From: Rhodothermales bacterium | GTDB taxonomy: Bacteria > Bacteroidota > Rhodothermia > Rhodothermales > Bin80 | Direction: 5' to 3' | NCBI GenBank assembly: GCA_965207385.1 | Contig: CBDBLZ010000021.1 | Location: 641,205 to 705,204, forward strand | Length of the DNA stretch: 64,000 nt | Part shown: piece by piece, positions 1 through 64,000 of the stretch | Layout: each line of letters starts with the position of its first letter | How positions within the stretch are numbered: the stretch's first letter is position 1 | The notes under the pieces: generated by a model | Databases searched by the model: none | The model's input: only the letters and a program-made list of their open reading frames with translations | What the model was told of the DNA's origin: nothing | Translations under genes and position numbers: made by a program

Positions 1-351
1 GGACAGCGCCTGCCGCCGCCGGCTGGCTACCAGGAGCATTGCGGCGATCACGTATTCCACGACCGATTCGGCATTGGATCCGGGGGCATGGTCGAAGGCG
101 ATGCCGAGCCGCCTGAGTGCTGCGGTGTCGACATGGTCGGTACCCGTGGTTGCGGATCCCACGAATCGGATTCTGCTACCCGTCACCAGACCCGCGCCAA
201 CGCGCGTAACGCTTCGCACAAGGAGCACGTCCGCTGCCGCCAGGTCCCGAGCGGGGACGTGCGGGCCGATAAAGGTCGAAACGGTACCCAGATCCGAGAA
301 TACCGCCCTGACGTGCGGAATATTCTCGTCCGCCAGAATGGTTAGCGGCAC
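1..351 (-). CDS. pdxB: erythronate-4-phosphate dehydrogenase-like D-2-hydroxyacid dehydrogenase, 5' part only (gene runs off the left edge)
   Basis: Absent from the ORF track because there is no stop in the window. Hand translation of the minus strand from GTG at 351 gives MPLTILADENIPHVRAVFSDLGTV..LLVRSVTRVGAGLV..FVGSATTGTDHVD..APGSNAESVVEYV. This tracks the E. coli PdxB N-terminus motif for motif (ILVDENMPY, MVRSVTKV, FVGTATAGTDHVD, APGCNAIAVVEYV). Confidence 0.75.
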   Translation of the reverse strand, partial: MPLTILADENIPHVRAVFSDLGTVSTFIGPHVPARDLAAADVLLVRSVTRVGAGLVTGSRIRFVGSATTGTDHVDTAALRRLGIAFDHAPGSNAESVVEYVIAAMLLVASRRRQALS

Positions 352-369
352 GCGTGCTGTCGGCCTCTT

Positions 370-1002
370 TCAGAAAGCTATTGCTACTCGCAGCATGGCA
401 CTGTTCAGTGTCTGGCCTTCATTCGCTGACAATGTAACAGAACCGATGACGAGCTCCCTGTCGATGAAATCGGTAATGCCCCACGTATAGGCGATCTCGG
501 GGAGTATGCGGAGCCCGCCCACGGAAATCTCCAGGCCGACGCCCGCTTCACCGGCCAATGACGGAGACTTTATGTCGTCCACCAGTTCGGAATCTACCAA
601 TGCCTTGAACCGTGCGACCGGGCCAGCAAAGACGGTTGGCTGCACGGCGGACACTCCGATCGCATAGCGCAACAGCACCGGGATCTCCAGCAGGCTGACG
701 TCAAAGTTGTCGCGTACGCTTGATGTGTGCTCCGACAGACCGGAAAACAACATGCCGGCATCGGTGTAGCGTGCACCTGCACGCAAGCCAAGCGGGCCCA
801 TAGGGAATTCGATCCACAGCTCAGCGTGCCAGCCTGTAGTGCTGCTGAAGGTAGCTTCCCGGTCGTTGAACTGGATGTCTGTCAACCGGTCAAAATTGGC
901 TCCAACGCTTGCTCCGATGGACTGCGCAGCCCCCCCGTGGGCCAACAGCAGCCCCGTTACGAACGAGCATGTCACTCCCAGCGCGCGCTTCACGTCTGTC
1001 AT
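370..1002 (-). CDS. outer-membrane beta-barrel protein (OmpW/PorT-like porin-family fold)
   Basis: ORF 370..1122. The likely start is the internal ATG at 1002 (MTDVKRALGVTCSFVTGLLLAHGGAAQ, a signal peptide). The sequence has alternating hydrophobic beta-strand patterning and a C-terminal aromatic residue (..RVAIAF). Confidence 0.6.
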   Translation of the reverse strand: MTDVKRALGVTCSFVTGLLLAHGGAAQSIGASVGANFDRLTDIQFNDREATFSSTTGWHAELWIEFPMGPLGLRAGARYTDAGMLFSGLSEHTSSVRDNFDVSLLEIPVLLRYAIGVSAVQPTVFAGPVARFKALVDSELVDDIKSPSLAGEAGVGLEISVGGLRILPEIAYTWGITDFIDRELVIGSVTLSANEGQTLNSAMLRVAIAF

Positions 1003-1108
1003 TGCCTGAAGGCCGGGCAGGATCGGGTCAGTGCCGGGATGGTTTCTTTTGCAACCTAGCGGGTGGAGCGGGGTTTCGGCGCGTTGCAGGGACCCGAACT
1101 CCAGCCGC

Positions 1109-2254
1109 ATGAAGATAGGCATTAGTTGCTATCCGGTATACGGAGGCAGCGGCGTCGTCGCTACGGAGCTTGGCAAGGCACTCGCAGCGCGCGGGCACAA
1201 GATCCACTTTATCGCCTATTCGATGCCGTTCCGGCTGACGCATGTCACCGAGAACATTTTCTTCCACGAGGTCAGCGTTAATACATATCCCGTCTTCGAC
1301 TATCCGCCGTACGCGCTCTCGCTCACCAGCAAGATGGTGGATGTTGTCATGTACGAGCAACTGGATCTCTTGCACGTGCACTATGCCATACCGCACGCCC
1401 TGAGTGCCGTGCTTGCCCGAGATATTCTGCAGAAGCAGGGCATAGAGATTCCCGTCGTAACGACATTGCATGGAACTGACATTACGGTAGTGGGCCGCGA
1501 TCCCAGCTTTGCGCCCGTTGTCACTTACTCCATCAACCAGTCCGACGGGGTTACCGCTGTTTCGAACAATCTGCGGAAGGCGACCCTGGATGCCTTCCAG
1601 ATCGAGAACCCCATTGAGGTCATCCCCAATTTCATCGACACGGACCGGTTTCGCCGCCTCAAAAAGGAGCATTTCAAGCGCGCTATATGCCCCGGCGGTG
1701 AAAAGGTCATCGTGCACATATCCAATTTTCGTCCCGTAAAGAATGCGTCGCATGTCGTGCAAATCCTGCACAGGCTTCGTGGCCAGGGAATGCCAGTCAA
1801 GCTGCTACTGGTGGGCGATGGCCCTGACCGCGCGTCTCTGGAGCGTCTCGCGCGGGAGTTGGGCGTCCAGAGCGACATTCACTTCCTGGGTAAGCAGGGA
1901 CCTGTTGAGGAGATCCTGTCCATTGCCGACGCATTTGTCATGCCAAGCGGTTTCGAGTCATTCGGACTTGCTGCCCTGGAGGCGATGGCCTGCGGCGTGC
2001 CCGTCATCTGCAGCAACATTGGGGGCCTGCCGGAGCTGGTGGAAGGCAGCAATGCCGGGTTTCTTTGTCCCCTGGGCGACATTGAGGCATTTACGGCCTG
2101 CGTGCGAAGCATCCTGGAGGACGAAGACCTCCGTGGTCGCATGGGCGAGGCTGCCAGGCTGCACGCTGTTCGGCAATTCGATACCAAGAGCGTGGTGTCG
2201 CGCTACGAAGCGTACTATGAGCGGATACGCAAGGCTGGTCGCGGTCCGGAGTGA
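1109..2254 (+). CDS. bshA: N-acetyl-alpha-D-glucosaminyl L-malate synthase (GT4 glycosyltransferase, bacillithiol biosynthesis)
   Basis: ORF 1031..2254. The start MKIGISCYPVYGGSGVVATELGKALAARGHKIHFI.. at 1109 parallels B. subtilis BshA ([34 protein letters not shown]). The motifs HYAIPHA and TTLHGTDITV are conserved. Confidence 0.85.
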   Translation: MKIGISCYPVYGGSGVVATELGKALAARGHKIHFIAYSMPFRLTHVTENIFFHEVSVNTYPVFDYPPYALSLTSKMVDVVMYEQLDLLHVHYAIPHALSAVLARDILQKQGIEIPVVTTLHGTDITVVGRDPSFAPVVTYSINQSDGVTAVSNNLRKATLDAFQIENPIEVIPNFIDTDRFRRLKKEHFKRAICPGGEKVIVHISNFRPVKNASHVVQILHRLRGQGMPVKLLLVGDGPDRASLERLARELGVQSDIHFLGKQGPVEEILSIADAFVMPSGFESFGLAALEAMACGVPVICSNIGGLPELVEGSNAGFLCPLGDIEAFTACVRSILEDEDLRGRMGEAARLHAVRQFDTKSVVSRYEAYYERIRKAGRGPE

Positions 2255-2329
2255 GCTGAGTCGTGCGCCCGTGGCAGAATCTCGCCCTGTCGGCGCTTCC
2301 GCATCTCGTGCAAGTGCAGGCGTCCGGTC

Positions 2330-2851
2330 TCAGGGCTGACCAGGTCTCCGGCGCCGATATGTCACGAAGCGGTAGCCGCTGTGCCGCTCTTCTTCGGTCA
2401 GGTGGAACCGGTCCTCGAGGAGATGTTCGTACGGCGGAAAAAAGGCGTCCCCGGCGTAGGTTCCCTCAACAAGGGTCAATTCCAGCGTATCAGCAATTGG
2501 AAGCGCGGCAGCATATACGGCGGCGCCCCCACAGATATAGATCTTCCGCGCAGTGGACGCGGCCGCAATGGCGGATTCCAGTGAATCGAAAGGCCTGATT
2601 TCCGGATAGCCCCGAAGTGCTCTTCCGGATGTCAGCATGAGCATCTGGCGGCCGGGCAGCGGTCCTCCCAAGTGGTCCAGCACGGACTGAACGGTGCGCC
2701 GGCCCATGATAACGGGGTGGCCGTACGTCAGCTGTTTGAATCGGCGCAGATCTGCCGAAATATGCCAGGGCATAGCTCCGTCGCGGCCAATTACGCGGTT
2801 CGAAGAGGCGACGGCTGCAATTATGACGATTTCCGGGCGGTGCTCCTGCAC
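2330..2851 (-). CDS. folA: dihydrofolate reductase
   Basis: ORF 2330..2911 contains IVIIAAVASSNRVIGRDGAMPWHISADLRRFKQLTYGHPVIMGRRT. The first ATG would overlap the upstream gene. A GTG at 2851 lies 5 nt after the MamK-like stop and gives a typical ~173-aa DHFR. Confidence 0.85.
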   Translation of the reverse strand: MQEHRPEIVIIAAVASSNRVIGRDGAMPWHISADLRRFKQLTYGHPVIMGRRTVQSVLDHLGGPLPGRQMLMLTSGRALRGYPEIRPFDSLESAIAAASTARKIYICGGAAVYAAALPIADTLELTLVEGTYAGDAFFPPYEHLLEDRFHLTEEERHSGYRFVTYRRRRPGQP

Positions 2852-2855
2852 TGCC

Positions 2856-3860
2856 TTACATGTCTTCCCAATACTCTTCCGGCATATCCTGAGCCAATTC
2901 CAGTGCACCAAGTGCGCCGGCGTATAGAGGATCGTCCACGACCGTAATCTTGAATGTACCGTAGTCGCTCAAGGCATCCCCCAAGGCGTCGGCTATGCCT
3001 TCGGTCTGGCTTCCGCCACCGGCCAGGTAGAGGTTCTTCCTGATTCTCTCCTGAAACCCCGGATCGTAGCGCCCTACGAGGTCCATTAGCGTTTCCGCTA
3101 TGGGCGCTACAAGACTCTCGCATGCCTGCGTAACCTCTTTCGTTATATCGTGAGGCTCAAACTTGCCCGCGATGGGCAAGCTAACCTTGATTCGGCCTCT
3201 GCTCTTTCCCACCCGGCCGTATCGCTCCTTGTACTCGCGGACCAACGTGTGCGTGAAGACCGAATCCGGGAATTTCTCCTTGAGCAAGTCATACAGCTGC
3301 CGGTCTATGTAGTCGCCGGCGGTGCGCAATGACCGTTGGTCTTCCTCTGATGGCATCGTGCCGTGCATGGCGCAGAAATCTATGGTACCTGCCCCGACAT
3401 CTATTATTACCGCATTGTTGAGAGCCCCCAGGCTGTAGGCCACGGCGAATGGCTCGGAAATAACCATGAGGGTGTCGGCATATTCCCGCACCGCCTCACG
3501 AATTGCGATCTTGTTCACCTTGAGCGCTTCTGCCGGGACGCCGACCGCGGCGTAAATCTGTTGCTCCTCGCCCGGCTCGACCAGATGGATCAGGTGGTGA
3601 ATCAGGCGCCGGACCGCCTCTTCCTCGCGGTTGGTCCCATCCCGGATCACCCCGTTTTCCATGGGACGAAACAGATGGACCGAAAGATGATTGTCCAGCG
3701 CATCCTGTCCGAACAGAATGTCACGCTTGAGCAGCTTGCGAGCGATAAAATCACGGGGCCAACCCACGTAGCTTTGGACCCAGTCGCGCTTGCCATTGCT
3801 GGCTGCGACGGCGCTGCGGGAAGTTCCGAGGTCTATGCCGATATACAGGATGTCGTCCAT
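2856..3860 (-). CDS. MamK-family actin-like ATPase
   Basis: 334 aa. Motifs align with magnetosome MamK: GIDLGTS, YVGWPRD (MamK VVGYPKD), AVGVPAEALKVNK (VIGVPARASAANK), VISEPFAVAYSLG (VVSEPFMVGYGL), IIDVGAGTIDFCAMHGTMPSEEDQ (IVDIGAGTTDICALKGTVPGPEDQ), LAGGGS, and ALELAQDMPEEYW (ALRLAEELPPQYW). Confidence 0.75.
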   Translation of the reverse strand: MDDILYIGIDLGTSRSAVAASNGKRDWVQSYVGWPRDFIARKLLKRDILFGQDALDNHLSVHLFRPMENGVIRDGTNREEEAVRRLIHHLIHLVEPGEEQQIYAAVGVPAEALKVNKIAIREAVREYADTLMVISEPFAVAYSLGALNNAVIIDVGAGTIDFCAMHGTMPSEEDQRSLRTAGDYIDRQLYDLLKEKFPDSVFTHTLVREYKERYGRVGKSRGRIKVSLPIAGKFEPHDITKEVTQACESLVAPIAETLMDLVGRYDPGFQERIRKNLYLAGGGSQTEGIADALGDALSDYGTFKITVVDDPLYAGALGALELAQDMPEEYWEDM

Positions 3861-3902
3861 CGTCTCTTGGGGCTAGGAAGAACTTGTAATAAGCCGGGTG
3901 AC

Positions 3903-4967
3903 TTATCTGTCAAGATATGAGAGAATTCCGGATTCCAATGCGGTTGCCACGCGCTCAAGGTACGCGTCAGAATACAGCAGAGCTTCATCCGACGGCGTAC
4001 TTATAACGGAAATCTCTGCCAATACTGCCGGTACAGGGACGCCAAACAGGACTTCAAAGGGTCCCGGACGCGTACCCCAGTCGATTACGGCCGGGTTCAC
4101 TTCGCGAATACTATTGAACAGTTCGGTTTGTATGGCAGCCGCCAGCAACTTGGATTCGGAAATCTTCATCGACTTGCCGAGGCTGCCGAGATCCCGCTGC
4201 CACTCGAAGAAGGAGTACCCGGAATTCTCGTTTTCCCTCCTCGCCAGACGCAAGCTCGCTTCCGTCGCGCTGGTTCCAAAGTAGTAGGTCTCCACAGTTG
4301 ACAGCGTCTCCGGGAGGGCATTTGCATGCACGGAGATGAACAGGTCCGCCTCCATATCGGTCGCATACTTGACGCGTTCCTTGAGACTGATGCCGATGTC
4401 GTCGTCGCGCGTGAGCAGCACGCGGAAGCCGCCTGCTTCCAGACGCCTGCGCAGGCGAAGTGCGACATCTAGCGCTACGGACTTCTCGGTCAATTCCGTC
4501 GGCCCGACGGCACCAGGATCTCTTCCTCCGTGGCCGGGATCAATGACGATCGTCTTGACCTCTAGTCCAAACATCTCGGCCAGCGAAACGAGCCGCGTGT
4601 CGACCGAATCGCCGCCGCCGGCTCGACTGTCACCGGCCGCAGGCGCCGCGCTGATGGCGCGGGCACCGTCCGCAGCGGGAGCTACCGTGCTTTCCGCGGG
4701 AAGCAGGTACCTGCCGCCGAAGGTTAGCAAAAGAGCGGCCAGCGCGACAGGAAGCCAAAAGCGCCGAGTCTCCCGCGGCTGAGCCTCGTCGCCTGTCAGC
4801 AGCCGCCCGGATATGCGCAGGTTCTCCTCGTAGACGCCACGAAAGATGCGGCGCATATGCCCCCGATTATGCAGCCGTGTCCATTTCATCGGTGCTTGCG
4901 CATCATGCACATAATCCATTATCGTACGCGGCCGGCTTGGCTGCGGTCCTGGAGCACGGGCTCGCAA
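3903..4967 (-). CDS. N-acetylmuramoyl-L-alanine amidase (Amidase_3) with N-terminal cytoplasmic tail and one TM helix
   Basis: 354 aa. Motifs: VIDPGHGGRDPGAVG, ADLFISVHANA and TM segment FWLPVALAALLLTFGG. The exact start is uncertain because internal Met codons exist. Confidence 0.8.
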   Translation of the reverse strand: MRARAPGPQPSRPRTIMDYVHDAQAPMKWTRLHNRGHMRRIFRGVYEENLRISGRLLTGDEAQPRETRRFWLPVALAALLLTFGGRYLLPAESTVAPAADGARAISAAPAAGDSRAGGGDSVDTRLVSLAEMFGLEVKTIVIDPGHGGRDPGAVGPTELTEKSVALDVALRLRRRLEAGGFRVLLTRDDDIGISLKERVKYATDMEADLFISVHANALPETLSTVETYYFGTSATEASLRLARRENENSGYSFFEWQRDLGSLGKSMKISESKLLAAAIQTELFNSIREVNPAVIDWGTRPGPFEVLFGVPVPAVLAEISVISTPSDEALLYSDAYLERVATALESGILSYLDR

Positions 4968-5304
4968 TGTCCAGATTCGCTATTCGCCGTGCGGGTCCAG
5001 AGGCCAGCGGCCGGATGTCACGTGGGGCATCGAACCGGGTTAAGCAATCAGTGGCCACACTGGTCGTCCCTTGCGAATCCGTTGCCCGGAGAGCAGCAAG
5101 CGCACGACGCCACGGACTGCCATTCAACGCCCGGACCATACCCGGGTGGTCCGGACACAGTTGGCATGCCTGGCTGGAGCACACTGTGCGATTGCGCTGG
5201 CTAGACCGCAATAGGAGCCCTTATGCCCGGGTGATGACGATAGTCTTGAAGGGCAAAGTCCTCATACCGGTAGTCAAAGATTGAAGGCGGGCGCCGCTTG
5301 ATGA

Positions 5305-6093
5305 TCAGTCGCGGCAAGGCAGTGGTTTCCGTTCCAGCTGCAGGCGAATCTGGTCCAGGTGGTTGAGATATGCGTGCGCGTCCCCGATGGTATAGATAAG
5401 ATCCCCGGCTCCAAGGTCCGTCTGCTGTGCGACCATGTGGGTGAGCAGCGCATACTGCGCAATATTGAACGGCGCGCCCAGAAAGAGATCATTGGACCGG
5501 ATATACAAATGGCAGCTCAGCTTGCCGGTGGCGACGTAGAACTGATAGAACATGTGGCACGGCGGCAGCGCCATTTCGTGCACCCGACTCGGGTCCCACG
5601 CGCTGACTACGTGCCGGCGGCTGTAGGGGCGTTTCCGTACCGATTCAATTACGGCCGCTATCTGATCCGTGCCGCAAAAGTCCCGCCACTGCCTGCCATA
5701 AACGGGTCCGAGGTCTCCATGCCTTTCGGCAAAGTCGCCGTCCTCACGGATGCGCTTTTCGAATGCTTCCTTATGCGTCTGCCATTCGTCCGAGTTGGGT
5801 TTGGGTACGGCGGTCCCGGAAGATTCCAGATACCTGGCCAGCGGCCAGTCCGTCCATATCGAGATGCCGGCGTCCACTAGCGGCTTTATGTTGGATGAGC
5901 CCGTCAGAAACCACAGCATTTCAAGGGCGAGCGCTCGGAACCACACGCGTTTCGTCGTCACAATCGGAAAGCCTTCTTCAAGGTCAAACCTCATCTGGTA
6001 ACCGAAAACGCTGAGCGTGCCTGTGCCCGTGCGGTCCTCCTTGCGCTCTCCATGCGCCAGCACATGCTCAAGAAGATCGAGATACGCCTGCAT
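5305..6093 (-). CDS. thyA: thymidylate synthase ThyA, reading frame broken near the 3' end (conserved C-terminus continues in another frame to 5201)
   Basis: [65 protein letters not shown]. The ORF stops at [10 protein letters not shown]. The -1 frame then reads [38 protein letters not shown] and ends at 5201, which matches E. coli [38 protein letters not shown]. Confidence 0.85.
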
Positions 6094-6187
6094 ACAGCAC
6101 GACCCGGCTGTTATTGCGGAACGTGGGAATCTGCGGAGCTGTTATTCCCACAATATCAAAGCAAAGTTAAGTCAATTCGCAGGCTCC

Positions 6188-6448
6188 ATGGATCCCAATC
6201 TTCACCAGCAGCAGGGTATCAATCACTTGAACAAGGTTCTGGCCTATGCCCCCCTGGTAGCCTCCGATGGCGAGGCAACCGTACATCTGACTTTCGAGGA
6301 CTGGCATGTACTGGCGGACACGCTGTTTCGGATGAATACACCGAAGGAGTTTCTGCCTTCCGCCATTGTTGACTTCAGGATCCGCAGTGACGGGCAAGCC
6401 ATCGAGCTGGACACGGCTGACTATCGCATTTCGGTGGAAATGTTCTGA
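6188..6448 (+). CDS. hypothetical small protein
   Basis: This is the internal ATG of ORF 6017..6448 (MDPNLHQQQGINHL..). It is divergent from thyA, has non-repetitive composition and shows no recognisable domain. Confidence 0.3.
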   Translation: MDPNLHQQQGINHLNKVLAYAPLVASDGEATVHLTFEDWHVLADTLFRMNTPKEFLPSAIVDFRIRSDGQAIELDTADYRISVEMF

Positions 6449-6805
6449 GCGGCGCGCGTAGTTGTCGGCAAGATCCAGGGACTTCCTGCCTGTGGCTGTC
6501 CCCGATGCGCCGCGCTGCACGGTGGGGTTGTAATGTAGGCCCTAATAGTGAAGCCACGGGCATTGAAGGATTCGCGTTCGGGAGCGCCCGCATCCCGTGG
6601 CGAATGTTGCGTGTGACCACTGTCGACGCTGGTCCCGGTCCAGTGGAGCCTTCGGGAGCCGTAGTCGGCACGCTTTTCGGCCAGGCCGCGTGACAATGGA
6701 TACATGGCCCCGCAGCATTGCCCTGGAATCGTGGCATGGTTTTATGTTGGGTCAGCCCATAGATTTAGGCCTGCTGCCTGGAGTAAGCCCTGGCCCTGCC
6801 CCGCA

Positions 6806-8008
6806 ATGGCGTCGATACTACTAATAGGAACGCTGGATACTAAAGGGGCTGAAGTGGCCTACGTTCGTGACCTCATTAGTGAAAGGGGGCACGCCGTCGT
6901 GGTCATGGACTGCGGGGTCATGGGGGATGCCCCGTTTGCGGCCGATATTTCGGGCCAAAACGTTGCACACGCCGGAGGAAGCACGCTTGAGGAGCTCAGG
7001 GCAACAGCAGATCGCGGCGAGGCGCTGGAAGTGATGACGCGCGGTGCTTGTGCGCAGCTGCAGGCACTCGTGGAAGAGGATGGCGTGCAAGCCGTGCTGG
7101 GGCTGGGAGGTTCTGGGGGTACTGTCGTGGCTACGGCCGCCATGCGGACCCTGCCGGTTGGCATTCCGAAGGTGATGGTGTCCACCATAGCCTCAGGGGA
7201 TGTGGGACCGTATGTCGGCGTGAAGGACATCACCATGATGTATTCGGTGGTCGATATAGCCGGCCTCAACGGCATATCAAGGCGCATTCTGGGAAACGCA
7301 GCGGGTGCGGTGTGCGGCATGGTGGAGCAGGCGGTTCCGGAATTCGAAGAACGACCGCTTGTTGCGGCTACCATGTTTGGTGTTACCACCCCGTGTGTGG
7401 ATCGCGTCAGGAAGCAGCTGGAAAGGGCCGGGTTTGAAGTGATCGTGTTTCATGCCACGGGAAGCGGCGGTCGTGCCATGGAGGCCCTCATTGACAGTGG
7501 TTACATCAGCGCAGTTGCGGACATCACAACCACGGAATGGTGCGACGAAGTGGTCGGAGGAGTCCTTAGCGCGGGTCCGGATCGGCTGGGTGCGGCCGGA
7601 AGGCGTGCTGTGCCCCAGGTCGTGTCGTGTGGGGCACTGGACATGGTCAATTTCTGGGCATTGGATACCGTGCCGGCAAGGTTCCAGGGCCGCAATCTTT
7701 ATCGACACAATGCAAACGTGACCCTAATGCGGACTACCGCGGAGGAGACTGCATGCATTGGCAAGGAAGTAGGCAGGAAGCTTGCCCAGGCGGCAGGGCC
7801 GGTCACGCTGCTGCTGCCGGGGCGCGGAGTGAGCGCCATTGATGCGGACGGACAGCCGTTTCATGATCCCGCGGCCAATGCGGCGCTGTTTGCTGCGCTG
7901 CGGGAGCATGCGGGACCGTCCGTCGACGTAAGGGAGCTGGACCTGCACATAAATGATCCGGCGTTCGCAGACGCCGTCGCCAGCCAATTGCTGAGGTACT
8001 TGAGCTGA
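6806..8008 (+). CDS. UPF0261 / Tm-1-like ATP-binding family protein
   Basis: ORF 6704..8008. Internal start MASILLIGTLDTKGAEVAYVRDLISERGH at 6806 is typical of UPF0261 N-termini (IGTLDTKG). Confidence 0.7.
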   Translation: MASILLIGTLDTKGAEVAYVRDLISERGHAVVVMDCGVMGDAPFAADISGQNVAHAGGSTLEELRATADRGEALEVMTRGACAQLQALVEEDGVQAVLGLGGSGGTVVATAAMRTLPVGIPKVMVSTIASGDVGPYVGVKDITMMYSVVDIAGLNGISRRILGNAAGAVCGMVEQAVPEFEERPLVAATMFGVTTPCVDRVRKQLERAGFEVIVFHATGSGGRAMEALIDSGYISAVADITTTEWCDEVVGGVLSAGPDRLGAAGRRAVPQVVSCGALDMVNFWALDTVPARFQGRNLYRHNANVTLMRTTAEETACIGKEVGRKLAQAAGPVTLLLPGRGVSAIDADGQPFHDPAANAALFAALREHAGPSVDVRELDLHINDPAFADAVASQLLRYLS

Positions 8009-8068
8009 CCTTGCTGCCAGCGATAGAGGGCGCGCTGGCCTATCCCCGGCAATCACACGAGACAACGC

Positions 8069-11000
8069 ATGACCGTCAGATGCGACGCCCCGGGGCATGC
8101 TGCCACCCCGGCTTTCGGGCAGGCAAATGGGAGGACCGGCTACGCCAAGGTGAGGTCGCTCCTATTTCAGACGTCAGCGGCTTCAATGCTGGCTTGTGCC
8201 CTTGTGGCATGCAGGCCGGCGCCGGACACCGGCCCCAGGAAGGTCGAAGTGTTGTTCCTTGGTCATGAGAGCACGCACCATGACGCGCAGACCTACGCGT
8301 CTGCCGTTGCTGCGTCCTTTGCTCGGGAGGGCATCAATATTTCGTATTCCAACGATCCGAGCGTACTGGAGCCGGCCACACTTGACCTGTATGATGTTCT
8401 GCTTCTGTATGCCAACCACGATTCCATTACCGCTTCACAGGAGAGGGCACTGCTGGACTTTGTGGCCTCCGGAAATGGATTTGTGCCGGTGCACAGCGCC
8501 TCGTACTGCTTCAGGAATTCGGATGCATTTGTGCGGCTTGTCGGTGCCCAGTTCCAGGAGCACGGCGTTGGCAGGTTTACGGCCCCGATCCTCCAGGCGG
8601 ACCACCCTGCCATGCAAGGGCTCAAGGAATTCGAAACGTGGGACGAAACCTACGTGCACACGAGGCATGCACCAGACCGAGCCGTGCTCATGGAGCGCGT
8701 GGACGGCCAACACCGCGAGCCCTGGACATGGACGCGCACGCACGGCAAGGGGCGGGTGTTCTATACCGCCTATGGCCATGACGAACGCACATGGAACCAT
8801 CCGGATTTCCTGAATCTCCTCAAGGCGGGTCTGCTGTGGGCCGCGGGGGATAGAGTGCGTGCGCGATGGGAGGCGCTCGATCTTCCGCCGCTGGTTTACT
8901 CACCGCACGACAGCATTCCCAACTACGAGGAGCGGGATCCTCCTCCCAGGTTTCAGCATCCCCTGTCGCCGGAGGCTTCCCGGGCTCACATGCAGATTCC
9001 GCCCGGATTTGAATTGACACTATTTGCCTCCGAGCCGCTCATCAGAAACCCTATTGCGATGGCCTGGGACGAGCGGGGAAGGCTTTTCGTGATAGAAACT
9101 CGGGACTATCCTCACAACCTGCGCTCGGAAGGGGGCGATGCGATAAAGATCCTGCACGACACGGATGCGGATGGCAGGGCAGACTCCGTCACCGTGTTTG
9201 CTGACGGGCTCAGCATTGCCACAGGTCTCGCGTTCGCACACGATGGCCTCATAGTGTCCCAGGCGCCCGACATGCTCTTCCTGCAGGATACGGACGGAGA
9301 CGACAGGGCTGACAGGCGCGAGGTGTTGTTCTCGGGATTCGGGACAGGGGACACGCACGCCGGTCCGTCGAATCTCAAGGCTGGCTTTGATAACTGGACC
9401 TGGGGCACGGTGGGATACAGTGATTTCGAGGGAGTGGTGGGCGGTGACACCGTTCGAATGGTTCAGGGTGTATTTCGATTCAGGCCCGGCCAGTTGGAAC
9501 AGGTTTCCACGTATACGAACAATACTTGGGGACTTGGTTTCTCGGAGACGTTCGACGTTTTCGGATCCACCGCCAACAATGAGCACAGCGTGTTCGTCGC
9601 GATACCGGATCGATACTATGCCGGTGTCCCGGGACTGCTGGGCGATGGCAAGATCAAGATCGATGGCCACTATGCCATGCGGCCCAATACGCCCAACATT
9701 CGTCAGGTCGACGTATGGGGCGGATTTACCTCCGCTGCGGGGCACAACCTGTATACGGCGCGCGATTTCCCTGACGAATACTGGAATCGCATCGCCCTTG
9801 TCAACGAGCCAACAGGTCACCTTCTGCACCGGGCAATCATCGAGAGCGCAGGATCGGGCTACCGTGAGCGAGATGCCTGGAATCTCCTGGCAAGTGCCGA
9901 TGAATGGGTGTCGCCCGTACATGCAGAAGTGGGGCCGGACGGCGCCGTGTGGATTCTGGACTGGTACAACTTTATCGTGCAGCACAATCCCACGCCCGAG
10001 GGATTTCGCACGGGAAGGGGAGCTGCCCACGTCAATATTCTGCGGGATTACCAGCACGGACGCATTTACCGGCTCGCGTACAGGAATGCAAGGCGCCGAC
10101 GCATTCCAGAGCTGGACATTGAGCGGCCGTCTACCCTGCTAAGGGCACTTCAACATGACAACATGTTCTGGCGCATGACGGCCCAGAGGCTTCTGGTGGA
10201 GCGCGGCGGCCTTGATGTAGTGCCTGGTCTGCTGGAAATCGCGAGCGATGCGGGACTGGATGCAATAGGCCTGAATGGAGGCGCCGCGCACGCGCTTTGG
10301 ACCCTCCAGGGACTGGATGCCGTGCGTGGAGAAGCGCTGCGCATTGTGGAGTCAGCTCTTCGGCACGCGGCGCCAGGCGTCAGAAAGGCGGCGCTGGCCG
10401 TGCTTCCACGGACGGATTCCAGTCTCTCGGCCATTCGGCGCGCCGGCGTGCTGGAGGACAAGAATCTTAATGTTCGTCTGGCGGCGTTTCTGGCGGCTTC
10501 CGAAATGCCCGCCGACCGTGAGACGGGAGCCGTGCTCTACGGGCAGAGCACGCTGCCTGAAGTCAGGACGGATGTCTGGCTTCCGGAGGCGCTGTACATT
10601 GCGGCAAGCCGCCATTGGGAAGGGTTCGTGGACGCGTACGCGCAGGACCTGGGGGCGCTCGCATTCACACGGATGGCAGCTCGCCTTGCCTCCGGTTACA
10701 CGGAGACCCCGACAGACTGGTCAGCGCCCGATCTGGAAACATCGGAGTGGGGGACCATGGCCCTTCCGATGCCATGGGTAAGGACAAATGCACTGACGTC
10801 ATTCGATGGAGCCGTGTGGTTTCGCATTGAGGTCCACCTGCCGGATGCGCCCGCAGGTGCGACGCTCGGCCTGGGCGCGATATATGACAGCGACGTGACC
10901 TTTGTGAACGGCGAGCAGATCGGGGAAACCCTGAACGGCTACGATGCAGCGCGGGTCTACGGCATCCCGCCGGGTCTGTTGCAGGCCGGCCGCAACGTGG

Positions 11001-11641
11001 TTGCTGTCCGCGTGGACGATCCCCGCGGTCGTGGAGGGTTTTGGGGTAGTGCGTATGACCTGTTCCTGCGCACGGGCGGCAGAGCGCATTCGCTTGCCGC
11101 CGAGTGGCACTTCAAAGTCGAGGAGGAATATGTCGGCGGCAAGAAGAGCGAGCTGGCTGCGCATACGCCGATTGCGGAGCACTTTGTCCGGCACCACCTG
11201 GACCGGCTCGATATCGCAGCAGAACGTGTTGGTCCGTCTGCCAACAACGAAACGATACATGAACTGACTCTTTCGGTTATTCCGGGCGCACTGCAGTATG
11301 ACCGCACCTTGCTTGAGATTCCCGCCGGAAGCCTTGCAAGGCTGACGCTTACCAATCCAGGGGATATGCCCCACAACGCCGTGTTTACGGCCCCCGGCAC
11401 CGCGGAAGCTGTCGGACTGAGGTCAGAAAGGGAGGCGGCCGTGGGAGTTTTCGTTCCTGATACGTCTGCCGTGCTGTTTGCCACTGGCATGGCAGACCCG
11501 GGGTCCGAGATTTCGGTAACGTTTCGATCGCCGTCCGCGCCCGGTGACTATCCGTTTCTCTGCACGTATCCGGGCCACTGGAGAGTGATGCAGGGAGTAC
11601 TGCGCGTGACGCGGAATGCGACGGGCCGCGAGGCTTCGTAG
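8069..11641 (+). CDS. large exported multidomain protein: ThuA-like + beta-propeller (membrane-bound dehydrogenase-type) + HEAT-like repeats + jelly-roll + C-terminal cupredoxin
   Basis: 1190 aa. It has a lipobox-like N-terminus (SMLACALVAC). The ThuA-like region reads VLFLGHESTHH..LLLYANHD..FVPVHSASYCF. The middle region is of the propeller/dehydrogenase type (WDERGRLFVIETRDYP, WILDWYNFIVQHNP). The C-terminus reads GDMPHNAVF....GDYPFLCTYPGHWRVMQG, an azurin/plastocyanin-type H..C..H..M copper ligand pattern. Confidence 0.75.
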   Translation: MTVRCDAPGHAATPAFGQANGRTGYAKVRSLLFQTSAASMLACALVACRPAPDTGPRKVEVLFLGHESTHHDAQTYASAVAASFAREGINISYSNDPSVLEPATLDLYDVLLLYANHDSITASQERALLDFVASGNGFVPVHSASYCFRNSDAFVRLVGAQFQEHGVGRFTAPILQADHPAMQGLKEFETWDETYVHTRHAPDRAVLMERVDGQHREPWTWTRTHGKGRVFYTAYGHDERTWNHPDFLNLLKAGLLWAAGDRVRARWEALDLPPLVYSPHDSIPNYEERDPPPRFQHPLSPEASRAHMQIPPGFELTLFASEPLIRNPIAMAWDERGRLFVIETRDYPHNLRSEGGDAIKILHDTDADGRADSVTVFADGLSIATGLAFAHDGLIVSQAPDMLFLQDTDGDDRADRREVLFSGFGTGDTHAGPSNLKAGFDNWTWGTVGYSDFEGVVGGDTVRMVQGVFRFRPGQLEQVSTYTNNTWGLGFSETFDVFGSTANNEHSVFVAIPDRYYAGVPGLLGDGKIKIDGHYAMRPNTPNIRQVDVWGGFTSAAGHNLYTARDFPDEYWNRIALVNEPTGHLLHRAIIESAGSGYRERDAWNLLASADEWVSPVHAEVGPDGAVWILDWYNFIVQHNPTPEGFRTGRGAAHVNILRDYQHGRIYRLAYRNARRRRIPELDIERPSTLLRALQHDNMFWRMTAQRLLVERGGLDVVPGLLEIASDAGLDAIGLNGGAAHALWTLQGLDAVRGEALRIVESALRHAAPGVRKAALAVLPRTDSSLSAIRRAGVLEDKNLNVRLAAFLAASEMPADRETGAVLYGQSTLPEVRTDVWLPEALYIAASRHWEGFVDAYAQDLGALAFTRMAARLASGYTETPTDWSAPDLETSEWGTMALPMPWVRTNALTSFDGAVWFRIEVHLPDAPAGATLGLGAIYDSDVTFVNGEQIGETLNGYDAARVYGIPPGLLQAGRNVVAVRVDDPRGRGGFWGSAYDLFLRTGGRAHSLAAEWHFKVEEEYVGGKKSELAAHTPIAEHFVRHHLDRLDIAAERVGPSANNETIHELTLSVIPGALQYDRTLLEIPAGSLARLTLTNPGDMPHNAVFTAPGTAEAVGLRSEREAAVGVFVPDTSAVLFATGMADPGSEISVTFRSPSAPGDYPFLCTYPGHWRVMQGVLRVTRNATGREAS

Positions 11642-12010
11642 CTCCGGGCGCTTGCTTTGATAGCGGCGTTTTGTGTCTATCCTCGGACATGACGTAGCCT
11701 CGATTATCGAGCCACGGCCACCATCAGGGCAATAGCTGTCACTATCAAGCCTACGCGTCAATTCCATCCGCTGCGTCGCCGATTCTTGGTCCGGGAACTT
11801 ATCCAGTAATCCCAATCAATTCACTGCCTGCACTCTCTGCCACATGAAATATGCTATCTGCGAGGGAAATATCAATAGACTTGCCACATAATCTCTACAG
11901 TGTTGTCACAAATCCTGTTCCCGTCGTCTTCAGTTGTACATCTCCAACGACTTCCCTATATTGAAAGCACAACATTTCTTCACCGATATTCGTTAACCAG
12001 CTAGATACAA

Positions 12011-12298
12011 GTGACCATGAAGATCATAGCTATGAAGACCGTAGACAGGACGGTATTCTCGGCATTACTATTCGCAGGGCTGGCCATCCTGGCATTTGCG
12101 GGTGGTGGGCTTTTTAATGCAGCGTTTCTCTCACCCGCTGATACTCAAGCGGGTGACGATACTTGTGACCACGACGTTTGCAAAGAGATCACATACGCAG
12201 ATGACTCAGTGGAGTGGGTCTGCGGAGACGATGGGACATTTACTTGGGAAGATTGCAATGCCCAACACAATAAGGAATGCGACATGGATGACTGTTGA
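12011..12298 (+). CDS. exported acidic Cys-rich mini-protein (cassette 1)
   Basis: 95 aa with GTG at 12011 and ATG at 12017. The leader is hydrophobic (FSALLFAGLAILAFAGGG). The tail is GDDTCDHDVCKEITYADDSVEWVCGDDGTFTWEDCNAQHNKECDMDDC, with 6 Cys and 16 D/E among the last 48 residues, and it ends on Cys. It lies in an AT-rich island preceded by about 370 bp of non-coding sequence. Confidence 0.6.
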   Translation: MTMKIIAMKTVDRTVFSALLFAGLAILAFAGGGLFNAAFLSPADTQAGDDTCDHDVCKEITYADDSVEWVCGDDGTFTWEDCNAQHNKECDMDDC

Positions 12299-13052
12299 CA
12301 CTGGACCGGGATTCCTAGTATGCGGTTTAAGATGGCGCTCTGGCTCTGAAGATGAACTTCGTCTTGACCGCGAGAAGAAGGTCGCGCTCGGTGGATTCCA
12401 GGTCGACGATTAACGTTGAGGCTCCCCGATGGGGCATAGCAGTAGCCATTCGCTGCCCGACTCCGCCGGAGCTCAATGGATTGGATGTGTCCATGGTGAG
12501 AAGGGGTTTGATGATGAACAAATTAGGCTGGACTACTTGACCAGTTCCGCTGCTAGAACCCCGCTGCGGCTACACTTCTAATGTACAACCGTATCTCACT
12601 TTTTGTTGGCACGGAGGGCAGGACATACCAGCCCGCCATTGTAGTCAATGGACCAGAGGTCACGGTTCAAGCGCGAATTCGTAATTCGATTGTGCAAGAG
12701 ATTTCCCGTCTGTGCTTCGATGTGTCGTCGCGGGCGGTGCTACTAAAACGAAATGGTCGAGCGCCGGTAGTGCAGCCTCACCCGCGAAAAGGTCCGCTAA
12801 TGCGAGTACGTGCCGTTGCCCGAGGCCCCGAAGTGCCTTCACTCGCCCCCATCGACGCCACAAATAGCTCAAGAATTGCGGTCCGGCCACCGTTTATTGT
12901 GAGCTGGACGGAATCCCTTTGGCCAAATCCGAAGTCACCACTACAACGCATTACTCACAGGGTTCGCCATGTCCCACGCTTACCGAGGTAAGACTGCCCC
13001 GAATCCGCCGGCGCACTGTCCCGCCGAATGGGTACATCCTAATAGTTAAACC

Positions 13053-14198
13053 ATGATTTCCTGGAAGCTACGCATCATAATTCTTTGTGCCGTTATCGGG
13101 CTACTTTTGGTTGTTGCCCTTCTCGCGAATATCGTAGGTGATAGAATCGGCGGGGCGACTAATCCTGTCGGAGAAGTACGCCATCCTACTCCCGAGAACA
13201 TACCCTCGGTAACCGATGCACGCCGCGTAGCAGGCCATGGGCCCGCTACCGGCGATGGTAGTCATGCCTTCTTGGATTCAACGTCCTACAGCGAGCTAAC
13301 TATTGGTGTAGCAGAGGGATCGGCGCACGAAATGTTCGGCCTGATTGAAGATGTCGTCATCGACTATAGTGGCAACATTTTTATTTTGGATTCTCAGTAT
13401 AACCAGGTGCGAGTATTCGACTATGATGGCTCCTTCATTAGCACGATCGGTGCTCCTGGACAAGGACCGGGTGAATTCCTTTCTGCACGAAATGTGTTGA
13501 TTTCCTCTCTAGGGAACATTGTTGCGGTTATGAGTGGCCCGAAGATCGAGATGTTTGAACGACAGGGTCCGACTTCTTTCGCATACCGCTCTACTTTCTC
13601 CAGAGAAGGTTACCTTGGGCCCGGCGGATGCGCAATGAACAACCATTTGTATCTATTGGCCGTAGTTCCCAATAGGGACGGTATGATACATAAACATACG
13701 CTCGACGGCGAAATAGCCCGTTCTTTTGGAGCGCTATACAATTCTGACAACGAACAAGTTGTCAGACATATGTCGACGAAAGCTCGACTAGCGTGTAGTG
13801 AGAAGTATAGTATTGTAAGCTTCCTTATGGACTTTTCGCCGGTTCTTACCGGCTATCGCGAAGACGGTACGGTGGCTTGGCATGTGTCATTCGAGGGTTT
13901 TCTGGCATCGGCCGTTTGGGAAAGAAGAACTCCGGAAGGCCGGAATCGTATCTCGTATAGCGCAAATGAGGTCGGGGAAGCGTTCTACACGCATATGTTT
14001 TTTCATCATGATCACTTTTACGTCGGTTACAGAGTACGAGGTGATGGCACAGGACAGCACTTCAGAATTCACGCAGAAAGTGGGTATACGGAGTACTTGG
14101 GAACTCTCGACGCAGCAGTCTATGGTATCGACGGAGAGCGTGTAATAGTGGCCAGGAATTTTCCGTTCCCGAGAGTCAAGGTGTTCACTAGGCGATAG
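13053..14198 (+). CDS. 6-bladed beta-propeller protein (NHL/DUF5128-like), N-terminal signal anchor (cassette 1)
   Basis: 381 aa. TM segment LRIIILCAVIGLLLVVALLANIV. Blade motif DYSGNIFILDSQYNQVRVFDYDGSFISTIGAPGQGPGEF. It is a paralogue of 21150..22166. Confidence 0.75.
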   Translation: MISWKLRIIILCAVIGLLLVVALLANIVGDRIGGATNPVGEVRHPTPENIPSVTDARRVAGHGPATGDGSHAFLDSTSYSELTIGVAEGSAHEMFGLIEDVVIDYSGNIFILDSQYNQVRVFDYDGSFISTIGAPGQGPGEFLSARNVLISSLGNIVAVMSGPKIEMFERQGPTSFAYRSTFSREGYLGPGGCAMNNHLYLLAVVPNRDGMIHKHTLDGEIARSFGALYNSDNEQVVRHMSTKARLACSEKYSIVSFLMDFSPVLTGYREDGTVAWHVSFEGFLASAVWERRTPEGRNRISYSANEVGEAFYTHMFFHHDHFYVGYRVRGDGTGQHFRIHAESGYTEYLGTLDAAVYGIDGERVIVARNFPFPRVKVFTRR

Positions 14199-14206
14199 AC
14201 GCTCAC

Positions 14207-14812
14207 GTGAAGGTACTTGAAGTCAAGTGGATACGGTGGGGAGGCGCTGGTATAGTGGCGTCGTGTTTTTGGCTCGGGGCCGTGGTGGGAATTCCGATTT
14301 CGTCAGTGGAAATTCATTGGAGAGTAAAAGACTCTCAGCCTGGGGAAAGGTATGTGCCCTCACATTCTGTGGTTAGCGGGCGGGAAATGGTGATGGTTTA
14401 TCTTGGCGCGTATTCTTGTGCGTTCGCAAATGACGAGGCGTTGCCTCGGATTGTTGAGAGGATTAAGCTTGGTTTGCAGGACAAGGCTGTGAACGAGGGT
14501 ATGTCATTTTCAGCTATTGGAGTGGCGGTGGATTGGCGCGTTGGTGAGGGAGTTGAACACTTGGAAAAATTTGGACAGTTTGATGAGATCTTGGCTGGGC
14601 GCAAATGGCACGGAGTCGGCTCTCTGCAGTTCTTCAAGGAACGGTTAGCGGGAGTAGCGGCGACGCCGCAAGTCTTGGTGTTTAAGCGGGATATAGAGGC
14701 GGAAGAGGGTGCATTTCGAGTGTCGAACGAACGCGTGCTTGTCCGAAAGATGGGCGTGTTAGGCATAGGCAATTGGCTTGAACGCGGGTTGCCTTTGCCT
14801 GAGAACTTATAG
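14207..14812 (+). CDS. membrane-anchored thioredoxin-fold protein, monothiol CAFA variant (cassette 1)
   Basis: 201 aa with a GTG start 8 nt after the propeller stop. TM segment AGIVASCFWLGAVVGIPI. VMVYLGAYSCAFANDEALPRIVERI aligns with the CSFC site of 22169..22675. A later TPQVLVF looks like a cis-Pro loop. Confidence 0.55.
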   Translation: MKVLEVKWIRWGGAGIVASCFWLGAVVGIPISSVEIHWRVKDSQPGERYVPSHSVVSGREMVMVYLGAYSCAFANDEALPRIVERIKLGLQDKAVNEGMSFSAIGVAVDWRVGEGVEHLEKFGQFDEILAGRKWHGVGSLQFFKERLAGVAATPQVLVFKRDIEAEEGAFRVSNERVLVRKMGVLGIGNWLERGLPLPENL

Positions 14813-15091
14813 AGCAGGTTGAGCTGGAATGGCGGTGGCACTGCGCGCATAGCGCCAGCAAATCAAACGAGCAGAAACAGCCCAAATCTAGAATATGTGT
14901 AGGTAGACTTGGACATCTATCTCCGCATGTACGCGCTTGAAGGCATGGACTTTTGCGGCATGCCAATATTCAGCGAGGGGTTTAAGGGATCTCTTGGGGC
15001 GCTCAGACCCGACCGCCTCCATCCGTGACTTTGAACGGATCGCCGGCGGCAGGCAGACAGTTCGCGCGGCTAAGCCGCCCATAAAAGCGTG

Positions 15092-16531
15092 CTACGCGAT
15101 AATTCCCTTCACCACAAAAGCCTCCTCTACCCCTGTTAGCTTTTGGTCCAGTCCCCGAAACTTGACAGTGAGTCGCTCATGGTCGATGCCTAGCTGATGC
15201 AGAATTGTGGCGTTCAGGTCGCGGATGTGTACGGGATCCTCGAGTATGTTATAGGCGAAGTCATCGGTTAGTCCATACTCGATCCCCGGCTTTATGCCGC
15301 CGCCCGCAAGCCACAGCGTGAAGCAGCGACCATGGTGATCGCGGCCGGCGCTTGGATGTCCCAGCTCACCCTGGCTGTATATGGTACGACCGAATTCCCC
15401 TCCCCAGATGACGAGCGTCTCCTCCAGCAAACCGCGTCGCTTCAAGTCCTTGACCAGGGCAGCCGATGCCTGATCCACATCCAGGCACTGCGAAGGCAAT
15501 TGCTGCCTGAGCGCGATGTGCTGGTCCCATCCCCGATGGAAGAGTTGCACGAATCGCACGCCCCTTTCCGTCATTCGCCGCGCGAGCAGGCAATTTGCGC
15601 TGTAACTGCCAGGCTTGCGGGAGTCCGGGCCATAGAGTTCGAATACTTCCTCCGGCTCATCAGACAAATCCATCAGATCCGGAACCGCAGTCTGCATGCG
15701 GAAGGCCATTTCATAGGCTTCGACCCGGGCAAGGGTCTCGGGATCACCCACCGCTTCGGCTTCGCGGCGGTTGAGAACGGCCAGATCGTCCAGCATGCGC
15801 CTTCTTTGCGCACGAGTCACGCCCGGTGGATCGGAGAGGTAAAGCACCGGGTTCACCCCCGGTCGCAGTAGCACGCCCTGATGGCTACTGGGCAGGTACC
15901 CGCTGCCCCAAAGCCGCGCATAAATGGGCTGTCCGGGATTTTTCCCGGATCCTTGGGACAGCAGAACCATGTAGGCGGGGAGGTTCTCGTTTTCGCTGCC
16001 AAGTCCATAGCTCAGCCAGGCACCTAGGCTGGCATGTCCGATTTGCTGTGATCCGGTGTTAATGAACGTGATGGCAGGATCATGATTGATGGCCTCCGTA
16101 TGCATCGACTTGATGATGCAAATGTCATTTGCAATAGACTGAATATGTGGCAGCAGGTCGCTTATCCATGTGCCGTGGTGGCCGCAGCGGCGCATGGGCC
16201 ACATGGGAGATACTACCGGGAAGGAATTCTGCCGTGAGGTCATGCCGGTAAGCCGTTGGCCACCGCGTATGGAGTCCGGCAACTCAGTGGAATGCAAATC
16301 TGTCTGGGCGGGCTTGTAGTCGAAGAGGTCGACGTGCGAAGGACCACCTGACTGGAAGAGGTAGATTACCCGCTTTGCTTTTGGCAGAAAGTGAAGCGGG
16401 CTGCGCCCGCCGGTCCCCGTCAGATCCGGGAACAACAGGCTGGCCAGGCCGAGCCGCCCGATTCCCCTTGCTGTCTTGCCAAGGAAAGTACGGCGTGTGA
16501 TAGCACGTTCGAAATCGAGGACCGGATGCAT
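15092..16531 (-). CDS. DUF1501 family protein (sulfatase-like fold), Tat signal
   Basis: 479 aa. N-terminus [25 protein letters not shown] is Tat-like. Its size and sequence are typical of the DUF1501 partner of DUF1553 proteins. It starts 1-2 nt after the upstream gene's stop. Confidence 0.75.
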
Positions 16532-16532
16532 G

Positions 16533-19625
<3,093 letters not shown>

Positions 19626-20583
19626 GTAGCTTGGCCGCTTTGACGTGATCGATTCCAGCTCCAACTCCAGCATACAAGGTAGAGGATAAGCCAATTACGA
19701 ACTCGCCCAAGTCGAATGCCTGAGATGAACCCAACCGCTACTTCCACTATCGTAGACAACTTGGAATCGATTGGCACGATTAAGCAGACTTGGCCTTAGG
19801 ACCGCAGTGGATGTCACGGCGTGGCCTTGGCGAAGAGGTCCCTTGAACAGCCGTAAGAAGATTGGCAGTAGCAAATTGGCCGGCACGATAGCTCACTTGA
19901 TAGTTCGCGGCCATAGGCGCGGGACGGGGGCCCACCAATCTTATTGGCAGATGCGGGACCAACAAACCACCGTGGCAACCGCGGACCCAAGGCGCGCTGT
20001 GGGCCCTTAGGATCACTGTGTCCGCGGCGATCGCCAGACTGACACGGGATTCACGGAGTGGCACACGGAAAAAGGACCGGTGGAACTAGGGTTGGGACGG
20101 ACGAGCGGATAGACCAGATTAAACTCGGTAGAAGGTTAGGATTCGATCCGACTGGAAGCCTTGTCGGTGCTGCAGCACAGTGCAACCGGCATCCCGCAAG
20201 GGGCTGGCGGGCCAATAGGGTAGTAGATGGCACCGTACTACCGAAGCCATTGGGTAATGCCTACCGAGGAAAGCAGCCTTGAGCTGAGCGCTGTGTGGAC
20301 GGACGTAAATCGATGTCCGGGACGTAAGCGGTACTGTAATCGCTATACTTTACCAGATCTAAAATGTCCATTTATGGTTCTCCGAGTAGTCCAATAATGG
20401 CGTGCCCTCTCTAAGGGCCCGTCCCGGCTGCTGCCAACCATATCGACGTGGCCTCGAACGATTCCCGTCAGCCTACGTCTTCATCCATTCTTAACTCGCA
20501 AGCACTCGAACATTACTTGTCGCCCATTATGACATTCTCTCTACTTCGTCCGCTACTTACTCGTACATGTCAACTAAATCTCT

Positions 20584-20862
20584 ATGACCATGCATGCCCA
20601 TAGCCGTTCAATCAGTCGGACCTTTCTCGCTCTAGCGTCGGCCGCTACTTTCATTGTGCTGGCCCTTTCATTTCCCGACGGCCAAGTAGCGCAAGCGAGA
20701 GACCCAGTGTGCAATGGAACTTGCGGCGCGCATTGCGATCTAGGCCCGGATTACTACTGCCACACGCTCTATTGTTGCGATAGGAGCCAACTTCCGTGCT
20801 CCGAAGGAGATGTGGAACCCTTCACCTGCTATGGCGACACCGACATTATGGTCACGCCCTAA
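20584..20862 (+). CDS. exported Cys-rich mini-protein (cassette 2, copy A)
   Basis: 92 aa. Leader RTFLALASAATFIVLALSF..VAQA. Tail RDPVCNGTCGAHCDLGPDYYCHTLYCCDRSQLPCSEGDVEPFTCYGDTDIMVTP has 8 Cys. Like 12011, it begins M-T-M (ATGACCATG versus GTGACCATG). Confidence 0.6.
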   Translation: MTMHAHSRSISRTFLALASAATFIVLALSFPDGQVAQARDPVCNGTCGAHCDLGPDYYCHTLYCCDRSQLPCSEGDVEPFTCYGDTDIMVTP

Positions 20863-20883
20863 CACTAAACAAACGGTGCCTTC

Positions 20884-21153
20884 ATGATCAAGAAAAGGAT
20901 TTCTCGCTTACTCGTGTCGGTCCTCCTGACAGGGCTATTCTTAAGTCTAACGTTGGCTTCCTCTACCGCAGGCAAAGTCCCAGTCCCTGACTGCGGAGCT
21001 GATGCGATGCGCCGTTGTATCGCAGCAGGATGCGGGGGCGATGAGGTGGTGCTATGCGGTTCCACGACGTGTCTGGAATGTGTCGATTTTGCGGGTCTTT
21101 TTAATTTGGGTTGCTGGCTCAAGGACTTCTACTGTTACGGGGACTATCCATGA
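20884..21153 (+). CDS. exported Cys-rich mini-protein (cassette 2, copy B)
   Basis: 89 aa. Signal peptide MIKKRISRLLVSVLLTGLFLSLTLASS. Tail VPVPDCGADAMRRCIAAGCGGDEVVLCGSTTCLECVDFAGLFNLGCWLKDFYCYGDYP has 8 Cys. Its stop overlaps the next gene's ATG (ATGA at 21150-21153). Confidence 0.65.
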   Translation: MIKKRISRLLVSVLLTGLFLSLTLASSTAGKVPVPDCGADAMRRCIAAGCGGDEVVLCGSTTCLECVDFAGLFNLGCWLKDFYCYGDYP

Positions 21154-22166
21154 TCCGAACTCTGTCCTTCTTCTTGTGCCTGTCTTTGGTGTCGTGCCGC
21201 GCCACGCCAGCGGGACAAGATGGTACACGGCTCTTTGCCAAATTGTTGCTGTCGCCGGTCACGGAACAAGAAGCACAAGAACGGGAGTGGCGCGATGTTT
21301 CTCTCCGCCAGGTATTCAGCTTGCCAAGGTCACCGGATGTGTTGCTGTTTAACCCGGGAGAGATTACAGTTGATGCCGCAGGAAATATTTTCGTGACAGA
21401 TCACGCTGTGTTCAAGGTCTTGGCTTTTGATCAGGACGGCCACTATATCAGATCGTATGGAGAGGGAGAAGGAGAAGGGCCTGGTGAGTTGAGATCCGTA
21501 ATGAATACTGGATTAATCGGCGACACCACGCTTTTTGCCGTAGACTACGCTTCTAGGAAGATCTCATACTTCTCCAAAGATTCAGGAGCCTTTATTGAAT
21601 CTCGTACGATCACCGGAGTGCCCATTAGGCACACTGTTAGTACCGAAGGTGTCGCGTATACGCTGGTCGGTCGTACCGACTCGCTATTCCGATCCGAGAG
21701 TGGATCAGATGTGATCCAGTTCGGGGAATTGGTTGAGAATCAAATCTCACATGGCTTTAACCTGGCCTTAGGGTATATCGATACATACCGGGACAAGATG
21801 TTGCTCAGCCTAACCTACTTCCCAGTAATTGCGCAATACGAATCAGATGGGTCCCTCGTGTATGCGCGCACAACTCCGGACTATTTCGCGCAGTTTGACG
21901 AGCCGGAATGGGTGCGCACCGACTTTGCGGGAGCCATCGGTTTTCGTATTCAGGGCCAGGCGATTAACACTAGAAGCAGCGTGTACAACGATCAGCTTTT
22001 TGTGCATTCACGGAAAGCAGGTGCTATTGACGTGTTCGATGCCGAGACGGGTGACTACGGTTACTCCTTCCGGCTTCCACGAGATAGGAGTGCAGCGTAT
22101 GTTATGAACAATCGTCTGTATCAAGCGGAAGATACAACCGTAGTTGTATACTCATTTAGCTTGTAA
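21150..22166 (+). CDS. 6-bladed beta-propeller lipoprotein (NHL/DUF5128-like) (cassette 2)
   Basis: ORF 21111..22166. The likely start is MIRTLSFFLCLSLVSC (lipobox) at 21150. Blade motif DAAGNIFVTDHAVFKVLAFDQDGHYIRSYGEGEGEGPGEL. It is a paralogue of 13053..14198. Confidence 0.75.
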   Translation: MIRTLSFFLCLSLVSCRATPAGQDGTRLFAKLLLSPVTEQEAQEREWRDVSLRQVFSLPRSPDVLLFNPGEITVDAAGNIFVTDHAVFKVLAFDQDGHYIRSYGEGEGEGPGELRSVMNTGLIGDTTLFAVDYASRKISYFSKDSGAFIESRTITGVPIRHTVSTEGVAYTLVGRTDSLFRSESGSDVIQFGELVENQISHGFNLALGYIDTYRDKMLLSLTYFPVIAQYESDGSLVYARTTPDYFAQFDEPEWVRTDFAGAIGFRIQGQAINTRSSVYNDQLFVHSRKAGAIDVFDAETGDYGYSFRLPRDRSAAYVMNNRLYQAEDTTVVVYSFSL

Positions 22167-22168
22167 CG

Positions 22169-22675
22169 GTGAGTAGACCCGCATCTCGGACGCCGTTGAT
22201 AATGGAATGGGTCAGTTACGCTGTCCTATTGGTTACCATTGTCATGTTCGCTTGGACGGTTTTCGGACCGCCAGAACCCACACCGTATGTCGACGTTGGC
22301 GATAGCATTCAGGCCGTGAAAGGTATGGAAGGGGAGTGGCCGGGCGAAAGCCTGTTGTTGGTTTTGTCCCCGACGTGTTCTTTCTGCACGGGAAGCCTGC
22401 CGTTCTATAAGCAGTTGGTGGATCAGAGAGAGAGGGAGGTGAACATAATTGTTGCTATAGATACCAGTGCGTCTGCAACTTTGCAGCGGCGTCTACTCGG
22501 GCAAGCAGGGGTAGCTCCGGATACGACGATCGTAATTCCTACGGTAGACGATAGGGTTGTGTATGTCCCAACAATTATTCACGTAGATCAAGGAGCGATG
22601 GCAAAGAGAGTGTGGGTTGGCCAGTTGAATGGCGAACAGGAAGAAGAAGTACTGTCGATTGTACGAATGAAGTAG
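22169..22675 (+). CDS. membrane-anchored thioredoxin-like protein with CxxC (CSFC) (cassette 2)
   Basis: 168 aa with a GTG start 2 nt after the propeller stop. TM segment WVSYAVLLVTIVMFAWTVF. LLLVLSPTCSFCTGSLPFYKQL is a TlpA/ResA-type active-site context, and VPTIIHVD looks like a cis-Pro loop. Confidence 0.65.
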   Translation: MSRPASRTPLIMEWVSYAVLLVTIVMFAWTVFGPPEPTPYVDVGDSIQAVKGMEGEWPGESLLLVLSPTCSFCTGSLPFYKQLVDQREREVNIIVAIDTSASATLQRRLLGQAGVAPDTTIVIPTVDDRVVYVPTIIHVDQGAMAKRVWVGQLNGEQEEEVLSIVRMK

Positions 22676-23002
22676 CGCAATTGCGGAGCAATGGTCGCAA
22701 TACGTAAGGAAAACGGGCCGAGTACAGGGTGGAAATTCGCGCGATATAGCGGTTGAAGCCAGCCATACCATTTGCGGGGCCGGCCGGTCACTCGCGCGGG
22801 GGCACGGGTGGAGGATCAGCACCGGCGTAAATGGATAGGGCGACCGGCGACGTTTTGGACTTACGCCGGCGAGAGACTAGTAGTACGGGGACTCGAGGTC
22901 TGCTCTAAAGTGGATCGGCCGTTTGTTCGGTCAGTTCACAAGCGAGATGGTATGGGGGTACGCCATTGGGCGCATATTCTCTCTTCTGACCTGCTAGCCG
23001 AA

Positions 23003-24844
23003 CTACCAGCCGATGCCGTAGTCCTCGCCATGGTGGCTGGCGCCGCCCCACATAGTGCCGTGTTCCCGGTCAAAATAGATGGCCGTGATGGGGCCCGAGG
23101 TTCGATCGCTGAACGTAAGCCTGTATCCCATTTCACGGAGGCTTCGACGCACCCAAGGTGGTGTGTCGTCCTGCAACAGGAGCCGACCCGGCTGCACCTC
23201 ATGCTGTCCGAAGGACCCGCGCATCTGAAAGCTGTTGATATTGGCTGCCTCGACGGCTTCCTGTACATTCATGCCGAATTCCACCACGTTCAGGAAAAAC
23301 TGAACGAGATTCTGGTCTTGGCTGTCACCGCCCTGGACAGCAAATGACAGGTATGGCCGTCCGTCCTTGAGCGCCATGCCCGGCGTGAGTGTCGCGCGTG
23401 GCCGTTTGCCTGGTTCAGCGACGTTGTACGGGTTCTCCGCCGGATCTAGAACAAAACTCTGCATTCGCTGACTGAGACCGATTCCGGTACGGCCCGCTAT
23501 GGTGGCCGGTATCCATCCCCCGCTCGGCGTGACCGAAACAACCCAGCCTTCAGCGTCTGCAGCCTGGATGGACGTCGTTCCCGCGTAGAAATCCTCCTGG
23601 TATGCCTCGTCAAATACGGAGGCGGAAGCGCTGTCGCCCCATTTCTCCAGGTAGTGCAAAAAGGGGTTCTCGCCACCCTGAAACGGGTAAGGGTCCCCAG
23701 GCTTGGCCGCCGCGTCGTTCTGCTCCCAATCGATACCCTTGATTCGCTCCTTCGCATACTCCTTGGAAAGCAGACCCCGGAGCGGCTCTTCCGGCGGGAA
23801 GTATGGATCCCCGTAATAGAAGTCACGGTCTGCGAAAGCGAGATTCATCACCTGGTACAGGGCATGGATATACCGGGCGCTGTTGTATCCCATAGCCTGC
23901 AGGTCAAAGGGTTCCAGCATGTTCAGGGCCTGCAGCATCACTGGACCCTGTACCCAATGCGTAAGCTTGTAGACTTCAATATCGTTGTAGGTGGTCGTTA
24001 CGGGTTCTTCGATGTGGACTTGCCATTGGTCCAGATCTTCCATGGTCAGGAGGCCGCCCTGCTCTTGGGTGCCGCGGACGATCTCCTCTGCAATATCTCC
24101 ACGGTAGAATCGGTCGTATGCCGCGTAAATGGCTTCCTTGCGGCTCTTGCCTTCAGCAAGCGCCGCTTCCTCCGCCTCGATGAGTTGGCGCAGGGTACGT
24201 GCGAGGTCAAGCTGCCTGAAAATCTCGCCGGGCTTCGGGGCCTCGTATTCCTCGCCAAAGTGCGGCAGCAGGACAGCGCGCGAGTACGGCCACTCCTTTA
24301 TCCTTTCCTTGTTCTGCTCAATGCTGCGCGAGGCTTCCGCCTCAATGGGATACCCTTCTGCCATCTGCAGAGACGGTTCAAGCACGTCCTTGAGACTGAG
24401 CGTGCCAAATTCCGCAAGCATCACCATGAGAGCCCCCGGCGTACCGGGTGTCACGGCAGCCAACGGGCCGAATTCGGGCGGGTACCGGAGACCTTGCTCC
24501 GCGAAAAATGCGGCGGTAGCCCCGGTCGGCGCCACACCAAGACCGTTGATTCCGATTACCCTGTTCTCGCCGGGATGGTAGATCAATGCCTGCGTTTCCC
24601 CGCCCCAACTGAGCACATCCCACATGGTGGACGTGGCGCCGAGCATGGCGCAGGCGGCGTCGACCGCGTTGCCGCCCTTGGCGAACATGAGTGCGCCTGC
24701 GGTGGCGCCGAGCGGCTTGCCCGTTATCGCTACCCAGTGCTTGGCATGCAATACAGGCTTAGCGGTCTGCTGCGCCCGCGACGGCGCCGCAAGAGCAATC
24801 GCCAGGCCGAGCAGAACGGCGGGTGTAATCTTAAGTGGCGGCAT
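23003..24844 (-). CDS. ggt: gamma-glutamyltransferase
   Basis: 613 aa with a signal peptide. Motifs: GGNAVDAACA and GTTSIQAADAEGWVVSVTPSGGW (autoprocessing Thr region). Confidence 0.85.
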   Translation of the reverse strand: MPPLKITPAVLLGLAIALAAPSRAQQTAKPVLHAKHWVAITGKPLGATAGALMFAKGGNAVDAACAMLGATSTMWDVLSWGGETQALIYHPGENRVIGINGLGVAPTGATAAFFAEQGLRYPPEFGPLAAVTPGTPGALMVMLAEFGTLSLKDVLEPSLQMAEGYPIEAEASRSIEQNKERIKEWPYSRAVLLPHFGEEYEAPKPGEIFRQLDLARTLRQLIEAEEAALAEGKSRKEAIYAAYDRFYRGDIAEEIVRGTQEQGGLLTMEDLDQWQVHIEEPVTTTYNDIEVYKLTHWVQGPVMLQALNMLEPFDLQAMGYNSARYIHALYQVMNLAFADRDFYYGDPYFPPEEPLRGLLSKEYAKERIKGIDWEQNDAAAKPGDPYPFQGGENPFLHYLEKWGDSASASVFDEAYQEDFYAGTTSIQAADAEGWVVSVTPSGGWIPATIAGRTGIGLSQRMQSFVLDPAENPYNVAEPGKRPRATLTPGMALKDGRPYLSFAVQGGDSQDQNLVQFFLNVVEFGMNVQEAVEAANINSFQMRGSFGQHEVQPGRLLLQDDTPPWVRRSLREMGYRLTFSDRTSGPITAIYFDREHGTMWGGASHHGEDYGIGW

Positions 24845-24885
24845 GGATTAATTCGTGCTTTACACGGTGTTCAACGAGTAAGTCC

Positions 24886-26160
24886 TCACAGCGTGCGACG
24901 CAGGGCATCACTGCTGTCCAGATCTTCCAGTATGTGACCCATCCGGTCCCGTTTGGTCTGCAGATAGGACCGGTTGCATTTGTTTGCGGGCATTTCAATC
25001 GGGACCCGTTCAACGATCTCAAGTCCGTAACCGTGCAGTCCTATGCGCTTGGTTGGATTGTTGGTCATCAATCGCAGTTTCCTGATTCCCAGAGAGCGCA
25101 GTATCTGACAGCCAATGCCGTAGTCGCGGTGGTCCATGCGGAATCCCAGGGCTTCGTTGGCCTCGACGGTATCCAGGCCTTTCTCCTGCAGTTCGTAGGC
25201 CCGAAGCTTGTTAAGCAGCCCGATTCCCCGTCCTTCCTGCTTCATGTAGAGCACCACGCCCTGGCCATTATTGCTCACGCTTTCCATGGCGGTCCGGAGC
25301 TGCTCCCCGCAGTCGCATCGCTGGGATCCAAAGATATCTCCGGTGACGCATTGGGAGTGAACGCGCGTGAGGACGGGCTCCTCCTCGGTCCACGTGCCCT
25401 TGTAAAGGGCAAGGTGCACTTCACCGGCCAGACTGTCTTCGAAAGCGGCCAGGCTGAACTCGCCATACCGGGTGGGAAGCGTTACGTCGGCAACCTGCCG
25501 GATGAGCGTTTCATGCTGCATCCGGTAAGCGATGAGGTCGCTGATGGTGATGATGCGCATGTCGAAGCGCCGAGCGATCTTCATCAGCTCGGGCACGCGG
25601 GCCATGCTGCCATCCTCATTGAGAATTTCAACGAGAACACCTACGGACTTCAGCCCGGCAAGTGTTGCCAGGTCAACCGCAGCTTCCGTGTGGCCGGCCC
25701 GGCGAAGGGTACCGCCGCGCTGGGCCCTGAGGGGAAATACGTGCCCCGGGCGTGCAAAGTCCTCCGGGGCCGAAGCGGCGTCGGCCAGAGCCCGTATGGT
25801 CCGGGCACGATCGGCAGCACTGATGCCGGTCGTCGTGTTCCGCCGGTAGTCCACCGAGACTGTGAACGCCGTGTTGTAGAGTCCAGTGTTAGCTTCAACC
25901 ATCATTTCAAGACCAAGCGAATCCGTTCTTTCCTTGGTCATCGGGACGCAAATGAGTCCCCGGCCGAAGGTTGCCATGAAATTGACCAGGTCGGCTGTGA
26001 TGGTCTCGGCCGCTCCAATGAAGTCGCCTTCGTTTTCACGGTCCTCGTCGTCGGTTACGACGACCAGGCGGCCGCTGCGGATTTCGGCCACGGCATCTTC
26101 GACCGAATCGAAGCGGAAGGATGGGTGACCGGAATCCATGCTCCCGGGATTGTGCGGCAC
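24886..26160 (-). CDS. ribBA: bifunctional 3,4-dihydroxy-2-butanone-4-phosphate synthase / GTP cyclohydrolase II
   Basis: 424 aa. Motifs: VVVTDDEDRENEGDF, RAGHTEAAVDLA, and then VHSQCVTGDIFGSQRCDCGEQL..EGRGIGL. Confidence 0.9.
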   Translation of the reverse strand: MPHNPGSMDSGHPSFRFDSVEDAVAEIRSGRLVVVTDDEDRENEGDFIGAAETITADLVNFMATFGRGLICVPMTKERTDSLGLEMMVEANTGLYNTAFTVSVDYRRNTTTGISAADRARTIRALADAASAPEDFARPGHVFPLRAQRGGTLRRAGHTEAAVDLATLAGLKSVGVLVEILNEDGSMARVPELMKIARRFDMRIITISDLIAYRMQHETLIRQVADVTLPTRYGEFSLAAFEDSLAGEVHLALYKGTWTEEEPVLTRVHSQCVTGDIFGSQRCDCGEQLRTAMESVSNNGQGVVLYMKQEGRGIGLLNKLRAYELQEKGLDTVEANEALGFRMDHRDYGIGCQILRSLGIRKLRLMTNNPTKRIGLHGYGLEIVERVPIEMPANKCNRSYLQTKRDRMGHILEDLDSSDALRRTL

Positions 26161-26170
26161 CGGTAGGGTG

Positions 26171-26482
26171 TTACTTCGGCGTCACGTTGGCGATGGCGCT
26201 CTTCTCGACGCGAAGCTTTACGTTGGTGGCAACTTCCATGAGCACACTTGCATCGTCAACCTTGGTCACGATGCCGTGGATGCCACCTGCGGTTACAACC
26301 TTGTCGTCCTTGCGCACCGCTGCGATCATAGCCTTGCGCTTGTCCTCGCGTTTCTTTTGCGGGCGTATGATGAAAAGGTAGAAGACAATGAAGATGAGTA
26401 CTAGCGGAACCAGCATTCCGAAAGGGCCAAAGGTTCCACCTTCAGCTTGCTGTGCCGCCGCCATTACGGGCAATAGTTTCAT
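26171..26482 (-). CDS. yajC: preprotein translocase subunit YajC
   Basis: 103 aa. Contains FIVFYLFIIRPQKKR..VVTAGGIHGIVTKVDD. Confidence 0.85.
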   Translation of the reverse strand: MKLLPVMAAAQQAEGGTFGPFGMLVPLVLIFIVFYLFIIRPQKKREDKRKAMIAAVRKDDKVVTAGGIHGIVTKVDDASVLMEVATNVKLRVEKSAIANVTPK

Positions 26483-26760
26483 GAGAATAGGTCAGGCTTT
26501 TCGGCTGGCATGGAAAATACGATCAGACCGCCTTAGGCGCAGCTACGGGAGAATTGGGTAACAGCAGCTGAAAGGGCCAAGTGTGTCGGGTACTTGGAGA
26601 AACGTGGCCAAAATAAAGAAGGGCAAGCTCCCCGCATCGCGTCGCTGCAACCTCCTACCGCTGCTGCCTTCCGGCCCTGACGGGGTTCAGAGGGAGCTGA
26701 CCGCACGGGACTTACCCTTCTTTTCACATCAACAGGGACCACTTGGGGCAGTTCCCGGAG

Positions 26761-29211
26761 CTAGTCGAGTCCCATTGGATCCACGTTTGCCGAAATGCGG
26801 TATCCGGCGGGAGGGCGCCCGAATGCCTCCAGAGCACCGCGGACGGTGCGCGAAAGGCTGGATTCAGTCTTGGGGGCTTTCAGCAACGCCTGGTACCGGT
26901 ACTGCTTCTTGATGCGCGCCACGTATGCTGATCCGGGACCGAGAACGTCTACCGAGCGCGGCAACTCCCTTTTGAGCACATTCGTGCATTCATGGGCAAG
27001 CCGGGCCACGCGCGCCTCTTCCGGCCCCTTGAACTCCATGGCTACCAAGCGCCCGAAGGGCGGGTAGCGGAGCGCGCGGCGTTCCTCCAGGGCAACTTTC
27101 GAAAAGCCGACATAATCGTGTGACAGCAGGTAATGAAATACCGGGTGATCCGGGCGATAAGTCTGCAGCAGGACCTCGCCCTTCAGCTCAGCGCGTCCAG
27201 CGCGTCCGGCTACCTGCATCAGGAGCTGAAAAGTGCGCTCCTCCGCGCGGTAGTCTGGCAGGTGCATGCCCACGTCGGCGCCCACAACGCCGACGAGCGT
27301 GACCCGGCGGAAGTCCAGGCCCTTGGCGACCATCTGTGTTCCAACCAGGATGTCGGCGTCACCCCTTCCGAATCGGTCCAGTATTCTGGTGTGGGCATCC
27401 TTTTGATGGGTGGTGTCCAGATCCATCCGCACGACGCGAGCCTCGGGCAGCATTTCAGCCAGCTCTTCTTCCACTCGCTGGGTACCGGCCCCGCGCTGTT
27501 CCATCTCGGTCGCGGAACACTTCGGGCAAATGGCAAGGGGCTTGCGCGTACCGCCACAGAAATGACATCGGAGCTGCAAGCGCACCTTGTGATACGTAAG
27601 CGTTACGGAGCAGTCGCGGCAGGTTGGCACGAAGCCGCAGTTGCCGCACTGCATGACCGGCGCATAGCCTCTGCGATTCTGCAGCAGGATGATCTGTTCC
27701 CCGCGTGATAGTCGCGTCCTGATGGCCTCGCGCAGGGGCTCCGAGACAGCGCCGTGCAGGCGGTGCTTTTTGCTCTCCAGCGTCAGGTCAATAATGCGAA
27801 CATCCGGCAACGAGGCCAACATGGGTCCGCTAACCGGTACCCTCTCCGGCATCTCCAGCAGCTTGTATTTGCCGGAGGATGCATTGTTGAGGCTTTCCAG
27901 GCTAGGCGTGGCGGAGCCAAGCACGCAAACAGCGTCCTGCATGCGCGCACGCATAACCGCCACATCCCTTGCATTGTATCGGGGGGCGGGTTCCTGCTGC
28001 TTGTACGAGGCCTCCTGCTCTTCATCTACGACGAAAAGTCCAACGTTTGCCAAGGGTGCCAGCACGGCGGACCGAGGACCGATTGCAATACTGTAGCGCC
28101 CCTGCCTGAGGTGTCTCCATGCATCATAGCGTTCGCCAAGGCTCATGCGCGAGTGGAGCACGGCAACCCTGTTGCCAAACCGGTGCCGAAAGCGCCGGAC
28201 GGTCTGGGGCGTAAGGGCGATCTCCGGCACGAGAATAATGCCCGTCTTGCCACGCTCCAGCACGCGGGCAAGGGCTGCAATGTAGACTTCCGTTTTGCCA
28301 CTACCGGTCACACCGTGGAGCAAGAAGGTCTGGAAAGCTCCGCGGTCCACAGCTTCCTCAATGCACGCAACCGCAGTCTTCTGAGACGGATGGAGCGACA
28401 CCGGAGCCGGTGCTCGCCCGGCGGAGAACTTCGGCAAGCGCGTGGCTTCAAGCCGAATGACTTCTATCAGTCCCTTCTTGGCCAGGCTGGCGGCGGAACT
28501 GTGGCTGGCATCCGCCCGGCGGAGGACTTGTCGGCGCGCAGGAGTATCGACACCTTCCTTGACGAAGGCATCCATGGCCGCGAGGATGGCTTTCTGTTTC
28601 GGCCCCCGCACGTCGTCATGTCCTTCGATACCCGCGACCAATCGAAGATGGTCTTCGAATCTTGGCCGTACTCTTGGTCCCCGCGCCGCAGATTCAATAC
28701 TGATCAATCCGGCACTTTCCAGGCGTCGCAGCAAGGCTATCGGCACATCCAGCCCCGCATTGCGCATGCCTGCACGCGTGGCTTCCGGGTGCCGTTTCAG
28801 GTACTGGAAGATCGGACCCGCCTTGGGATGGGCCTTGACCTGAATGTCCGGTTCGCCGGTGGCACGAATCGTGAGGACAACCTGGCTGTCGATGCCGCTT
28901 GGAAGCGCCGCCCGAATGGCCTCCCCCCATCCGCAAATGTAGTAGCTGGCAATCCATCTCGTAAGCCGCAGCAGGTCCCGGGTCAGCAATGGTGCTGCAT
29001 CCAGAACGTCAGAGATCGGCCGTAGTCGCAGCTTTTCGTCTGTCTCCGAACTCTTGTCGACGATGACGCCCGTGATGCGACGCCCGTGGAAGCCTACCTC
29101 AACGCGGCATCCGACATTTGCCACATCCCGGAGTTCTTCCGGGACCAGATAGGTGAATGTACGGGCGAGGGGAAGTGGCAGCGCAACGCGCACTGTCAAC
29201 GGAGGACCCAC
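26761..29211 (-). CDS. priA: primosomal protein N' (replication restart helicase PriA)
   Basis: ORF 26761..29346. Motifs: LLHGVTGSGKTEVY, a DEEQE box, and a Cys4 zinc region CGNCGFVPTCRDCSVTLTYH..CHFCG. A GTG at 29211 avoids overlap with the upstream GNAT gene. Confidence 0.85.
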   Translation of the reverse strand: MGPPLTVRVALPLPLARTFTYLVPEELRDVANVGCRVEVGFHGRRITGVIVDKSSETDEKLRLRPISDVLDAAPLLTRDLLRLTRWIASYYICGWGEAIRAALPSGIDSQVVLTIRATGEPDIQVKAHPKAGPIFQYLKRHPEATRAGMRNAGLDVPIALLRRLESAGLISIESAARGPRVRPRFEDHLRLVAGIEGHDDVRGPKQKAILAAMDAFVKEGVDTPARRQVLRRADASHSSAASLAKKGLIEVIRLEATRLPKFSAGRAPAPVSLHPSQKTAVACIEEAVDRGAFQTFLLHGVTGSGKTEVYIAALARVLERGKTGIILVPEIALTPQTVRRFRHRFGNRVAVLHSRMSLGERYDAWRHLRQGRYSIAIGPRSAVLAPLANVGLFVVDEEQEASYKQQEPAPRYNARDVAVMRARMQDAVCVLGSATPSLESLNNASSGKYKLLEMPERVPVSGPMLASLPDVRIIDLTLESKKHRLHGAVSEPLREAIRTRLSRGEQIILLQNRRGYAPVMQCGNCGFVPTCRDCSVTLTYHKVRLQLRCHFCGGTRKPLAICPKCSATEMEQRGAGTQRVEEELAEMLPEARVVRMDLDTTHQKDAHTRILDRFGRGDADILVGTQMVAKGLDFRRVTLVGVVGADVGMHLPDYRAEERTFQLLMQVAGRAGRAELKGEVLLQTYRPDHPVFHYLLSHDYVGFSKVALEERRALRYPPFGRLVAMEFKGPEEARVARLAHECTNVLKRELPRSVDVLGPGSAYVARIKKQYRYQALLKAPKTESSLSRTVRGALEAFGRPPAGYRISANVDPMGLD

Positions 29212-29252
29212 TCGTAAGTCATGCTGGCGTGTGCCCGGGCGCTCCGCTACAG

Positions 29253-29939
29253 CTATTCCTTCTCCGGATCGTACAGCATGCCCGTGCAAAGACACATTTT
29301 CCGCTTCATGCGAGTAAGCACGTCGTAGTTGGGACAGCTCTGGCAACCCTCCCAGAACACGTCGTCCGACGTGAGCTCGGAAAATGTTACGGGCTTGTAA
29401 CCGAGCTCGGAGTTGATCTTCATTACGGCAAGGCTGGTGGTAATGCCGAACAGCTTCGCGTTCGGATACCGCTGGCGTGACAGCTCAAAGGCCCGCTTCT
29501 TGATGCGCTTGGCCAGTCCTCGCTTGCGGAAAGCCGGAGCCACGATCAGTCCGGAATTAACGGCGTACTTGCCGTGGCTCCACGTTTCGATATAGCAGAA
29601 ACCGGCCACTTCTTCACCGCACAGCGCAATGATGGCCTTGCCCTCTGCCATCTTCCGCCGGATATACTCGGGTTCGCGCTTGGCAATGCCCGTGCCGCGC
29701 GCCGAAGCGGCCTCCTCGATCAGCTTGCACACGGTGTCTGCAAACGTGTGGTGCTCTGGACCCGCAACGACCACTATAATATCTTCTGCCTGAGCGGTCG
29801 GCTCTGCTTCCGCAACGGCCGGTGCTGATGGTGCGTTCACGTTACACACGGTTGGAATGAAGTCCAAGTAAAAGCGTATTTGGGCCGGGAGTTTCGATGT
29901 TGCTTGAACCGATACCGGAATAGATGAAGGAATGTCCAT
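29253..29939 (-). CDS. GNAT family N-acetyltransferase with Cys-rich C-terminal tail
   Basis: ORF 29253..30002 with a likely start at ATG 29939. The acetyl-CoA site reads LIVAPAFRKRGLAKRI. The C-terminus reads FWEGCQSCPNYDVLTRMKRKMCLCTG. Confidence 0.7.
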   Translation of the reverse strand: MDIPSSIPVSVQATSKLPAQIRFYLDFIPTVCNVNAPSAPAVAEAEPTAQAEDIIVVVAGPEHHTFADTVCKLIEEAASARGTGIAKREPEYIRRKMAEGKAIIALCGEEVAGFCYIETWSHGKYAVNSGLIVAPAFRKRGLAKRIKKRAFELSRQRYPNAKLFGITTSLAVMKINSELGYKPVTFSELTSDDVFWEGCQSCPNYDVLTRMKRKMCLCTGMLYDPEKE

Positions 29940-30093
29940 CTTGCGCGCTCGATGTTCCGCGCCAGGCAGAAGCTTGCCCCTACTGCCAATACGAGTTTCC
30001 AATGCAGAAGAGCTCTCGCTCCATCATGGCCATTGTCATGGCACTGCTGCTGGTCTGGCCGATCCTTGAGCTGCTGAAGCTGGTTTTTCGAAG

Positions 30094-31260
30094 ATGACGC
30101 CGCACGCATCCGTTTTCGGTGAGCTCTCTGTCCGGGAATTCCTGGGCGAATTCTGGCGCAAGCGGCCGCTGCTGGTTCGCGCCGCCTTGCCGGGACTCGC
30201 AACCGCGGTTTCACGTGAAGATTTGTTTGAGCTCTCTCGTCGGGAAGACGTTGCGGCGCGCATCGTGCTGGAGGAGGGCGGAGATTATCCATGGGAAGTG
30301 AGGTTTGGACCATTCGAGCGACGGGAGTTTGCGAAGTTGTCCTCCTCGCACTGGACCCTTCTGGTCCAGGAGGTGGATCGGCACAACGAATCGGCACAGC
30401 AACTCCTTTCCCGCTTCAGGTTCATGCCCAACTGGCGCCTGGATGATGTGCAGGTCAGTTACGCACCCGTGTCCGGAAGTGCTGGCCCGCATGTGGACAA
30501 CTATGATGTTTTCCTGATCCAGGGACAGGGACGCCGTAGATGGATGATCGGTCACGTTCCCGTGCCCCTGGACGCGGAGATTGCGAGTGACCTGGATCTT
30601 GACTTGCTCAAGGATTTTAAGCCCGATACCGAGTGGGTGCTGGAGCCGGGAGATATGCTGTACCTGCCACCGCGCTTCCCGCACTGGGGCGTTGCGCTTG
30701 GCCCGTGCATGACCTATTCGGTGGGATTCCGTGCGCCCGATGCCCGGACAATGGTGCAAGGCTATCTTGAGACCGCTTCCGAATCAGCCGGTCGCAGTTG
30801 CAGGCTCGAGGATGATGGAACGGACGTCAGCCTTGATCCCGGGTGCATTTCACCGGAGACTCTGAATCGGGTGCGTGGTATTGTGCGGAAAGCCGTAGAG
30901 GACCCAGAGGCTATTGATGACTGGTTTGGTTGCTTCGTGACAGAGCCGCAGCGAGGTTTCTATCCGGCGGAGCCCGATGTTGCCTGGACACCGTCGCGCA
31001 TAAGGCGTGCTCTAGGCCGCGGCCACCGTCTCGGTCGCAGTGCGATTGCCTATTTTGCCTACAGGCACGGACGCTCGGGCCCCGTTCTTTATGCCTGCGG
31101 CCAGCGGCACGACTTGTCCGAGGACATGGCGTCTACAGCTTCACTCCTTGCAGGCTCGCGCGTTCTGGATGCATCGACCTTCGGAGAACTCCTCGACAAT
31201 GCTCCATTCATGTCTTTGTTGGCAGACCTGGTAAATGACGGCTCACTTCGTGTTCTTTAG
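30094..31260 (+). CDS. roxA: cupin-4/JmjC ribosomal protein L16 arginine hydroxylase-like oxygenase
   Basis: 388 aa, colinear with E. coli YcfD/RoxA. Matching motifs: FLGEFWRKRPLLVR, WTLLVQEVDRH, GPHVDNYDVFLIQGQGRRRW, EPGDMLYLPPRFPHWG and YSVGFRAP. Confidence 0.8.
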   Translation: MTPHASVFGELSVREFLGEFWRKRPLLVRAALPGLATAVSREDLFELSRREDVAARIVLEEGGDYPWEVRFGPFERREFAKLSSSHWTLLVQEVDRHNESAQQLLSRFRFMPNWRLDDVQVSYAPVSGSAGPHVDNYDVFLIQGQGRRRWMIGHVPVPLDAEIASDLDLDLLKDFKPDTEWVLEPGDMLYLPPRFPHWGVALGPCMTYSVGFRAPDARTMVQGYLETASESAGRSCRLEDDGTDVSLDPGCISPETLNRVRGIVRKAVEDPEAIDDWFGCFVTEPQRGFYPAEPDVAWTPSRIRRALGRGHRLGRSAIAYFAYRHGRSGPVLYACGQRHDLSEDMASTASLLAGSRVLDASTFGELLDNAPFMSLLADLVNDGSLRVL

Positions 31261-31271
31261 CGGGACATGCC

Positions 31272-31832
31272 ATGACAAGTAGCTGGGATCGCGTGGGCTC
31301 TCGGCAGCGCGGTCAATACTCCATCTTTTCGGTTCGACACGACCGCAGCCGGTCGCCGAGAACAGGTAACATTCATGATTTTTATGTAATAGAAGCTCCG
31401 GATTGGGTGAACGTTATTCCCGTTACGCCGCACGGAAAGCTGGTGTGTCTGCGCCAGTATCGGCACGGGTCGCGCAGCATTTCGCTTGAAGTACCGGGAG
31501 GACTCATAGATGCCGATGAGACACCTGAGGAGGCCGCTTTGCGGGAAATGCGCGAAGAGACAGGCTATCGGGCTGACCAGGCTACGAGGATCGGGCGCAT
31601 GAGTCCCAATTCGGCCCTTTTCGGCAACCTGTGTCACTTCTTCGTTGCGTTAGACGTATTGCCGGATGGTGATCAGCGGCTGGACAGCGCCGAGGACATC
31701 GAGGTGGTTCTAATCGATCCTGGTGAAGTGCCGGGTCTCATTTTGGACGGTACCATCGATAATGGCATAATGGTGGCTGCCTTCCATTATTTTGAGTTGT
31801 ATTTGCGCGGGCCGCATAGTACTGGCACCTGA
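31272..31832 (+). CDS. NUDIX hydrolase (ADP-ribose pyrophosphatase-like)
   Basis: 186 aa. The Nudix box reads GGLIDADETPEEAALREMREETGY. Confidence 0.8.
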   Translation: MTSSWDRVGSRQRGQYSIFSVRHDRSRSPRTGNIHDFYVIEAPDWVNVIPVTPHGKLVCLRQYRHGSRSISLEVPGGLIDADETPEEAALREMREETGYRADQATRIGRMSPNSALFGNLCHFFVALDVLPDGDQRLDSAEDIEVVLIDPGEVPGLILDGTIDNGIMVAAFHYFELYLRGPHSTGT

Positions 31833-32686
31833 TGTTGTCGCCACACTCCGTTCGCAGGCGCTCCTTCGGCTCCGGCTCGCTCAAGGGGCGACGCCTGGAA
31901 ATTCACAAGCTGATTTTCGGGGGTGACAGCCCGCAAGGCAGGCTCTTTGACGAACTGCTCATAGTGGTCATCCTGGCGAGTGTGGCCGCGGTCATGCTGG
32001 AGAGCGTGGAGACGTTTGGGACGCGCTTCCATTCGGCTCTGATCTGGATGGAGTGGGGCTTTACGATCATCTTTACCGTCGAATACGCGCTGCGACTGGC
32101 GTGCGTCGGACGTCCGCTTCAGTACGCGCGAAGCTTCTACGGAATCATCGATCTGCTCGCCGTGCTGCCGACCTACCTGTCACTCGTGTTGCCCGGTGCT
32201 CATGCGCTGCTGGTCATCCGGCTCCTGCGAATTCTGAGGGTATTTCGCGTCCTGAAGCTTGTAAAGTACCTGACGGAAGCGGACTTCTTGCTTACGGCCC
32301 TGCGCAACAGCCGTCGCAAGATCACCATATTCATACTTGCGGTCCTTACACTGGTTACCATCCTGGGGTCGCTGGTCTACCTGATTGAAGGTGCCGAGAA
32401 CGGATTCGACAACATTCCGCGCAGTGTCTACTGGGCAATCGTGACCCTGACCACGGTTGGATACGGAGACATCTCCCCGCAGACGCCGCTCGGACAGGCG
32501 CTGGCAGCCGTTGTAATGATCATTGGCTATGCCATCATCGCTGTGCCGACGGGAATAGTGACCGCGGAGCTGGCCAAATCTCGCGATTGGGGAGCCGGGC
32601 AAAAGACACGCGTTTGCAGCCGGTGCTATTTTGCCTCGCACGGCAAGGACGCGAAGTTTTGCAGCAAGTGCGGCAAGAAGCTGTAA
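31832..32686 (+). CDS. voltage-gated-type K+ channel (6TM) with C-terminal zinc-ribbon
   Basis: 284 aa. S4-like segment VIRLLRILRVFRVLKLVKY. Selectivity filter TTVGYGD. C-terminal RVCSRCYFASHGKDAKFCSKCGKKL has two CxxC pairs. The ATG shares its A with the NUDIX TGA stop. Confidence 0.8.
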   Translation: MLSPHSVRRRSFGSGSLKGRRLEIHKLIFGGDSPQGRLFDELLIVVILASVAAVMLESVETFGTRFHSALIWMEWGFTIIFTVEYALRLACVGRPLQYARSFYGIIDLLAVLPTYLSLVLPGAHALLVIRLLRILRVFRVLKLVKYLTEADFLLTALRNSRRKITIFILAVLTLVTILGSLVYLIEGAENGFDNIPRSVYWAIVTLTTVGYGDISPQTPLGQALAAVVMIIGYAIIAVPTGIVTAELAKSRDWGAGQKTRVCSRCYFASHGKDAKFCSKCGKKL

Positions 32687-32893
32687 GTGGCACGGCCTGT
32701 AGACAGCCAAGACCTTCCTCGACCGCCCGGCTGTTCTACGCATGGCAGGCAGCGTAATCGGCAGCCGCTCTCAAGCGGCGCTTAGAGCAGCTCCTGACGC
32801 AGCCGGCACATTTGAGGCAGGTCCGCCTGGCACGTGCCGATTGCATCCACGGCACTGATTCAGCACAGTGCGTGTTACGGCGGCAGGTTACGG

Positions 32894-35464
32894 TTACTGC
32901 AGGACGATTTCGGAGGCGGGCGCGCGGTGATTGTACGAACTGCTCATAACCCGGCCATAGGCGCCGGCCGTGGCGATAAGCAGGACATCTCCTTCACGCG
33001 TCTCTGGCAGTCTACGGCCGCGTCCCAGTATGTCGCCCGTCTCACAAATGGGTCCCACCACGTCCGCCGTCATGGCCGCAGGCGCGGCCAGTCGCGTAAG
33101 GTTTACTATGGCATGGTACGAACCGTACAGGGCTGGCCGGATCAGGGAATTCATGCCGGTATCGACGCCGATATAGTAATGAGCGCCTTTTCGCTTTACC
33201 TGCGTAACGCGGACCAGCAGGACGCCGGCCTCCGCCACCAGATATCTGCCCGGCTCCATCCATAGAGCAAGTCCTTCGTGGGCATTCTTGAATCGCTCCA
33301 GATTTTCCCCAAGTGCTTGAAGGTCGAGGGGCAGGGTCCCCGGATATTCCGGCACTCCCAGGCCTCCGCCAATGTTCACGAGTCGCACCTCGGGAAAGAG
33401 GTCCACCAGGGAAGACAGAAAAAAAGCCGTTTCCGACCATGTTTCCGGCACGAGGATACCGCTTCCCACATGTGCATGCAGGCCTATGATGCGTAGGTCG
33501 ACGCTTCGGGCCAACTGGCGCAGCCTCGGCAACGTAGCGGGTGATACCCCGAATTTCGTCTGGGCTCCTGCCGTTCGCACGTGCTGGTGGTGGCCTTGCC
33601 CCCGACCCGGATCCACGCGAACAATGACCTCCCTGGACTCGAAAAGCTCGGGCCAGAGTTCAAGCGGCCTTACACTGTCCAGCGTAACGAAGCCTGCGTG
33701 CGCAAAACCCTCAGCGTATTCTTCCCGTGGCACGAGATTGGGCGTAAAGAGAATCCGGCTCGTCTCAAGATCGGGATAGATATCGCGGATGTGTTCGAGC
33801 TCGCCCGGCGAAACGCATTCGAAGCCGAGTCCGGCCCGGTGAAAGACGTCGAGGACTTCTCTTTGACCGCAGGCCTTGACTGCGTAAAAGCAGCGGTCAA
33901 TGGCCTTGATGCTGAGCAGCCGCTGGGCGCTGTCCTGCAGCGTGGGCGCATCATACACGAACGCCGGCGTAGGCAGGCGCAGCAATTCTGCGCGGCGGAT
34001 GTGCCACCATGGAGAGGTGACAGCGGGCATGTCCGCTTCCTGCAACTCCCGGTAGGTTGGGCCAAACGGACCCTGGGCGCCGACGGTGGCAAACACATGC
34101 GAGTGCAGCTTGCTGACCAGTCGCTCGGCATGCTTTTCGGTGACCACGAAGGTAAGGTTCAAATCGCTTGCCGCCTGCGTCACCAGCAAGACCTGCTGCT
34201 CCTCCAGTACCTGAAGCGCAGGGCCGAGCTCGTGCAGAACGCTTCGAAGCTGCCGGCCAACGAGACTGACGGACGCGCATGGACCGATTATCCTGGGCTG
34301 ACAAAGGGATTCAAGCTTTTGCATTAGGGCCTTAAGCGTTCCGGATTCCGGTTCAGCTCCACGGACGGGATCAATGGAAACAGTCACGTTTGATTCGGAA
34401 GTCGCTACCAGTCCGACGGACAGGCCGAAGCGCTCAAAGGCAGCGAAGATCCGGGCCAGGAACCCCACCTGGTGCCACATTCGGGGAGTTTCCATGGATA
34501 CAAGCGTCAGGCCGGTCCGCATGGAAATGGCCTTGACATGGGCTCCGTGCCCGGGCACAGAGTCTGAAATGAGCGTGCCCGGGCTCTCGGGGTTGTCGGT
34601 ATGCCGCAGATGCAGCGGAATTCTCTGGGCCCTTACAGGGTCCAGGCATCGGGGGTGGAGCACTTCAGCCCCTGTGCTGGCCAGTTCCTGCGCTTCTTCG
34701 TAGTCCAGGTAACGAAGGAGCCGCGCCGCCGGAATTCGCCGCGGATCCGCTGTAAACATTCCTGGCACGTCTGTCCAGATCTCCAGCCGCCGGGCCTGAA
34801 GCTTCGCTGCGAAATAGGCCGCCGACGTGTCCGAGCCTCCCCAGCCCAGGAGCACGGTCTGCCCGCGGCCATTGCCCGCGATGAATCCCTGGGTGAGTGC
34901 GATTTGGCAGCCACTCAGCTCTAACTGCAAATCGGGGTCCGGCTCAGCGGCGCAGCTGGCCGCCAGAAATTCCCGGTGCGCCGCCGTTCGGGGCTCATCC
35001 GTGGAGCTGAGCAGCGTGCGTGCATCCAGCCATGTTGTCGAGAGTCCCTGGCCGTTGAGATAGGCGGCAGCCAGGCGCGTGATCAGAAGCTCGCCGACTG
35101 CGAGTACGCGGGCGCGCGTCGCGGGACTGGATTCCGCAGTCAGGCCTATGCCAAGCGAGAGCCGGTCCAGCTCGCTCAAGTATGGTGCAAGGAGCTCTTC
35201 CCCATCCAGACCCAGGTGCCGCGCGAGTTCGAAATGCCGGGACTTGATCCAGCGCTTTTCTTGCTGGCCGTCGCCAGCCTGCACAGCTCGTATAAGTTCT
35301 TCCAGTCTACGCGAGACGTTGGCGAGCGCCGCAAAAACAAGAAACGGGCGCTCCCCGCGTGCAACGCATGCACGTATTATACCGGCAATCGTTTGCCACT
35401 GTGCGTGCGTGGCAACGCTTGTGCCTCCGAACTTGAGCACGACCCAGGAATCCACATTGGTCAT
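32894..35464 (-). CDS. bifunctional aspartate kinase / diaminopimelate decarboxylase
   Basis: ORF 32894..35614. The aspartokinase N-terminus is VVLKFGGTSV. The C-terminal half is a PLP-type DAP decarboxylase (FYAVKAC, HAHVGSG, EPGRYLVAEAG). The likely start is MTNVDSWVVLKFGG at 35464. Confidence 0.8.
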   Translation of the reverse strand: MTNVDSWVVLKFGGTSVATHAQWQTIAGIIRACVARGERPFLVFAALANVSRRLEELIRAVQAGDGQQEKRWIKSRHFELARHLGLDGEELLAPYLSELDRLSLGIGLTAESSPATRARVLAVGELLITRLAAAYLNGQGLSTTWLDARTLLSSTDEPRTAAHREFLAASCAAEPDPDLQLELSGCQIALTQGFIAGNGRGQTVLLGWGGSDTSAAYFAAKLQARRLEIWTDVPGMFTADPRRIPAARLLRYLDYEEAQELASTGAEVLHPRCLDPVRAQRIPLHLRHTDNPESPGTLISDSVPGHGAHVKAISMRTGLTLVSMETPRMWHQVGFLARIFAAFERFGLSVGLVATSESNVTVSIDPVRGAEPESGTLKALMQKLESLCQPRIIGPCASVSLVGRQLRSVLHELGPALQVLEEQQVLLVTQAASDLNLTFVVTEKHAERLVSKLHSHVFATVGAQGPFGPTYRELQEADMPAVTSPWWHIRRAELLRLPTPAFVYDAPTLQDSAQRLLSIKAIDRCFYAVKACGQREVLDVFHRAGLGFECVSPGELEHIRDIYPDLETSRILFTPNLVPREEYAEGFAHAGFVTLDSVRPLELWPELFESREVIVRVDPGRGQGHHQHVRTAGAQTKFGVSPATLPRLRQLARSVDLRIIGLHAHVGSGILVPETWSETAFFLSSLVDLFPEVRLVNIGGGLGVPEYPGTLPLDLQALGENLERFKNAHEGLALWMEPGRYLVAEAGVLLVRVTQVKRKGAHYYIGVDTGMNSLIRPALYGSYHAIVNLTRLAAPAAMTADVVGPICETGDILGRGRRLPETREGDVLLIATAGAYGRVMSSSYNHRAPASEIVLQ

Positions 35465-36130
35465 GCGCTGTCCAGACGATGACGCCGAATCGGTCGCCGA
35501 CATGCTGCTTGAAGATGCTTTTTCCACGCTGGCCGAAAAAGCTTTCCCAACCCAGCTAGCGCCGACTTTGTTCAATCTTGATCGGGACACGGATCCCTGT
35601 TGCGCCCGCACCAATGCTGCGGACTCGCGCCGGCACTTTCGGCGGATTTATCCTGACGCTACGTGTCTCGCCCGGAGTAATTCCTGCTGCCAGAGGCGCC
35701 GAGCCCATAGGGCTGCCGATTCTCGGGCGCGGCGGTTATGGCAAAGGCCCGGCTGTAAGCCTTTGTTTTAGATGGGAGGGCGGCGAGCTTCGTGCACAGT
35801 TCCGTGCACGCGCCAATTGGCGCGCGCCGAGATCTTGGCTTCCGTGCACTCTTTATGAGATGCGTTTGCTGCCGTTGTGGCAACGCGTCATGCGGACCGC
35901 AGATTCGTAAAATCCCGGATCCATCCCTTACTGCCAATACCGTTGAATTGACCGTGCCCCCGGCATGGGGCAAGTGAACGCCCGGTGGGTCCGAGTCGCT
36001 GCGCGGCAGCGCTCGACAGGGGCGCCGAGATTCGGGTCGTAGCGCCGTAGCGCGTTCGGACAGTCGATTGATCCACACCTAGCGGGTGCCTGGCTTGAGA
36101 ACAAAGCGCCGTGATTCGCCGCACCTGTGC

Positions 36131-37867
36131 CTAAACGCTCACACTGCTCGTACGGGTTTGACCGCGGACTGCGAGCCGAAACGCCGTCAGACTCTCGGCA
36201 ATCCCATCCCCGGCGTGACGGAATTCCTCGGGGATGGCGCGCTGGTGCGCCTTTGCACGTTGCAGCGCTTCCTGAACGAACTCGTCTGAAATCGCTGGTG
36301 TACCGTCAGACCCCGAACTGACTTCATTGAGCGATGCCAACTCCGATTTCAGGTACGCCTTGAATTCCCGCAAGACCGTCTGCTGACGCGTGAGCTTCTC
36401 GCAGTGATAGCCCATGGCGGCGAGGCGGATTGCCAGTGGCAACAATCGCGGATGCTCCTTGGAGACCTTGGCGATGTAGCGTGAAAACACTGGCAACTGG
36501 TTCGGTGTTAGGCGCCTCCGGATCCCCATGATGCTCAAATAGAGCAGGTGTTCGCTAACCGGTTTGTACAGGTGCGGCACCGGATTGAGATTTTCCAGGA
36601 GGGTCAGGCAGCGGTCGAAATAATTCTCCAGCGTTGAATCGTAGATGGTTCCGACGACCCGCAGGTATCCTTTCACCAGCGTCGCCGGATCCATCTGCGG
36701 CTTGAAGTTCAGGGCAGTAGCATCGATTTCGACGGGTTTGTCCAACAACCGGTTCTCACGTTCCAGCCTTGCCCACAGGTTCGTTCCCTTGAGCGCGGTC
36801 AGCAGCCCGACCAGCGCGATAGGAATGCCTGTCTCCTGTATGAATTCGATCTGGGAGTCGAAAGCATTGTCGTCGTCGTCATCGAGACCGAGGATGAAGC
36901 CGCCCATGACCATCATTCCCTTCTGCTGAATCTTGCGCACAGACGCGGACAGGTAGTTGTCGTTGCGCATGTCGAGGTTCTGGGGCTTCTTCATCTTCTT
37001 GAGGGCCTTCGGGTTGGGCGTCTCAATGCCCACGAAAACCGAGTCGAAGCCGGCATTGATCATGTTGTCCATCAGGTCGTTCATCCGGACGAGATTGATG
37101 CTCGCTTCGGTGAACAGCGAATACGGATGGCGACGCTCCCTCTGCCATTCGGCGATCACAGGCAGAAGCCTCGAAACCTCGCGCTTGTTTCCGATGAAAT
37201 TGTCATCGACCAGGAAAAGCGGTCCCCGCCAGCCCAGTTCGTACAGGTGGTCGAACTCGGCTACCATCTGCTCCGGCGTTTTTGTTCGGGACACGCGGCC
37301 GTACAGCTTCGTGATGTCGCAGAACTCGCAGTCGAACGGACATCCCCGCGAGAACTGCAGACACATCGAGTGATACTCGTTCATGTCGATGAGTTCAAAT
37401 CGGGGAACCGGAGACAGGGTCACATCGGGCCTTCTCGGTGCACGATAGACGGCGCGCGCGCTCCCGTTTTCCAGGTCGCGAAGAAAGGGGACGAAGGTCT
37501 CCTCGACCTCGTCGAGCACGAAATGATCGACCCCCTCTATCTCTTCATGAAATGTGGTCGGATGGGGTCCGCCGGCAATCACCGGTACCCGTGCGCGGTT
37601 GCAACGCTCTACGACCTGCTCGAGCGAGGGGCGCTGCGGAATCATGGTCGATGTGAACGCCAGATCCGCCCACTCCAGGTCGTCGTCCTCGAGTGGGGTC
37701 ACGTTGAGATCGACCACGCGCAGGGCGTACCGGGCCGGGAACATGGCGGCGAGGGTGAGCAGGCCGAGCGGAGGAAACGCAGCCTTGATGCCCAGCAGGT
37801 CCAGGGCGTAATTGTTGCCCCAGTAAGTAGGAGGGTGCTTCGGGTATATGAGGAGGGCATTCGGCAT
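36131..37867 (-). CDS. B12-binding domain radical SAM protein (DUF4070-type C-terminus)
   Basis: 578 aa. The N-terminal B12-like region reads PPLGLLTLAAMFP. The radical SAM cluster motif is SRGCPFDCEFCDITKLYG (Cx3Cx2C). Confidence 0.8.
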   Translation of the reverse strand: MPNALLIYPKHPPTYWGNNYALDLLGIKAAFPPLGLLTLAAMFPARYALRVVDLNVTPLEDDDLEWADLAFTSTMIPQRPSLEQVVERCNRARVPVIAGGPHPTTFHEEIEGVDHFVLDEVEETFVPFLRDLENGSARAVYRAPRRPDVTLSPVPRFELIDMNEYHSMCLQFSRGCPFDCEFCDITKLYGRVSRTKTPEQMVAEFDHLYELGWRGPLFLVDDNFIGNKREVSRLLPVIAEWQRERRHPYSLFTEASINLVRMNDLMDNMINAGFDSVFVGIETPNPKALKKMKKPQNLDMRNDNYLSASVRKIQQKGMMVMGGFILGLDDDDDNAFDSQIEFIQETGIPIALVGLLTALKGTNLWARLERENRLLDKPVEIDATALNFKPQMDPATLVKGYLRVVGTIYDSTLENYFDRCLTLLENLNPVPHLYKPVSEHLLYLSIMGIRRRLTPNQLPVFSRYIAKVSKEHPRLLPLAIRLAAMGYHCEKLTRQQTVLREFKAYLKSELASLNEVSSGSDGTPAISDEFVQEALQRAKAHQRAIPEEFRHAGDGIAESLTAFRLAVRGQTRTSSVSV

Positions 37868-37870
37868 GAT

Positions 37871-38490
37871 TCAGCCGGCGCGCGTGCTGCAGGTATGGCC
37901 GGGGACGCCGGCGCCGGGAATATCGCGTTCGCGCAGTCTCTTCATGTCTACTTTGCCGCGCCAGTCCGTTTCGAAATGAAGGGCGGGCCCGAAACGGAAG
38001 CAGAACACATGCCGTACCCAAGCAAGGTCACGTCGTTACATGCCGAGTTGCGGGTGGAAGACCAGATGTTCTTTCCGGCAGAGCGATCGGACGGCAGAAT
38101 CATGGATACGGCTAAAAAAGGGGATCTGTCTGCGTAAGTTCCCGGGTCCCGGTAGCTGTGGTGACCTCGCGGACCCGCTTGTGCCCCACTCGCGGGAGTG
38201 CAAAGACCATCGACTTCGTCTGCCATTGCTCTTCGATTCCGCCTACACGGTGCGCGGTGGATCGCGAAAACATTCTCGACGGCCGGCACGGCGTGCTGCA
38301 CATCGGGATCGGCCCCGGTCCCGGACTGCAAGCTATTCTCCAGAGCGGTCTGCCACGCTTTGGCAAGCGCGCCGTAAGGATACGAACCGGTGCCATAATT
38401 CAAGAGCCTCTTACCGTTCGTCCCACGATTGCCTTCCGTTCCGTGGATGAACCCTAAGAATGGCGGAAGGGAACGCGCCCTGCACGCCAT
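37871..38490 (-). pseudogene. possible frameshifted remnant of an adenylate-forming (ANL) enzyme C-terminal region
   Basis: Hand translation of the three minus frames gives three fragments. Frame A has ..AVPAVENVFAIH (compare YPAEVENVL). Frame B has VGGIEEQWQTKSMVFALPRVG (compare VGVPDEEWGERVVAFVVLRPG). Frame C has ..HFETDWRGKVDMKRLRE.. (compare the GKVDRxxL terminal motif) and ends 3 nt before the radical SAM ATG. No N-terminal adenylation core is visible upstream. This is motif-level only. Confidence 0.3.
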
Positions 38491-38819
38491 CCCACGCTCG
38501 TTGTGAGATTATATGCGATTACGCGGGATTGCGCAAGAACTCGCGGGAGGACAAAGACGCGTGGCCACTGCCATGCAATACCGTGATACCGAAGATTTGC
38601 AGCCACGCGCGGTCTGGGCTGTTTCTGGCGGCAGGCCCGAGGTCCCAGCAAGAGCTTCAGACTGCAGGCGGGCAGGACCTCTACATTCGCCGTCCTCCGC
38701 AATAGGGAACCGTGGAGTTCGCGGCAGGGATTCGGACCGCGCCGGATGGCTGATTTGCACCTGGCGGAAGTCCTTTGTTCCTTGCAGGAGCATTTCCGCA
38801 AGAAGCCGGAACTGGATGC

Positions 38820-39764
38820 ATGATGAAGCACCGGCGGCGCCTGGCGCTCATACCGGAACTTGAATCCGAGGGGTGGCACCGTGCGGCTGACCTGGCCAGC
38901 CGTTTCGGCGTCAGCATTCGGACCATCTACAGGGACCTGGCCGCGCTGCAGCGCGAAGGACTTCCGGTCATGGCCGTGCCTGGTAGGGGTTATCGTCTGC
39001 AGGCAGACTTCTTCTTGCCTCCCGTAACCTTGACAGCGGATGAAGCGGTGGTGCTCTTACAGGCCATCCACCTGGCAGACAGGCGGAGGGCGATTACCCA
39101 CCAGGCCGCCGCAGAATCGGTTCGCGTCAAGCTCCATTCAGGGCTGCCGGATCGGCTGCAAGAATCGGTACGGAGACTTGAAAACGCCTGGCAGCTGGTT
39201 CCGATCAACCTGTTTGACGATCCCGCGGAACTGATCGGCGTCGAGATCCTGAACCAGGCTCTCGTGGAGCGGCAAGCCATCCGTGGCAAATTGCGTAGCG
39301 GTCGCGCCGTAGACCTCGAACCGTACGCGCTGAGTCACGTCGGTGGCGCCTGGCAGCTTGTAGGCCTGGAGCGCGAAGGGGGTGTGGTGCGTCACTATCG
39401 ACTGGCGGACATTGTGGAATTCCAGCTTCTGGGAGACAGCTTCGAGAGACCGCCGGCTTATCGCCAGGTTACTGTGCCAGAGCCTGCCAGGGAGAAAACA
39501 ACCGTGCGCGTGCAATTCGGGCATCCGGCCGCATACTGTGTCAGACAAGTTCCCTCGCCGTACCTGGAATCCATGGAAGAACTGCCCGAGGGATTGATCC
39601 TGGTGCTGCAAGTAGATCGCGAGGCGGAACTCATGCCATGGCTGTTGAGCTGGGGGGCACATGCACGCGTATTGTCACCAGCCTCGCTCAAGCACAGGCT
39701 GGCTGCGGAGGCGGCCGCAATCGCCGATCGGTACAGGGATGAGCCGGTGCTGCTTCGAATGTAA
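38820..39764 (+). CDS. YafY/WYL-domain transcriptional regulator (HTH + WYL)
   Basis: ORF 38775..39764 starting MMKHRRRLALI at 38820. HTH segment ADLASRFGVSIRTIYRDLAALQREGLPV, followed by GRGYRL and a WYL-type middle region. Confidence 0.75.
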   Translation: MMKHRRRLALIPELESEGWHRAADLASRFGVSIRTIYRDLAALQREGLPVMAVPGRGYRLQADFFLPPVTLTADEAVVLLQAIHLADRRRAITHQAAAESVRVKLHSGLPDRLQESVRRLENAWQLVPINLFDDPAELIGVEILNQALVERQAIRGKLRSGRAVDLEPYALSHVGGAWQLVGLEREGGVVRHYRLADIVEFQLLGDSFERPPAYRQVTVPEPAREKTTVRVQFGHPAAYCVRQVPSPYLESMEELPEGLILVLQVDREAELMPWLLSWGAHARVLSPASLKHRLAAEAAAIADRYRDEPVLLRM

Positions 39765-39776
39765 GGGTAGCTTCTC

Positions 39777-41153
39777 GTGAAGGATCTTTTTGCCGAAGCT
39801 GAAAAGCGCCACCGGTTAAGGGCTGCACCTCTCGCCGACCGCATGCGGCCGCGCGAACTGGGCGAGTTCGAGGGTCAGGAGCGTATTCTGGGCCGCGGGA
39901 AGCTGCTGCGCCGAGCCATCGAGGCCGACAGGATCCGCTCTCTAATACTGTTCGGGCCTCCCGGTACGGGCAAGACCACGCTTGCGCGCGTAATAGCCCG
40001 CACCACGCGTGCGCACTTTGCTACGCTCAATGCGGTAATGTCCGGAGTAAAGGATATTCGTGTTGCGACCGAGCAGGCCGATGAACGGCTGCGCATGCAC
40101 GGCAGGCGCACCATTATGTTTGTAGACGAGGTGCACCGCTTCAACAAGGCCCAACAGGATGCCCTACTGCCAAGTGTCGAAAGCGGGACCATCGTCTTTA
40201 TCGGCGCTACGACGGAGAATCCGTACTTCGAGGTCATAAAGGCGCTGGTGAGCCGATCGCGCGTATTTGAATTCCGGCCCCTGGAAGAAGTCCACCTGAA
40301 GAAGCTGGCGATACGCGCCCTGTCAGATGCACGGGGGTATGCGGACCGGCAGGTCGCACTGGAAGACGAAGCGCTCGAGCACCTGGTCCACACATCGGGA
40401 GGCGACGCTCGCTCGCTGCTCAACGCCTTGGAACTTGCCGTTGAAACGACGCCCCCCGGTCCGGAAGGTACCGTGCACGTTACGCTGGACGTTGCGGAAG
40501 ACAGCATTCAGCAGCGTGCTGTTCTGTATGACCGGGACGGGGATGCCCACTACGATACCATCAGCGCGTTTATCAAGAGTATGAGAGGCAGCGATCCCGA
40601 TGCCGCGCTGTACTGGATGGCACGAATGCTGTATGCAGGGGAAGATCCGCGCTATATCCTGCGCCGGATGCTGGTTTTTGCCGCCGAAGACGTAGGTCTG
40701 GCGGATCCCCGGTGCCTGCAGGTGGCTGCGAGTGCGGCGCAGGCATTCGAATACGTGGGTATGCCCGAGGGCCAGTACCTGCTTGCTGAATGCTGCCTAT
40801 ACCTGGCCACCGCCCCCAAGAGCAATAGTACCAAGGCGTACTTTGGCGCCTTGCGGCACGTAAGGAGCGAGGATGGTGGTGCTGTACCAGATGCTCTCAA
40901 GGATGCTTCGAGGGATAGCTCGGAACTTGGCCATGGAAAGGGATACCGCTACCCCCACGACCATGCCTACCACTACGTGCCTGCTCAGTATCTTCCGTCC
41001 GGCATGCTAGGTACATACTTTTACGAACCGGGCGCAATGGGTTTTGAGAAGTCCATTCGGGACCGGCTGGACTGGTGGCGTAAGCAAGATTTGGAAGCGG
41101 GCCTTGACAAGCGAAGCCGGCACTACTCGGCTGAAAAGCAGCGTGACCAATAG
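39777..41153 (+). CDS. rarA: replication-associated recombination protein A (AAA+ ATPase RarA/MgsA)
   Basis: 458 aa. Walker A is GPPGTGKTTLARVIA and Walker B is IMFVDEVHRFNK. Also FIGATTENPYFE and a C-terminal MgsA region (YDTISAFIKSMRGSDPDAALYWMARML). Confidence 0.85.
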   Translation: MKDLFAEAEKRHRLRAAPLADRMRPRELGEFEGQERILGRGKLLRRAIEADRIRSLILFGPPGTGKTTLARVIARTTRAHFATLNAVMSGVKDIRVATEQADERLRMHGRRTIMFVDEVHRFNKAQQDALLPSVESGTIVFIGATTENPYFEVIKALVSRSRVFEFRPLEEVHLKKLAIRALSDARGYADRQVALEDEALEHLVHTSGGDARSLLNALELAVETTPPGPEGTVHVTLDVAEDSIQQRAVLYDRDGDAHYDTISAFIKSMRGSDPDAALYWMARMLYAGEDPRYILRRMLVFAAEDVGLADPRCLQVAASAAQAFEYVGMPEGQYLLAECCLYLATAPKSNSTKAYFGALRHVRSEDGGAVPDALKDASRDSSELGHGKGYRYPHDHAYHYVPAQYLPSGMLGTYFYEPGAMGFEKSIRDRLDWWRKQDLEAGLDKRSRHYSAEKQRDQ

Positions 41154-41156
41154 CAC

Positions 41157-41783
41157 ATGCAGCGCTGGTTGAAATTTGCTGATCGCGTGGACCGCCTCAA
41201 CGGGCGCATCGGTCGGTTTGTCTCGTGGCTGGCGTTGCTGATGGTGCTGGTTGGGGCCTACAATGCCGTGGTTCGTTACCTGGCCGGGTTCTCAAGCATC
41301 GACGGCGATTCGGCCACGGGATTCGGCCGCATTCTCAAAGCTGTTGGCGAGCTGGCCCTTCCGCTGAATTCCAACATGTTTATTGAACTCCAATGGTATC
41401 TGTTCAGCATCATTTTTCTGCTGGGTGCCGCATACGGTCTCCGGTGCGGGGCGCACGTGCGTGTCGATGTCCTATACCAGCGCTTGTCGCCCCGCAACCG
41501 TGCGCGGATCGACGTAGTGGGGGCTGCCTTCTTCCTGCTTCCTTTCTGCGTCCTTATGGCTTTTGCCTCCTGGCCGTTTGTGGTGGAGTCCTGGGCTGTG
41601 CTTGAAGTCTCTCCTGATCCAGGCGGGCTGCCCCGCTATCCGCTGCTGACCGTCATTCCGGTGGCGTTCCTTCTGTTGGCGTTGCAGGGACTGGCACAGC
41701 TGGTCCGGAGCGTCTCCGCGCTGCGCTCGACGGTTTCCGGTAGCACCTCCACTCAGCCGTTCGAGCAACGTCATGGGATATGA
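41157..41783 (+). CDS. TRAP transporter small permease subunit (DctQ-like)
   Basis: 208 aa with four hydrophobic segments. It sits immediately upstream of the large permease and overlaps it by 11 nt. Confidence 0.7.
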   Translation: MQRWLKFADRVDRLNGRIGRFVSWLALLMVLVGAYNAVVRYLAGFSSIDGDSATGFGRILKAVGELALPLNSNMFIELQWYLFSIIFLLGAAYGLRCGAHVRVDVLYQRLSPRNRARIDVVGAAFFLLPFCVLMAFASWPFVVESWAVLEVSPDPGGLPRYPLLTVIPVAFLLLALQGLAQLVRSVSALRSTVSGSTSTQPFEQRHGI

Positions 41784-43119
41784 GTGGCTTGCGCCGCTGA
41801 TGTTTGCGGCGGCACTCTTGTTCATTTTTTCCGGTTACCCGGTAGCGTTTGCCCTGGGCGGAGTATCGCTGGTGTTTGCCGTGATCGGCGTTCTGGTCGG
41901 CTACTTCGACTGGCACCTGATGCTCGCTCTTCCGGACCGTTTGTTCGGCATCATGTCGAATTATGTTCTTCTGGCGGTGCCGTTCTTCATTTTCATGGGC
42001 ACGATGCTGGAAAAGAGCCGGTTGGCCGAGGACCTGCTGAAGACGATCGGGCTGTTGTTCGGTCCCGTTCGCGGAGGATTGGCTCTCGCCGTGGTATTCG
42101 TGGGTGCGCTTCTGGCCGCGGCAACGGGCGTAGTGGGTGCCTCGGTCGTTGCCATGGGCATGATCTCACTGCCCATAATGATCCGGTATGGCTACTCCAA
42201 AGAACTTGCCACGGGCGTAATCACCGCCAGCGGAACCCTGGGGCAGATCATTCCGCCGAGCGTCGTCCTGGTGGTACTGGCCGACCAGCTCGGCATCTCG
42301 GTGGGGGACCTCTTTATCGGAGCCCTGGTGCCGGGTGTTATCCTTGCAGGACTCTATGCCGTTTTTGCCGGTGCTGTGGCCCTCGTGCGGCCTGGCGCAG
42401 CGCCGGCCCTTCCCAGGGATGATCGGCAAGTCCCTGCGGCTGAGCTCGTCCGCCGCATCTTGCTGGTCATGTTCCCGCCACTGCTACTGATCGTGATAGT
42501 GCTTGGCAGCATCTTTGCGGGAATTGCCACGCCAACGGAGTCCGGGGCACTTGGTGCGGTTGGAGCCATTCTGCTAGCCGCACTCAACAGGCGATTGAGC
42601 CGCAAGGCCCTTCGGGAAACCATGGAGGAAACGGCCAAGCTGACCACCATGGTGTTATTGCTGCTGGTGGGTTCAACGGCCTTTGCTCTGGTATTTCGGG
42701 GGCTCGACGGAGGATTCTGGATCGAGGACCTGTTGACGAGTTTGCCGGGCGGCGTCATAGGATTCCTGATAATCGCGAATCTGGCCATCTTCGTGCTCGG
42801 ATTCTTCATTGACTTTTTTGAGATTGCTTTCATAGTGATTCCGCTGCTTGTAACGCCGGCGGCGACGCTTCTTGCTCCAATGCTCGGTGTACCGGCGGCG
42901 GTCGCACTTGTCTGGTTTGGCGTAATGGTAGGCATGAACCTCCAGACCTCCTTTCTGACGCCGCCCTTCGGATTTGCGCTTTTCTATCTCAGGGGCATCG
43001 CTCCGCCCGGAATAAGGACTACGGAAATCTACCGGGGCGCCGTGCCGTTTATTGGCATTCAGCTCCTGGGCCTGATACTGATCATAGTGTTCCCGGAGCT
43101 GGTGCTCTGGGCTCTATGA
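41773..43119 (+). CDS. TRAP transporter large permease subunit (DctM-like)
   Basis: 448 aa polytopic membrane protein with a DctM-type sequence (AVPFFIFMGTMLEKS, GTLGQIIPPS). Confidence 0.8.
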   Translation: MGYEWLAPLMFAAALLFIFSGYPVAFALGGVSLVFAVIGVLVGYFDWHLMLALPDRLFGIMSNYVLLAVPFFIFMGTMLEKSRLAEDLLKTIGLLFGPVRGGLALAVVFVGALLAAATGVVGASVVAMGMISLPIMIRYGYSKELATGVITASGTLGQIIPPSVVLVVLADQLGISVGDLFIGALVPGVILAGLYAVFAGAVALVRPGAAPALPRDDRQVPAAELVRRILLVMFPPLLLIVIVLGSIFAGIATPTESGALGAVGAILLAALNRRLSRKALRETMEETAKLTTMVLLLLVGSTAFALVFRGLDGGFWIEDLLTSLPGGVIGFLIIANLAIFVLGFFIDFFEIAFIVIPLLVTPAATLLAPMLGVPAAVALVWFGVMVGMNLQTSFLTPPFGFALFYLRGIAPPGIRTTEIYRGAVPFIGIQLLGLILIIVFPELVLWAL

Positions 43120-44247
43120 GGCCTGGGCCGCCGGAGTCCTGGAGGTTTCCCTTCCGAATGCCATTGCCGCATACGACCACTCGGCGGTAGCAGACCAGCG
43201 GTTGGACAGGTCGCGCCAGGCCAGGTAGTCCCCAAGGATCGCAGCATACATCGGATCTACGGCGGGCTCCCGGACAAGCTGCTCGGAGATTTCGGCCGCG
43301 GCGGCCATGATGTCTTCAGGAAACACGCGGAAACGGGTTCCGCTCGCAAGTAGCCTGTCATATGCCGGAGGATTCAGGGCATCGTAGCGCGCCAGCATGT
43401 CAAGGCTTGCTTCCTTGGCCGCCACGTCCAGCGCTTGCTGGTAGTGGACAGGAAGCTCGCGCCAGGCCGCTTCGTTGATATAGAACGACAGGTTGGCGCC
43501 CGGCTCCCACCAGCCCGGATAGTAGTAGTTGGAAGCGACCTCGGCGAAGCCAAGCTTTTCGTCATCGTAGGGGCCGACCCATTCGGCCGCGTCGATCGTG
43601 CCGCGGTCCAGTGCCGGATAAATCTCACCGCCGGGAATCTGCTGTACAGTGACGTCCAGCGCTTCCATTACGCGTCCTCCCAGCCCCGGAATTCGCATGC
43701 GAAGGCCCTTCAGGTCCGCCATGGATCGAAGCTCCCGCTTGAACCACCCACCCATCTGTACACCTGTGTTGCCGCCTGGAAAGTTCAGCACCCCGAAATC
43801 AGCCAGAACTCGGCGCGTCAGATCAAGGCCATTGCCATGGTACATCCACGCATTGAATTGCCGCGCCGAAAGGCCAAAAGGCACCGTGCAGTCAAATACC
43901 AGGGCCGGATTCTTGCCCAGGTAATAGTAGCTCGCCGTGTGCCCTAGCTGGATCGTGGCCTTCTGGACCGAGTCCAGCACGGAGAATGCCGGGACGAGCT
44001 CGCCGCCCGGGAAGATCTGGATCTCGAATCTACCCTCGGTAAGCGAGCTGACACGGCTGGCCAGAACTTCCGCGCCCCTGAAAATCGTGTCCAGTGACCG
44101 TGAAAAGCTCGATGCCAGCCGCCACCGCAACCTGGGCCCGCCCGTTTGGACGGCTGGAGCCTCGGTTGCAGCGCCGCCACAGGATGCGAGCACCAGGCCG
44201 GCGGATGCTCCCGCAGCGGCTTTTCGGACAAAATTTCGGCGCTTCAT
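43114..44247 (-). CDS. TRAP transporter substrate-binding protein (DctP family 7), Tat/lipoprotein signal
   Basis: 377 aa. N-terminus MKRRNFVRKAAAGASAGLVLASCGG. The body is typical of DctP. It is convergent with the permease genes and its stop overlaps theirs by 6 nt. Confidence 0.75.
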   Translation of the reverse strand: MKRRNFVRKAAAGASAGLVLASCGGAATEAPAVQTGGPRLRWRLASSFSRSLDTIFRGAEVLASRVSSLTEGRFEIQIFPGGELVPAFSVLDSVQKATIQLGHTASYYYLGKNPALVFDCTVPFGLSARQFNAWMYHGNGLDLTRRVLADFGVLNFPGGNTGVQMGGWFKRELRSMADLKGLRMRIPGLGGRVMEALDVTVQQIPGGEIYPALDRGTIDAAEWVGPYDDEKLGFAEVASNYYYPGWWEPGANLSFYINEAAWRELPVHYQQALDVAAKEASLDMLARYDALNPPAYDRLLASGTRFRVFPEDIMAAAAEISEQLVREPAVDPMYAAILGDYLAWRDLSNRWSATAEWSYAAMAFGRETSRTPAAQAS

Positions 44248-44288
44248 GGATCGCCTTGGTAGCGTCTAGGGTGTGCCATCGCCGCGGC

Positions 44289-45008
44289 CTAGCCTTTCGG
44301 GCGCAGTGGCCGCATGACGACTTCGGAAATCAGGTAGTTCGGGGATGCCTCCAGGACGTGCACCACGGTGGAGGCGATGTCGTCGGGGTGCATAGGATTG
44401 GGCGCCCCTTTTGAGCCGGCTCTTCTGCCAAATTCCGTGGCAACGGACCCGGGACATACGCACGTCACCTTGATGCCATGGGCGCGAACTTCTTTCATCA
44501 AGGCCTCGCTGAAGCCGCGCAGCCCGAACTTGGTGGCGTTGTACGCGCTCAGGTTCGGATTGCCGACGAGACCGGCAATGGATGCAATGTTGACGATATG
44601 ACCGCCGAAGCCATGCCGGACATTCTGGGCTTTCATGAGAGGAACGGCTAGGCGGGTACAAAGGAAGACGCCGGTAAGGTTGGTTTCGACCTGCGCTGCC
44701 CAGTCGCCTGGCTGTAATTCGTCGACTGCTCCGAATCTCCCGACGCCTGCGTTGTTGAGCAGGACATCGAGCCGGCCCTCATCCGCGCTCACGGCATCGA
44801 ACGCGGCACGGACTTCGCCTTCAACCGTCACGTCGCATTGCAGCGGAACAAATGCTGCACCAAGCTGCGCCCTTGCACGATCGAGCGCGGGCATACTTCG
44901 CGCCAGGCCGAATATCCGGGCACCCCGAGCGGCTATCCGGTGCGCGAAAGCCAGGCCAAGGCCTTCGGTTGCTCCGGTGATGACAACTATCTTTCCTTTC
45001 AGATCCAT
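44289..45008 (-). CDS. SDR family oxidoreductase
   Basis: ORF 44289..45032 with a likely start MDLKGKIVVITGATEGLG (TGxxxGxG). Catalytic motif YNATK and NNAG are present. Confidence 0.8.
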   Translation of the reverse strand: MDLKGKIVVITGATEGLGLAFAHRIAARGARIFGLARSMPALDRARAQLGAAFVPLQCDVTVEGEVRAAFDAVSADEGRLDVLLNNAGVGRFGAVDELQPGDWAAQVETNLTGVFLCTRLAVPLMKAQNVRHGFGGHIVNIASIAGLVGNPNLSAYNATKFGLRGFSEALMKEVRAHGIKVTCVCPGSVATEFGRRAGSKGAPNPMHPDDIASTVVHVLEASPNYLISEVVMRPLRPKG

Positions 45009-45244
45009 TGCTGTTCCATGACGAATAGGCATTATACTGGATTGCGGGTTCGCTGTTTTGGACGTGATCGAAAGTGGTTCTCAACAGTGGCTCGGCCGCG
45101 CATGGCAGGCCGAGTGGCTGGCACATCACGGCCTGGCGTGGGATCTTCTTCCTCCCCGGGGCGCGAACGGGCTGTGGGGGACGCTGCCTGGCCAGGTAGC
45201 TGCTACCCACATTCCGGCGGGCCACGCTGAGCTTCTGTAAGGAC

Positions 45245-46441
45245 ATGCATCCAGAGAACCCCTACCTGCCTAAGCACATCGCCTGGACGAGCGATACGCC
45301 GCTCGGCTTGGTCGTTGAGCGGGCGGATGGTCCTTTCATAGAGCTGGTGGACGGCCGGCGGCTCATCGACTTTGTCAGCGGCATCGCAGTCTCATCACTC
45401 GGACATCGTCATCCTCGCGTACTCGAAGCGGTGCGCACTCAGCTTGACCGGCACCTGCATGTAATGGTGTATGGAGAGTTCGTGCAGAGGCCGCAAGTGG
45501 AATACGCACAGCTGCTTTGCGCGCAGCTTCCGCGTACGCTGCAGTCCGTGTACTTTACAATGACGGGGACGGAGGCCAACGAGGGGGCTCTCAAGGTCGC
45601 AAAGAAGTTCACGGGCCGCACCAAGCTCATCGCTTTCAGCAATTCCTTTCACGGTGACACGCACGGGAGTCTGAGTGTCTCGGGGAGAACCGTTTACCGA
45701 AAACCCTTCTTGCCGCTACTGCCCAACGTAGAATTCCTGCCATTCGATGACGAGGACGCGCTGCGTTTGATCGACGACGAGGCGGCCTGTGTTATCGCCG
45801 AGCCCGTCCAGGGAGAAGGGGGCATGCGGGTACCCGCGGAGTCATGGTTGCTAAAGCTCCGGAAACGGTGTACGGAGGCCGGCGTCCTGCTCATCTTTGA
45901 CGAGATCCAGACAGGATTCGCTCGCACTGGAATGCTCTTCGCCTTCGAGCACACCGGCGTCGTACCGGATATTCTTACCCTTGCCAAGGCAATGGCGGGA
46001 GGTATGCCGCTCGGTGCCTTCGTAGCCAGCTCCGAAATTATGGATACCTTGCGTCGCGATCCCCCGCTGAGCCACGTCACGACCTTTGGCGGACATCCCG
46101 TCTCGTGTGCAGCTGCGCTTGCGACGCTGCGCGTGATACTGGAGGATGGCCTGGCCGCAAGAGCGCGGACCATCGAAGATCGCGTGCGTCAGAGGCTTCG
46201 TCACCCGCTCATTCGTGACCTGCGCGGAAGGGGAGCCATGCTTGGCATGGAACTGCCGGATGCCGCCTTGACCATGAAAGTGGTTCGTCGCTGCCTGGAC
46301 GCCGGCTTGCTGCTGGGGTGGACGCTGCATGCCGGGTCCCTTGTTCGCCTGGCTCCTCCGCTCAATATACCGGAAGACGTGCTGGACGAGGCGCTGGAGA
46401 TTCTGATGGAGTCTCTGGAGGAGAAAGAGCTCCTGCTATGA
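45245..46441 (+). CDS. class-III PLP aminotransferase (acetylornithine/4-aminobutyrate aminotransferase-like)
   Basis: 398 aa. Motifs: GIAVSSLGHRHP, FHGDTHGSLS, LIFDEIQTGFARTG, and LAKAMAGG (PLP lysine region). Confidence 0.75.
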   Translation: MHPENPYLPKHIAWTSDTPLGLVVERADGPFIELVDGRRLIDFVSGIAVSSLGHRHPRVLEAVRTQLDRHLHVMVYGEFVQRPQVEYAQLLCAQLPRTLQSVYFTMTGTEANEGALKVAKKFTGRTKLIAFSNSFHGDTHGSLSVSGRTVYRKPFLPLLPNVEFLPFDDEDALRLIDDEAACVIAEPVQGEGGMRVPAESWLLKLRKRCTEAGVLLIFDEIQTGFARTGMLFAFEHTGVVPDILTLAKAMAGGMPLGAFVASSEIMDTLRRDPPLSHVTTFGGHPVSCAAALATLRVILEDGLAARARTIEDRVRQRLRHPLIRDLRGRGAMLGMELPDAALTMKVVRRCLDAGLLLGWTLHAGSLVRLAPPLNIPEDVLDEALEILMESLEEKELLL

Positions 46442-46449
46442 AACCGGAG

Positions 46450-47955
46450 TCAATCCGTGGCAGGTCCGACGGGAGACTGTCCAATGCCTGACCTCGGTGG
46501 CGGCTTGAGGGCGCCTCTTACGTGGGACGCGTATGCCTCCAATGCGCGTTTTCGTGCGTAGGAATGCTCAACCACGGGATAGGGATACTCGCGGCCAAGA
46601 ACCACTCCTGCACGCTGCAGCGCGGACGCTGGCGCGATCCACGGTGCGTGAATGTGGGCATCGGGCAGTCCTGCAATCTCCGGGACCCACTTCCGCAGGT
46701 ACGCGCCCTGGGGATCGTAGCGCCGGGACTGCAGGACAGGATTAAAGACGCGAAAATAGGGCACGGCGTCGACTCCGGTACCTGCAGACCATTGCCATCC
46801 CGCGCAATTGTTTGCCGTGTCCGCATCCACGAGATGGCTACTGAACCAGGCTGCGCCAATCCTCCAGTCTGTGAGCAGGTGCTTGGTCAGAAACGACGCA
46901 ACCACCATGCGCGCACGGTTGTGCATCCAGCCGGTGGCCAGCAGCTCGCGCATGCCCGCGTCCACAAGAGGGTAACCGGTGGTGCCGTACCTCCAGCAAT
47001 CCAGCTCGGCGGCATTTGCGCGCCAGGGCATCCGGTCAAATGATGTGCGCAGGTTGTCGGTGCCCAGCTGCGGGTTGTAGTGCAACAGGTGCCTGCAGAA
47101 TTCGCGCCACATCAGTTGCCGAAAAAACGCGGTCTCGCCGCCTTCGGACTCAAGATTCGCCAGCGCGCTGGATACTTGCCTTGGGCCTATTTCACCAAAG
47201 TGCAGGTGAGGCGAAAGGCGGCTGGTTCCTCCAAGGCCCGGATAGTTCCGATCCTGTGCGTAACCTGCGATCGCCTGCTGGACAAACGCAGTGAAGCGAT
47301 CGTATGCGGCTGGCTCTCCCGGGTGCCATGCCGCGGCATAGTCCCGCGCCCCTGATCGCAGCTGCCAGGAGTGCAGCGATTCGCTCGCGGGCCAGGTTTC
47401 TGGCGGTGTCAATTCCCCTGGCGTGCTCAGAGGCGCATCAATCTTGCGCTCCCGGCACTGGCGCCAGAACGCCGCAAACACCTGATATGGCTTGCCCGAA
47501 GGCGTCGACACATCCCACGGTTCCACCAGCGCGCTGGCATTGAATGGCATCGCTTCGCAGCGCAGTTCCCGGCAGAGGGCCTTGACGTTTGCATCCGCCT
47601 CCAGCAGCTGCGGTTCGTAGCGGCGGTTCCAGGAAACGGCAGCGGCCTGCGTTTCCTCTATGAGAGCGGGGAGGATACTCCTGACCCGTCCCCGTCTAAA
47701 GGTCAGCCTGCTTCCCATTCGCGCCAGGTCCGCAGCCAGCGACTCCAGACTGCCGTGAAGCCACCAGCGCGAAGCGGACTGTTCCGGCGGATCATCTGTG
47801 GTCTCGTCCAGAATGTAGATCGGCAATACAGGGCCTCTACTTCGGGCGGCCCAGTCGAGCGCAGGATTGTCGGCCAGACGCAGATCGCGTCGGAACCAAA
47901 CCAGGACGGGGCTTCCAGGCTCAGTTCGCCCGGACCGCACGTCTAGCGCCGGCAT
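46450..47955 (-). CDS. phrB: deoxyribodipyrimidine photolyase (class I CPD photolyase/cryptochrome family)
   Basis: 501 aa, colinear with E. coli PhrB. Matching motifs: VWFRRDLRLADNPAL, TSRLSPHLHFGEI, WREF, TGYPLVDAGMRELLATGWMHNRARM, NCAGWQW and PYFRVFNP. Confidence 0.85.
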   Translation of the reverse strand: MPALDVRSGRTEPGSPVLVWFRRDLRLADNPALDWAARSRGPVLPIYILDETTDDPPEQSASRWWLHGSLESLAADLARMGSRLTFRRGRVRSILPALIEETQAAAVSWNRRYEPQLLEADANVKALCRELRCEAMPFNASALVEPWDVSTPSGKPYQVFAAFWRQCRERKIDAPLSTPGELTPPETWPASESLHSWQLRSGARDYAAAWHPGEPAAYDRFTAFVQQAIAGYAQDRNYPGLGGTSRLSPHLHFGEIGPRQVSSALANLESEGGETAFFRQLMWREFCRHLLHYNPQLGTDNLRTSFDRMPWRANAAELDCWRYGTTGYPLVDAGMRELLATGWMHNRARMVVASFLTKHLLTDWRIGAAWFSSHLVDADTANNCAGWQWSAGTGVDAVPYFRVFNPVLQSRRYDPQGAYLRKWVPEIAGLPDAHIHAPWIAPASALQRAGVVLGREYPYPVVEHSYARKRALEAYASHVRGALKPPPRSGIGQSPVGPATD

Positions 47956-48095
47956 TTTATGTTCCAGTCTGCGTGGCGTCTCGTACTGCTATTCCTGCGC
48001 AGCGGCCGGGGCCGTAGTGCGAGCGGTGGCCTCAGCGATGGACGGTCAAATGAGCGCTGCCTGGGCTTTAGGCGACGGCAACGCTGCGGTTCGCG

Positions 48096-48180
48096 CGGAG
48101 GGGGAGGGATTCGAACCCCCGGTACCTTTCGGCACGCTGGTTTTCAAGACCAGTGCATTCGACCGCTCTGCCACCCCTCC
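48096..48180 (-). tRNA. tRNA-Ser (anticodon UGA)
   Basis: Hand-folded reverse complement GGAGGGGTGGCAGAGCGGTCGAATGC..CTGGT-CTTGAAA-ACCAG..long variable arm..GGGGGTTCGAATCCCTC-CCCCTCC-G. The acceptor stem is a perfect 7 bp. The T-loop is TTCGAAT. CCA is not encoded. Confidence 0.85.
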
Positions 48181-48207
48181 GACAGTGGCGTGCGATTCCT
48201 GCGTCGG

Positions 48208-48295
48208 CGGAGAGGGTGGGATTCGAACCCACGATGAGCTTTTGACCCATACTCCCTTAGCAGGGGAGCGCCTTCAGCCGCTCGGCCACCTCTCC
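48208..48295 (-). tRNA. tRNA-Ser (anticodon GCU)
   Basis: Reverse complement GGAGAGGTGGCCGAGCGGCTGAAGGCG-CTCCC-CTGCTAA-GGGAG..variable arm..GTGGGTTCGAATCCCAC-CCTCTCC-G. It has a 7-bp acceptor stem and a class II long variable arm. Confidence 0.85.
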
Positions 48296-48346
48296 GAAGT
48301 TCGGACGTGTCCCGCAAACCAATCGAGCCGAAGTACCCGAAGAAGC

Positions 48347-49261
48347 CTAGCCCTGTTCCAGGGCGTTGGCTCCACTGATGATTTCCAGTATTTCGGTGGT
48401 GATGGCACTTTGGCGCGCACGATTGTATTGCAGGGTCAGAGTGCGCAGCAATTCGCTGGCATTGGAGGTGGCATTGTCCATGGCCACCATCCGCGCACCC
48501 TGCTCCGCAGCGTTGGATTCCAGGAGTGCCCGCCAAATAGCATAGTTCAAGTATCGCGGCACGAGGACATCCAGAATGGTTTGCGAATCGGGCTCAAACA
48601 GGTAATCCGCTACATAGCGATCCTTCAGCTCAGGTTGTTCAACGCCTTCGCTTTCCATGACCGGTGTCAGAAAGTGCTCGGGCGGAATGGGAAGCAGCGG
48701 CTCGACGATGCGATTCTGCGCTATCGTATTCCTGAACTCATTGTACACAAGACAAACCTCGTCCCATCTTCCTGATCCGAAGCCCCCGACAGCAGCTTCC
48801 CCTACGCTTTGTGCGGTATCGAACGTCAGATCCCGAAAGATGCCGCGGTAATCGCCAACGAGCGCATAACCACGCTTCTGGAAATGCTCGTGACCCTTGC
48901 GGCCGGCTGCCAATACTAGGGGGCGCTTGGCCTTATGCTGGTCGAGGTACTGTTCCGCAGTCTTGATAATGTTGCTGTTGAAAGCTCCCGCCAGGCCCCG
49001 GTCACCCGTTATCACGATCAGCAGCACAGCATCTACTTGCGGTCGCTCCACAAACAGCGGATGCGCAGCCGGGGTCACCTTTCCCTGTGACTTTAGGTGA
49101 CCAATTATTTCACCAATCTTGAAAGCGTAGGGTCGGGTCTTGAAAATGTTCTCCTGCGCGCGGCGCAGCTTGGCGGCCGCCACCATCTTCATGGCACGCG
49201 TTACCTGTCGGGTATTCTCTACCGAGCTGATGCGAATGCGGATGTCGCGCAGCGTTGCCAT
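48347..49261 (-). CDS. atpG: F0F1 ATP synthase subunit gamma
   Basis: 304 aa. MATLRDIRIRISSVENTRQVTRAMKMVAAAKLRRAQ at the N-terminus and LTLQYNRARQSAITTEILEIISGA at the C-terminus. Confidence 0.9.
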   Translation of the reverse strand: MATLRDIRIRISSVENTRQVTRAMKMVAAAKLRRAQENIFKTRPYAFKIGEIIGHLKSQGKVTPAAHPLFVERPQVDAVLLIVITGDRGLAGAFNSNIIKTAEQYLDQHKAKRPLVLAAGRKGHEHFQKRGYALVGDYRGIFRDLTFDTAQSVGEAAVGGFGSGRWDEVCLVYNEFRNTIAQNRIVEPLLPIPPEHFLTPVMESEGVEQPELKDRYVADYLFEPDSQTILDVLVPRYLNYAIWRALLESNAAEQGARMVAMDNATSNASELLRTLTLQYNRARQSAITTEILEIISGANALEQG

Positions 49262-49263
49262 GC

Positions 49264-50856
49264 CTAGCGCGCGGCGTACAGTTCGGCCAACCGTTCCGCT
49301 TCTTCCCGGAATGCAGCCTTGACTTCCTCGCTCAGCATGCCGGTATCCCGAATGCTCGCCAGGGCTTCCGGCTTGCGACTTCGGAGATTCTCCAGAAACT
49401 CGCGCTCGAACCTGCCCACGTCCGACACCTCAATGGTGTCCAGAAGGCCTTCGCTGCCCACCGATATGGCAGCGATTTGCTCTTCAACAGGCACCGGCGC
49501 GAATTGGCCCTGCTTGAGAATCTCAACCAGTCTCTGGCCGCGTCGGATCTGCCGCTGGGTTGCCGGATCGAGATCGGAGCCAAACTTTGCAAACGCCTCC
49601 AGGGCGCGGTATTGGGCCAGATCGAGTCGCAGCATGCCGGCGGCTTGCTTCATCGCCTTGATTTGTGCATTGCCCCCGACGCGGCTGACCGAAATCCCAA
49701 CATTGATGGCCGGTCGCACACCGGCATTGAACAGGTCCGGTTCGAGGTAGATTTGCCCATCCGTAATGGAGATGACATTGGTAGGGATATAGGCATCAAC
49801 AGCGCCGGCCTGCGTTTCAATCACCGGAAGTGCCGTCAGGGAGCCTCCTCCCTTTACCTTGCCCTGCAATGAAGGGGGCAAGTCGTTCATCTGACGGGCT
49901 ATATCCTCGTTCGATGAAATCTTGGCAGCTCGCTCCAGGAGCCGACTGTGCAGGTAAAAGACGTCTCCGGGATATGCCTCTCGGCCGGGAGGCCGGCGCA
50001 GCAAGAGAGACACCTGCCGATAGGCGACGGCCTGCTTGGAAAGGTCGTCGTAAAGCACAAGGGCGTGGCGCCCGGTGTCGCGGAAGTACTCGCCTATGCA
50101 TGCCCCGGCAAAGGGTGCTATAAACTGCAGCGGGGCGGCCGTTGAAGCAGGCGCATTGACGATCACGGTGTAATCCATTGCGCCATAATCCTCCAGGGCC
50201 TTGGCAACCTGAGCGACCGTTGAGGCCTTCTGGCCTATGGCCACGTAGATGCAGAAAACCGGCTCGTCCGTATCGTGCGTGCTTGCTTGGCTGATGATGG
50301 CGTCTATCAGGACTGCCGTCTTGCCGGTCTGGCGATCGCCGATGACGAGTTCGCGCTGACCCCGCCCGATGGGAATCATGGAGTCGATGGCCTTGATGCC
50401 GGTAAGAAGCGGCTGCGAGACGGGTTCCCGGTAAATGACTCCGGGGGCCTTGCGCTCAAGCGGCATTTCGCACGTTTCTCCCGTTAGCGGGCCCTTGCCA
50501 TCGAGGGGCTCGCCCAGAGGGTTTATCACCCGTCCGAGCATGGCTTCACTTACCTGGATGGACGCGATACGCCGCGTGCGCCGCGCCTCATCACCTTCCT
50601 TGACGGCCTGCACATTGCCAAATAGAACGGCACCGACATTGTCCTCTTCCAGGTTCAGGACCATCCCCGAGACATTCCGTTCGGGGAAATGGATCAATTC
50701 GCCGGCCTGCACATGGGACAGGCCGTAAAGCCGCGCAATACCGTCACCCACCTGCAGTACTGTGCCCACTTCGTAGACATCCGCTTCAGGATGGAATGCG
50801 CGCAATTCGCGTCTCAGGACCGAGGTAACTTCGTCGGGTTGGATAGCTGTTGACAT
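49264..50856 (-). CDS. atpA: F0F1 ATP synthase subunit alpha
   Basis: 530 aa. The P-loop is GDRQTGKT. Also [21 protein letters not shown]. Confidence 0.95.
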
Positions 50857-50863
50857 GGTCGCT

Positions 50864-51415
50864 CTAGTCTTGCAGTCCGGTTACCTGCGCCTGCGACATG
50901 CGGTTGCGCAGTCGTACCAGCTGGTGGCTCACGCTGCCATCGAATACTGTGTCGCCAATTCGTACCACCACGCCGCCCATCAGAGTGCTATCCGTCTGGA
51001 CCTCCAGGCGGATTCCGTGCCCCGTATGCTGCTCAAGGGCGGCAGTCAGGTCAGCCTTCTGGCGCTCGGACAAATCGAGGCACGAACGCACTTGCGCGGT
51101 CATTACGTCGGACTCGGCATCGCACAAGCTGGCATAGGCATGCGTCATGTCCGGCAGCTGGCTCTCTCGTCTTCGCTCAATTACCAGCCGAAGAAACTGC
51201 ATGGAAAGCGGGTGGAGCCGCTCGGCAAAAACAGCCCGGACAGCCGCAAGCTTGGCTTTACGTTCCAGGACAGGACTCCGCAGGCATGCCGCCAGTGCCG
51301 GTGACTGCTCCAGTGTTGACCCGATCAGGCGCATGTCGGTGCCAATGCGGGCCTCACCTGCAGCTTCCTCGTAGAGGGCTCTGGCATATCTCTTTACAAC
51401 GCTTTGCTCGCGCAT
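50864..51415 (-). CDS. atpH: F0F1 ATP synthase subunit delta (OSCP)
   Basis: 183 aa. N-terminus [13 protein letters not shown]. Called on its position between atpF and atpA and on the C-terminal [16 protein letters not shown]. Confidence 0.85.
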
Positions 51416-51430
51416 ACCGGATTCGCAGAA

Positions 51431-51940
51431 TCAATTGGAGCGAAGTTCGTCCAGAAAGGAATCCACGAGGCCGCGTTGCCGCGCCTTGTCGAGGTTGGTT
51501 CGAATGATACGCTCGGCCGCCTCTATGGCAAGGTTTGCCACTTCCTGTCGCAAGGCCTGAAGGGCCTGCTCTTTGCCGCGGCGGATATCATCCTGTGCTT
51601 GCGCGTGCAACTGACTTATTTCCTCCCGCGCGCGAAGCAGCTCATCGGCCTTCAGGCGTTCGACCTCCTCCCGCGTTGAGCGTAGCAGGCGCTGTGCCTC
51701 AAGCTCCGCTTCGCGGCGGATCCGCCTGTTATCCTCCTGTACCTTTCGACTCTCTTCCAGAGCCTTTTCCGCGCGGCTGATCGACTCGTCTATCTTCCTT
51801 TCGCGAGCCTCGAGAGCCTCTGTTATTGGTCCCCAGGCAAAGCGCCTAAGCAACCATAGCAGTATGAGAAAGACAACGGTCAGCCAGACTACGAGTCCCG
51901 GATTGGCGCTGAGCAGGCTTGCGGCGAAAAACACGGTCAC
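51431..51940 (-). CDS. atpF: F0F1 ATP synthase subunit B
   Basis: 169 aa with a single N-terminal TM helix followed by a long charged coiled coil (ITEALEARERKIDESI..). Confidence 0.85.
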   Translation of the reverse strand: MTVFFAASLLSANPGLVVWLTVVFLILLWLLRRFAWGPITEALEARERKIDESISRAEKALEESRKVQEDNRRIRREAELEAQRLLRSTREEVERLKADELLRAREEISQLHAQAQDDIRRGKEQALQALRQEVANLAIEAAERIIRTNLDKARQRGLVDSFLDELRSN

Positions 51941-51942
51941 GG

Positions 51943-52182
51943 TCAGGCCCCGCCGCTCTTGATTGTCAGGAGGAAGGTGATCACGAGGCCGAACAATGCC
52001 ACACCCTCGATCAGGGCGGCGGCAATGATCATGCTTTGCCGGATATCATCGGTAGCCTCAGGCTGCCGGGCCGTGCCTTCCATGGCCGGCCCTGCAAGTC
52101 GCCCGATTCCAATGCCTGTGCCGAGGGCGATCAGCCCGGCACCCAGGCCGGCTCCGAGCCATGCCAATGCAACGGATTCCAT
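51943..52182 (-). CDS. atpE: F0F1 ATP synthase subunit C
   Basis: 79 aa with a two-helix hairpin. Contains ARQPE in the loop and the proton-binding Glu in ALIEGVALF. Confidence 0.9.
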   Translation of the reverse strand: MESVALAWLGAGLGAGLIALGTGIGIGRLAGPAMEGTARQPEATDDIRQSMIIAAALIEGVALFGLVITFLLTIKSGGA

Positions 52183-52229
52183 AGTGATGGGGGGGTTTGA
52201 TGTTAGTGGACAGCGTGTGCGAAATAGCG

Positions 52230-53324
52230 CTAGGCGTGGGAGTGCTCCGGATGCGGATGCTCAGCGATAGCCATGCCGATAAACAGCGCCGAAAGAAACG
52301 TAAAGATGTAGGCCTGAATAAACGCGATCAGGATCTCCAGGAGATTCACAAATAGCGTAAACGCGATGCTTACGGGCGCAACTCCATAGCCTGCCAATGG
52401 GCCAAAGAGGTCCCCGAAGGTAAAAATCAGACCGATAAGGCTCAGGATTACCAAATGGCCCGCAGTCATGTTCGCAAACAGGCGGATGGCCAAGGCTATA
52501 GGCTTTGTGAACTGCCCCATGATCTCCGTGGGTATGAGCAAGAAACGGATAGGTACCGGGATGCCTGGCGGCCAGAAAATATGCCGCCAATGGTCTCGCG
52601 ACCCGTTAACCTGCGTCAGCACAAATGTGCACGTAGCAAGCACCGATGTCAGCATCAGATTTGATGTGGCGGTGGCGCCGAAAGGCACAAGCCCCAGGAG
52701 ATTGCAAGTCAGAATGAAGAAGAACACGGTCAGCAGGAAGGGCAAGAACGGCTTGTAGTCCTTCCCCAGCCCCGATTTGGCCACATTGTCCCGAATGAAG
52801 AGCACCAGGGTTTCGAACAGATTCTGGAACAAGCCGCGCGGTGCAGTCTCGCGCCCTATCCCTGCCTTGTAGATTTGCGCCAGATGCACAAACAGAAACA
52901 GGACGATAGACGCCCCCAGAATGGCGAATACGAGATGCTTCGTTACGGAGAAGTCTATGATAACTGCGCCCGAGGTTGCCAAAAGATGCGCATCCAGATG
53001 AGCGCCGGAGGCAATGAGATCTTCCGCGGCGTCGCCCAGGTGGCCAGCGGACTGGTCGTCCTGAGCGTGGCCATCGGCAGAAAAACTGCCGGACCGGAGC
53101 GCCGCTGCCGTGCTGAAATAGGCCTTCAGACCCAGTGAGCCATCTTCGCTTCGCACAAGGAAGATTCGCGGCAGTTCAAGCTTCGCGAACGGCTCAAAAT
53201 CGAGGTAGTAGGCATCGGCCGTATGGTGCAGTGGGTCGAACTCATCCTCGGCTGCGCCGGCGAGGCTGACGGGGAGCAGGACAGCGCAGAGAACGGCGAA
53301 CGACGCCTTATCCAGAATTCTCAT
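52230..53324 (-). CDS. atpB: F0F1 ATP synthase subunit A
   Basis: ORF 52230..53366 with a likely start MRILDK at 53324. The a-subunit signature reads LAIRLFANMTAGHLV. Confidence 0.85.
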   Translation of the reverse strand: MRILDKASFAVLCAVLLPVSLAGAAEDEFDPLHHTADAYYLDFEPFAKLELPRIFLVRSEDGSLGLKAYFSTAAALRSGSFSADGHAQDDQSAGHLGDAAEDLIASGAHLDAHLLATSGAVIIDFSVTKHLVFAILGASIVLFLFVHLAQIYKAGIGRETAPRGLFQNLFETLVLFIRDNVAKSGLGKDYKPFLPFLLTVFFFILTCNLLGLVPFGATATSNLMLTSVLATCTFVLTQVNGSRDHWRHIFWPPGIPVPIRFLLIPTEIMGQFTKPIALAIRLFANMTAGHLVILSLIGLIFTFGDLFGPLAGYGVAPVSIAFTLFVNLLEILIAFIQAYIFTFLSALFIGMAIAEHPHPEHSHA

Positions 53325-53622
53325 TCTTGCGAACTGCGAGCCATCGGATTTCCAATCCGATACCAATTACCAGGAACACCAGAAAGGCGCTCAGAAATGG
53401 TATCCTTTGCACGGGCAACAAGAGGACAATGGCGGCAATTGCCCCGAGGGCGACCACCATGCGTCCGAGCATGCCTCCAAACACTAAGATCATAAACACG
53501 CGCTGGTTCTGATGCAGCGCTGACTTGGTCACCAACATGCTTGAGGCTACGTAAAGAAGACCCAAGGCACATCCGGCGCCTACGCTCCCCCACCACGTTG
53601 CAAGTCCCATCATGCGGGCCAA
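53308..53622 (-). CDS. ATP synthase protein I-like small membrane protein
   Basis: 104 aa with 3-4 hydrophobic helices, located directly upstream of atpB. Confidence 0.5.
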   Translation of the reverse strand: MARMMGLATWWGSVGAGCALGLLYVASSMLVTKSALHQNQRVFMILVFGGMLGRMVVALGAIAAIVLLLPVQRIPFLSAFLVFLVIGIGLEIRWLAVRKNENSG

Positions 53623-53702
53623 TCAAACACGCCAGCGCCAATCGGGAGCCGGCCCGGCCGACAATCAGGGGTGAATTCTATGTGAATGAAGCCGGGACGG
53701 GA

Positions 53703-53939
53703 CTACTTGCGGTCAGAGCGAAACACTCCTGCGACATACAGCAGACGCACGAGAACAAAGACGATGCCGGAGAATGCTCCGCTTACCAGCATCCAAGGCT
53801 CCGTTCCCAGCCTACGATCTGCCAATAACCCGGCTGCGACACAGATTATCATGGTCATGGCCACCTGAATGCCAAGACTGACGTGCCGCGAGGCCGCCAA
53901 CGAGATTACACGTCCTTTTCTGGAACTGCGTTGATGCAC
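53703..53939 (-). CDS. AtpZ/AtpI family protein (putative F0F1-ATPase accessory subunit)
   Basis: 78 aa with two TM helices. GIQVAMTMIICVAAGLLADRRLGTEPW is typical of AtpZ (PF09527-like). Confidence 0.65.
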   Translation of the reverse strand: MHQRSSRKGRVISLAASRHVSLGIQVAMTMIICVAAGLLADRRLGTEPWMLVSGAFSGIVFVLVRLLYVAGVFRSDRK

Positions 53940-53945
53940 CGAGGG

Positions 53946-54440
53946 CTACGAAGCTGCAGCCCTGGATACGTCATGGCGCAGCATGTCCAATTGCGCCACG
54001 GTTCCGCTTTCGTTGGATTCGGCCTCCCTCTTGACGATCTGGCCGCTGTGTCCCATTTGACACTCTCCATTGAACGTGGCCCCTTCTTCCACGATGAGCC
54101 TCGAAGACTTGATGGTCCCCTCGACAACAGCCGAGCTGGACAGAAACACCCGCTCTGAAACGATCAGGTTTCCTTCCACACGCCCGGCAATCTTGGCATG
54201 ATCGCTCTGAACTTCACCGTCGATGCTCCCCTCGCTGGCCACGATACAGCAACCCTTGATCCGCAGCTGACCACTCACACGGCCCGAAACTCGAATATCC
54301 GATTCCGCAGAAATGATGCCTTCGATCTGCGTGCCCTCGGCTATAATGTTCACTTTCGGGGATGCGGTTGCCGAAGTATGTCTTTCAGCCATGGGATCCG
54401 CATCTGCGCTGTTTCCAAAGAGGGCCATCGGAGTGCTCAT
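53946..54440 (-). CDS. bactofilin (polymer-forming cytoskeletal protein)
   Basis: 164 aa with repetitive beta-helix turns: IEGIISAESDIRVSGRVSGQLRIKG..IDGEVQSDHAKIAGRVEGNLIVSERVFL..VEGTIKSSRLIVEEGATFNG. Confidence 0.8.
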   Translation of the reverse strand: MSTPMALFGNSADADPMAERHTSATASPKVNIIAEGTQIEGIISAESDIRVSGRVSGQLRIKGCCIVASEGSIDGEVQSDHAKIAGRVEGNLIVSERVFLSSSAVVEGTIKSSRLIVEEGATFNGECQMGHSGQIVKREAESNESGTVAQLDMLRHDVSRAAAS

Positions 54441-54557
54441 CAGGTTTGTAAGTGTGTACGCCGCAAAATGGGGAGTGTTGCTGGGCTACCCTGCCACGGA
54501 TTGGAAGGTTCTCTGGCGTAGCGTATCCGGAATGTAGAGCGTACTTGCGACAATTTC

Positions 54558-55034
54558 CTACAAGTCCAGCAGGTAAAGGCTCGGATCTTGCGCAAGGCCG
54601 TTGTTCCAGATCTCCAGATGCAGGTGCGGGCCGGAAGAATACTCTCCCGTATCGCCGCTCGTGGCAATCGCTTCCCTTTGTCTGACCCGATCTCCTACAC
54701 GCTTTAGCAGCCGCTGGTTGTGCTTGTAGACCGACACGAAGCCATCCGCGTGCTGGACGGCGATTTCATAACCACCAGTCTGGCTCCAGTCCGCAAACAC
54801 TACATAGCCGTCTCCGATCGCGCGCACCGGCGTCCCCAGGCTTGTTGCAATGTCAATGCCGAAGTGTCCGGCTCGAGCGTCGAATCCCCGCGCCAGAAAG
54901 CCGCTCACCGGTGCCAGCGTTGGAAATTCAAGGCTGGTAAGGTATTGTCGGCTATCCGGCACCAGGAGGTCGGGAGATTCGGTCGCGGCGGGCATCTGCG
55001 ATACGGTCAGGCCGGCTGCTCGTGGTCCGGCCAA
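54558..55034 (-). CDS. M23/LytM peptidase catalytic domain (C-terminal half of a split gene)
   Basis: Motifs: GHFGIDIATSLGTPVRAIGDGYVVFADW, AVQHADGFVSVYKHN and SGPHLHLEIW (the HxxxD and HxH zinc ligands). The first ATG is at 54995, and a TTG at 55034 overlaps the upstream ORF. Confidence 0.75.
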   Translation of the reverse strand: MAGPRAAGLTVSQMPAATESPDLLVPDSRQYLTSLEFPTLAPVSGFLARGFDARAGHFGIDIATSLGTPVRAIGDGYVVFADWSQTGGYEIAVQHADGFVSVYKHNQRLLKRVGDRVRQREAIATSGDTGEYSSGPHLHLEIWNNGLAQDPSLYLLDL

Positions 55035-55546
55035 TTCTCGGATACCGAAACGGCGAAATTCTGGTCAAAGCCGGTGTCAGGCGCCTGCGGGCCATCGGCC
55101 TCGGGTTGCTGCGCCTGCTGCTCGCCGGTAAGCAGCACGCGCAGCTGTGCCAAGTATTGCTCTTGCACGGCGAGGGAATCTTCGAGAGCCGACAGCCTCA
55201 TTTCCGTTAGCGCAGCCATGCGCCGTGCATCCGATGTATAGCGCCCCGGCACCAACGCTCTCATCGGCGTATATGCCAGGAGAACGAATACGATGGCAAA
55301 GTACAGGACAAGGAATATTCCCAGTGCGACGCGCACATGATTGGGCTGGACCTGGTATAGCCGGGACTGGGCGGTCGGATCATCGTCCACGACAATGATT
55401 GTGCGCGCGGATTCCGTACGGTCCACAAGGTCGCGGGCAAATTGCCAGTTGTGGACCAAAAGCCTGATAATGGAGCCGAACACGTGTTGGTGGTTCAAGG
55501 TTGTCGCGCAGACCTGGCGCCTGGAGTGGCAGCCTGGGCCACCCAC
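55007..55546 (-). CDS. N-terminal TM + coiled-coil part of the M23 peptidase (split gene)
   Basis: TM segment VALGIFLVLYFAIVFVLLAY followed by TPMRALVPGRYTSD and coiled coil LSALEDSLAVQEQYLAQLRVLL. This matches the N-terminal architecture of single-chain Bacteroidota M23 peptidases. It stops at 55007 in a different frame from the LytM domain. Confidence 0.65.
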   Translation of the reverse strand: MGGPGCHSRRQVCATTLNHQHVFGSIIRLLVHNWQFARDLVDRTESARTIIVVDDDPTAQSRLYQVQPNHVRVALGIFLVLYFAIVFVLLAYTPMRALVPGRYTSDARRMAALTEMRLSALEDSLAVQEQYLAQLRVLLTGEQQAQQPEADGPQAPDTGFDQNFAVSVSENWPDHEQPA

Positions 55547-55571
55547 GGAGGGTCGACGCCAGTCCGTGTGC

Positions 55572-55850
55572 CTAGCAGAATTTAATGGCCCTGACGCTCT
55601 CCGATCCGAGCTCGCTGTTTAGCCGACATAGCCATTCGCTGCGGCGCATGTGCAACTCCTGGCGCCAGATTGCAGATGAAAGCCGCACGTGAAGCGTACC
55701 GCGCTTGACCCAGGTTTGGTCCGTCACACTGTTGATGCTGGCCCCTGCAATAGCAGACCACGCGTTGACTATGCGGACTTCCTCGATTCCCTTGCGCAAT
55801 CCGAGGTGATCGATCGCTGCGCGGATCGCGGTGCCAATGTGTTGCGCCAT
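55572..55850 (-). CDS. DUF721 (DciA-like) protein
   Basis: 92 aa. Contains IVNAWSAIAGASINSVTDQTWVKRGTLHVRLSSAIWRQEL, typical of DUF721. Confidence 0.6.
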   Translation of the reverse strand: MAQHIGTAIRAAIDHLGLRKGIEEVRIVNAWSAIAGASINSVTDQTWVKRGTLHVRLSSAIWRQELHMRRSEWLCRLNSELGSESVRAIKFC

Positions 55851-55951
55851 ACTCTATGTCCGGGTCATCAATTGCAAACCCAATTTCGTTAAGATTCTGG
55901 CGCGCATCAACCTGTCCAAACCGCCCCCAGGCTTGGGCGTTCACGAACCCC

Positions 55952-56947
55952 ATGGGTAGTACGGTACAGGCTCCTTGCGGGCGCTACGCTCCATCACCTA
56001 CCGGTCCATTGCATGTCGGCGGGGCGAGGACTGCGCTTGCAGCGTGGTTGTCTGTACGTGCAGCGGGAGGCACCTTCCTCTTGCGGATGGAAGACCTGGA
56101 CAGCCTCCGAACGGTTCCGGGAATGGCTGAAGACATCTTGGAGGACCTTGCGTGGCTGGGTATCGACTGGGACGCTGGTCCTGATACGGACGCGTCCTTC
56201 GTTCAGTCCCGGCGAGCAAGGATGTATGAGGAAGCCCTTTCGTCCTTGTGGGCACAAGGCAGACTCTTTCCCTGCACACATTCTCGCAAGGACTTGCGCC
56301 GCCTGGCGACGGCTCCCCACGGAAGCCCGCTCAGTCCACCATATCCGGCCGCACTGCGTCCGCGGCGACTTGCGCCCGACTGGTTCAGGCATTACCAGGA
56401 CGGCCAGACATCCCTTCGATTCAAGGTGTCCAGCAATCCTGTCATGTTTGTGGACCGCGTGCACGGCACGGTGTGCGAATACGTCTCGGAGTCTGTGGGA
56501 GACTTTGTCGTCAAGCGGCGTGACGGCGTATACGCCTATCAACTGGCAGTCGTGGTCGATGACCTTAAGATGGGAATTACCGAAGTGGTGCGAGGCCACG
56601 ATCTCATCACTTCGACGGCCCGGCAGATCCAGCTCATCAAGGCGCTAGGCAGCGCACAACCCGCCTATGCCCACGTCCCACTGGTCGTGGCGCCTGACGG
56701 CACTAAGCTCTCCAAGCGGCACGGCAGCCTTGCCATACGGGCGCTGCGTGCGGAAGGTGTGCGCGCCGGTGACTTGGTCGGCTATCTGGCGTATTCACTA
56801 GGGCTGCGCGCTGAGCCATCGTTCTGTCGTACAGCTGATCTGGTGGCCGAGTTTTCCTGGCAGCGCGTGCGCAAGGACCCCTGGGTGCTTCCAGACGGTA
56901 CTTTCGCCCGGGAGGGTGTCACGCGGCACCGTGTTACTTCGGCGTGA
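55952..56947 (+). CDS. gluQ: glutamyl-Q tRNA(Asp) synthetase
   Basis: ORF 55856..56947 with a likely start MGSTVQAPCGRYAPSPTGPLHVGGARTAL (HIGH-type motif). Also LLRMEDLD and KLSKRHGS. It is a truncated GluRS-like protein with no anticodon-binding domain. Confidence 0.8.
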   Translation: MGSTVQAPCGRYAPSPTGPLHVGGARTALAAWLSVRAAGGTFLLRMEDLDSLRTVPGMAEDILEDLAWLGIDWDAGPDTDASFVQSRRARMYEEALSSLWAQGRLFPCTHSRKDLRRLATAPHGSPLSPPYPAALRPRRLAPDWFRHYQDGQTSLRFKVSSNPVMFVDRVHGTVCEYVSESVGDFVVKRRDGVYAYQLAVVVDDLKMGITEVVRGHDLITSTARQIQLIKALGSAQPAYAHVPLVVAPDGTKLSKRHGSLAIRALRAEGVRAGDLVGYLAYSLGLRAEPSFCRTADLVAEFSWQRVRKDPWVLPDGTFAREGVTRHRVTSA

Positions 56948-56979
56948 GCGGTCGCGACATTCGGATGAGAGGCACTTGA

Positions 56980-58371
56980 ATGGATATTCGACTGGTCAGC
57001 ATATTTGCAGCAGGGCTCCTGTTGCCGACCGCAAGCGAGCTGGCAGCTCAGGATACCCTCCATGTGGGGCTTCGGGATGTCATCGAGAAGGCACTTGGAG
57101 CCAGTCCGGAGGTAGGCAGCCTGCGGGCGGACCATGGCTTCGCTGAGGCGCGTAGCGAGCTGGCGCGGGCCGGACGTTTCCTGACGGAGTTCAGCAGCAG
57201 CAGCGCTCTTTCCCTTGCGCCCGGCGTGAGCAACCCCAACGGCGTAGATCCCCAGGCCCTTTATCTGGATCCAGCGGTGCGCAACGACTTTTCCAGCTTC
57301 GCACCGTTTGCATATGCAGATGTAAGCCTCGTGCAGCCGCTGTACACGTGGGGACGCTTGGGTGCGAGTCTCAATGCCGCGGCCCACGGAGCCGATGTGG
57401 CGGCGGCTGCGGTAGCCGCAAAGGAGCGCGAAGTAGCGCTGCGCGCTGCCGAACTCTATTTCAACGTGCTTCTGGCAGAAGACTTCGTGCGGCTGACCGG
57501 CCGGGCGGGAGATGTCGTCGAGCAGGCGAAAAGCGAGATCGCCCGGCTGCTGGAAGAAGGAAGTCCGGATGTTGACGAGGCCGAGCGCTACCAGGTTCTG
57601 ATAACGGAGCAGGAATTCGGTCGCCGGGTAGCAGAAGTGGCCGAGCAGCGCCAGGTTGCGTATGCCGGGCTTCGACGCCAGCTAATGCTGCAAGACTGGA
57701 TGACGCTGGTCCCCGCAGACAATGCCCTGGAGCCACTGACATTTGAATTGGACGATCTGAGCTCGTATCTGGCGGCGGCACTCGAGCGGCCGGTGGTGCA
57801 ACAGGCTCGCGCCGGTCAGGCAGCCCGCAATGCACTGGTGCGCGCGGCACGGGCAGACTATTTCCCCCAGGTGGTGCTGGTTGCCTCGGCCAGCATTAGC
57901 GGAGCGGCCGGCCGATACCGTCAGCCCAATCCGTATGTGAGCGACGGGTTTCGAGCTGCGCGTGCACGCACAGGAGTCGGCATCCGGCAGAAGCTGAACT
58001 TCGCCCAGACCCGGGCAAAGGTTGCCCAGGCTCGCGCTGAACTGGAGGCAGTCGATTACAGGCTCCAGGCGGCGGAACAGTTCGTATTGTTTGAAACTGA
58101 AGCGGCGTGGCGCGAGGTTCGAGTCAAGCAGGCCGCGCTGGTGGCCCAGGACTCTTCCTTGGCCATTACCAAGGAGTGGCTTCGCGTGGAATACATCAAT
58201 TTCGACCTGGAACTAGGCGACACGGAGAATCTGGTCAAGGCCGTTAGGGCAAACCTGGAGCTTGAAGCCCGTTACCTGGAAGCCGTACGCGATTACAACA
58301 TGGCTGTGTTCAGGCTACTGGCTGCTGCCGGGCTGCTGCGAACCGGAGGCGCCGCAATCCTGTTTGAATAG
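56980..58371 (+). CDS. TolC family outer-membrane efflux protein
   Basis: 463 aa with a signal peptide. It shows the two-repeat OEP pattern with long helical segments. The call is by sequence feel and length. Confidence 0.7.
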   Translation: MDIRLVSIFAAGLLLPTASELAAQDTLHVGLRDVIEKALGASPEVGSLRADHGFAEARSELARAGRFLTEFSSSSALSLAPGVSNPNGVDPQALYLDPAVRNDFSSFAPFAYADVSLVQPLYTWGRLGASLNAAAHGADVAAAAVAAKEREVALRAAELYFNVLLAEDFVRLTGRAGDVVEQAKSEIARLLEEGSPDVDEAERYQVLITEQEFGRRVAEVAEQRQVAYAGLRRQLMLQDWMTLVPADNALEPLTFELDDLSSYLAAALERPVVQQARAGQAARNALVRAARADYFPQVVLVASASISGAAGRYRQPNPYVSDGFRAARARTGVGIRQKLNFAQTRAKVAQARAELEAVDYRLQAAEQFVLFETEAAWREVRVKQAALVAQDSSLAITKEWLRVEYINFDLELGDTENLVKAVRANLELEARYLEAVRDYNMAVFRLLAAAGLLRTGGAAILFE

Positions 58372-58391
58372 TCTACATGCACTAGGAAAGA

Positions 58392-59000
58392 ATGAAGTTT
58401 CCCTGTGGCCGACTGGCATTGGTCTGTGCGGCGTGTTCCATATTCACGGCCTCGGCGATGGCGCAGGGCTCTGCCAGCGAGGTTCGGCAATTCCTTGAGC
58501 AGCGAGACCTGCAGATCAAGGCCGCGATAGAATCGCTTGAGACCGAGGACTCAAGCGAAAGCCGCGAGCGTGCAGCCAAACTCATAAACGAGCGCATCGA
58601 CTTTGCTGAAATGGGCCGGCTGGCTCTGGGCCCACATTTCGTAGACCTGTCAGCAGCGGACCAGGAACGCTTTGTTTCGACTTTTGCGGCGATTGTGAGA
58701 TCGCAGGCCCTTTCAGATCTCAGCGTCTACCGTGCGAGCGTGACGTTCGATTCTGTGCGTGTAACGGGACCGACGGCCTTTGTGCGAACCCGTGCAAATG
58801 TGTCCGGGACGACGCTTGAAGTCGACTATTTGCTTCACCGCCAGGAGGATGACTGGTGGCTGTACGATATAGTTATCGACGGCGTAGGAACGGTCGACGG
58901 CTATTCCGTCTCCTTCCGGAGTTATATCCGCAAGCGCGGCTTCGAACGGTTCATGCAGAGCCTTGAGAACCGGTTGAGCAGACTGGGCCAGCAGCCCTAG
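58392..59000 (+). CDS. MlaC/Ttg2D-like phospholipid-binding periplasmic protein
   Basis: 202 aa with a signal peptide. Motifs: INERIDFAEMGRLALGPHF, FVSTFAAIV and WWLYDIVIDGV. Confidence 0.7.
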   Translation: MKFPCGRLALVCAACSIFTASAMAQGSASEVRQFLEQRDLQIKAAIESLETEDSSESRERAAKLINERIDFAEMGRLALGPHFVDLSAADQERFVSTFAAIVRSQALSDLSVYRASVTFDSVRVTGPTAFVRTRANVSGTTLEVDYLLHRQEDDWWLYDIVIDGVGTVDGYSVSFRSYIRKRGFERFMQSLENRLSRLGQQP

Positions 59001-59062
59001 CGCAAGGGCGCCCCAGCGTAGGGGGGTGTATCTTTCTCGCGTTGCTTTCAGCCCACTAGCAC

Positions 59063-60010
59063 GTGCCGGAAGAAGGATACGTACTGCATTCGTACGGCAA
59101 TGAGGCATACCTGCGTCACGCGTTGACGTGCTTGGTGACGCTGCGGCGGCATGACAAAGATCGTCCTGTGGCCTTGTACTGCTCCGACAGGCACCGGCAT
59201 GTTCTGCGTCGACACAGGTTGCTTCGCCTTTTTAGTCTGGTCGAAGTTCTCCCGCCGGAGCATCGCTCGATCGTCGGATTCAAGCACCATCTGCACCGGT
59301 TCATGCCATTCAACCGATGTCTTTACACAGACTCCGATATGGTCTGGTGCCGAAATCCGGATCCGCTCTGGACCCAGCTCTCCGTCTATCCCTTTACAGC
59401 GACTGGCCTTGAGCGCGCCGATTTCTATTTTGGAGGGCCAAAGAGTCTGAGCGTGATCGGGGACGTGCTGCGTAACAGGCGGCAGCGCACGCTGGCAGCC
59501 TTTGGCCTCACGTACTTGCCGCGCGTACAGGCCGGCATGATATATGCCCGGGACAATGAGAGTACGCGCAGTGTTTGTGCCGAAGCGTCCAGCTTTCTCG
59601 CGCGGCACTCTGAGACCCATTTTCGTACACGGTTCAGCGAGGGTCGCGCCGAGGAATCCTGTGAATGGAGTTTGGCGATGGCCATGAGCAGGCTGTCTCT
59701 GCCGACTTATCCGTGGTACCAGGGGCTGAACAGTCCGCAACTGGACTACATTCCCGGGATGACCAAGCACACCCGGGATTTTGAGGAGGTCTCCTGCCTC
59801 TATTATTGCGACCGTTTCATCTACGAAATCAGGGGCCTGCGCAACGAGCGCATCCGCTCTTTCCTGCTAAGGGCTTTCAGCCGTCTTTTGCGGCGCAAGG
59901 ACTGGCTTCATGTTACGCCCTATGTCCTTCACTTCAGCTGGCTACACGCCAAGCGTCCATTCCACATGCTGGCGGACAGGATATGGGCTGAATTGACGGC
60001 TTCCGGGTAA
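59063..60010 (+). CDS. hypothetical protein, possibly nucleotide-diphospho-sugar (GT8-like) transferase fold
   Basis: 315 aa with a GTG start. YVLHSYGNEAYLRHALTCLVTLRRH and YTDSDMVW (a DxD-like motif) resemble GT8-type N-termini. This is weak evidence. Confidence 0.4.
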   Translation: MPEEGYVLHSYGNEAYLRHALTCLVTLRRHDKDRPVALYCSDRHRHVLRRHRLLRLFSLVEVLPPEHRSIVGFKHHLHRFMPFNRCLYTDSDMVWCRNPDPLWTQLSVYPFTATGLERADFYFGGPKSLSVIGDVLRNRRQRTLAAFGLTYLPRVQAGMIYARDNESTRSVCAEASSFLARHSETHFRTRFSEGRAEESCEWSLAMAMSRLSLPTYPWYQGLNSPQLDYIPGMTKHTRDFEEVSCLYYCDRFIYEIRGLRNERIRSFLLRAFSRLLRRKDWLHVTPYVLHFSWLHAKRPFHMLADRIWAELTASG

Positions 60011-60014
60011 GGGG

Positions 60015-61619
60015 TCAACTTCTGGTGGCCAGGTGCCAGAAGAAGCCAAACTGGTTTGCCGCTTCCTGCCAGAATGCCAGGGTCAGCAGTCCGCCCAGGA
60101 GAAGAACCACGGCAGGGTTGCATACGGCCAGCACGACCAGTGTGCTTCGACGAACCGAGCAGACCGCGCCGAAATCCAGCGTTACGCGAACGATGGAAAT
60201 GAAGGCGGCAAGTATCCAGGCTGTACCTAGCACAATCATCACCGCGCCGGCCGCGGGCGGAGCCAGCGAGGGTACAACCAGGGCCAGGCAAGTCAGTATG
60301 GGCTGCGCCCAGAAGGTCCAGGTTACAATGGTCAGGGTACCCTTGAACCTGATTGGGCTGAAGGCCGCAAGACCGGCAGCCCAGATCATTGCGATAGTGG
60401 CATTGATCAGGGCCAGGAACAGCACCAGCGGCCAGATTTGCTCCAGCATGTGCGCCGCGTTCTGCTGCAATCTCTCTGGCAGCGAGGCGATCAGGAAGGT
60501 GACGGCCGGCTCATGCCCGAGCGCTTCCAGAAGAACGCTTCCGAAGACGCCGGCGCAGAGTGCCACTACCGCAAGCGCCGGAAAGGCTATCCGCAGGCGG
60601 AGCTCCCGCCCGTCACGCAGCGAGTCGCGATAGAAGCCGTGCCTGACAAAGTAGCGGCGGAGCAGGTCGCGAAAGCGGCTGGACAGGGCGAAACAGGCGG
60701 CGAGCAGTCCGATGGTGATCCATCCCATCATGAGATTCCATGGCGTTGGCACCGGTGAGCGGCGCCCCGGAGCAAACGCGAATACGGACTGGCTCCCTGT
60801 ATATATGCCGCGGACCACGTCACGCGCAGGCCGGCCTTGCCCGGTTGCGGTAACGAGGCCGAAGCTGCGGGAGGTTGCGGGATGCAGGTCTCGGTAGCGG
60901 TAAACGAATACGGCATAAGGCGTTTCGGGCCCATCCAGCAATTGATTCAGATGGGTTTCTAGATACCGGGCCTGGGCCTGCCGGGAGGAAGGCTGAAGCA
61001 GTCCCTCGGCTCGTTCTGACACGGCCGTGCCCAGTCCCGCGACGCCGGCAGGGGTATTGCGGCGCCACCGGCCCAGATAGTCCGCGGGTGCAGCGCCCGC
61101 CGGCGTGTCAATCAATACCAGATCCACTTCGCTGGAGCAAAGGTCGTCCCGGGCGAAGGGCGACCGATAGTACGAGCGCCGGCCCGGTCGCTGGTGCAGT
61201 CGATTGGTCAGGCGGGCAAAATACTCGCAACTGCGAGGAGAGCTGGTGTCGCTGAGGCTCGCAAGTCCATAGTACCTTACCGGCGATACCCTTCCAGCGT
61301 CCTGTTCCAGGATGCCATCCAGCAGAAGAAGGGCATAGCGGAGGGTGTCACTCAGGTCCGGGGCTGAAAGATGCTCCAAGGGCAGGTCCTGAAACAGCAC
61401 AAGTCCGAGCGAGTCCGCTGCGTCAAGGATTAGCCGGTCTGTCACAAGCTCTGTGCGGACGGCATTTGCGCCTAGAGCCCGGATCTCGGCGAGGTCCTTG
61501 AGGGCCTGCCCGATGTTCGCGGGCGCACTCCACACCACTCCCTTCAGCGGCGCTTGCTGCGCGACGGCACAAACTGCCAAGAGGAAGCTACCCGCGAGAA
61601 GCAGGGCCCGATGCAGCAT
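60015..61619 (-). CDS. hypothetical membrane protein: exported TIM-barrel-like N-domain + polytopic C-terminal domain
   Basis: 534 aa with a signal peptide. The N-terminal half reads GVVWSAPANIGQALKDLAEIRALGANAVRTE (glycoside-hydrolase-like). The C-terminal half has at least 6 hydrophobic helices. Confidence 0.5.
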   Translation of the reverse strand: MLHRALLLAGSFLLAVCAVAQQAPLKGVVWSAPANIGQALKDLAEIRALGANAVRTELVTDRLILDAADSLGLVLFQDLPLEHLSAPDLSDTLRYALLLLDGILEQDAGRVSPVRYYGLASLSDTSSPRSCEYFARLTNRLHQRPGRRSYYRSPFARDDLCSSEVDLVLIDTPAGAAPADYLGRWRRNTPAGVAGLGTAVSERAEGLLQPSSRQAQARYLETHLNQLLDGPETPYAVFVYRYRDLHPATSRSFGLVTATGQGRPARDVVRGIYTGSQSVFAFAPGRRSPVPTPWNLMMGWITIGLLAACFALSSRFRDLLRRYFVRHGFYRDSLRDGRELRLRIAFPALAVVALCAGVFGSVLLEALGHEPAVTFLIASLPERLQQNAAHMLEQIWPLVLFLALINATIAMIWAAGLAAFSPIRFKGTLTIVTWTFWAQPILTCLALVVPSLAPPAAGAVMIVLGTAWILAAFISIVRVTLDFGAVCSVRRSTLVVLAVCNPAVVLLLGGLLTLAFWQEAANQFGFFWHLATRS

Positions 61620-61629
61620 GCGGCAAAGG

Positions 61630-64000
61630 CTAATAGTCGGCTTGAGTCCGCTGGCCTACCAGAAACACCGCGTTGGCCAGCATCAGTCGCCCGCCATACC
61701 AGAATCCCCGGAAAACGGGGTTATCCAGCAGATACACCACCTCGCCGCGTCCAATCGCTTCCATACCAAACACAAGAGAATTCTCCATCGGGCGGACGGC
61801 CTTGGCACCGGCAAAGCCACTCAAGCGAGAATCTTCCTGCAGCACGCCCACATTCCAGCCGTCCTGCAGGTATTCAAAGGCCTGTTCATCACGCTTGAGC
61901 GTGAAATAGTCCTGTGCGTATCCGAATGCCAACGGGTGCGTTACATCGAGCGATACACGGAAGATGGCCCCCGGAATGTCGCTGGAGATGGCCTCACGGT
62001 CACGCGAGGCGTACGTGCGAACGGTAACCGTCGTGTCTTCTGACCCAGCCCTTTCCTCAAGTGAAAACCCCGTTCTGCCCGACAGATACCGGGCCGCGCC
62101 TTCGAGGGCGATGAGCTTGCCGCCCGCCTGGATCCAGTCGCCAACGTCGGAGAGGCTTTCCTCAGTGAGCAGGTCTCCGTACGATCCGTCGGGCAAGATC
62201 AGAACGTCATACCCGTACAGATGCAGGGAGGCAAAATCATCTGCGTGTATGAGCGTTACCGGATAAGCGAGCTGCCTGTCAAAGAAATGCCAAAGCTCTC
62301 CCAGAGAAGCGGAGCGCGCTGCGCCGTCGGCGACAATGCCAACGCGGGGCCGCCGTATGGGCGGTACATCGGCAGAACCGAAGTCAACGCCCTCGGTCAC
62401 CATGGTTGATTCCACGGCAAAGAGGGGCTGTCCCAGCTCCGCAGCGGTCTGGCGGACAATCTGATCAAAGTCTTCCCCCGCTGCGGCATTGCCGCCGCGC
62501 GTTATGATCAGCGTGCCCGGGCCGTAAGAGCGTCCTGCTATGCTGAATGGCTCTTCCGAAAAACGCACGCGCACACCAGCCTGCAGAAGGTCGGACAACA
62601 GGCGCGCATCCTCAAAACTGGCCCATTCGGCCAGGTAGGCCGCGGGCCGGTCCAATCCCGGAGCACTTGGCGGCGTCTGCATCCAGCCAGGGCTGATGCC
62701 GGGAGGCACTTCCTCTGCGCCGTAGGCTTCCAGGCCATAGACATAGGGCAGGGACCAGCCGGTAATGTCGTAGCTCAATGAGTCCGAGAGTACGGATTCC
62801 GGCTCGAACAGCACCTGTACGAGCACGCCAAGCGGCTGTGAAGCGCTGACAACCATGTCACCGGGAGCTACCGTGAAGCTGGTCTGCTCGCCGCTGGCAT
62901 AGGCGTAACCCTCTACCCTGCGCGATTCTGTAGCACTTCCGTACGCAATGCCCTGCAGGTCAAGATGCCTTGCCAACGCTGCGAGCACGTCTCCGCCGCG
63001 AGGCTTGAGGACATAGGCTGCGAAGCGGCCAATTCTGCTAGGCTCGGCAAAATAGGTTGCGAATTCCTGAAGGATCCGCTCGCGCTGAACCGATGCCACC
63101 TCAATTGTCGATAGCCCTGTGGCATGATGGTGGCGGATGCGGTCAGCAAGGGCAAGCGTGTCGGTCTCGGCCGTGATGATCTGCAAGCCGGCCCGGCCGG
63201 ATCCGCCCTGCTCGTACGTCATGCCTATGGCCCCGTTATACATGGGCCAGGTGTCTCCGTAGCCCGGATAAAACAGGTCATATACCTGGCGTGTGAAGTA
63301 CAGCCAGCCTTCCTGGTCAAAATACCGGGCGTGGTTGCGGCCAATTATGTGTTGCAGTTCGCGCTGCCAGGGCGTGATGGCCTGGTGATAGGGCTCCGCT
63401 GCCGGCGCGAAATAATAGGGATCGTCGACACCCTGTTCATGAAAGTCCACATGGATGTGCGGCATCCAGCGCCGGAAGTGCTTCAGGCGCTGACGGGTTT
63501 CAAGCTGTGTGCCCCACGCCCAGTCCCGGTTCAGGTCAAAATAGTAATGGTTTGTGCGTCCGCCAGGCCACGGTTCGCGATGCTCTCGTGCCTCGGGACG
63601 CGGATTGGGTTCGCGTCCAACGGTCTGGTTGTAGAAAGCGACGTAACGGTCTCTTCCGTCCGGATTGAGGCACGGGTCCAGAAAGACGACCGTGTTTGAG
63701 AGCCAGCCTTGCGTGCGTGCATTGGTACTGTCGACCAGATCGTACAGGGTCTGCATAGCAGCTTCCGTGCTGACGGCTTCGTTGCCGTGCACGTTGTAGC
63801 TCAGCCAGACCAGGGAGGGACCGTCGCCATGGGGAGCACCGTCTGCCAGCCTCGCTCTTTGCAAATTGGCCAAGCGAATGGATTCCAGTACGGCCATGTT
63901 CGCGCGGCTGGATACCGTGGCATACAGCAGGGGACGGCCTTCATACGAATGCCCGTAAGAGACGAGTTCAACGTTTTCCGCGTTGTGGGCCACATGTTCG
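61630..64000 (-). CDS. M14 family zinc carboxypeptidase with large C-terminal extension, 5' end outside window
   Basis: Motifs: VELVSYGHSYEGRPLL, YNVHGNE (the HxxE zinc site) and HVDFHEQG. The frame stays open to position 64000 (..EHVAHNAENV), so the N-terminus is missing. Confidence 0.8.
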   Translation of the reverse strand, partial: EHVAHNAENVELVSYGHSYEGRPLLYATVSSRANMAVLESIRLANLQRARLADGAPHGDGPSLVWLSYNVHGNEAVSTEAAMQTLYDLVDSTNARTQGWLSNTVVFLDPCLNPDGRDRYVAFYNQTVGREPNPRPEAREHREPWPGGRTNHYYFDLNRDWAWGTQLETRQRLKHFRRWMPHIHVDFHEQGVDDPYYFAPAAEPYHQAITPWQRELQHIIGRNHARYFDQEGWLYFTRQVYDLFYPGYGDTWPMYNGAIGMTYEQGGSGRAGLQIITAETDTLALADRIRHHHATGLSTIEVASVQRERILQEFATYFAEPSRIGRFAAYVLKPRGGDVLAALARHLDLQGIAYGSATESRRVEGYAYASGEQTSFTVAPGDMVVSASQPLGVLVQVLFEPESVLSDSLSYDITGWSLPYVYGLEAYGAEEVPPGISPGWMQTPPSAPGLDRPAAYLAEWASFEDARLLSDLLQAGVRVRFSEEPFSIAGRSYGPGTLIITRGGNAAAGEDFDQIVRQTAAELGQPLFAVESTMVTEGVDFGSADVPPIRRPRVGIVADGAARSASLGELWHFFDRQLAYPVTLIHADDFASLHLYGYDVLILPDGSYGDLLTEESLSDVGDWIQAGGKLIALEGAARYLSGRTGFSLEERAGSEDTTVTVRTYASRDREAISSDIPGAIFRVSLDVTHPLAFGYAQDYFTLKRDEQAFEYLQDGWNVGVLQEDSRLSGFAGAKAVRPMENSLVFGMEAIGRGEVVYLLDNPVFRGFWYGGRLMLANAVFLVGQRTQADY

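Follow-up and report, generated by a model that had tools for sequence, protein, structure and literature searches.

In the mau cluster the genes of the heavy (mauB) and light (mauA) subunits are accompanied by mauE and mauD, and MauD is a membrane-anchored thioredoxin-like factor found together with the membrane protein MauE. The assT-dsbL-dsbI genes encode an arylsulfate sulfotransferase together with dedicated paralogues of DsbA and DsbB, a redox pair whose task is either the propeller enzyme or folding in general, and NHLRC2-type proteins join a thioredoxin-like domain and an NHL propeller in a single chain. The CxxS forms of PDI, ERp44 and AGR2 are established examples of proteins that act as isomerases or hold their clients in mixed disulfides. 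Of the DsbI proteins of epsilon-proteobacteria, that of H. pylori is described in PMC4597128 as a membrane redox partner carrying a beta-propeller.

The window, i.e. the whole 64,000-nucleotide stretch of Rhodothermales DNA analysed here, contains two gene sets (Table 1) which resemble the mau cluster in combining a periplasmic beta-propeller, a small exported protein with many disulfides and a dedicated anchored thioredoxin-like (Trx-like) factor. At one locus outside the window (L076) the propeller is even followed by a true MauE and a CxxC redoxin. Unlike the seven-bladed heavy chain of methylamine dehydrogenase (MADH), the cassette propeller is a six-bladed NHL/DUF5128 protein; the cassettes have neither MauG nor a Trp pair that could form TTQ, there is no MauE in the window, and MauA is twice the size of the mini-proteins, whose copy number varies. 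With assT-dsbL-dsbI the cassettes share the genetic coupling of a periplasmic beta-propeller to a dedicated thiol-disulfide oxidoreductase, but B2 has no cysteine, the A-type Trx-like proteins are mostly monothiol, a DsbB-like partner is missing from the cassettes and a third, Cys-rich component is present. The pair of folds is the same as in NHLRC2-type proteins, whereas in the cassettes the folds are on separate genes; these adjacent, coupled genes would represent a split version. Like ERp44, AGR2 and the CxxS mutants of PDI, most A-type Trx-like proteins retain the nucleophilic Cys but have Ser or Ala in place of the resolving one, and the putative client is secreted and Cys-rich. ERp44 and AGR2 are, however, eukaryotic proteins of the ER lumen with no sequence relationship to the cassette proteins; the analogy is one of chemistry alone. 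By HMM score and fold the propellers belong to the Bacteroidota DUF5128/TolB-like propellers (JCSG BF0058, 4raa). Paralogue expansion is seen in the Pfam DUF5128 family as well, but Trx-like and mini-protein partners are not general in it. A literature search for DUF5128 and NVEALA found nothing, and for the trio we found neither a curated protein-family model nor a description in the searchable literature.

Gene layout and products

Table 1. Features of gene sets A and B in the window.
Feature	Positions	Strand	Evidence
A1, Sec-signal 6-Cys acidic mini-protein, 95 aa	12011..12298	+	ORF; mini-family HMM
A1-A2 spacer without recognisable gene	12299..13052	.	sole ORF 12581-12991, no Pfam match
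A2, N-terminally anchored six-bladed NHL-type beta-propeller (DUF5128), 381 aa	13053..14198	+	PF17170, AlphaFold2, Foldseek
A3, single-TM anchored monothiol (CAFA) protein, predicted thioredoxin-like fold, 201 aa	14207..14812	+	
B1a, Sec-signal 8-Cys mini-protein, C-terminal motif CYGD, 92 aa	20584..20862	+	ORF; L001 orthologue
B1b, Sec-signal 8-Cys mini-protein, 89 aa	20884..21153	+	ORF; L001 orthologue
B2, lipoprotein DUF5128 beta-propeller, lipobox LVSC, 338 aa	21150..22166	+	PF17170
B3, single-TM anchored CxxC (CSFC) thioredoxin, PF13098 (Thioredoxin_2) type, 168 aa	22169..22675	+	hhalign

Sets A (12011-14812) and B (20584-22675) were first described in a sequence-only reading of the window. 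All seven reading frames were found where it had placed them, with cysteine counts in the mini-proteins inside its range of 6-8, the ATGA overlap between the B1b stop and the B2 start at 21150-21153, and spacers of 8 nt before A3 and 2 nt before B3. Its hand counts of G+C were reproduced exactly (23/60 and 23/60 in the cassettes, 40/60 outside), and the GC3 values point the same way, being 0.49-0.59 in the cassette genes vs. 0.67-0.71 in the neighbours. The opposite-strand DUF1553/DUF1501 pair that it had placed between the two sets consists of a DUF1501 and a PSCyt1/PSCyt2/PSD1 (DUF1553) gene. The A1-A2 spacer differs in length from that of the closest relative by an indel (in blastn, 12463-12642 of the window aligns with 4917-5573 of L005); at other loci the gap between mini-protein and propeller is usually shorter than about 300 nt, or the genes overlap. 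The products of every cassette gene are predicted to lie outside the cytoplasm, the Trx-like proteins being N-in/C-out by the positive-inside rule. The cassette genes are real, conserved and under purifying selection, with dN/dS values of 0.15-0.25 against orthologues for six of the seven.

In each of the mini-proteins A1, B1a and B1b the N-terminus is basic and runs into a hydrophobic, signal-peptide-like leader, in agreement with the Sec-type leaders of the earlier reading; the mature part is acidic (pI about 4). The Cys frameworks are conserved. A1 has no match in Pfam or NCBIfam; its family motif is C-E/D-x-D/N-x-C...C...C...C-x4-C, and it was matched at 9e-14 by a local HMM seeded with 20 mini-proteins from other loci and A1 itself, which also matches unseeded mini-proteins in L005, L095, L096 and L016. 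The L005 orthologue of A1 is 85% identical (dN/dS 0.23), and the L001 orthologue of B1b 62% (dN/dS 0.15). For B1a the dN/dS is 0.86, yet all eight Cys are conserved in the L001 orthologue, with identical spacing. B1a and B1b are weakly paralogous, via a common C-terminal C[YF]G[DE] motif.

Both propellers score above the PF17170/DUF5128 gathering threshold of 22.9 bits (A2 42.8, B2 34.8), in keeping with their proposed identity, and the assignment leads to an NHL-type fold, not to a well-characterised enzyme family. The AlphaFold2 model of A2 (pLDDT 88.9) has its best Foldseek matches among the NHL propellers Thin, Brat and TRIM71/2/3 (E about 1e-10); Bacteroides BF0058, Vgb lyase and PAL come next. 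A2 carries an N-terminal signal anchor, B2 a canonical lipobox. Two cysteines, C193 and C248, never vary among A2-type propellers, mature B2 has none, and we found no conserved catalytic constellation common to the two types. A search of 5.8 billion proteins gave only four homologues of B2; the L001 orthologue is 74% identical and lies within an equivalent four-gene block.

The claim that both sets contain a thioredoxin-type protein held fully for B3, which combines CSFC with a VPT cis-Pro motif and aligns with PF13098-annotated anchored thioredoxins (hhalign probability 99.7%, E 1.9e-26), its Pfam match to Redoxin being weak (E 0.054). The wider B3 family is not propeller-linked. For A3 the claim stands in part: its motif is not CxxC, and the thioredoxin-like fold is a prediction from a model of moderate confidence (core pLDDT 75-85, mean 59). 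Foldseek retrieved with this model almost exclusively Trx-fold structures (TlpA, ResA, DsbE, Sco; E about 1e-4 to 2e-4), whereas no Pfam or NCBIfam profile matched A3, and the profile-profile comparison with true thioredoxins was not significant. The A3 family is large (1,881, 1,651 and 395 clusters of 50% identity at E<=1e-3, 1e-10 and 1e-30, respectively), and none of 11 members scanned matched a Pfam or NCBIfam model. All members examined retain the N-terminal nucleophilic Cys, whereas Ser or Ala usually takes the place of the resolving one (CxxS 70, CxxC 14, CxxA 11); one CxxC member (L117) matches Thioredoxin_8 (E 2.8e-5).

Recurrence and origin of the sets

The propeller-Trx-mini arrangement occurs far beyond chance, as the sequence-only reading had anticipated, and the A-type trio recurs in many uncultured bacteria. 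In 27 of the 30 informative loci the A3-like gene has an A2-like DUF5128/NHL propeller gene no more than one gene away, usually immediately 5' of it and often so close that the propeller stop codon runs into the Trx start codon (overlap of 4 nt or 1 nt in L016, L093, L095, L098, L113, L119 and L121). At most A3-like loci between one and four members of the A1 family, 6-Cys mini-proteins with a Sec signal, flank the pair; at about a third none was detected, and there they may be absent or may have been missed. Outside the window, triads were found in several divergent lineages (L005, L001, L016 with a tandem pair, L093, L094 and L076) and at about 15 metagenome loci, and the components stay together even where their order is rearranged (L030 and L094). 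Proteins that are not orthologous to each other occupy the Trx position, namely members of the A3 family, the PF13098 type seen in B3, a CxxG protein in L016a and, in L076, MauE (PF07291, E 5.6e-16) with a CQPC redoxin, downstream of a propeller preceded by a Cys-rich exported protein. An apparent propeller-Trx fusion in L017 resembles a frameshift. Among the 194 propeller ORFs of the propeller-seeded loci a Trx-like neighbour and a Cys-rich mini-protein are strongly associated (Fisher p = 5e-10; p = 2e-4 when collapsed to lineages). About 180 of these DUF5128-like propellers lack both partners and are frequently arranged in tandem, thus the triad is a sub-pattern within the family.

The similarity of sets A and B is, as claimed, at the level of motifs: the propellers are 40% identical over 30 aa and the other proteins show nothing significant. 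Of the two origins that had been considered, an old duplication and separate acquisitions, only the latter stood. Duplication of one cassette was rejected because the mini-proteins and the Trx-like proteins of the two sets, for all their common layout, belong to different families; since, moreover, a second Rhodothermales genome carries set B as a self-contained block of 2.1 kb, flanked by IS elements and at a site unrelated to that in the window, the sets were acquired separately. Both were acquired horizontally. Mobile surroundings were found at L001 (IS66 and a relaxase), L093 (ParA and Toprim), L090 (ISL3) and L006-L010 (islands with IS21, IS1595, AbiEi and Mrr), and decayed cassettes consisting of the propeller alone at L002-L004.

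Candidate roles of the cassettes

The sequence-only reading had inferred a system which folds, isomerises, modifies or neutralises the secreted peptides. We consider it somewhat better than even (probability roughly 0.55) that the propeller and the Trx-like protein handle the exported disulfide-rich mini-proteins as an envelope folding module. The mini-proteins would be exported unfolded, the anchored Trx-like protein would handle the three to four disulfides of each, and the NHL propeller would be the binding platform, the two together approximating a split NHLRC2-type or PDI-type foldase with binding and catalytic modules; folded mini-proteins, as candidate competition toxins, signals or ligands, would be the product. 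The mostly monothiol (CxxS/CxxA) nature of the A3 family suggests that its members isomerise disulfides or "hold" clients in mixed disulfides and do not oxidise them in the manner of DsbA, whereas B3 could be a true oxidase or reductase. The triads in divergent lineages, the coupled propeller and Trx genes, the exchange of Trx families, the tracking of mini-protein by Trx-like presence, the Trx-mini pairs of L118, L123 and L125, the lack of Cys in mature B2 and the low dN/dS values favour a folding module. Against it count that a monothiol Trx-like protein is unable to finish a catalytic cycle alone, that the many partnerless propellers evidently do not require a mini-protein, that about a third of the A3-like loci showed no mini-protein, that the Trx fold of A3 is a model prediction, that the mini-proteins are given no outer-membrane crossing route, and that housekeeping Dsb enzymes might be enough for folding the mini-proteins.

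The mini-proteins could instead be disulfide-rich toxins or bacteriocins matured by the Trx-like protein, with the tethered propeller as an immunity protein binding them in the envelope of the producer and the solo or tandem propellers as orphan immunity genes. The IS-rich mobile contexts (L001, L093, L090, L006-L010), the atypical GC3, the variable number of mini-proteins (1-4), the large arrays of partnerless propeller paralogues and the retention of the propeller alone in decayed cassettes (L002-L004) would fit such a module, as would the faster divergence of the B mini-proteins (58-62% identity vs. 74% for the propeller). We nevertheless regard it as unlikely: the set A mini-protein evolves no faster than its partners, the tightest coupling is between propeller and Trx-like protein and not between mini-protein and propeller, there were no PADLOC matches and no matches to known toxin families, and neither the cassettes nor the genes next to them provide an outer-membrane crossing route for the mini-proteins, a C39 transporter or a lysis function. 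The sequence-only reading had rightly found no C39 transporter and no radical SAM maturase in the cassettes. The absence of the latter, and of a MauG-like protein, also makes it improbable that the trio is a MADH-like enzyme with the propeller as large subunit, the mini-protein as cross-linked small subunit and the Trx-like protein as MauD-like assembly factor, even though the three-part logic equals that of mauB/mauA/mauD, B1b and B2 are translationally coupled and L076 assembles a propeller, a true MauE, a CxxC redoxin and a Cys-rich exported protein. The blade number is wrong, one to four mini-proteins accompany each propeller, the mini-proteins lack a conserved Trp pair (B1a has no Trp at all), A2- and B2-type propellers share no catalytic constellation, and in Pfam and NCBIfam the mini-proteins and propellers match only DUF5128 and, weakly, the ScyF NHL model.

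A Trx-like protein acting on the propeller, in the way that DsbL/DsbI act on arylsulfate sulfotransferase, with the mini-proteins as unrelated passengers, is suggested by the invariant C193 and C248 of A2-type propellers and by the tight coupling of the two genes. This is quite improbable, since mature B2, despite its CxxC partner, has no Cys and cannot be the client of B3. Solo A2-like propellers keep their Cys pair without a Trx-like partner, Trx-like genes are found with mini-proteins but no visible propeller in L118, L123 and L125, and mini-protein presence tracks Trx-like presence. Mere hitch-hiking of three functionally unlinked genes on mobile DNA is very improbable. Near-relative instances (window/L005, window/L001, L016/L017) do inflate the counts, but the association persists across lineages of 25-45% identity, in reordered loci and with non-homologous Trx-like partners, the stop and start codons overlap, and the components are under purifying selection.

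Gene content and surroundings of the two cassettes

All seven plus-strand genes that a sequence-only reading had assigned to two cassettes, set A and set B, were present in the ORF list (Table). Each set combines one or two small Sec-signal, Cys-rich exported proteins (minis) with a propeller and a thioredoxin-like (Trx-like) protein, an arrangement called here a triad. On recount the three hand counts of G+C proved exact, as did the ATGA overlap (21150-21153) and the spacers of 8 nt and 2 nt in front of the Trx-like genes, and the cassettes were, as had been claimed, richer in AT than their surroundings (GC3 0.49-0.59 vs. 0.67-0.71 in neighbour genes; G+C of the window 0.59). The oppositely oriented DUF1553/DUF1501 pair said to lie between the sets was found there as a DUF1501 protein and a PSCyt1/PSCyt2/PSD1 protein. 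The cassette region is bordered on the left by a ThuA-DUF7133-cupredoxin gene and on the right by a gamma-glutamyltranspeptidase (GGT) gene. Scans of the region for Rfam families, tRNAs, promoters and terminators gave nothing exceeding background, PADLOC models of anti-phage defence had zero matches among the seven proteins at E<=0.1, and Pfam and NCBIfam scans of these proteins returned only DUF5128, weak ScyF NHL and weak Redoxin matches.

Genes of the two cassettes (coordinates in the window; lengths and Cys counts as in the ORF list)
Gene	Coordinates	Strand	Product
A1 mini	12011-12298	+	95 aa, 6 Cys
A2 propeller	13053-14198	+	381 aa
A3 Trx-like	14207-14812	+	201 aa
B1a mini	20584-20862	+	92 aa, 8 Cys
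B1b mini	20884-21153	+	89 aa, 8 Cys
B2 propeller	21150-22166	+	338 aa
B3 Trx-like	22169-22675	+	168 aa

When set A was compared with set B by BLASTP, the propellers shared only a 30-aa blade motif and the other pairs gave nothing significant, in agreement with the earlier remark that the paralogues are similar at the motif level only. Two origins had been offered, an old duplication or two separate acquisitions; the former did not stand and separate origin did, the sets being made of different protein families. Judged by these comparisons, sets A and B are not duplicates; the architecture is common to both, the families are different. The cassette genes are real genes, and dN/dS relative to orthologues was low for A1 (0.23), A2 (0.18), A3 (0.23), B1b (0.15), B2 (0.19) and B3 (0.25). 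The value for B1a was 0.86, yet this mini retains all eight Cys at unchanged spacing, and the changes are mostly in the leader.

The non-coding spacer between A1 and A2 differs by an indel of ~480 nt from that of the closest relative, locus L005 (window 12463-12642 vs. L005 4917-5573); in most other loci the mini-propeller distance is much shorter than in set A, usually within a few hundred nt. A strong negative AT skew in window 41000-43000 (-0.33 and -0.25) coincides with an ordinary-looking ORF (41773-43119) for a 448-aa, highly hydrophobic polytopic membrane protein.

Properties of the cassette proteins

The cassette products show sequence features of an extracytoplasmic topology. The signal peptides of the minis were called from such features, namely basic N-termini and hydrophobic cores of 15-20 residues, followed by acidic mature parts with a pI of about 4; a signal anchor is predicted for A2, and the lipobox of B2 (LVSC) is canonical. 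Twenty minis could be aligned as one family with the pattern C-E-x-[DN]-x-C, x7-9, C, x8-9, C, x5-8, C, x4, C. The 6-Cys family includes A1 (HMM E 9e-14), and the HMM recovered unseeded minis in loci L005, L095, L096 and L016, while neither B1a nor B1b was matched by the HMM of A1-type minis.

The suspected DUF5128 relationship of the propellers was borne out by hmmscan, in which both exceeded the PF17170 gathering score of 22.9 bits (A2 42.8 bits, B2 34.8 bits), with alignments that cover blades 1-2 only. The AlphaFold2 model of A2 (pLDDT 88.9) has ~24 strands, and its top Foldseek matches were the NHL six-bladed propellers Thin, Brat and TRIM71/2/3, followed at lower rank by Bacteroides proteins of unknown function, virginiamycin B lyase and PAL; A2 is thus predicted to have a six-bladed NHL-like propeller fold. 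A joint alignment of A2 and B2 was too divergent for a pattern scan. Looked up as exact sequences, the window propellers were absent from public proteins, since their start codons are placed differently in public gene calls. In literature searches on DUF5128, NVEALA and related terms no account of the triad came up.

The two Trx-like proteins differ in character. B3 has the active site CSFC at residues 70-73, and its VPT aligns with the GTPT cis-Pro loop of the family. In hhalign it was matched with a probability of 99.7% (E 1.9e-26, 137 columns) to a set of 11 proteins that carry PF13098 (Thioredoxin_2) in precomputed annotation, and it shares with this type the SPTC.FC..S.PFYKQLVD stretch, the cis-Pro loop and the C-terminal VWVGKL motif. 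Although B3 stays below every Pfam gathering score (Redoxin 13.7 bits vs. 26.6), its sequence marks it as a bona fide anchored thioredoxin of the PF13098 type.

A3 is not a CxxC-type thioredoxin: its motif is CAFA instead of a CxxC dithiol, and its family is mostly monothiol. It had zero sequence matches in Pfam, NCBIfam or PDB, PDB sequence searches with A3 and B3 profiles gave nothing meaningful, and no Pfam or NCBIfam model matched any of ten further family members sampled. Its AlphaFold2 model, built from only 6 sequences, has a mean pLDDT of 59 (core 75-85) and the order beta-alpha-beta-alpha ... beta-beta-alpha. Among the Foldseek matches listed, almost all were of the Trx fold (TlpA, ResA, DsbE, Sco), at E about 2e-4 and TM 0.3-0.5, with a few peroxiredoxins or tryparedoxins; a 1-Cys peroxiredoxin-like role of A3 is not favoured. 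The model makes a thioredoxin-like fold of A3 likely, short of proof. L117, a CxxC member of the A3 family, matched Thioredoxin_8 with E 2.8e-5, below the gathering score. By hhalign, A3 (6 or 136 sequences) was not significantly similar to PF13098-type thioredoxins, nor was the A3 family to B3, therefore A3 and B3 are not demonstrably one family.

The A3 family is large; counted as clusters at 50% identity, it has 1,881 at E<=1e-3, 1,651 at E<=1e-10 and 395 at E<=1e-30. Among the 96 members with a locatable motif we counted 70 CxxS, 14 CxxC, 11 CxxA and 1 CxxT, and the first Cys was retained in every alignment made here. Viral contigs and a plasmid collection were searched as well, and contained no A3-like or B3-like relatives.

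Co-occurrence, variation and mobility of the triad

The closest relative of set A, in L005, is 86% identical, and its triad occupies the chromosomal position that set A has in the window. A2 homologues at 36-44% identity were also met in related genomes; these more distant paralogues have no partner genes. When one genome was scanned per species, 79 loci were found, in Rhodothermales, Gemmatimonadota (Longimicrobiales, Palauibacter), Acidobacteriota and Aminicenantes. A local HMM detected 194 propeller ORFs in the propeller-seeded loci, with up to nine in one tandem array, and most of the 194 are without a Trx-like or mini neighbour. Gemmatimonadota, Acidobacteriota and Rhodothermales have strongly expanded sets of DUF5128/NHL-type propellers. 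For 150 propeller neighbours, neither BLAST clustering nor a Pfam scan revealed a dominant partner family, which rules out that all DUF5128-like propellers carry these partners.

The prediction that the triad co-occurs elsewhere beyond chance was nevertheless upheld. In propeller-seeded loci a Trx-like neighbour was strongly associated with a Cys-rich mini (8/2 vs. 4/180; Fisher p = 5e-10). Collapsed to lineages the association gave p = 2e-4, a value that assumes only 60 independent controls, the instances being not fully independent. In Trx-seeded searches an A2-like propeller lay within one gene of the A3-like gene in 27 of the 30 loci with enough flanking DNA, nearly always directly upstream, and in L016, L093, L095, L098, L113, L119 and L121 the stop codon of the first gene shares 4 nt or 1 nt with the start codon of the next. 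Minis, in 1-4 copies, flank the propeller-Trx pair in about 25 loci, either 5' of the propeller or 3' of the Trx-like gene. The association spans propellers of 25-45% identity, rearranged gene orders and non-homologous Trx-like partners. The order is mini, Trx-like, Cys-rich 359-aa protein, propeller and ECF sigma factor in L094, and it is rearranged in L030 too; L016 has two complete triads in tandem, the first of which uses another anchored single-Cys protein. In L076 (Palauibacter) a 15-Cys exported protein and a propeller are accompanied by MauE (PF07291, E 5.6e-16) and a CQPC redoxin, so that the triad is elaborated here by a pair resembling MauE/MauD. The comparison shows conserved co-occurrence, translational coupling of propeller and Trx-like gene, and replacement of the Trx partner by other Trx-fold families. 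Nothing that the sequence-only reading had named as fatal to its interpretation was encountered, and in its hedged form that interpretation survives throughout.

For set B, only four B2 homologues were found among 5.8 billion proteins searched. One of them, 74% identical, is in L001 on a 5.4-Mb Rhodothermales chromosome, where all four genes are kept in the order mini, mini, propeller, Trx-like. In blastn L001 9436-11514 corresponds to window 20576-22663, and homology both begins and ends within about 12 nt of the block. In L001 the block has IS66 genes, a relaxase gene and a further transposase gene at its flanks, in the window the PSD1 and GGT genes. In another lineage (L002-L004) a 52%-identical propeller has lost its partners, and a 54-aa remnant overlaps its stop codon. 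Since it occurs as a discrete block at different sites and has a decayed relative, set B behaves as a mobile unit.

Several minor observations concern these loci. The site matching window 8069-15000 is a hypervariable island in related Rhodothermales (L006-L010, e.g. L009 1-17038), which lies downstream of the ThuA-DUF7133-cupredoxin gene and contains IS21, IS1595, a Mu-like transposase, AbiEi, Mrr and several partner-less DUF5128 propeller paralogues. A 42-nt stretch 3' of B3 (window 22910-22951) is 90% identical to L009 2367-2408, which is intergenic and beside a propeller paralogue of that other genome; the stretch could mark a recombination site or be a short repeat. In L017 (3894-7605) the mini is truncated and a transposase lies between it and the propeller, whose ORF is fused to the Trx-like ORF, probably by a frameshift, and in L090 (5471-7001) an ISL3 element cuts the propeller to its last 67 aa. 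The L093 contig, plasmid- or ICE-like, has a second pair (11005-12605) without a Trx-like gene, in which a 5-Cys exported mini precedes a lipoprotein propeller of the TolB_like/DUF5128 type. The 359-aa protein of L094 (1329-2408) has CSTC...CCTY motifs and no Pfam match. The full order in L076 (2836-8236) is Cys-rich exported protein, propeller, multi-TM protein, 15-Cys protein with a twin-arginine-like leader, propeller, MauE and CQPC redoxin. Tandem arrays of 7-9 DUF5128-like paralogues occur in L045, L057, L061, L071 and L074 (Longimicrobiales, Gemmatimonadota, Acidobacteriota), some interleaved with Cys-free lipoproteins of about 215-230 aa; the downstream lipoproteins of the Longimicrobiales arrays (L045, L052, L054), considered as Trx-like partners, were rejected, being Cys-free and not Trx-like. 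Some of the propeller-rich MAGs have names that suggest sponge symbionts.

Possible function and relation to known systems

We infer that the Trx-like protein acts on the minis, because mature B2 lacks Cys although its partner B3 is a CxxC protein, because the two invariant Cys of A2-like propellers are also kept in partner-less propellers without any Trx-like gene, and because Trx-like gene and mini adjoin each other in L118, L123 and L125, where no propeller is visible. Monothiol Trx-fold proteins do not donate disulfides, they can attack disulfides and form mixed disulfides, and the CxxS variants of PDI, ERp44 and AGR2 have isomerase or retention roles. To our knowledge dedicated extracytoplasmic monothiol Trx-fold proteins have barely been studied in bacteria. 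The A-type Trx-like proteins, mostly CxxS or CxxA, might perform mixed-disulfide, isomerase or retention chemistry on the minis. This chemistry, and the observations that point to the minis as the target, led us to propose that the propeller would serve as a binding platform and the Trx-like protein would supply the catalytic or tethering Cys, the two jointly handling the exported minis. To this mechanistic reading as a whole we assign a probability of roughly 0.55.

The closest analogues, the methylamine dehydrogenase (MADH; mau) system, assT-dsbL-dsbI, NHLRC2-type proteins and the monothiol PDI family, are functional and not homologous, and their defining features, where testable, were each absent. 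A MADH-like enzyme with the Trp-derived cofactor TTQ would combine a propeller with a Cys-rich small subunit and a redox partner; this reading was rejected because the minis have no conserved Trp pair. Moreover, the cassette propeller is of the six-bladed NHL type, none of the seven proteins matched the MADH heavy or light chain families in Pfam or NCBIfam scans, no MauG, di-haem or other maturase gene was found in or beside either cassette, and of the MauE/MauD pair MauE is absent from the window and present only in L076. RiPP and class II bacteriocin loci encode precursors with leader peptides, whereas the window minis have Sec-type signal peptides. As already stated in the sequence-only reading, the ORF list and neighbour scan showed no C39 ABC transporter, radical SAM, lanthipeptide or cyclodehydratase enzyme at the cassettes, and none of the neighbours (ThuA-DUF7133, DUF1501, PSD1, GGT) is of RiPP type. 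NHLRC2-type proteins unite Trx and NHL in one polypeptide, whereas here they are separate genes with spacers of 8 and 2 nt, and the fused ORF of L017 is truncated and probably a frameshift product. DsbL/DsbI systems have a DsbB-like partner, and no DsbB-like membrane gene is present in the cassettes; for the propellers Pfam gave DUF5128 only and no arylsulfotransferase family. DsbI proteins with a beta-propeller are described in one paper (PMC4597128).

Against these systems, the cassette is best described as an undescribed, conserved, mobile envelope cassette. The principle underneath is a known one, in which an exported Cys-rich protein has a periplasmic redox partner of its own. The NHL propeller comes on top of this scheme, and A-type cassettes also bring in a Trx-like family that is monothiol and unusual. 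A role in competition or immunity is in keeping with the mobile context, the arrays of paralogues and the decayed cassettes, and one in small-subunit assembly with the MauE/MauD-like variant. A bolder and rather doubtful version is that the cassettes are a widespread, mobile, undescribed class of Sec-dependent disulfide-rich peptide systems of Rhodothermota, Gemmatimonadota and other uncultured bacteria, in which hypervariable 6- or 8-Cys minis are folded or tethered by a dedicated pair, the propeller and a mostly monothiol anchored Trx, and act as toxins or signals outside the cell or in the envelope, with partner-less arrays as a binder or immunity repertoire. If the proposal of joint handling is true, it would give the first functional handle on DUF5128/NHL-type propellers and define two families without a curated model, the anchored, mostly monothiol Trx-like proteins (about 1,650 clusters at 50% identity) and the 6-Cys exported minis. 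Mixed-disulfide or isomerase chemistry in the envelope would lend itself to study where a natural CxxS enzyme is encoded together with its client, and the minis, if bioactive, would open a new source of peptides that are small, stable and rich in disulfides.

In Palauibacter-type loci (L024, L025, L028, L029, L032, L033) a radical SAM-SPASM gene adjoins the propellers (e.g. L024 1230-2234), and an exported 4-Cys protein is encoded beside them on the opposite strand (L024 3365-3700). For this propeller family, such genes may represent an alternative partner in peptide maturation.

Follow-up and report, generated by a model that had tools for sequence, protein, structure and literature searches.

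The first of the two cassettes in the DNA analyzed here (the window, a 64,000-nt stretch from a Rhodothermales bacterium) is, judged from its sequence and that of its relatives, one copy of a recurring and so far undescribed bacterial extracytoplasmic module consisting of three parts: a small cysteine-rich peptide, a β-propeller, and a thioredoxin (Trx)-like protein. Our reading of this module, which we hold with a probability of roughly one in two, is that a Sec-exported mini-protein with three disulfides would be re-paired by the C-x-x-S protein, with the propeller serving as a binding partner. The three ORFs lie exactly where an earlier note, based on the window alone, had located them, and the GTG at 14207 that opens the Trx-like gene is 8 nt past the propeller stop codon (TAG, 14196–14198), as that note had said. 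The features of cassette 1 are as follows.

11946–11966, plus strand: conserved upstream block AACGACTTCCCTATATTGAAA, approximately 50 nt 5′ of the peptide start, candidate promoter element
12011–12298, plus strand: peptide ORF, 95 aa counted from the GTG
12017–12151, plus strand: predicted peptide export leader, 45 codons from the ATG at 12017, with an alternative GTG at 12011
12152–12298, plus strand: predicted mature 48-residue peptide GDDTCDHDVCKEITYADDSVEWVCGDDGTFTWEDCNAQHNKECDMDDC and stop codon, 6 Cys
12299–13052, no strand assigned: non-coding spacer between peptide and propeller, 754 bp
12627–12827, plus strand: remnant of an IS3-family transposase (integrase core), decayed and interrupted by four in-frame stops
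13053–14198, plus strand: propeller ORF, 381 aa, predicted membrane-tethered six-bladed NHL/DUF5128 β-propeller
14207–14812, plus strand: Trx-like ORF, 201 aa counted from the GTG, predicted membrane-tethered single-Cys (C-A-F-A) thioredoxin-like protein

The proposal that these genes form a true three-gene cassette was borne out by the joint recurrence of peptide, propeller, and Trx-like genes at unrelated loci, in varying gene order. We sampled 18 loci with a Trx-like gene, found via Trx-like or propeller genes, from a family of 1,873 clusters at 50% identity (representatives at E ≤ 1e−3). A same-strand, leader-bearing peptide adjoined the Trx-like gene in 12/18 loci, a count that includes the leader-truncated peptide of L089 and an 8-Cys variant in L095; at all six peptide-less loci, the sequence ended near the Trx-like gene. 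A same-clade propeller occurred in 12 of the 18 loci, and L095 had the Trx-like gene and the peptide, with no propeller found in the sequence available. The Cys frame of the peptide was set from the first four cassettes (window, L001, L006, and L007), and a pattern consisting of a hydrophobic leader plus this frame was run on 1.03 Mb in six frames. Eleven peptides matched, all of them at loci of the Trx-like family and on the same strand as the Trx-like gene, and seven of these came from 13 newly sampled metagenome loci. The pattern had no match in 84 control loci (~0.86 Mb) or in the remainder of the window. The gene orders observed were peptide-propeller-Trx, Trx-peptide-propeller, and peptide-Trx-X-propeller, and this variation suggests functional linkage rather than common descent of a single operon.

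Several loci carry further genes beside the cassette. Pfam searches found Peptidase_S26 (signal peptidase I) in L092 and L094, DSBA/Thioredoxin_4 together with OEP in L101, and MacB_PCD with FtsX in L091 and L093. Sigma factor genes occur at two loci: in L095, one of ECF type overlaps the beginning of the Trx-like gene, and in L007, a sigma-70 gene comes after the cassette. On this reading, the module acquired such genes (for a dedicated signal peptidase I, a DsbA-like oxidase, export parts of the MacB/TolC type, and ECF sigma factors) in other lineages, and their adjacency suggests a secreted, regulated product.

The peptide gene, which is uncalled in the public annotation of the source genome, proved to be real and under purifying selection. 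The exact peptide sequence is missing from the protein collection, where the L001 homologue was the sole match; L001 is an 86%-identical relative and was used as the reference for the conservation and dN/dS comparisons. The peptide ORF is 87.8% identical to L001 and gap-free, whereas its flanks are decaying (67–76% identical, with gaps), and its differences by codon position were 14/1/20. The dN/dS values were 0.23 for the whole peptide (dS 0.36), 0.15 for its mature part, 0.18 for the propeller, and 0.23 for the Trx-like gene, the peptide being similar in this respect to the two neighboring genes. The ORF is intact in both genomes, and all six Cys are retained in L001. Translation from the ATG at 12017 gives a peptide of 93 aa, and the equivalent ATG is the start of the L001 homologue. 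Upstream of the gene, the block at 11946–11966 has a single T/C difference from L001, whereas the surrounding intergenic DNA is only ~70% identical; we infer that it is a candidate promoter element of the peptide gene.

The 754-bp spacer showed no codon periodicity against L001 (differences of 36/25/25) and no match in Rfam or in the plasmid collection searched, and within it, positions 12464–12641 are replaced by 655 bp in L001. The earlier description of this gap as having no convincing ORF was correct but incomplete, because the gap carries the IS3 relic. With a transposase fragment from L009 as the tblastn query, the relic in the window was detected at 39% identity over 67 aa (E = 3e−6) and that in L001, at 4582–4821, at 41% over 80 aa (E = 1e−11). 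Because the relic is common to both genomes, the IS insertion is older than the split between them, and on this comparison the peptide gene has been retained since the insertion in both lineages. In the window, the peptide gene would have been cut off from the propeller and Trx-like genes by this old insertion, with all three remaining under purifying selection. With 754 bp and an IS relic in between, co-expression of the peptide with the other two is not assured. It might be argued from this spacer, and from the missing annotation, that the peptide gene of the source genome is independent or decaying after the insertion and that only the propeller and Trx-like pair still cooperates; the intact ORF in two genomes, the dN/dS of 0.23 at a dS of 0.36, the conserved upstream block, and the retention of the gene ever since an insertion predating the split make this highly unlikely.

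In the predicted leader, a basic N-region precedes a long hydrophobic core, and a small-x-small site, T-Q-A, forms the end; the hydrophobic leader that had been noted is visible in the sequence and is Sec-like. In nearly all members of the peptide family, a small-x-small site lies 0–5 residues ahead of the first Cys, with equivalent sites in the peptides of L007, L092, L093, L099, L100, and L101. Because of this placement, and because dedicated signal peptidase I genes occur at two loci, the leader looks cleavable rather than like an anchor. Signal peptidase I would probably cut after T-Q-A, and cleavage would release the 48-residue six-Cys domain outside the cytoplasm. This tail (GDDTC...MDDC) has a pI of ~4.05 and, as had been counted, 6 Cys and 16 acidic residues (12 Asp and 4 Glu), with Cys as its last residue. 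Its Cys frame is C-x4-C-x13-C-x10-C-x7-C-x4-C, in which the six Cys would form three disulfides. The conservation of the Cys positions, on which the earlier note had made its idea depend, was upheld: homologues and analogues keep the arrangement C-x4-C...C...C...C-x4-C, the other sequence having diverged beyond recognition, and the frame across the family is C-x4-C-x5–21-C-x6–10-C-x3–10-C-x4-C.

From these sequences, we propose a new peptide family with a leader and the signature C-E-x3-C...C-x-T-x2-C, characterized by an export leader, a small-x-small site shortly before Cys 1, six Cys of which the first two and the last two are each spaced as C-x4-C, and an adjoining C-x-x-S Trx-like gene. 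The window peptide shows all four of these features, although it departs from the family consensus in having D for the usual E and a last motif without T. The window peptides and nine related peptides had no match in Pfam at E ≤ 1 to 5, NVEALA (PF14055) included. Among the bacteriocin families of Pfam and NCBIfam there was likewise no match, the sole match to Bacteriocin_II being that of one distant peptide at E = 0.75, and none of the PDB and Pfam toxin matches was significant. CS-αβ defensins have the spacing C...C-x3-C...C...C-x-C, and in knottins, Cys 3 and 4 are adjacent or nearly so. The Cys spacing of the peptide frame differs from both, and on this spacing a CS-αβ defensin or an inhibitor cystine knot was rejected.

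The exported product had also been described as very acidic. This holds for the window peptide, with Asp or Glu at 16 of its 48 residues, but not for the family, since the L007 peptide is neutral (6 acidic and 6 basic residues) and the L006 peptide is only mildly acidic; acidity is, on this comparison, a feature of the lineage and not of the family. This bears on a metal-handling role, in which the peptide would bind a metal (Cu, Zn, Fe, or Ca), with the propeller as its receptor and the Trx-like protein as a metallochaperone of the Sco type. Such a role would suit the acidity of the window peptide, the presence of Sco1 among the weak structural matches of the Trx-like model, and the cupredoxin domain that Pfam detects in the gene adjoining cassette 1 upstream. 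However, the acidity is not conserved, no His or Met is conserved among the aligned peptides, and the Trx-like family, which is single-Cys, lacks the C-x-x-x-C and His that make up the Sco motif. The cupredoxin gene, moreover, belongs to the conserved backbone and lies outside the low-GC islet formed by cassette 1, the GC content of which is 0.515 as against 0.60 in the remainder of the window (GC3 of 0.49–0.55 as against 0.68 in the adjoining gene). The DsbA-like gene within one cassette points to disulfides. We consequently regard metal handling as very improbable and, from the DsbA-like gene and the C-x-x-S partner, favor disulfides over metal for the peptide Cys.

The Trx-like family has no match in Pfam, NCBIfam, or PDB sequence searches. 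C71, G131, and P154 are invariant, and the residue at position +3 of the C-x-x motif is S in 63%, A in 25%, and C in 8% of 71 members. C71 comes after a predicted strand (58–66), where a Trx fold has its active-site Cys, and T153-P154, invariant or nearly so, stands directly ahead of another (155–166) and is a candidate for the cis-proline loop of such a fold. The structural model (pLDDT 58) has the secondary-structure order β-α-β-α-β-β-α. In all three hhalign runs, C71 was aligned to the first Cys of the C-x-x-C motif, in ResA, TrxA, and trx2, at weak E-values (0.015–0.04). A Foldseek search with the model returned nothing significant (best E = 0.08); its weak matches were rich in Trx folds (FetE, Sco1, TrxP, tryparedoxin, and ERp44). 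The label of a monothiol Trx-like protein fits the C-x-x-S/A motif, the Thr-Pro, and the order of secondary structure elements, but no sequence or structure match to the Trx fold was significant. The family pattern is compatible with a monothiol thioredoxin fold.

Because a single-Cys protein alone cannot oxidize or reduce a client, we read the Trx-like protein as a dedicated isomerase or holdase for the peptide. Having the nucleophilic Cys only, it would attack a disulfide of the client and permit re-pairing; the reading draws on the motif and on the known chemistry of PDI mutants, Eug1p, ERp44, and AGR2. Protein disulfide isomerases (PDIs) with C-x-x-S isomerize disulfides and neither oxidize nor reduce them (PMC2132551, PMC12384036). 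The cassette protein shares with this family (yeast Eug1p; human ERp44, AGR2, AGR3, and TMX5) and with the C-G-H-S mutants of PDI the single nucleophilic Cys at the Trx active-site position, and such proteins isomerize or hold the disulfides of their clients; these, however, are proteins of the eukaryotic ER with significant Trx matches, whereas the cassette family is bacterial and anchored to the membrane through a single N-terminal helix, and the sequence searches gave no match between it and them. The Trx-like protein probably assists the correct disulfide bonding of the peptide. A comparable route is that of the enterotoxin STII, which runs from Sec via DsbA to MacAB-TolC (PMC5985334). Like E. 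coli STa and STII, the module peptides are small and Cys-rich with a Sec leader, and DsbA-, MacB-, and TolC-type genes adjoin some cassettes. There is no sequence relation, however, the window cassette is without DsbA-, MacB-, or TolC-type genes, and enterotoxin loci, unlike the cassette, have no dedicated propeller or C-x-x-S protein. For the mature peptide, a role in antagonism, in signaling, or as a ligand is conceivable.

The propeller had been recognized correctly: it matches DUF5128 in Pfam (PF17170; 42.8 bits, the curated cut-off being 22.9; E = 5e−11), and AlphaFold2 predicts a six-bladed NHL fold (pLDDT 86, pTM 0.82, at least 24 strands in six groups). The sequence contains no lipobox, as had been stated, and residues 4–32 are modeled as a single N-terminal helix. 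The best Foldseek matches in the PDB were NHL domains (those of Brat, TRIM2, and Thin) together with BF0058 (4raa), and the propeller profile matched solved NHL domains at E-values down to 1e−38. The protein has a GPGEF NHL motif, and its HPTPENIP linker is conserved, as is a Cys pair (C193 and C248) that is retained in 10/10 Trx-associated propellers; in the model, blades 3 and 4 carry this pair on their inner strands. Residue conservation in the propeller follows the NHL repeat scaffold, and no clear set of catalytic residues stands out.

The three kinds of parts in the cassette recall the mau and qhp clusters, in which a propeller likewise occurs with a small exported Cys-rich polypeptide and a maturation factor of Trx-like type; methylamine dehydrogenase has a propeller heavy chain, a disulfide-rich light chain, and the Trx-like MauD. 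The peptide might accordingly serve a periplasmic propeller enzyme as its small, cross-linked subunit, as in methylamine or quinohemoprotein amine dehydrogenase (QHNDH). Against this, none of the three proteins matched MauA, MauB, MauD, MauE, or QHNDH subunits in Pfam or NCBIfam, the propeller has six NHL blades instead of seven and lacks a clear catalytic residue set, the neighborhood holds no maturase gene (MauD/MauE/MauG, QhpD/E/G, radical SAM, or flavoprotein), and both Trp of the window peptide are unconserved across the family. A dehydrogenase cluster of this kind was rejected, and the small-subunit role is scarcely probable.

In the preferred reading, a disulfide mini-protein assisted by its C-x-x-S partner, the membrane-tethered NHL propeller would be a platform holding the peptide, in parallel with SOQ1 and NHLRC2. 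In these proteins, a Trx-like domain is fused to an NHL propeller; the redox motif is situated where the two domains meet, and the NHL domain has been described as a binding module (bioRxiv 10.1101/2021.03.16.435614). Both SOQ1, from the plant thylakoid lumen, and NHLRC2, from animals, resemble the cassette in combining a Trx-like part and an NHL propeller, membrane-anchored, in an extracytoplasmic or oxidizing compartment. The cassette differs in that its parts are separate genes 8 nt apart and not one fused chain, its Trx-like family is unrelated by sequence and has C-x-x-S/A (C-A-F-A in the window) rather than CCINC, a DsbD-like C-terminal domain is absent, and a small Cys-rich client candidate is encoded adjacently, in the cassette only. 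The propeller profile matched the SOQ1 and NHLRC2 propellers weakly (E = 0.002–0.7), and with these differences a Trx-NHL protein of the SOQ1/NHLRC2 type was rejected. The DUF5128/DUF4221 propellers of Bacteroidales (4raa, BF0058; 3s9j, BVU_1028) have the same Pfam family and fold and are exported and membrane- or lipid-tethered. Their genes often adjoin small NVEALA-family peptide genes. The cassette clade, in contrast, has the conserved Cys pair and the HPTPENIP linker, and its peptides have no NVEALA match; in the absence of any PF14055 match, an NVEALA small protein was rejected.

The same parts can be interpreted differently, as a module for envelope redox or stress that an ECF sigma factor controls: the peptide would be a periplasmic signal or a sacrificial thiol/disulfide buffer rather than an exported end product, and the Trx-like protein and propeller would sense or relay its redox state. 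The ECF-type sigma gene of L095 and the sigma-70 gene of L007 fit this, as does one member of the Trx-like family that weakly matches a SigX model; SOQ1 and NHLRC2 regulate other proteins and are not folding factors, and the conserved Cys pair of the propeller could join a relay. We consider it improbable, since a sigma factor occurs in only 2/18 loci and none adjoins the window's cassettes, and dedicated signal peptidase and export parts suit a product better than a signal. Moreover, the Trx-like protein in the window has almost no cytoplasmic part and therefore cannot be an anti-sigma factor.

A possible, though unlikely, alternative to the preferred reading is a toxin and immunity system, in which the peptide would be a Sec-dependent, disulfide-stabilized antibacterial peptide, the propeller a sequestering immunity protein, and the Trx-like protein a folding accessory. 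Lantibiotic immunity involves a peptide-binding lipoprotein or membrane proteins (NisI and SpaI), and Trx-like accessory proteins are found in the pediocin and sublancin systems. In the loci of pediocin (PedC), sublancin (BdbA/BdbB), and the bacteroidetocins, a ribosomal disulfide-bonded peptide is encoded beside a dedicated Trx-fold protein that ensures proper disulfide pairing; these loci have double-glycine or other leaders, ABC exporters, and C-x-x-C proteins, and none of them is known to have a propeller. The cassette peptides, however, have no bacteriocin family match beyond the Bacteriocin_II hit mentioned above, their leader is Sec-like and not of the double-glycine type, and there is no C39 exporter. 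A locus of the class II bacteriocin or bacteroidetocin type was rejected, the window cassette being without an ABC exporter as well. It also has no route across the outer membrane, PADLOC gave no match, and the dN/dS of 0.15 for the mature peptide indicates purifying selection, not an arms race, at the short distance to L001. On the other side, the peptides have diverged beyond recognition while the partner genes are still alignable, both L092 and cassette 2 contain peptide paralogues in tandem, cassette 2 is a low-GC islet like cassette 1, and MacB and TolC parts adjoin some cassettes. The surroundings of the relatives contain IS elements and ParA/Toprim, AbiEi, Mrr, resolvase, and Fic/MazE genes. 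Same-clade propellers often occur without a peptide or Trx-like gene, suggesting that the role of the propeller is not strictly dependent on the other two genes; under toxin and immunity, these lone propeller genes would be orphan immunity genes gathered in islands. Among them, five paralogues stand in tandem in L102, L009 and L103 carry one each, and several lie in IS-rich islands (L003–L005, L104, and L105).

The three open reading frames that the earlier note had claimed for cassette 1 were all found, on one strand, as follows:

12011–12298, forward strand: peptide gene, likely start at ATG 12017
13053–14198, forward strand: propeller gene, 381 aa
14207–14812, forward strand: thioredoxin (Trx)-like gene, 201 aa, GTG start 8 nt 3′ of the propeller TAG

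The peptide gene was compared with its homologue in L001, a metagenome contig that is colinear with the window from ThuA through the Trx-like gene (approximately 86% identity), and in which the peptide starts at the equivalent of ATG 12017. The peptide ORF aligned without gaps at 87.8% identity, and the DNA on either side of it at 67–76% identity with indels. The differences at codon positions 1, 2, and 3 numbered 14/1/20, the dN/dS was 0.23 over the full-length peptide and 0.15 when restricted to its mature part (0.18 for the propeller and 0.23 for the Trx-like gene), and all six Cys residues were retained. The gap-free ORF, the codon-position pattern, the dN/dS values, and the retained Cys therefore indicate that the peptide gene is real and under purifying selection. 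A 21-nt block approximately 50 nt 5′ of the peptide start had one mismatch relative to L001 within a diverged spacer. Comparison with L001 revealed no conserved hairpin 3′ of the peptide stop codon, and neither repeat searches nor consensus scans for promoters and terminators gave anything above background in positions 11600–15100. The tail composition reported earlier was reproduced (GDDTC...MDDC, with six Cys, 16 acidic residues, and a terminal Cys). The peptide was absent from the public protein collection, a word-indexed protein search found one homologue, and a PDB sequence search with the tail returned nothing meaningful.

The 754-bp gap separating the peptide gene from the propeller had been described as lacking a convincing ORF. 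No codon periodicity was seen in it, but it is not empty: positions 12627–12827 translate, with four stops, as an IS3-type transposase core (39% identity to a transposase fragment in L009, E = 3e−6). The same IS3-family relic occurs at positions 4582–4821 of L001 (E = 1e−11), where the gap carries 655 further bases; because the relic is common to the window and L001, the insertion predates the split of both genomes. To judge from these alignments, the gap is what an old IS insertion left behind, and the relic explains its length. An Rfam search of the gap found no match, and the plasmid collection contained no match to the spacer or to the Trx-like protein. In the related locus L006, just 97 bp lie between the peptide and propeller genes. 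It is very improbable that the genes lost their linkage after the IS insertion.

Among the contexts of close homologues, the triad was found in L001, L006, L007, and L008, the last of which is cut upstream. The peptides of these loci are unrelated in sequence and have a common six-Cys frame, C-x4-C...C...C...C-x4-C. A further 13 metagenome loci were retrieved through the Trx-like gene, with a 5-sequence alignment as the query. When 1.03 Mb was searched in six frames for a hydrophobic leader followed by the Cys frame, ending ≤25 residues from the stop, eleven matches were obtained, each of them on the strand of a Trx-like gene in the same locus, and seven of them in the newly retrieved metagenome loci; there was no match in 84 control loci or the rest of the window. 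Over the 18 Trx-like loci on which the recurrence of the module rests, the peptide was present in 12, the other six being cut close to the gene, and a propeller of the same clade adjoined the Trx-like gene in 12; L095 is a long locus without a propeller, and the order of the three genes differs between loci. The peptide consensus consists of a leader, a small-x-small site, and C-E-x-D-x-C ... C-D-x-x-G ... C-x-T-x-x-C; the copy in locus L089 has a truncated leader, and that in L095 is an eight-Cys variant beginning C-x3-C, both being counted among the 12. Conservation of the Cys positions among homologues, which the earlier note had proposed as a test, was thus borne out in a six-Cys frame kept despite sequence divergence. 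Its description of the peptide as very acidic applies to the tail in the window but not to the family, in which acidity is not conserved; that the cassette serves metal handling is decidedly improbable. Pfam and NCBIfam scans of the related peptides found no family match.

Cassette 1 forms a low-GC islet (GC 0.515, against 0.60 in the rest of the window), with a GC3 of 0.49–0.55 compared with 0.68 in the neighboring gene. A second such islet, at approximately 20.3–22.7 kb, corresponds to cassette 2, and dips of this kind occur nowhere else in the window. The flanks of cassette 1 encode, according to Pfam, ThuA-DUF7133-cupredoxin, DUF1501, PSCyt/DUF1549/DUF1553, and gamma-glutamyltranspeptidase proteins. 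A mobile, low-GC context would suit a toxin-immunity system, as would the rapid divergence of the peptides, their tandem copies, and the propeller arrays that occur without peptides; nevertheless, bacteriocin hallmarks are absent and the peptide is under purifying selection, so we regard this explanation as unlikely. A PADLOC scan of the three proteins found no match. The features that define a class II bacteriocin, an NVEALA pair, or a defensin or knottin fold of the peptide were not found, and membership in each was rejected, as it was for a MADH/QHNDH-like enzyme; that the peptide is a small subunit of such an enzyme has a very low probability.

A word-indexed search found five relatives of the Trx-like protein, which greatly understated the size of the family: with HMMER, an exhaustive search by profile recovered representatives of 1,873 clusters (50% identity) at E ≤ 1e−3, 1,625 of them at E ≤ 1e−10. 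Neither 71 members nor their profile matched anything in Pfam, NCBIfam, or the PDB sequences, and PDB searches with the 5-sequence and 71-sequence profiles returned nothing meaningful. C71, G131, and P154 are invariant in the family, and the motif around the Cys is (Y/F)-I-G-S-S-x-C-x-x-[S/A/C]-N, with S in 63%, A in 25%, and C in 8% at the bracketed position. The structural model was weak (pLDDT 58), with secondary structure elements in the order b-a-b-a-b-b-a and T-P-Q-V placed directly N-terminal to a predicted strand; Foldseek returned no significant match with this model, and its weak list was mostly thioredoxin folds. When the family was aligned with hhalign to ResA, TrxA, and the Trx-like protein of cassette 2, strand 1 was aligned and C71 fell on the first Cys of C-x-x-C each time. 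The protein is likely, but not proven, to be a thioredoxin fold minus the resolving Cys, with one N-terminal helix as its tether. A Sco-like metal chaperone reading of this protein was rejected. One family member (P0043; L093, positions 5818–6966) has a full C-A-A-C and a fused C-terminal DUF192 domain, with a MacB-type permease encoded 3′ of it.

The propeller gave the sole Pfam or NCBIfam match among the three proteins, to DUF5128 and above the cut-off. The AlphaFold2 model, built from a 14-sequence alignment, had a pLDDT of 86 and a pTM of 0.82, and comprised six blades, an N-terminal helix (residues 4–32), and a confidently packed HPTPENIP segment, within an N-terminal region conserved across the propeller family. 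The best Foldseek matches were NHL domains (Brat, TRIM2, and Thin), virginiamycin B lyase, and the uncharacterized Bacteroides proteins BF0058 and BVU_1028, and the propeller profile also weakly matched the SOQ1 and NHLRC2 propellers. Invariance in the alignment is confined to NHL-repeat residues (GPGEF and Asp pairs), and no clear set of catalytic residues was seen. C193 and C248, which the model places in blades 3 and 4, on the innermost strand of each, are kept as a pair in 10/10 Trx-associated propellers and in orphan paralogues, and are absent from the cassette 2 propeller. In the public collection, the propeller (P0002) has 288 of the 381 aa and is without the conserved N-terminal third, and the Trx-like protein (P0027) has 185 aa. 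A genome scan seeded with the propeller found the Trx-like gene in 0/80 loci, and Cys-rich leader peptides in few; the propeller alone is therefore a poor marker of the module, and propellers of this clade often occur alone.

Other genes adjoin the cassette in several of the related loci:

L092, 1611–2318, and L094, 577–1308 (unrelated loci): signal peptidase I paralogues (Peptidase_S26; Pfam), adjoining the Trx-like and peptide genes
L101: DsbA-like protein (Pfam), between the Trx-like gene and the peptide
L101: TolC-type outer-membrane factor (Pfam), 3′ of the propeller
L091 and L093: MacB-type permeases (Pfam), directly 3′ of the Trx-like gene
L095: ECF-type sigma factor (Pfam), overlapping the Trx-like start
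L007: sigma-70 factor, downstream of the cassette
L093: DUF192 domain (Pfam), fused to the Trx-like protein

A Sec–DsbA–MacAB-TolC route is known for enterotoxin STII. With a sigma factor overlapping the Trx-like gene in one locus, an ECF-linked redox-sensing module was also considered, and appears improbable.

Cassette 1 combines an export leader, a Cys frame, a single Cys at the thioredoxin active-site position, a tethered NHL propeller, and three linked genes. We read it as a peptide biogenesis system, and give this reading as a whole a probability of about 0.5. Signal peptidase I would cut the leader after T-Q-A, the six Cys of the mature peptide would form three disulfides, and the propeller would bind the peptide. 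The C-x-x-S protein would shuffle the disulfides of the peptide, in keeping with published work on C-x-x-S variants of PDI and on naturally occurring C-x-x-S proteins, which isomerize or hold disulfides and alone neither oxidize nor reduce (PMC2132551, PMC12384036). SOQ1 and NHLRC2, in which Trx and propeller are fused with the redox motif at the interface, offer a precedent for the pairing. More tentatively, the cassette may be a distinct and widespread three-component extracytoplasmic system, a split bacterial Trx-NHL machine similar to SOQ1/NHLRC2 with its client co-encoded; its parts would be the Sec-exported six-Cys mini-proteins, the membrane C-x-x-S Trx-like family of approximately 1,900 clusters, and the Cys-pair NHL propeller clade.

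In the literature searched on DUF5128, NVEALA, propeller/Cys-rich peptide/Trx-like sets, and bacterial disulfide-rich peptides, no account of the module was found. Ribosomal disulfide peptides served by a dedicated Trx-fold helper are already known in general; new here are the C-x-x-S and peptide families and the partnering propeller. Eukaryotic C-x-x-S proteins are quality-control holdases and isomerases, and we know of no natural bacterial C-x-x-S protein with a dedicated co-encoded client. If the proposal is correct, the cassette would be a genetically tractable model for how Trx-NHL proteins act on clients, and the peptides a new class of ribosomal disulfide-knotted products in Rhodothermales-like, Gemmatimonadota-like, and related uncultured bacteria. 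The Trx-like/propeller pairing mirrors NHLRC2, a human disease gene, and SOQ1, and may help to explain their molecular action; a bacterial counterpart whose client has 48 residues would be far more amenable to study. The Trx-like family, which has no Pfam, NCBIfam, or solved relative, gains a testable hypothesis built on its invariant active-site Cys and on a probable client and partner. The peptides would represent a new structural family, compact and presumably with three disulfides, and possible scaffolds or antimicrobials; gene callers are likely to miss short exported Cys-rich genes beside the Trx-like family.

Several related loci differ in their gene content. L102 (3269–10430) carries a tandem array of five propeller paralogues from the cassette 1 clade, each of approximately 376–388 aa and having the HPTPENIP motif and a signal that looks cleavable, and its spacers of 260–590 bp contain neither Cys-rich peptide ORFs nor a Trx-like gene. 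In L001–L005, L104, and L105, the site beside the ThuA-DUF7133-cupredoxin gene holds differing sets of propeller genes, interspersed with IS1595, IS21, and IS3 fragments and AbiEi and Mrr genes, and it resembles a hypervariable hot spot for insertions in related genomes. The L006 cassette lies amid ParA-like, Toprim, AAA_25, DDE transposase, and RHH antitoxin genes (1–3800 and 6570–7450), a context that appears plasmid- or ICE-like; L006 also has a second small leader peptide with five Cys (10044–10271) 5′ of a TolB-like lipoprotein propeller (10532–11605). An eight-Cys peptide subfamily with the extra tail C-G-S-G-x3-C-P-P-x-G-I-C-x-E occurs in L095 (6560–6826) and L096 (approximately 1670–1946), and in L095 the gene after the peptide encodes CarboxypepD_reg and TonB-plug domains in place of a propeller. 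In L007 (1329–2408), a 359-aa Cys-rich protein with neither a Pfam match nor a leader lies between the Trx-like gene and the propeller.

Elsewhere in the window are a small SRP RNA of the Bacteroidales type (90.8 bits; 26617–26724, reverse strand) and two adjacent tRNA genes (48096–48295, reverse strand). Together with the best genome matches, the SRP RNA points to a Rhodothermales-like organism. Cassette 2 (20584–22675; islet GC 0.514) is analogous to cassette 1 and non-homologous. hhalign aligned the active-site stretch alone between the cassette 1 Trx-like family and the cassette 2 Trx-like protein, and the family HMM did not match that protein; therefore, the two cassettes use different Trx-fold families. 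The cassette 2 protein contains a complete C-S-F-C motif and matches Redoxin only weakly (E = 0.054). The two tandem eight-Cys leader peptides of cassette 2 (20584–20862 and 20884–21153) have a common C-terminal F-x-C-Y-G-D motif, and the DUF5128 propeller of this cassette is probably a lipoprotein translated from an internal Met at position 21150 (MIRTLSFFLCLSLVSC, lipobox LVSC).

What the first reader, a model, noticed from the sequence alone, without database searches (positions are those of the whole stretch)
20584..22675. Cassette 2: two tandem 8-Cys peptides translationally coupled to a lipoprotein propeller and a CxxC Trx-like protein
Four ORFs occupy 2.1 kb with spacers of 21 nt, -4 nt (ATGA overlap at 21150-21153) and 2 nt, which reads as a single operon. 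The propeller has a clear lipobox (LSLVSC) once the internal ATG at 21150 is used. The last gene has an N-terminal TM helix and a TlpA/ResA-like CSFC site. All products are therefore predicted to meet on the periplasmic face.
Basis: partly seen in the sequence, partly recalled or inferred. Interest (0 to 1): 0.75.

Follow-up and report, generated by a model that had tools for sequence, protein, structure and literature searches.

The report
Secreted cysteine-rich peptide pair operon
A compact, horizontally mobile four-gene operon encodes two exported mini-proteins with eight conserved cysteines each, a propeller-shaped lipoprotein and a membrane-anchored thioredoxin-like enzyme that most likely forms their disulfide bonds; the peptides are unannotated and belong to no known family, so the system is new but resembles known helper-assisted bacteriocin operons.

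Summary
Window 20584-22675 (+) holds four tightly packed ORFs with spacers of 21, -4 (ATGA) and 2 nt. They are two signal-peptide-bearing 8-Cys peptides, a Cys-free DUF5128/NHL beta-propeller with a lipobox (LVSC) at the 21150 start, and a TM-anchored thioredoxin-fold protein (CSFC plus a cis-Pro loop).

The same gene order recurs in at least four further lineages (L001 Rhodothermales MAG, L009, L012, L016), and the propeller-Trx pair recurs in L015, a sponge metagenome. Every Cys, the lipobox and the CxxC are kept at 26-74% identity. DNA homology to L001 starts and stops at the cassette borders, and the cassette is 7-9 GC points below its hosts.

The Trx-like protein belongs to a large unnamed family (3251 representatives, motif C-x-[FY]-C-x2-S-x-P-F-Y). 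In all three distant contexts sampled, members sit next to Cys-rich small ORFs that are secreted or cut by the contig end; two of these contexts lack a propeller.

Best reading: a self-contained module for Sec export and dedicated oxidative folding of two four-disulfide mini-proteins, with the propeller lipoprotein as their binding partner (immunity or holder). Function is inferred, not shown. Both structure predictions failed. I rate it a new variant of a known kind, interest about 0.6.

The parts
20584..20862 (+). pep1: exported 8-Cys mini-protein precursor (92 aa, or 90 aa from the conserved ATG at 20590). Signal peptide about residues 1-38 (AQA|RD). The mature part is about 54 aa with framework C-x3-C-x3-C-x7-C-x4-CC-x6-C-x9-C.
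   Evidence: Homologues with 8 Cys occur in L001, L009 and L012. tblastn to L001 gives 59% identity, E 3e-23. No Pfam, NCBIfam or PDB match. Not in the public protein collection.
20884..21153 (+). pep2: exported 8-Cys mini-protein precursor (89 aa). Framework C-x7-C-x4-C-x7-C-x4-C-x2-C-x10-C-x6-C. Its stop overlaps the propeller start (ATGA).
   Evidence: All 8 Cys columns are invariant in 4 lineages. There is a fifth homologue in L016 and a pseudogene in L002-4. dN/dS against L001 is 0.15. No family or PDB match.
21150..22166 (+). NHL-type six-bladed beta-propeller lipoprotein (338 aa, Pfam DUF5128). The lipobox Cys16 codon is at 21195-21197. The mature protein contains no Cys.
   Evidence: Pfam PF17170 scores 34.8 bits against a cut-off of 22.9. 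NHL-repeat matches in the PDB profile search range from E 4e-17 to 6e-4. Start and lipobox are conserved. dN/dS is 0.19.
22169..22675 (+). Membrane-anchored thioredoxin-fold protein (168 aa from GTG 22169, or 157 aa from ATG 22202). TM segment about residues 15-33. CSFC at 22376-22387. cis-Pro (VPT) codon at 22568-22570.
   Evidence: CxxC, SxPFY and the VPT loop are invariant in 5 homologues. Redoxin match is weak (E 0.054; 4 of 5 homologues, best 0.0017). PDB profile hits are 8t4c 'thioredoxin oxidoreductase' at E 0.006 and StoA at 0.15. The family has 3251 representatives. dN/dS is 0.25.
20586..22680 (.). Extent of the cassette as a unit of homology and low G+C (0.517 against 0.592 for the window).
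   Evidence: Sliding identity to L001 is 60-87% inside and 30-50% outside. In L001 and L016 the cassette lies among transposase genes.

Best explanation
This is a self-contained, horizontally mobile operon for making two exported four-disulfide mini-proteins.

- **Step 1 (shown by sequence).** pep1 and pep2 carry Sec-type signal peptides, the propeller carries a lipoprotein signal, and the Trx-like protein carries one N-terminal membrane anchor. The four genes are packed with stop/start overlaps.
- **Step 2 (inferred).** All four products end up on the periplasmic side of the inner membrane.
- **Step 3 (inferred from comparative data).** The Trx-fold protein is the dedicated thiol-disulfide oxidoreductase of the peptides, whose 16 Cys are its only plausible substrates. 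Its active site C-S-F-C (family consensus C-x-[FY]-C) resembles DsbC/DsbG-type isomerases more than TlpA/ResA reductases. It is recycled by the host's general redox machinery, because no partner is encoded in the cassette.
- **Step 4 (least certain).** The Cys-free NHL propeller lipoprotein binds the folded or folding peptides, above all pep2, whose stop codon overlaps the propeller start. It acts either as a self-protection (immunity) protein or as a holder/scaffold that presents them to the oxidoreductase, in the way the fused Trx-NHL proteins NHLRC2/SOQ1 are built.

The peptides themselves are most likely extracytoplasmic effectors (bacteriocin-like toxins or host/competitor-directed ligands).
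For: **Conserved architecture.**
- The full four-gene order recurs in L001, L009 and L012.
- pep2, propeller and Trx recur in L016.
- Propeller and Trx recur in L015 and L006-10.
- Propeller/Trx stop-start overlaps or spacers of 6 nt or less occur in every lineage.

**Conservation of Cys.**
- Cys are the main invariant residues of the peptides: 8 of the 16 invariant columns in pep2.
- The Cys count is always even, 8 and 8.
- No His or Met is conserved.

**Plausible substrates.** The mature propeller has no Cys. The Trx protein has only the CxxC pair.

**Trx fold hallmarks.** CxxC and cis-Pro are invariant. 83 of 87 family members have an N-terminal hydrophobic anchor. The N-flanks of the window, L001 and L012 proteins are basic.

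**Wider Trx family.** Three more distant family members were sampled, and each sits next to a Cys-rich small ORF:
- L016 has a pep2-like ORF plus a propeller.
- L017 has an unrelated secreted Cys-rich ORF and no propeller.
- L019 has a Cys-rich ORF fragment and no propeller.
The Trx-peptide link is therefore the general one, and the propeller is an add-on.

**Orphan propeller.** In L002-4 the propeller ORF is intact while pep2 carries two stop codons, pep1 is gone and no Trx remnant is detectable. This is the pattern expected of an orphan immunity gene.

**Fast evolution of pep1.** pep1 evolves with pN/pS of about 1 while keeping every Cys, as secreted toxin-like peptides do.

**Precedents.** PedC is a putative thiol-disulfide oxidoreductase encoded in the pediocin operon (PMC4919988). 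NHLRC2 is a Trx-like domain fused to an NHL propeller and has bacterial homologues (PMC6107167).
Against: - There is no experimental evidence at all.
- Both AlphaFold models were unusable (pLDDT 53 and 35), so no fold-level test of either protein or of any complex was possible.
- The topology of the Trx protein is predicted only. The positive-inside bias across the wider family is weak (N>C in 32, N<C in 22, tie in 29).
- The cassette encodes no route across the outer membrane and no redox recycling partner.
- The direction of catalysis (oxidase, isomerase or reductase) cannot be read from the sequence.
- The role of the propeller rests on adjacency and on one decayed locus.
- The Trx gene is frameshifted in L012/L013 and lost in L002-4, so the module is dispensable.
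- The generalisation to the wider Trx family rests on three sampled contexts.
Confidence: 0.55

Rival explanations
1. Stable envelope complex. The propeller is the large subunit and pep1/pep2 are small disulfide-rich subunits of one periplasmic or surface protein, either an enzyme or an adhesin/receptor. The Trx-like protein is its assembly factor. This mirrors methylamine dehydrogenase, which has a MauB propeller, the disulfide-rich light chain MauA and the Trx-like MauD.
For: The ATGA overlap of pep2 with the propeller suggests fixed stoichiometry. pep2 and the propeller evolve at similar low dN/dS (0.15 and 0.19). The pep2-propeller-Trx core is kept in L016. 21 of 87 relatives of the Trx protein weakly hit the MauD model. 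[quoted passage not shown]
Against: The propeller survives intact where pep2 is a pseudogene and pep1 and Trx are gone (L002-4). pep1 evolves at pN/pS of about 1, which is unusual for an enzyme subunit. The propeller alignment has no invariant His or other obvious catalytic set. There is no MauA, MauE or MauG-like gene and no Pfam hit of the peptides to any small-subunit family. Members of the Trx family pair with Cys-rich ORFs without any propeller.
Confidence: 0.2
2. Reduced-thiol function. The peptides act as periplasmic metal- or oxidant-binding thiol peptides (a metallothionein-like buffer for Cu, Zn, Cd or Hg), and the TlpA-like protein keeps them reduced.
For: TlpA/ResA/CcmG-type relatives, to which family members show weak similarity, are reductants (established knowledge). 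The peptides are about 15% Cys.
Against: The Cys count is always even and the spacing is fixed across 26-62% identity, which is typical of structural disulfides. There are no conserved His, Met or CxxC metal motifs in the peptides. The active-site dipeptide is C-x-[FY]-C, not C-x-P-C. No CcdA/DsbD electron donor and no metal-resistance gene is in or next to the cassette in any locus.
Confidence: 0.1
3. RiPP-like pathway in which the propeller is a modifying enzyme, for example a PAL-like lyase, cyclase or cross-linker, acting on the peptides after export.
For: NHL propellers include the peptidyl-alpha-hydroxyglycine alpha-amidating lyase domain (PDB 3fvz, E 6e-4). A distant hit is named a PAL family protein by NCBI (P0014). 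pep1 and pep2 of the window and L001 share a C-terminal C-[YF]-G-[DE] motif.
Against: No invariant His, so the Zn-His3 site of PAL is absent. The C-terminal motif is not kept in L009, L012 or L016. Only blades 1-2 match NHL models. The peptides carry Sec signal peptides rather than RiPP leader peptides.
Confidence: 0.08
4. Not a functional unit: the small ORFs are spurious and the adjacency is accidental.
For: The public gene calls miss both peptides. No sigma-70-like promoter or terminator stands out.
Against: Both peptide ORFs are conserved with intact frames and invariant Cys in 4-5 lineages. Shuffles give 0.15 such ORFs per window. The homology block with L001 begins at the pep1 start codon.
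Confidence: 0.02

Closest known systems
PedC/BrcD-type and BdbA/BdbB-type dedicated thiol-disulfide oxidoreductases of bacteriocin operons (pediocin PA-1, sublancin)
   Same: A Trx-fold CxxC protein with a membrane anchor is encoded in the same operon as small secreted Cys-containing peptides and is needed for their correct disulfides (PedC: PMC4919988; sublancin: my own knowledge). This is the closest analogue in the sense of 'works like'.
   Different: No sequence membership: the TIGR01295 model has no hit for the window protein and hits 1 of 87 relatives at 0.0044. The known systems are Gram-positive, use GG-leader/ABC-transporter export and have 1-2 disulfides. Here the host is diderm, export uses Sec signal peptides, there are 4 predicted disulfides per peptide, and there is a propeller lipoprotein.
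TlpA/ResA/StoA/CcmG/MauD-like membrane-anchored periplasmic thioredoxins (Pfam Redoxin/AhpC-TSA/Thioredoxin_8)
   Same: An N-terminal anchor plus a Trx fold with CxxC and cis-Pro. Relatives of the window protein hit these models (Redoxin 52 of 87, ResA 45 of 87, StoA 23 of 87, MauD 21 of 87).
   Different: The window protein is below all curated cut-offs. Its active site is C-x-[FY]-C instead of C-x-P-C or C-P-x-C. It has its own signature C-x2-C-x2-S-x-P-F-Y. Its genomic partners are Cys-rich peptides rather than cytochrome c, Cu-chaperone or spore-cortex systems.
NHLRC2 / SOQ1 (Trx-like domain fused to a six-bladed NHL propeller)
   Same: They pair a thioredoxin-like module with an NHL beta-propeller, which is thought to be a protein-interaction platform. 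They are conserved from bacteria to mammals (PMC6107167). SOQ1 appears among the PDB hits of the cassette-1 propeller.
   Different: Those are single polypeptides with Trx N-terminal to the propeller, a CC(I/V)NC motif, a C-terminal beta domain and no conserved operon partner. Here there are two separate genes in the order propeller then Trx, a plain CxxC, a lipid anchor and a TM anchor, and peptide genes upstream.
Pfam DUF5128 (PF17170) six-bladed beta-propellers of the Bacteroidota group
   Same: The propeller passes the Pfam gathering threshold (34.8 against 22.9 bits), as do the L012 and L009 homologues.
   Different: The family has no known function, and no paper in the searchable library mentions it. 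The cassette-type subfamily is very rare: a handful of clusters among 5.8 billion, one species genome in GTDB, and none of this subfamily in the JGI metagenomes.
Methylamine dehydrogenase gene set (MauB propeller, MauA Cys-rich light chain, MauD Trx-like, MauE)
   Same: A propeller, a small disulfide-rich exported polypeptide and a Trx-like accessory protein in one cluster.
   Different: No MauE or MauG. The peptides do not match MauA. The propeller is the NHL six-blade type rather than the MauB seven-blade type. The MauD model is not hit by the window protein.

Membership tests
Thioredoxin-fold thiol-disulfide oxidoreductase (superfamily) | CxxC motif at the start of helix alpha1 | tested here: met
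   C70 and C73 are invariant in 5 close homologues. C70 is invariant and C73 is present in at least 90% of 87 family members.
Thioredoxin-fold thiol-disulfide oxidoreductase (superfamily) | Conserved cis-proline loop opposite the active site | tested here: met
   V133-P134-T135 is invariant. P134 is invariant in 87 members. That the proline is cis is assumed from the fold, not shown.
Thioredoxin-fold thiol-disulfide oxidoreductase (superfamily) | beta-alpha-beta-alpha-beta-beta-alpha fold | tested here: inconclusive
   The AF2 model is poor (pLDDT 52.7). Its secondary-structure order fits a Trx fold. No fold search was attempted.
TlpA/ResA-like (Pfam Redoxin / AhpC-TSA; NCBIfam ResA, StoA, TlpA) | Match to a family model above its curated cut-off | tested here: not met
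   Redoxin scores 13.7 bits against a cut-off of 26.6. There is no NCBIfam hit at E up to 1. Relatives hit only weakly.
TlpA/ResA-like (Pfam Redoxin / AhpC-TSA; NCBIfam ResA, StoA, TlpA) | Reductase-type active-site dipeptide with Pro (CxPC or CPxC) | tested here: not met
   The window has CSFC. In the family, position 3 is F or Y in most members (CPYC 11, CPFC 10, CHYC 7 and others).
TlpA/ResA-like (Pfam Redoxin / AhpC-TSA; NCBIfam ResA, StoA, TlpA) | N-terminal membrane anchor with the Trx domain outside the cytoplasm | tested here: inconclusive
   The hydrophobic segment is present (83 of 87). The orientation is only predicted: the N-flank is basic in the window, L001 and L012 proteins, but the family-wide bias is weak.
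PedC/BrcD bacteriocin maturation disulfide isomerase (TIGR01295) | Match to the family model | tested here: not met
   No hit for the window protein. 1 of 87 relatives hits at E 0.0044.
PedC/BrcD bacteriocin maturation disulfide isomerase (TIGR01295) | Operon with a GG-leader bacteriocin and a peptidase-ABC transporter | tested here: not met
   The peptides have Sec-type signal peptides, and no transporter gene is in the cassette or its conserved neighbourhood.
Pfam DUF5128 / NHL-repeat six-bladed propeller | Match above the Pfam gathering score, with NHL repeat motifs | tested here: met
   PF17170 scores E 1.4e-8, 34.8 bits against 22.9. The PDB profile search finds NHL proteins (Pizza/PknD, TRIM71, Brat) at E 4e-17 to 1e-9. 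Only blades 1-2 match strongly, and six blades are not verified because the AF2 model failed.
Bacterial lipoprotein | Lipobox [LVI][ASTVI][GAS]C after a hydrophobic h-region at the N-terminus | tested here: met
   L-V-S-C16 in the window; IASC, VVSC, ILSC, MTSC and LQSC in the homologues. Lipidation itself is not testable here.
Peptidyl-alpha-hydroxyglycine alpha-amidating lyase (PAL) | Zn site of three His plus catalytic Tyr/Arg in the propeller | tested here: not met
   No invariant His among the 60 invariant columns of the 5-sequence alignment. The PDB 3fvz match is limited to one blade, E 6e-4.
NHLRC2/SOQ1 | Single chain with Trx-like domain, NHL propeller and C-terminal beta domain; CC(I/V)NC motif | tested here: not met
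   Separate genes in the order propeller then Trx, with a CSFC motif. The family description comes from PMC6107167.
Methylamine dehydrogenase (mau) system | MauA light chain, MauB, MauD, MauE and MauG genes | tested here: not met
   No Pfam or NCBIfam hit of the peptides or the window Trx to MauA or MauD. No further genes lie in the homology block.
Known anti-phage defence systems (PADLOC) | Match to any PADLOC model | tested here: not met
   No hit at E up to 0.01 for any of the four proteins.

The most novel reading that the evidence does not exclude
The cassette may be one visible example of a widespread, unrecognised bacterial system. In it, Sec-exported cystine-rich mini-proteins (pep1 has a knottin-compatible C-C-CC-C-C core plus one extra pair) are each serviced by a dedicated membrane-anchored C-x-[FY]-C thioredoxin-fold foldase of a family with more than 3000 representative sequences. 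In sponge-associated Rhodothermales-type bacteria this is combined with an NHL-propeller lipoprotein that acts as immunity protein or receptor. That would amount to a new family of bacterial two-component disulfide-rich toxins or effectors, and a possible bacterial source of the 'cysteine-bridged peptides' found in sponges.
Probability: 0.3. Interest if true: 0.8.

Novelty: new variant of a known kind. Interest (0 to 1): 0.62.

Why it matters
**Peptides.** Disulfide-rich mini-proteins (knottin-like scaffolds) are prized as stable drug scaffolds and are well known from animals, plants and sponges. How a single disulfide topology is enforced is an open point (review PMC12426817). Bacterial, genetically compact examples with their own foldase would be directly usable for heterologous production.

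**Annotation gap.** The peptide genes are invisible to current annotation: they are absent from a collection of 15 billion proteins. The Trx-like family that flags them has thousands of members and no name, so it could serve as a genome-mining handle for hidden Cys-rich peptides.

**Propeller.** The pairing of a separate NHL propeller with a Trx-fold protein offers a genetically tractable model for the unexplained Trx-NHL fusion proteins NHLRC2/SOQ1.

Tried and rejected
- **Structure route.** AlphaFold2 on the Trx alignment (5 sequences) and the propeller alignment (3 sequences) gave pLDDT 52.7 and 35.1. The models were unusable, so no fold search was run.
- **Peptide family search.** Pfam, NCBIfam, PDB profiles and PADLOC gave no hit. 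hhalign of pep1 against pep2 aligns only the signal peptides, so 'tandem duplicates' is rejected.
- **Wider collection scans with the propeller.** GTDB species genomes gave only the Rhodothermales MAG. JGI metagenomes gave only a generic NHL protein with no cassette (L011). Plasmids gave no match for the propeller or the Trx protein.
- **More distant DUF5128 hit.** P0025 (L014) has no peptides or Trx nearby. The association is therefore specific to the subfamily, not to DUF5128 as a whole.
- **Non-coding features.** tRNA, Rfam, sigma-70 promoter/terminator and terminal-repeat scans around the cassette gave nothing informative. The promoter consensus used does not fit this bacterial group, so this says little.
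- **Cassette 1 as a true paralogue.** Rejected. The propellers share only one NHL blade (34% over 73 aa). The 201-aa protein is not a member of the Trx family and has no PDB relative.
- **PAL-like enzyme reading.** Rejected for lack of conserved His.
- **Source of the window.** Exact look-ups of its called proteins found no contig on record.
- **Literature.** Searches for DUF5128, NVEALA and the sample accessions returned nothing.


Full report
**1. What is in the sequence**

On the + strand of window 20584-22675 there are four consecutive ORFs.

- **pep1** (20584-20862, 92 aa) has a basic N-terminus, a 17-residue hydrophobic core and an AQA|RD cleavage-type site. It is followed by a 54-residue part with 8 Cys, spaced C-x3-C-x3-C-x7-C-x4-CC-x6-C-x9-C.
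- **pep2** (20884-21153, 89 aa) has a similar signal peptide and a 59-residue part with 8 Cys, spaced C-x7-C-x4-C-x7-C-x4-C-x2-C-x10-C-x6-C.
- **The third ORF**, read from the ATG at 21150, overlaps the pep2 stop as ATGA and begins MIRTLSFFLCLSLVSC|RATP. This is a canonical lipobox (L-V-S-C16). The mature protein has no further Cys.
- **The fourth ORF** (22169-22675) has one hydrophobic segment (residues 15-33) and then ...LVLSPTCSFCTGSLPFYK....

ORFs of this kind are not expected by chance. Only 4 of 503 small ORFs in all six frames of the window combine a hydrophobic N-terminus with at least 6 downstream Cys.

**2. Are the genes real, and is the 21150 start used?**

*Propeller.* It passes the Pfam gathering score for DUF5128, a 'six-bladed beta-propeller' family (34.8 against 22.9 bits). 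A profile of it finds NHL-repeat structures in the PDB (PknD-derived Pizza designs, TRIM71, Brat, and the PAL domain weakly).

A search of 5.8 billion protein clusters found only three close relatives:
- P0001 is the window's own gene, called from Met65 (274 aa).
- P0002 is 74% identical, 338 aa, with the same start as 21150.
- P0003 is 52% identical.

In the alignment the first 64 residues are conserved at protein level. The lipobox Cys is invariant, as LVSC, IASC and VVSC, and as ILSC, MTSC and LQSC in three more distant homologues. The comparative evidence therefore favours the 21150 start over the public call.

*Peptides.* Neither peptide sequence exists in the 15-billion-protein collection, so they are unannotated.

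*L001.* P0002 lies on OZ244148.1, 'MAG: Rhodothermales bacterium' (lineage). Reading that locus (L001) shows the same four ORFs in the same order. The ATGA overlap of pep2 with the propeller is there, together with a GTGA overlap of the propeller with the Trx gene.

*Selection.* Codon-level comparison with L001 gives dN/dS of 0.15 (pep2), 0.19 (propeller) and 0.25 (Trx), so these three are under purifying selection. pep1 gives about 1.05 with every Cys kept.

*Start codons.* The start of pep1 that is conserved between the two genomes is the second ATG, at 20590. The Trx start is either GTG 22169 or ATG 22202, and the public call uses the latter (P0005). Overlapping or abutting propeller/Trx junctions in L001, L009, L015 and L016 make the upstream start plausible.

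**3. The cassette is a discrete, mobile unit**

- Nucleotide identity between the window and L001 is 30-50% (background) up to about 20585. It is 60-87% from 20586 to about 22680, and background again beyond.
- The flanks are unrelated. In the window they are a PSCyt/PSD1 and DUF1501 gene pair on one side and a gamma-glutamyltranspeptidase on the other.
- In L001 they are IS66 genes and a relaxase on one side and a DDE transposase on the other.
- In L016 they are several transposases and group II intron reverse transcriptases.
- The cassette is consistently poorer in G+C than its host DNA: 0.517 against 0.592 in the window, 0.492 against 0.583 in L001, and 0.444 against 0.515 for the L002 propeller.
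- No tRNA, Rfam element or terminal repeat marks the borders.

**4. How widely is the architecture conserved?**

| Locus | What is present |
|---|---|
| L009 | pep1 (8 Cys, shares the CCDxSQLPC motif), pep2 (8 Cys), lipoprotein propeller (ILSC), Trx (CPYC) on one 2.3-kb contig |
| L006-8, L010 | fragments of the same arrangement |
| L012/L013 | pep1, pep2, propeller (MTSC), Trx (CPYC) split by a frameshift |
| L015 | propeller and Trx with a 4-nt overlap; the record is labelled 'sponge.metagenome' |
| L016 | pep2 homologue (VPVPNCG..., 8 Cys), lipoprotein propeller, Trx (CPYC) |

- In the four-lineage alignments, all eight Cys columns of pep2 are invariant at 27-62% identity. Seven of the eight Cys columns of pep1 are invariant, and the eighth is shifted by one residue in L009.
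- pep1 and pep2 are not detectably homologous to each other beyond the signal peptide.
- In L002-4 (three samples, one population) the cassette is decayed. The propeller ORF is intact with its lipobox, pep2 carries two in-frame stops, pep1 is absent, and no ORF matches the Trx family.
- The subfamily is rare. It occurs in one species genome of GTDB r232 and in none of the JGI metagenome contigs scanned apart from a generic NHL protein. It is absent from the plasmid collection.

**5. The Trx-like protein**

- Five close homologues keep C70-x-x-C73, S76-x-P78-F79-Y80 and the V-P134-T loop expected for the cis-proline of a thioredoxin fold.
- Similarity to curated models is weak. Redoxin scores E 0.054 for the window protein, and 4 of 5 homologues hit it with a best E of 0.0017.
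- In the PDB profile search, 8t4c 'thioredoxin oxidoreductase' scores E 0.006 and StoA scores 0.15.
- An exhaustive profile search of 1.84 billion representative proteins returned 3251 hits at E up to 1e-3 and 642 at E up to 1e-10. Most are 160-200 aa and match end to end.
- Among 87 of them, 83 have an N-terminal hydrophobic segment, C70 and P134 are invariant, and the active site is nearly always C-x-[FY]-C.
- They hit Redoxin (52 of 87), Thioredoxin_2 (50), AhpC-TSA (34), and the ResA (45), TrbB (25), StoA (23) and MauD (21) models only weakly. PedC/BrcD is hit once.

The protein is therefore a member of the TlpA-like branch of the thioredoxin superfamily in a broad sense. It belongs to an unnamed family of its own. 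Its active-site dipeptide resembles DsbC (CGYC) and DsbG (CPYC) rather than TlpA, ResA or CcmG (my own knowledge of those motifs).

**6. What do relatives of the Trx protein sit next to?**

Three more distant members were looked up, and each is adjacent to a Cys-rich small ORF:
- L016 is described in section 4.
- In L017 the Trx protein (CPFC) is followed 27 nt downstream by a 112-aa ORF with a signal peptide and about 9 Cys. There is no propeller.
- In L019 the C-terminal 60 residues of an upstream ORF, cut by the contig end, hold 6 Cys. It is followed by the Trx protein (CQFC) and a non-propeller gene.

Although n = 3, this points to the Trx-peptide pair as the general functional unit. The propeller would then be an accessory of the pep1/pep2 type.

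**7. Mechanism**

*Shown.* Four co-oriented, overlapping genes; export signals on all four products; 16 conserved Cys in the peptides and none in the mature propeller; an intact CxxC/cis-Pro active site; a mobile, self-contained block.

*Inferred.*
- The peptides are cleaved by signal peptidase I and oxidised to four disulfides each.
- The anchored Trx-fold protein faces the periplasm and catalyses or proofreads this step. The basic N-flanks in the window, L001 and L012 proteins fit an N-in orientation, but the family-wide K/R bias is weak.
- The propeller lipoprotein binds the products.

*Immunity-type role for the propeller.* Three things favour it: the orphan intact propeller in L002-4, the fast, Cys-preserving evolution of pep1, and the two-peptides-then-protector gene order reminiscent of two-peptide bacteriocin operons (my own knowledge).

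*Scaffold role for the propeller.* The precedent is the Trx-NHL fusion architecture of NHLRC2/SOQ1 (PMC6107167).

*Not explained.* How the peptides would leave a diderm cell, which host system recycles the Trx protein, and the low synonymous divergence of pep1.

**8. Rivals**

- **Stable propeller/small-subunit complex, like methylamine dehydrogenase.** It fits the pep2-propeller coupling but fits poorly with the orphan propeller and the absence of any catalytic signature.
- **Thiol-buffer or metal-binding role with a reducing Trx.** The even, fixed Cys framework and the lack of metal motifs speak against it.
- **PAL-like modifying propeller.** The alignment has no conserved His.
- **Artefact.** Excluded by conservation.

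**9. Comparison with what is known, and novelty**

- Functionally the nearest precedents are the dedicated oxidoreductases of bacteriocin operons (PedC: PMC4919988). By sequence the window protein is not a member of that family.
- The propeller is a member of DUF5128, a family without known function and without literature in the searchable library.
- The peptides have no relatives in Pfam, NCBIfam or the PDB.
- I found no description of an operon that combines Sec-exported 8-Cys peptides, an NHL propeller lipoprotein and an anchored Trx-fold protein. The literature tool is limited to open-access text.
- I rate it a new variant of a known kind (helper-assisted disulfide-rich secreted peptides). 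There is a fair chance that it is the tip of a larger unrecognised system.

**10. Limits**

- Both structure predictions failed for lack of alignment depth.
- The source organism of the window could not be retrieved.
- Only one relative's record names a habitat (sponge metagenome).
- Everything about function is inference from sequence and gene neighbourhood.

Noticed in passing
window 12011-14812 (+): 'Cassette 1' has a 95-aa ORF with a hydrophobic N-terminus and 6 Cys (12011-12298). After a 750-nt gap without a convincing ORF comes a DUF5128/NHL propeller with a TM anchor rather than a lipobox (13053-14198). It is followed by a 201-aa TM protein (14207-14812) with a single Cys (SCAF). The GC dip is the same (0.518). 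It is only a loose analogue of cassette 2. The propellers share one NHL blade, and the 201-aa protein is not a member of the Trx family and has no PDB or Pfam relative.
   Followed up: partly
window 21150-21341 and 20584-21153: The public gene call of this genome starts the propeller at Met65 (P0001, 274 aa), which removes the signal peptide and lipobox. The collection holds neither peptide sequence. In L001 the two peptide genes were not called either.
   Followed up: yes
window 20590-20883 versus L001 9450-9743: pep1 has unusually low synonymous divergence (pS 0.17-0.32, against 0.51-0.68 in the three neighbouring genes) with pN about equal to pS. Its 3' third plus the 21-nt spacer is the best conserved DNA of the cassette (82-87%). 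The cause could be a recent exchange followed by fast amino-acid change, or a nucleotide-level constraint. Rfam finds nothing.
   Followed up: partly
L002 9790-11241 (also L003, L004): This is a decayed copy of the cassette. The propeller is intact (P0003, lipobox VVSC). pep2 carries two in-frame stop codons and overlaps the called, over-long propeller start. There is no pep1, and only a 54-aa TM-like remnant sits where the Trx gene should be.
   Followed up: yes
L012 2184-2725 (identical in L013): The Trx gene is split by a one-base frameshift between the TM segment and the Trx domain. This is either a pseudogene or an assembly error shared by two assemblies that may derive from the same sample.
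   Followed up: partly
L017 5001-5881; L019 2-891: Members of the same Trx-like family lie next to unrelated Cys-rich small ORFs, with no propeller. L017 has a 112-aa ORF with a signal peptide and about 9 Cys. L019 has a C-terminal fragment with 6 Cys in 60 aa.
   Followed up: partly
window 20698-20859: Cys 3-8 of mature pep1 (C-x7-C-x4-CC-x6-C-x9-C) fit the C-C-CC-C-C framework of inhibitor cystine knots, with one additional N-terminal Cys pair. This is a pattern resemblance recalled from memory, not a test.
   Followed up: no
window 19700-20583: About 880 nt upstream of pep1 have no convincing ORF and no homology to the L001 upstream region. No sigma-70-type promoter was found, but the consensus used does not suit this bacterial group.
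   Followed up: partly
window 8069-19694: The neighbours of the cassettes are a 1190-aa ThuA-DUF7133-HEAT-cupredoxin protein, and a DUF1501 gene with a PSCyt1/PSCyt2/PSD1 gene on the minus strand. These are typical 'planctomycete-type' envelope genes and are not conserved next to the cassette elsewhere.
   Followed up: partly
window 41001-43000 and 52001-54000: There are strong AT-skew outliers: -0.33 and -0.25 in the first stretch, and +0.19 in the second. The cause was not examined.
   Followed up: no
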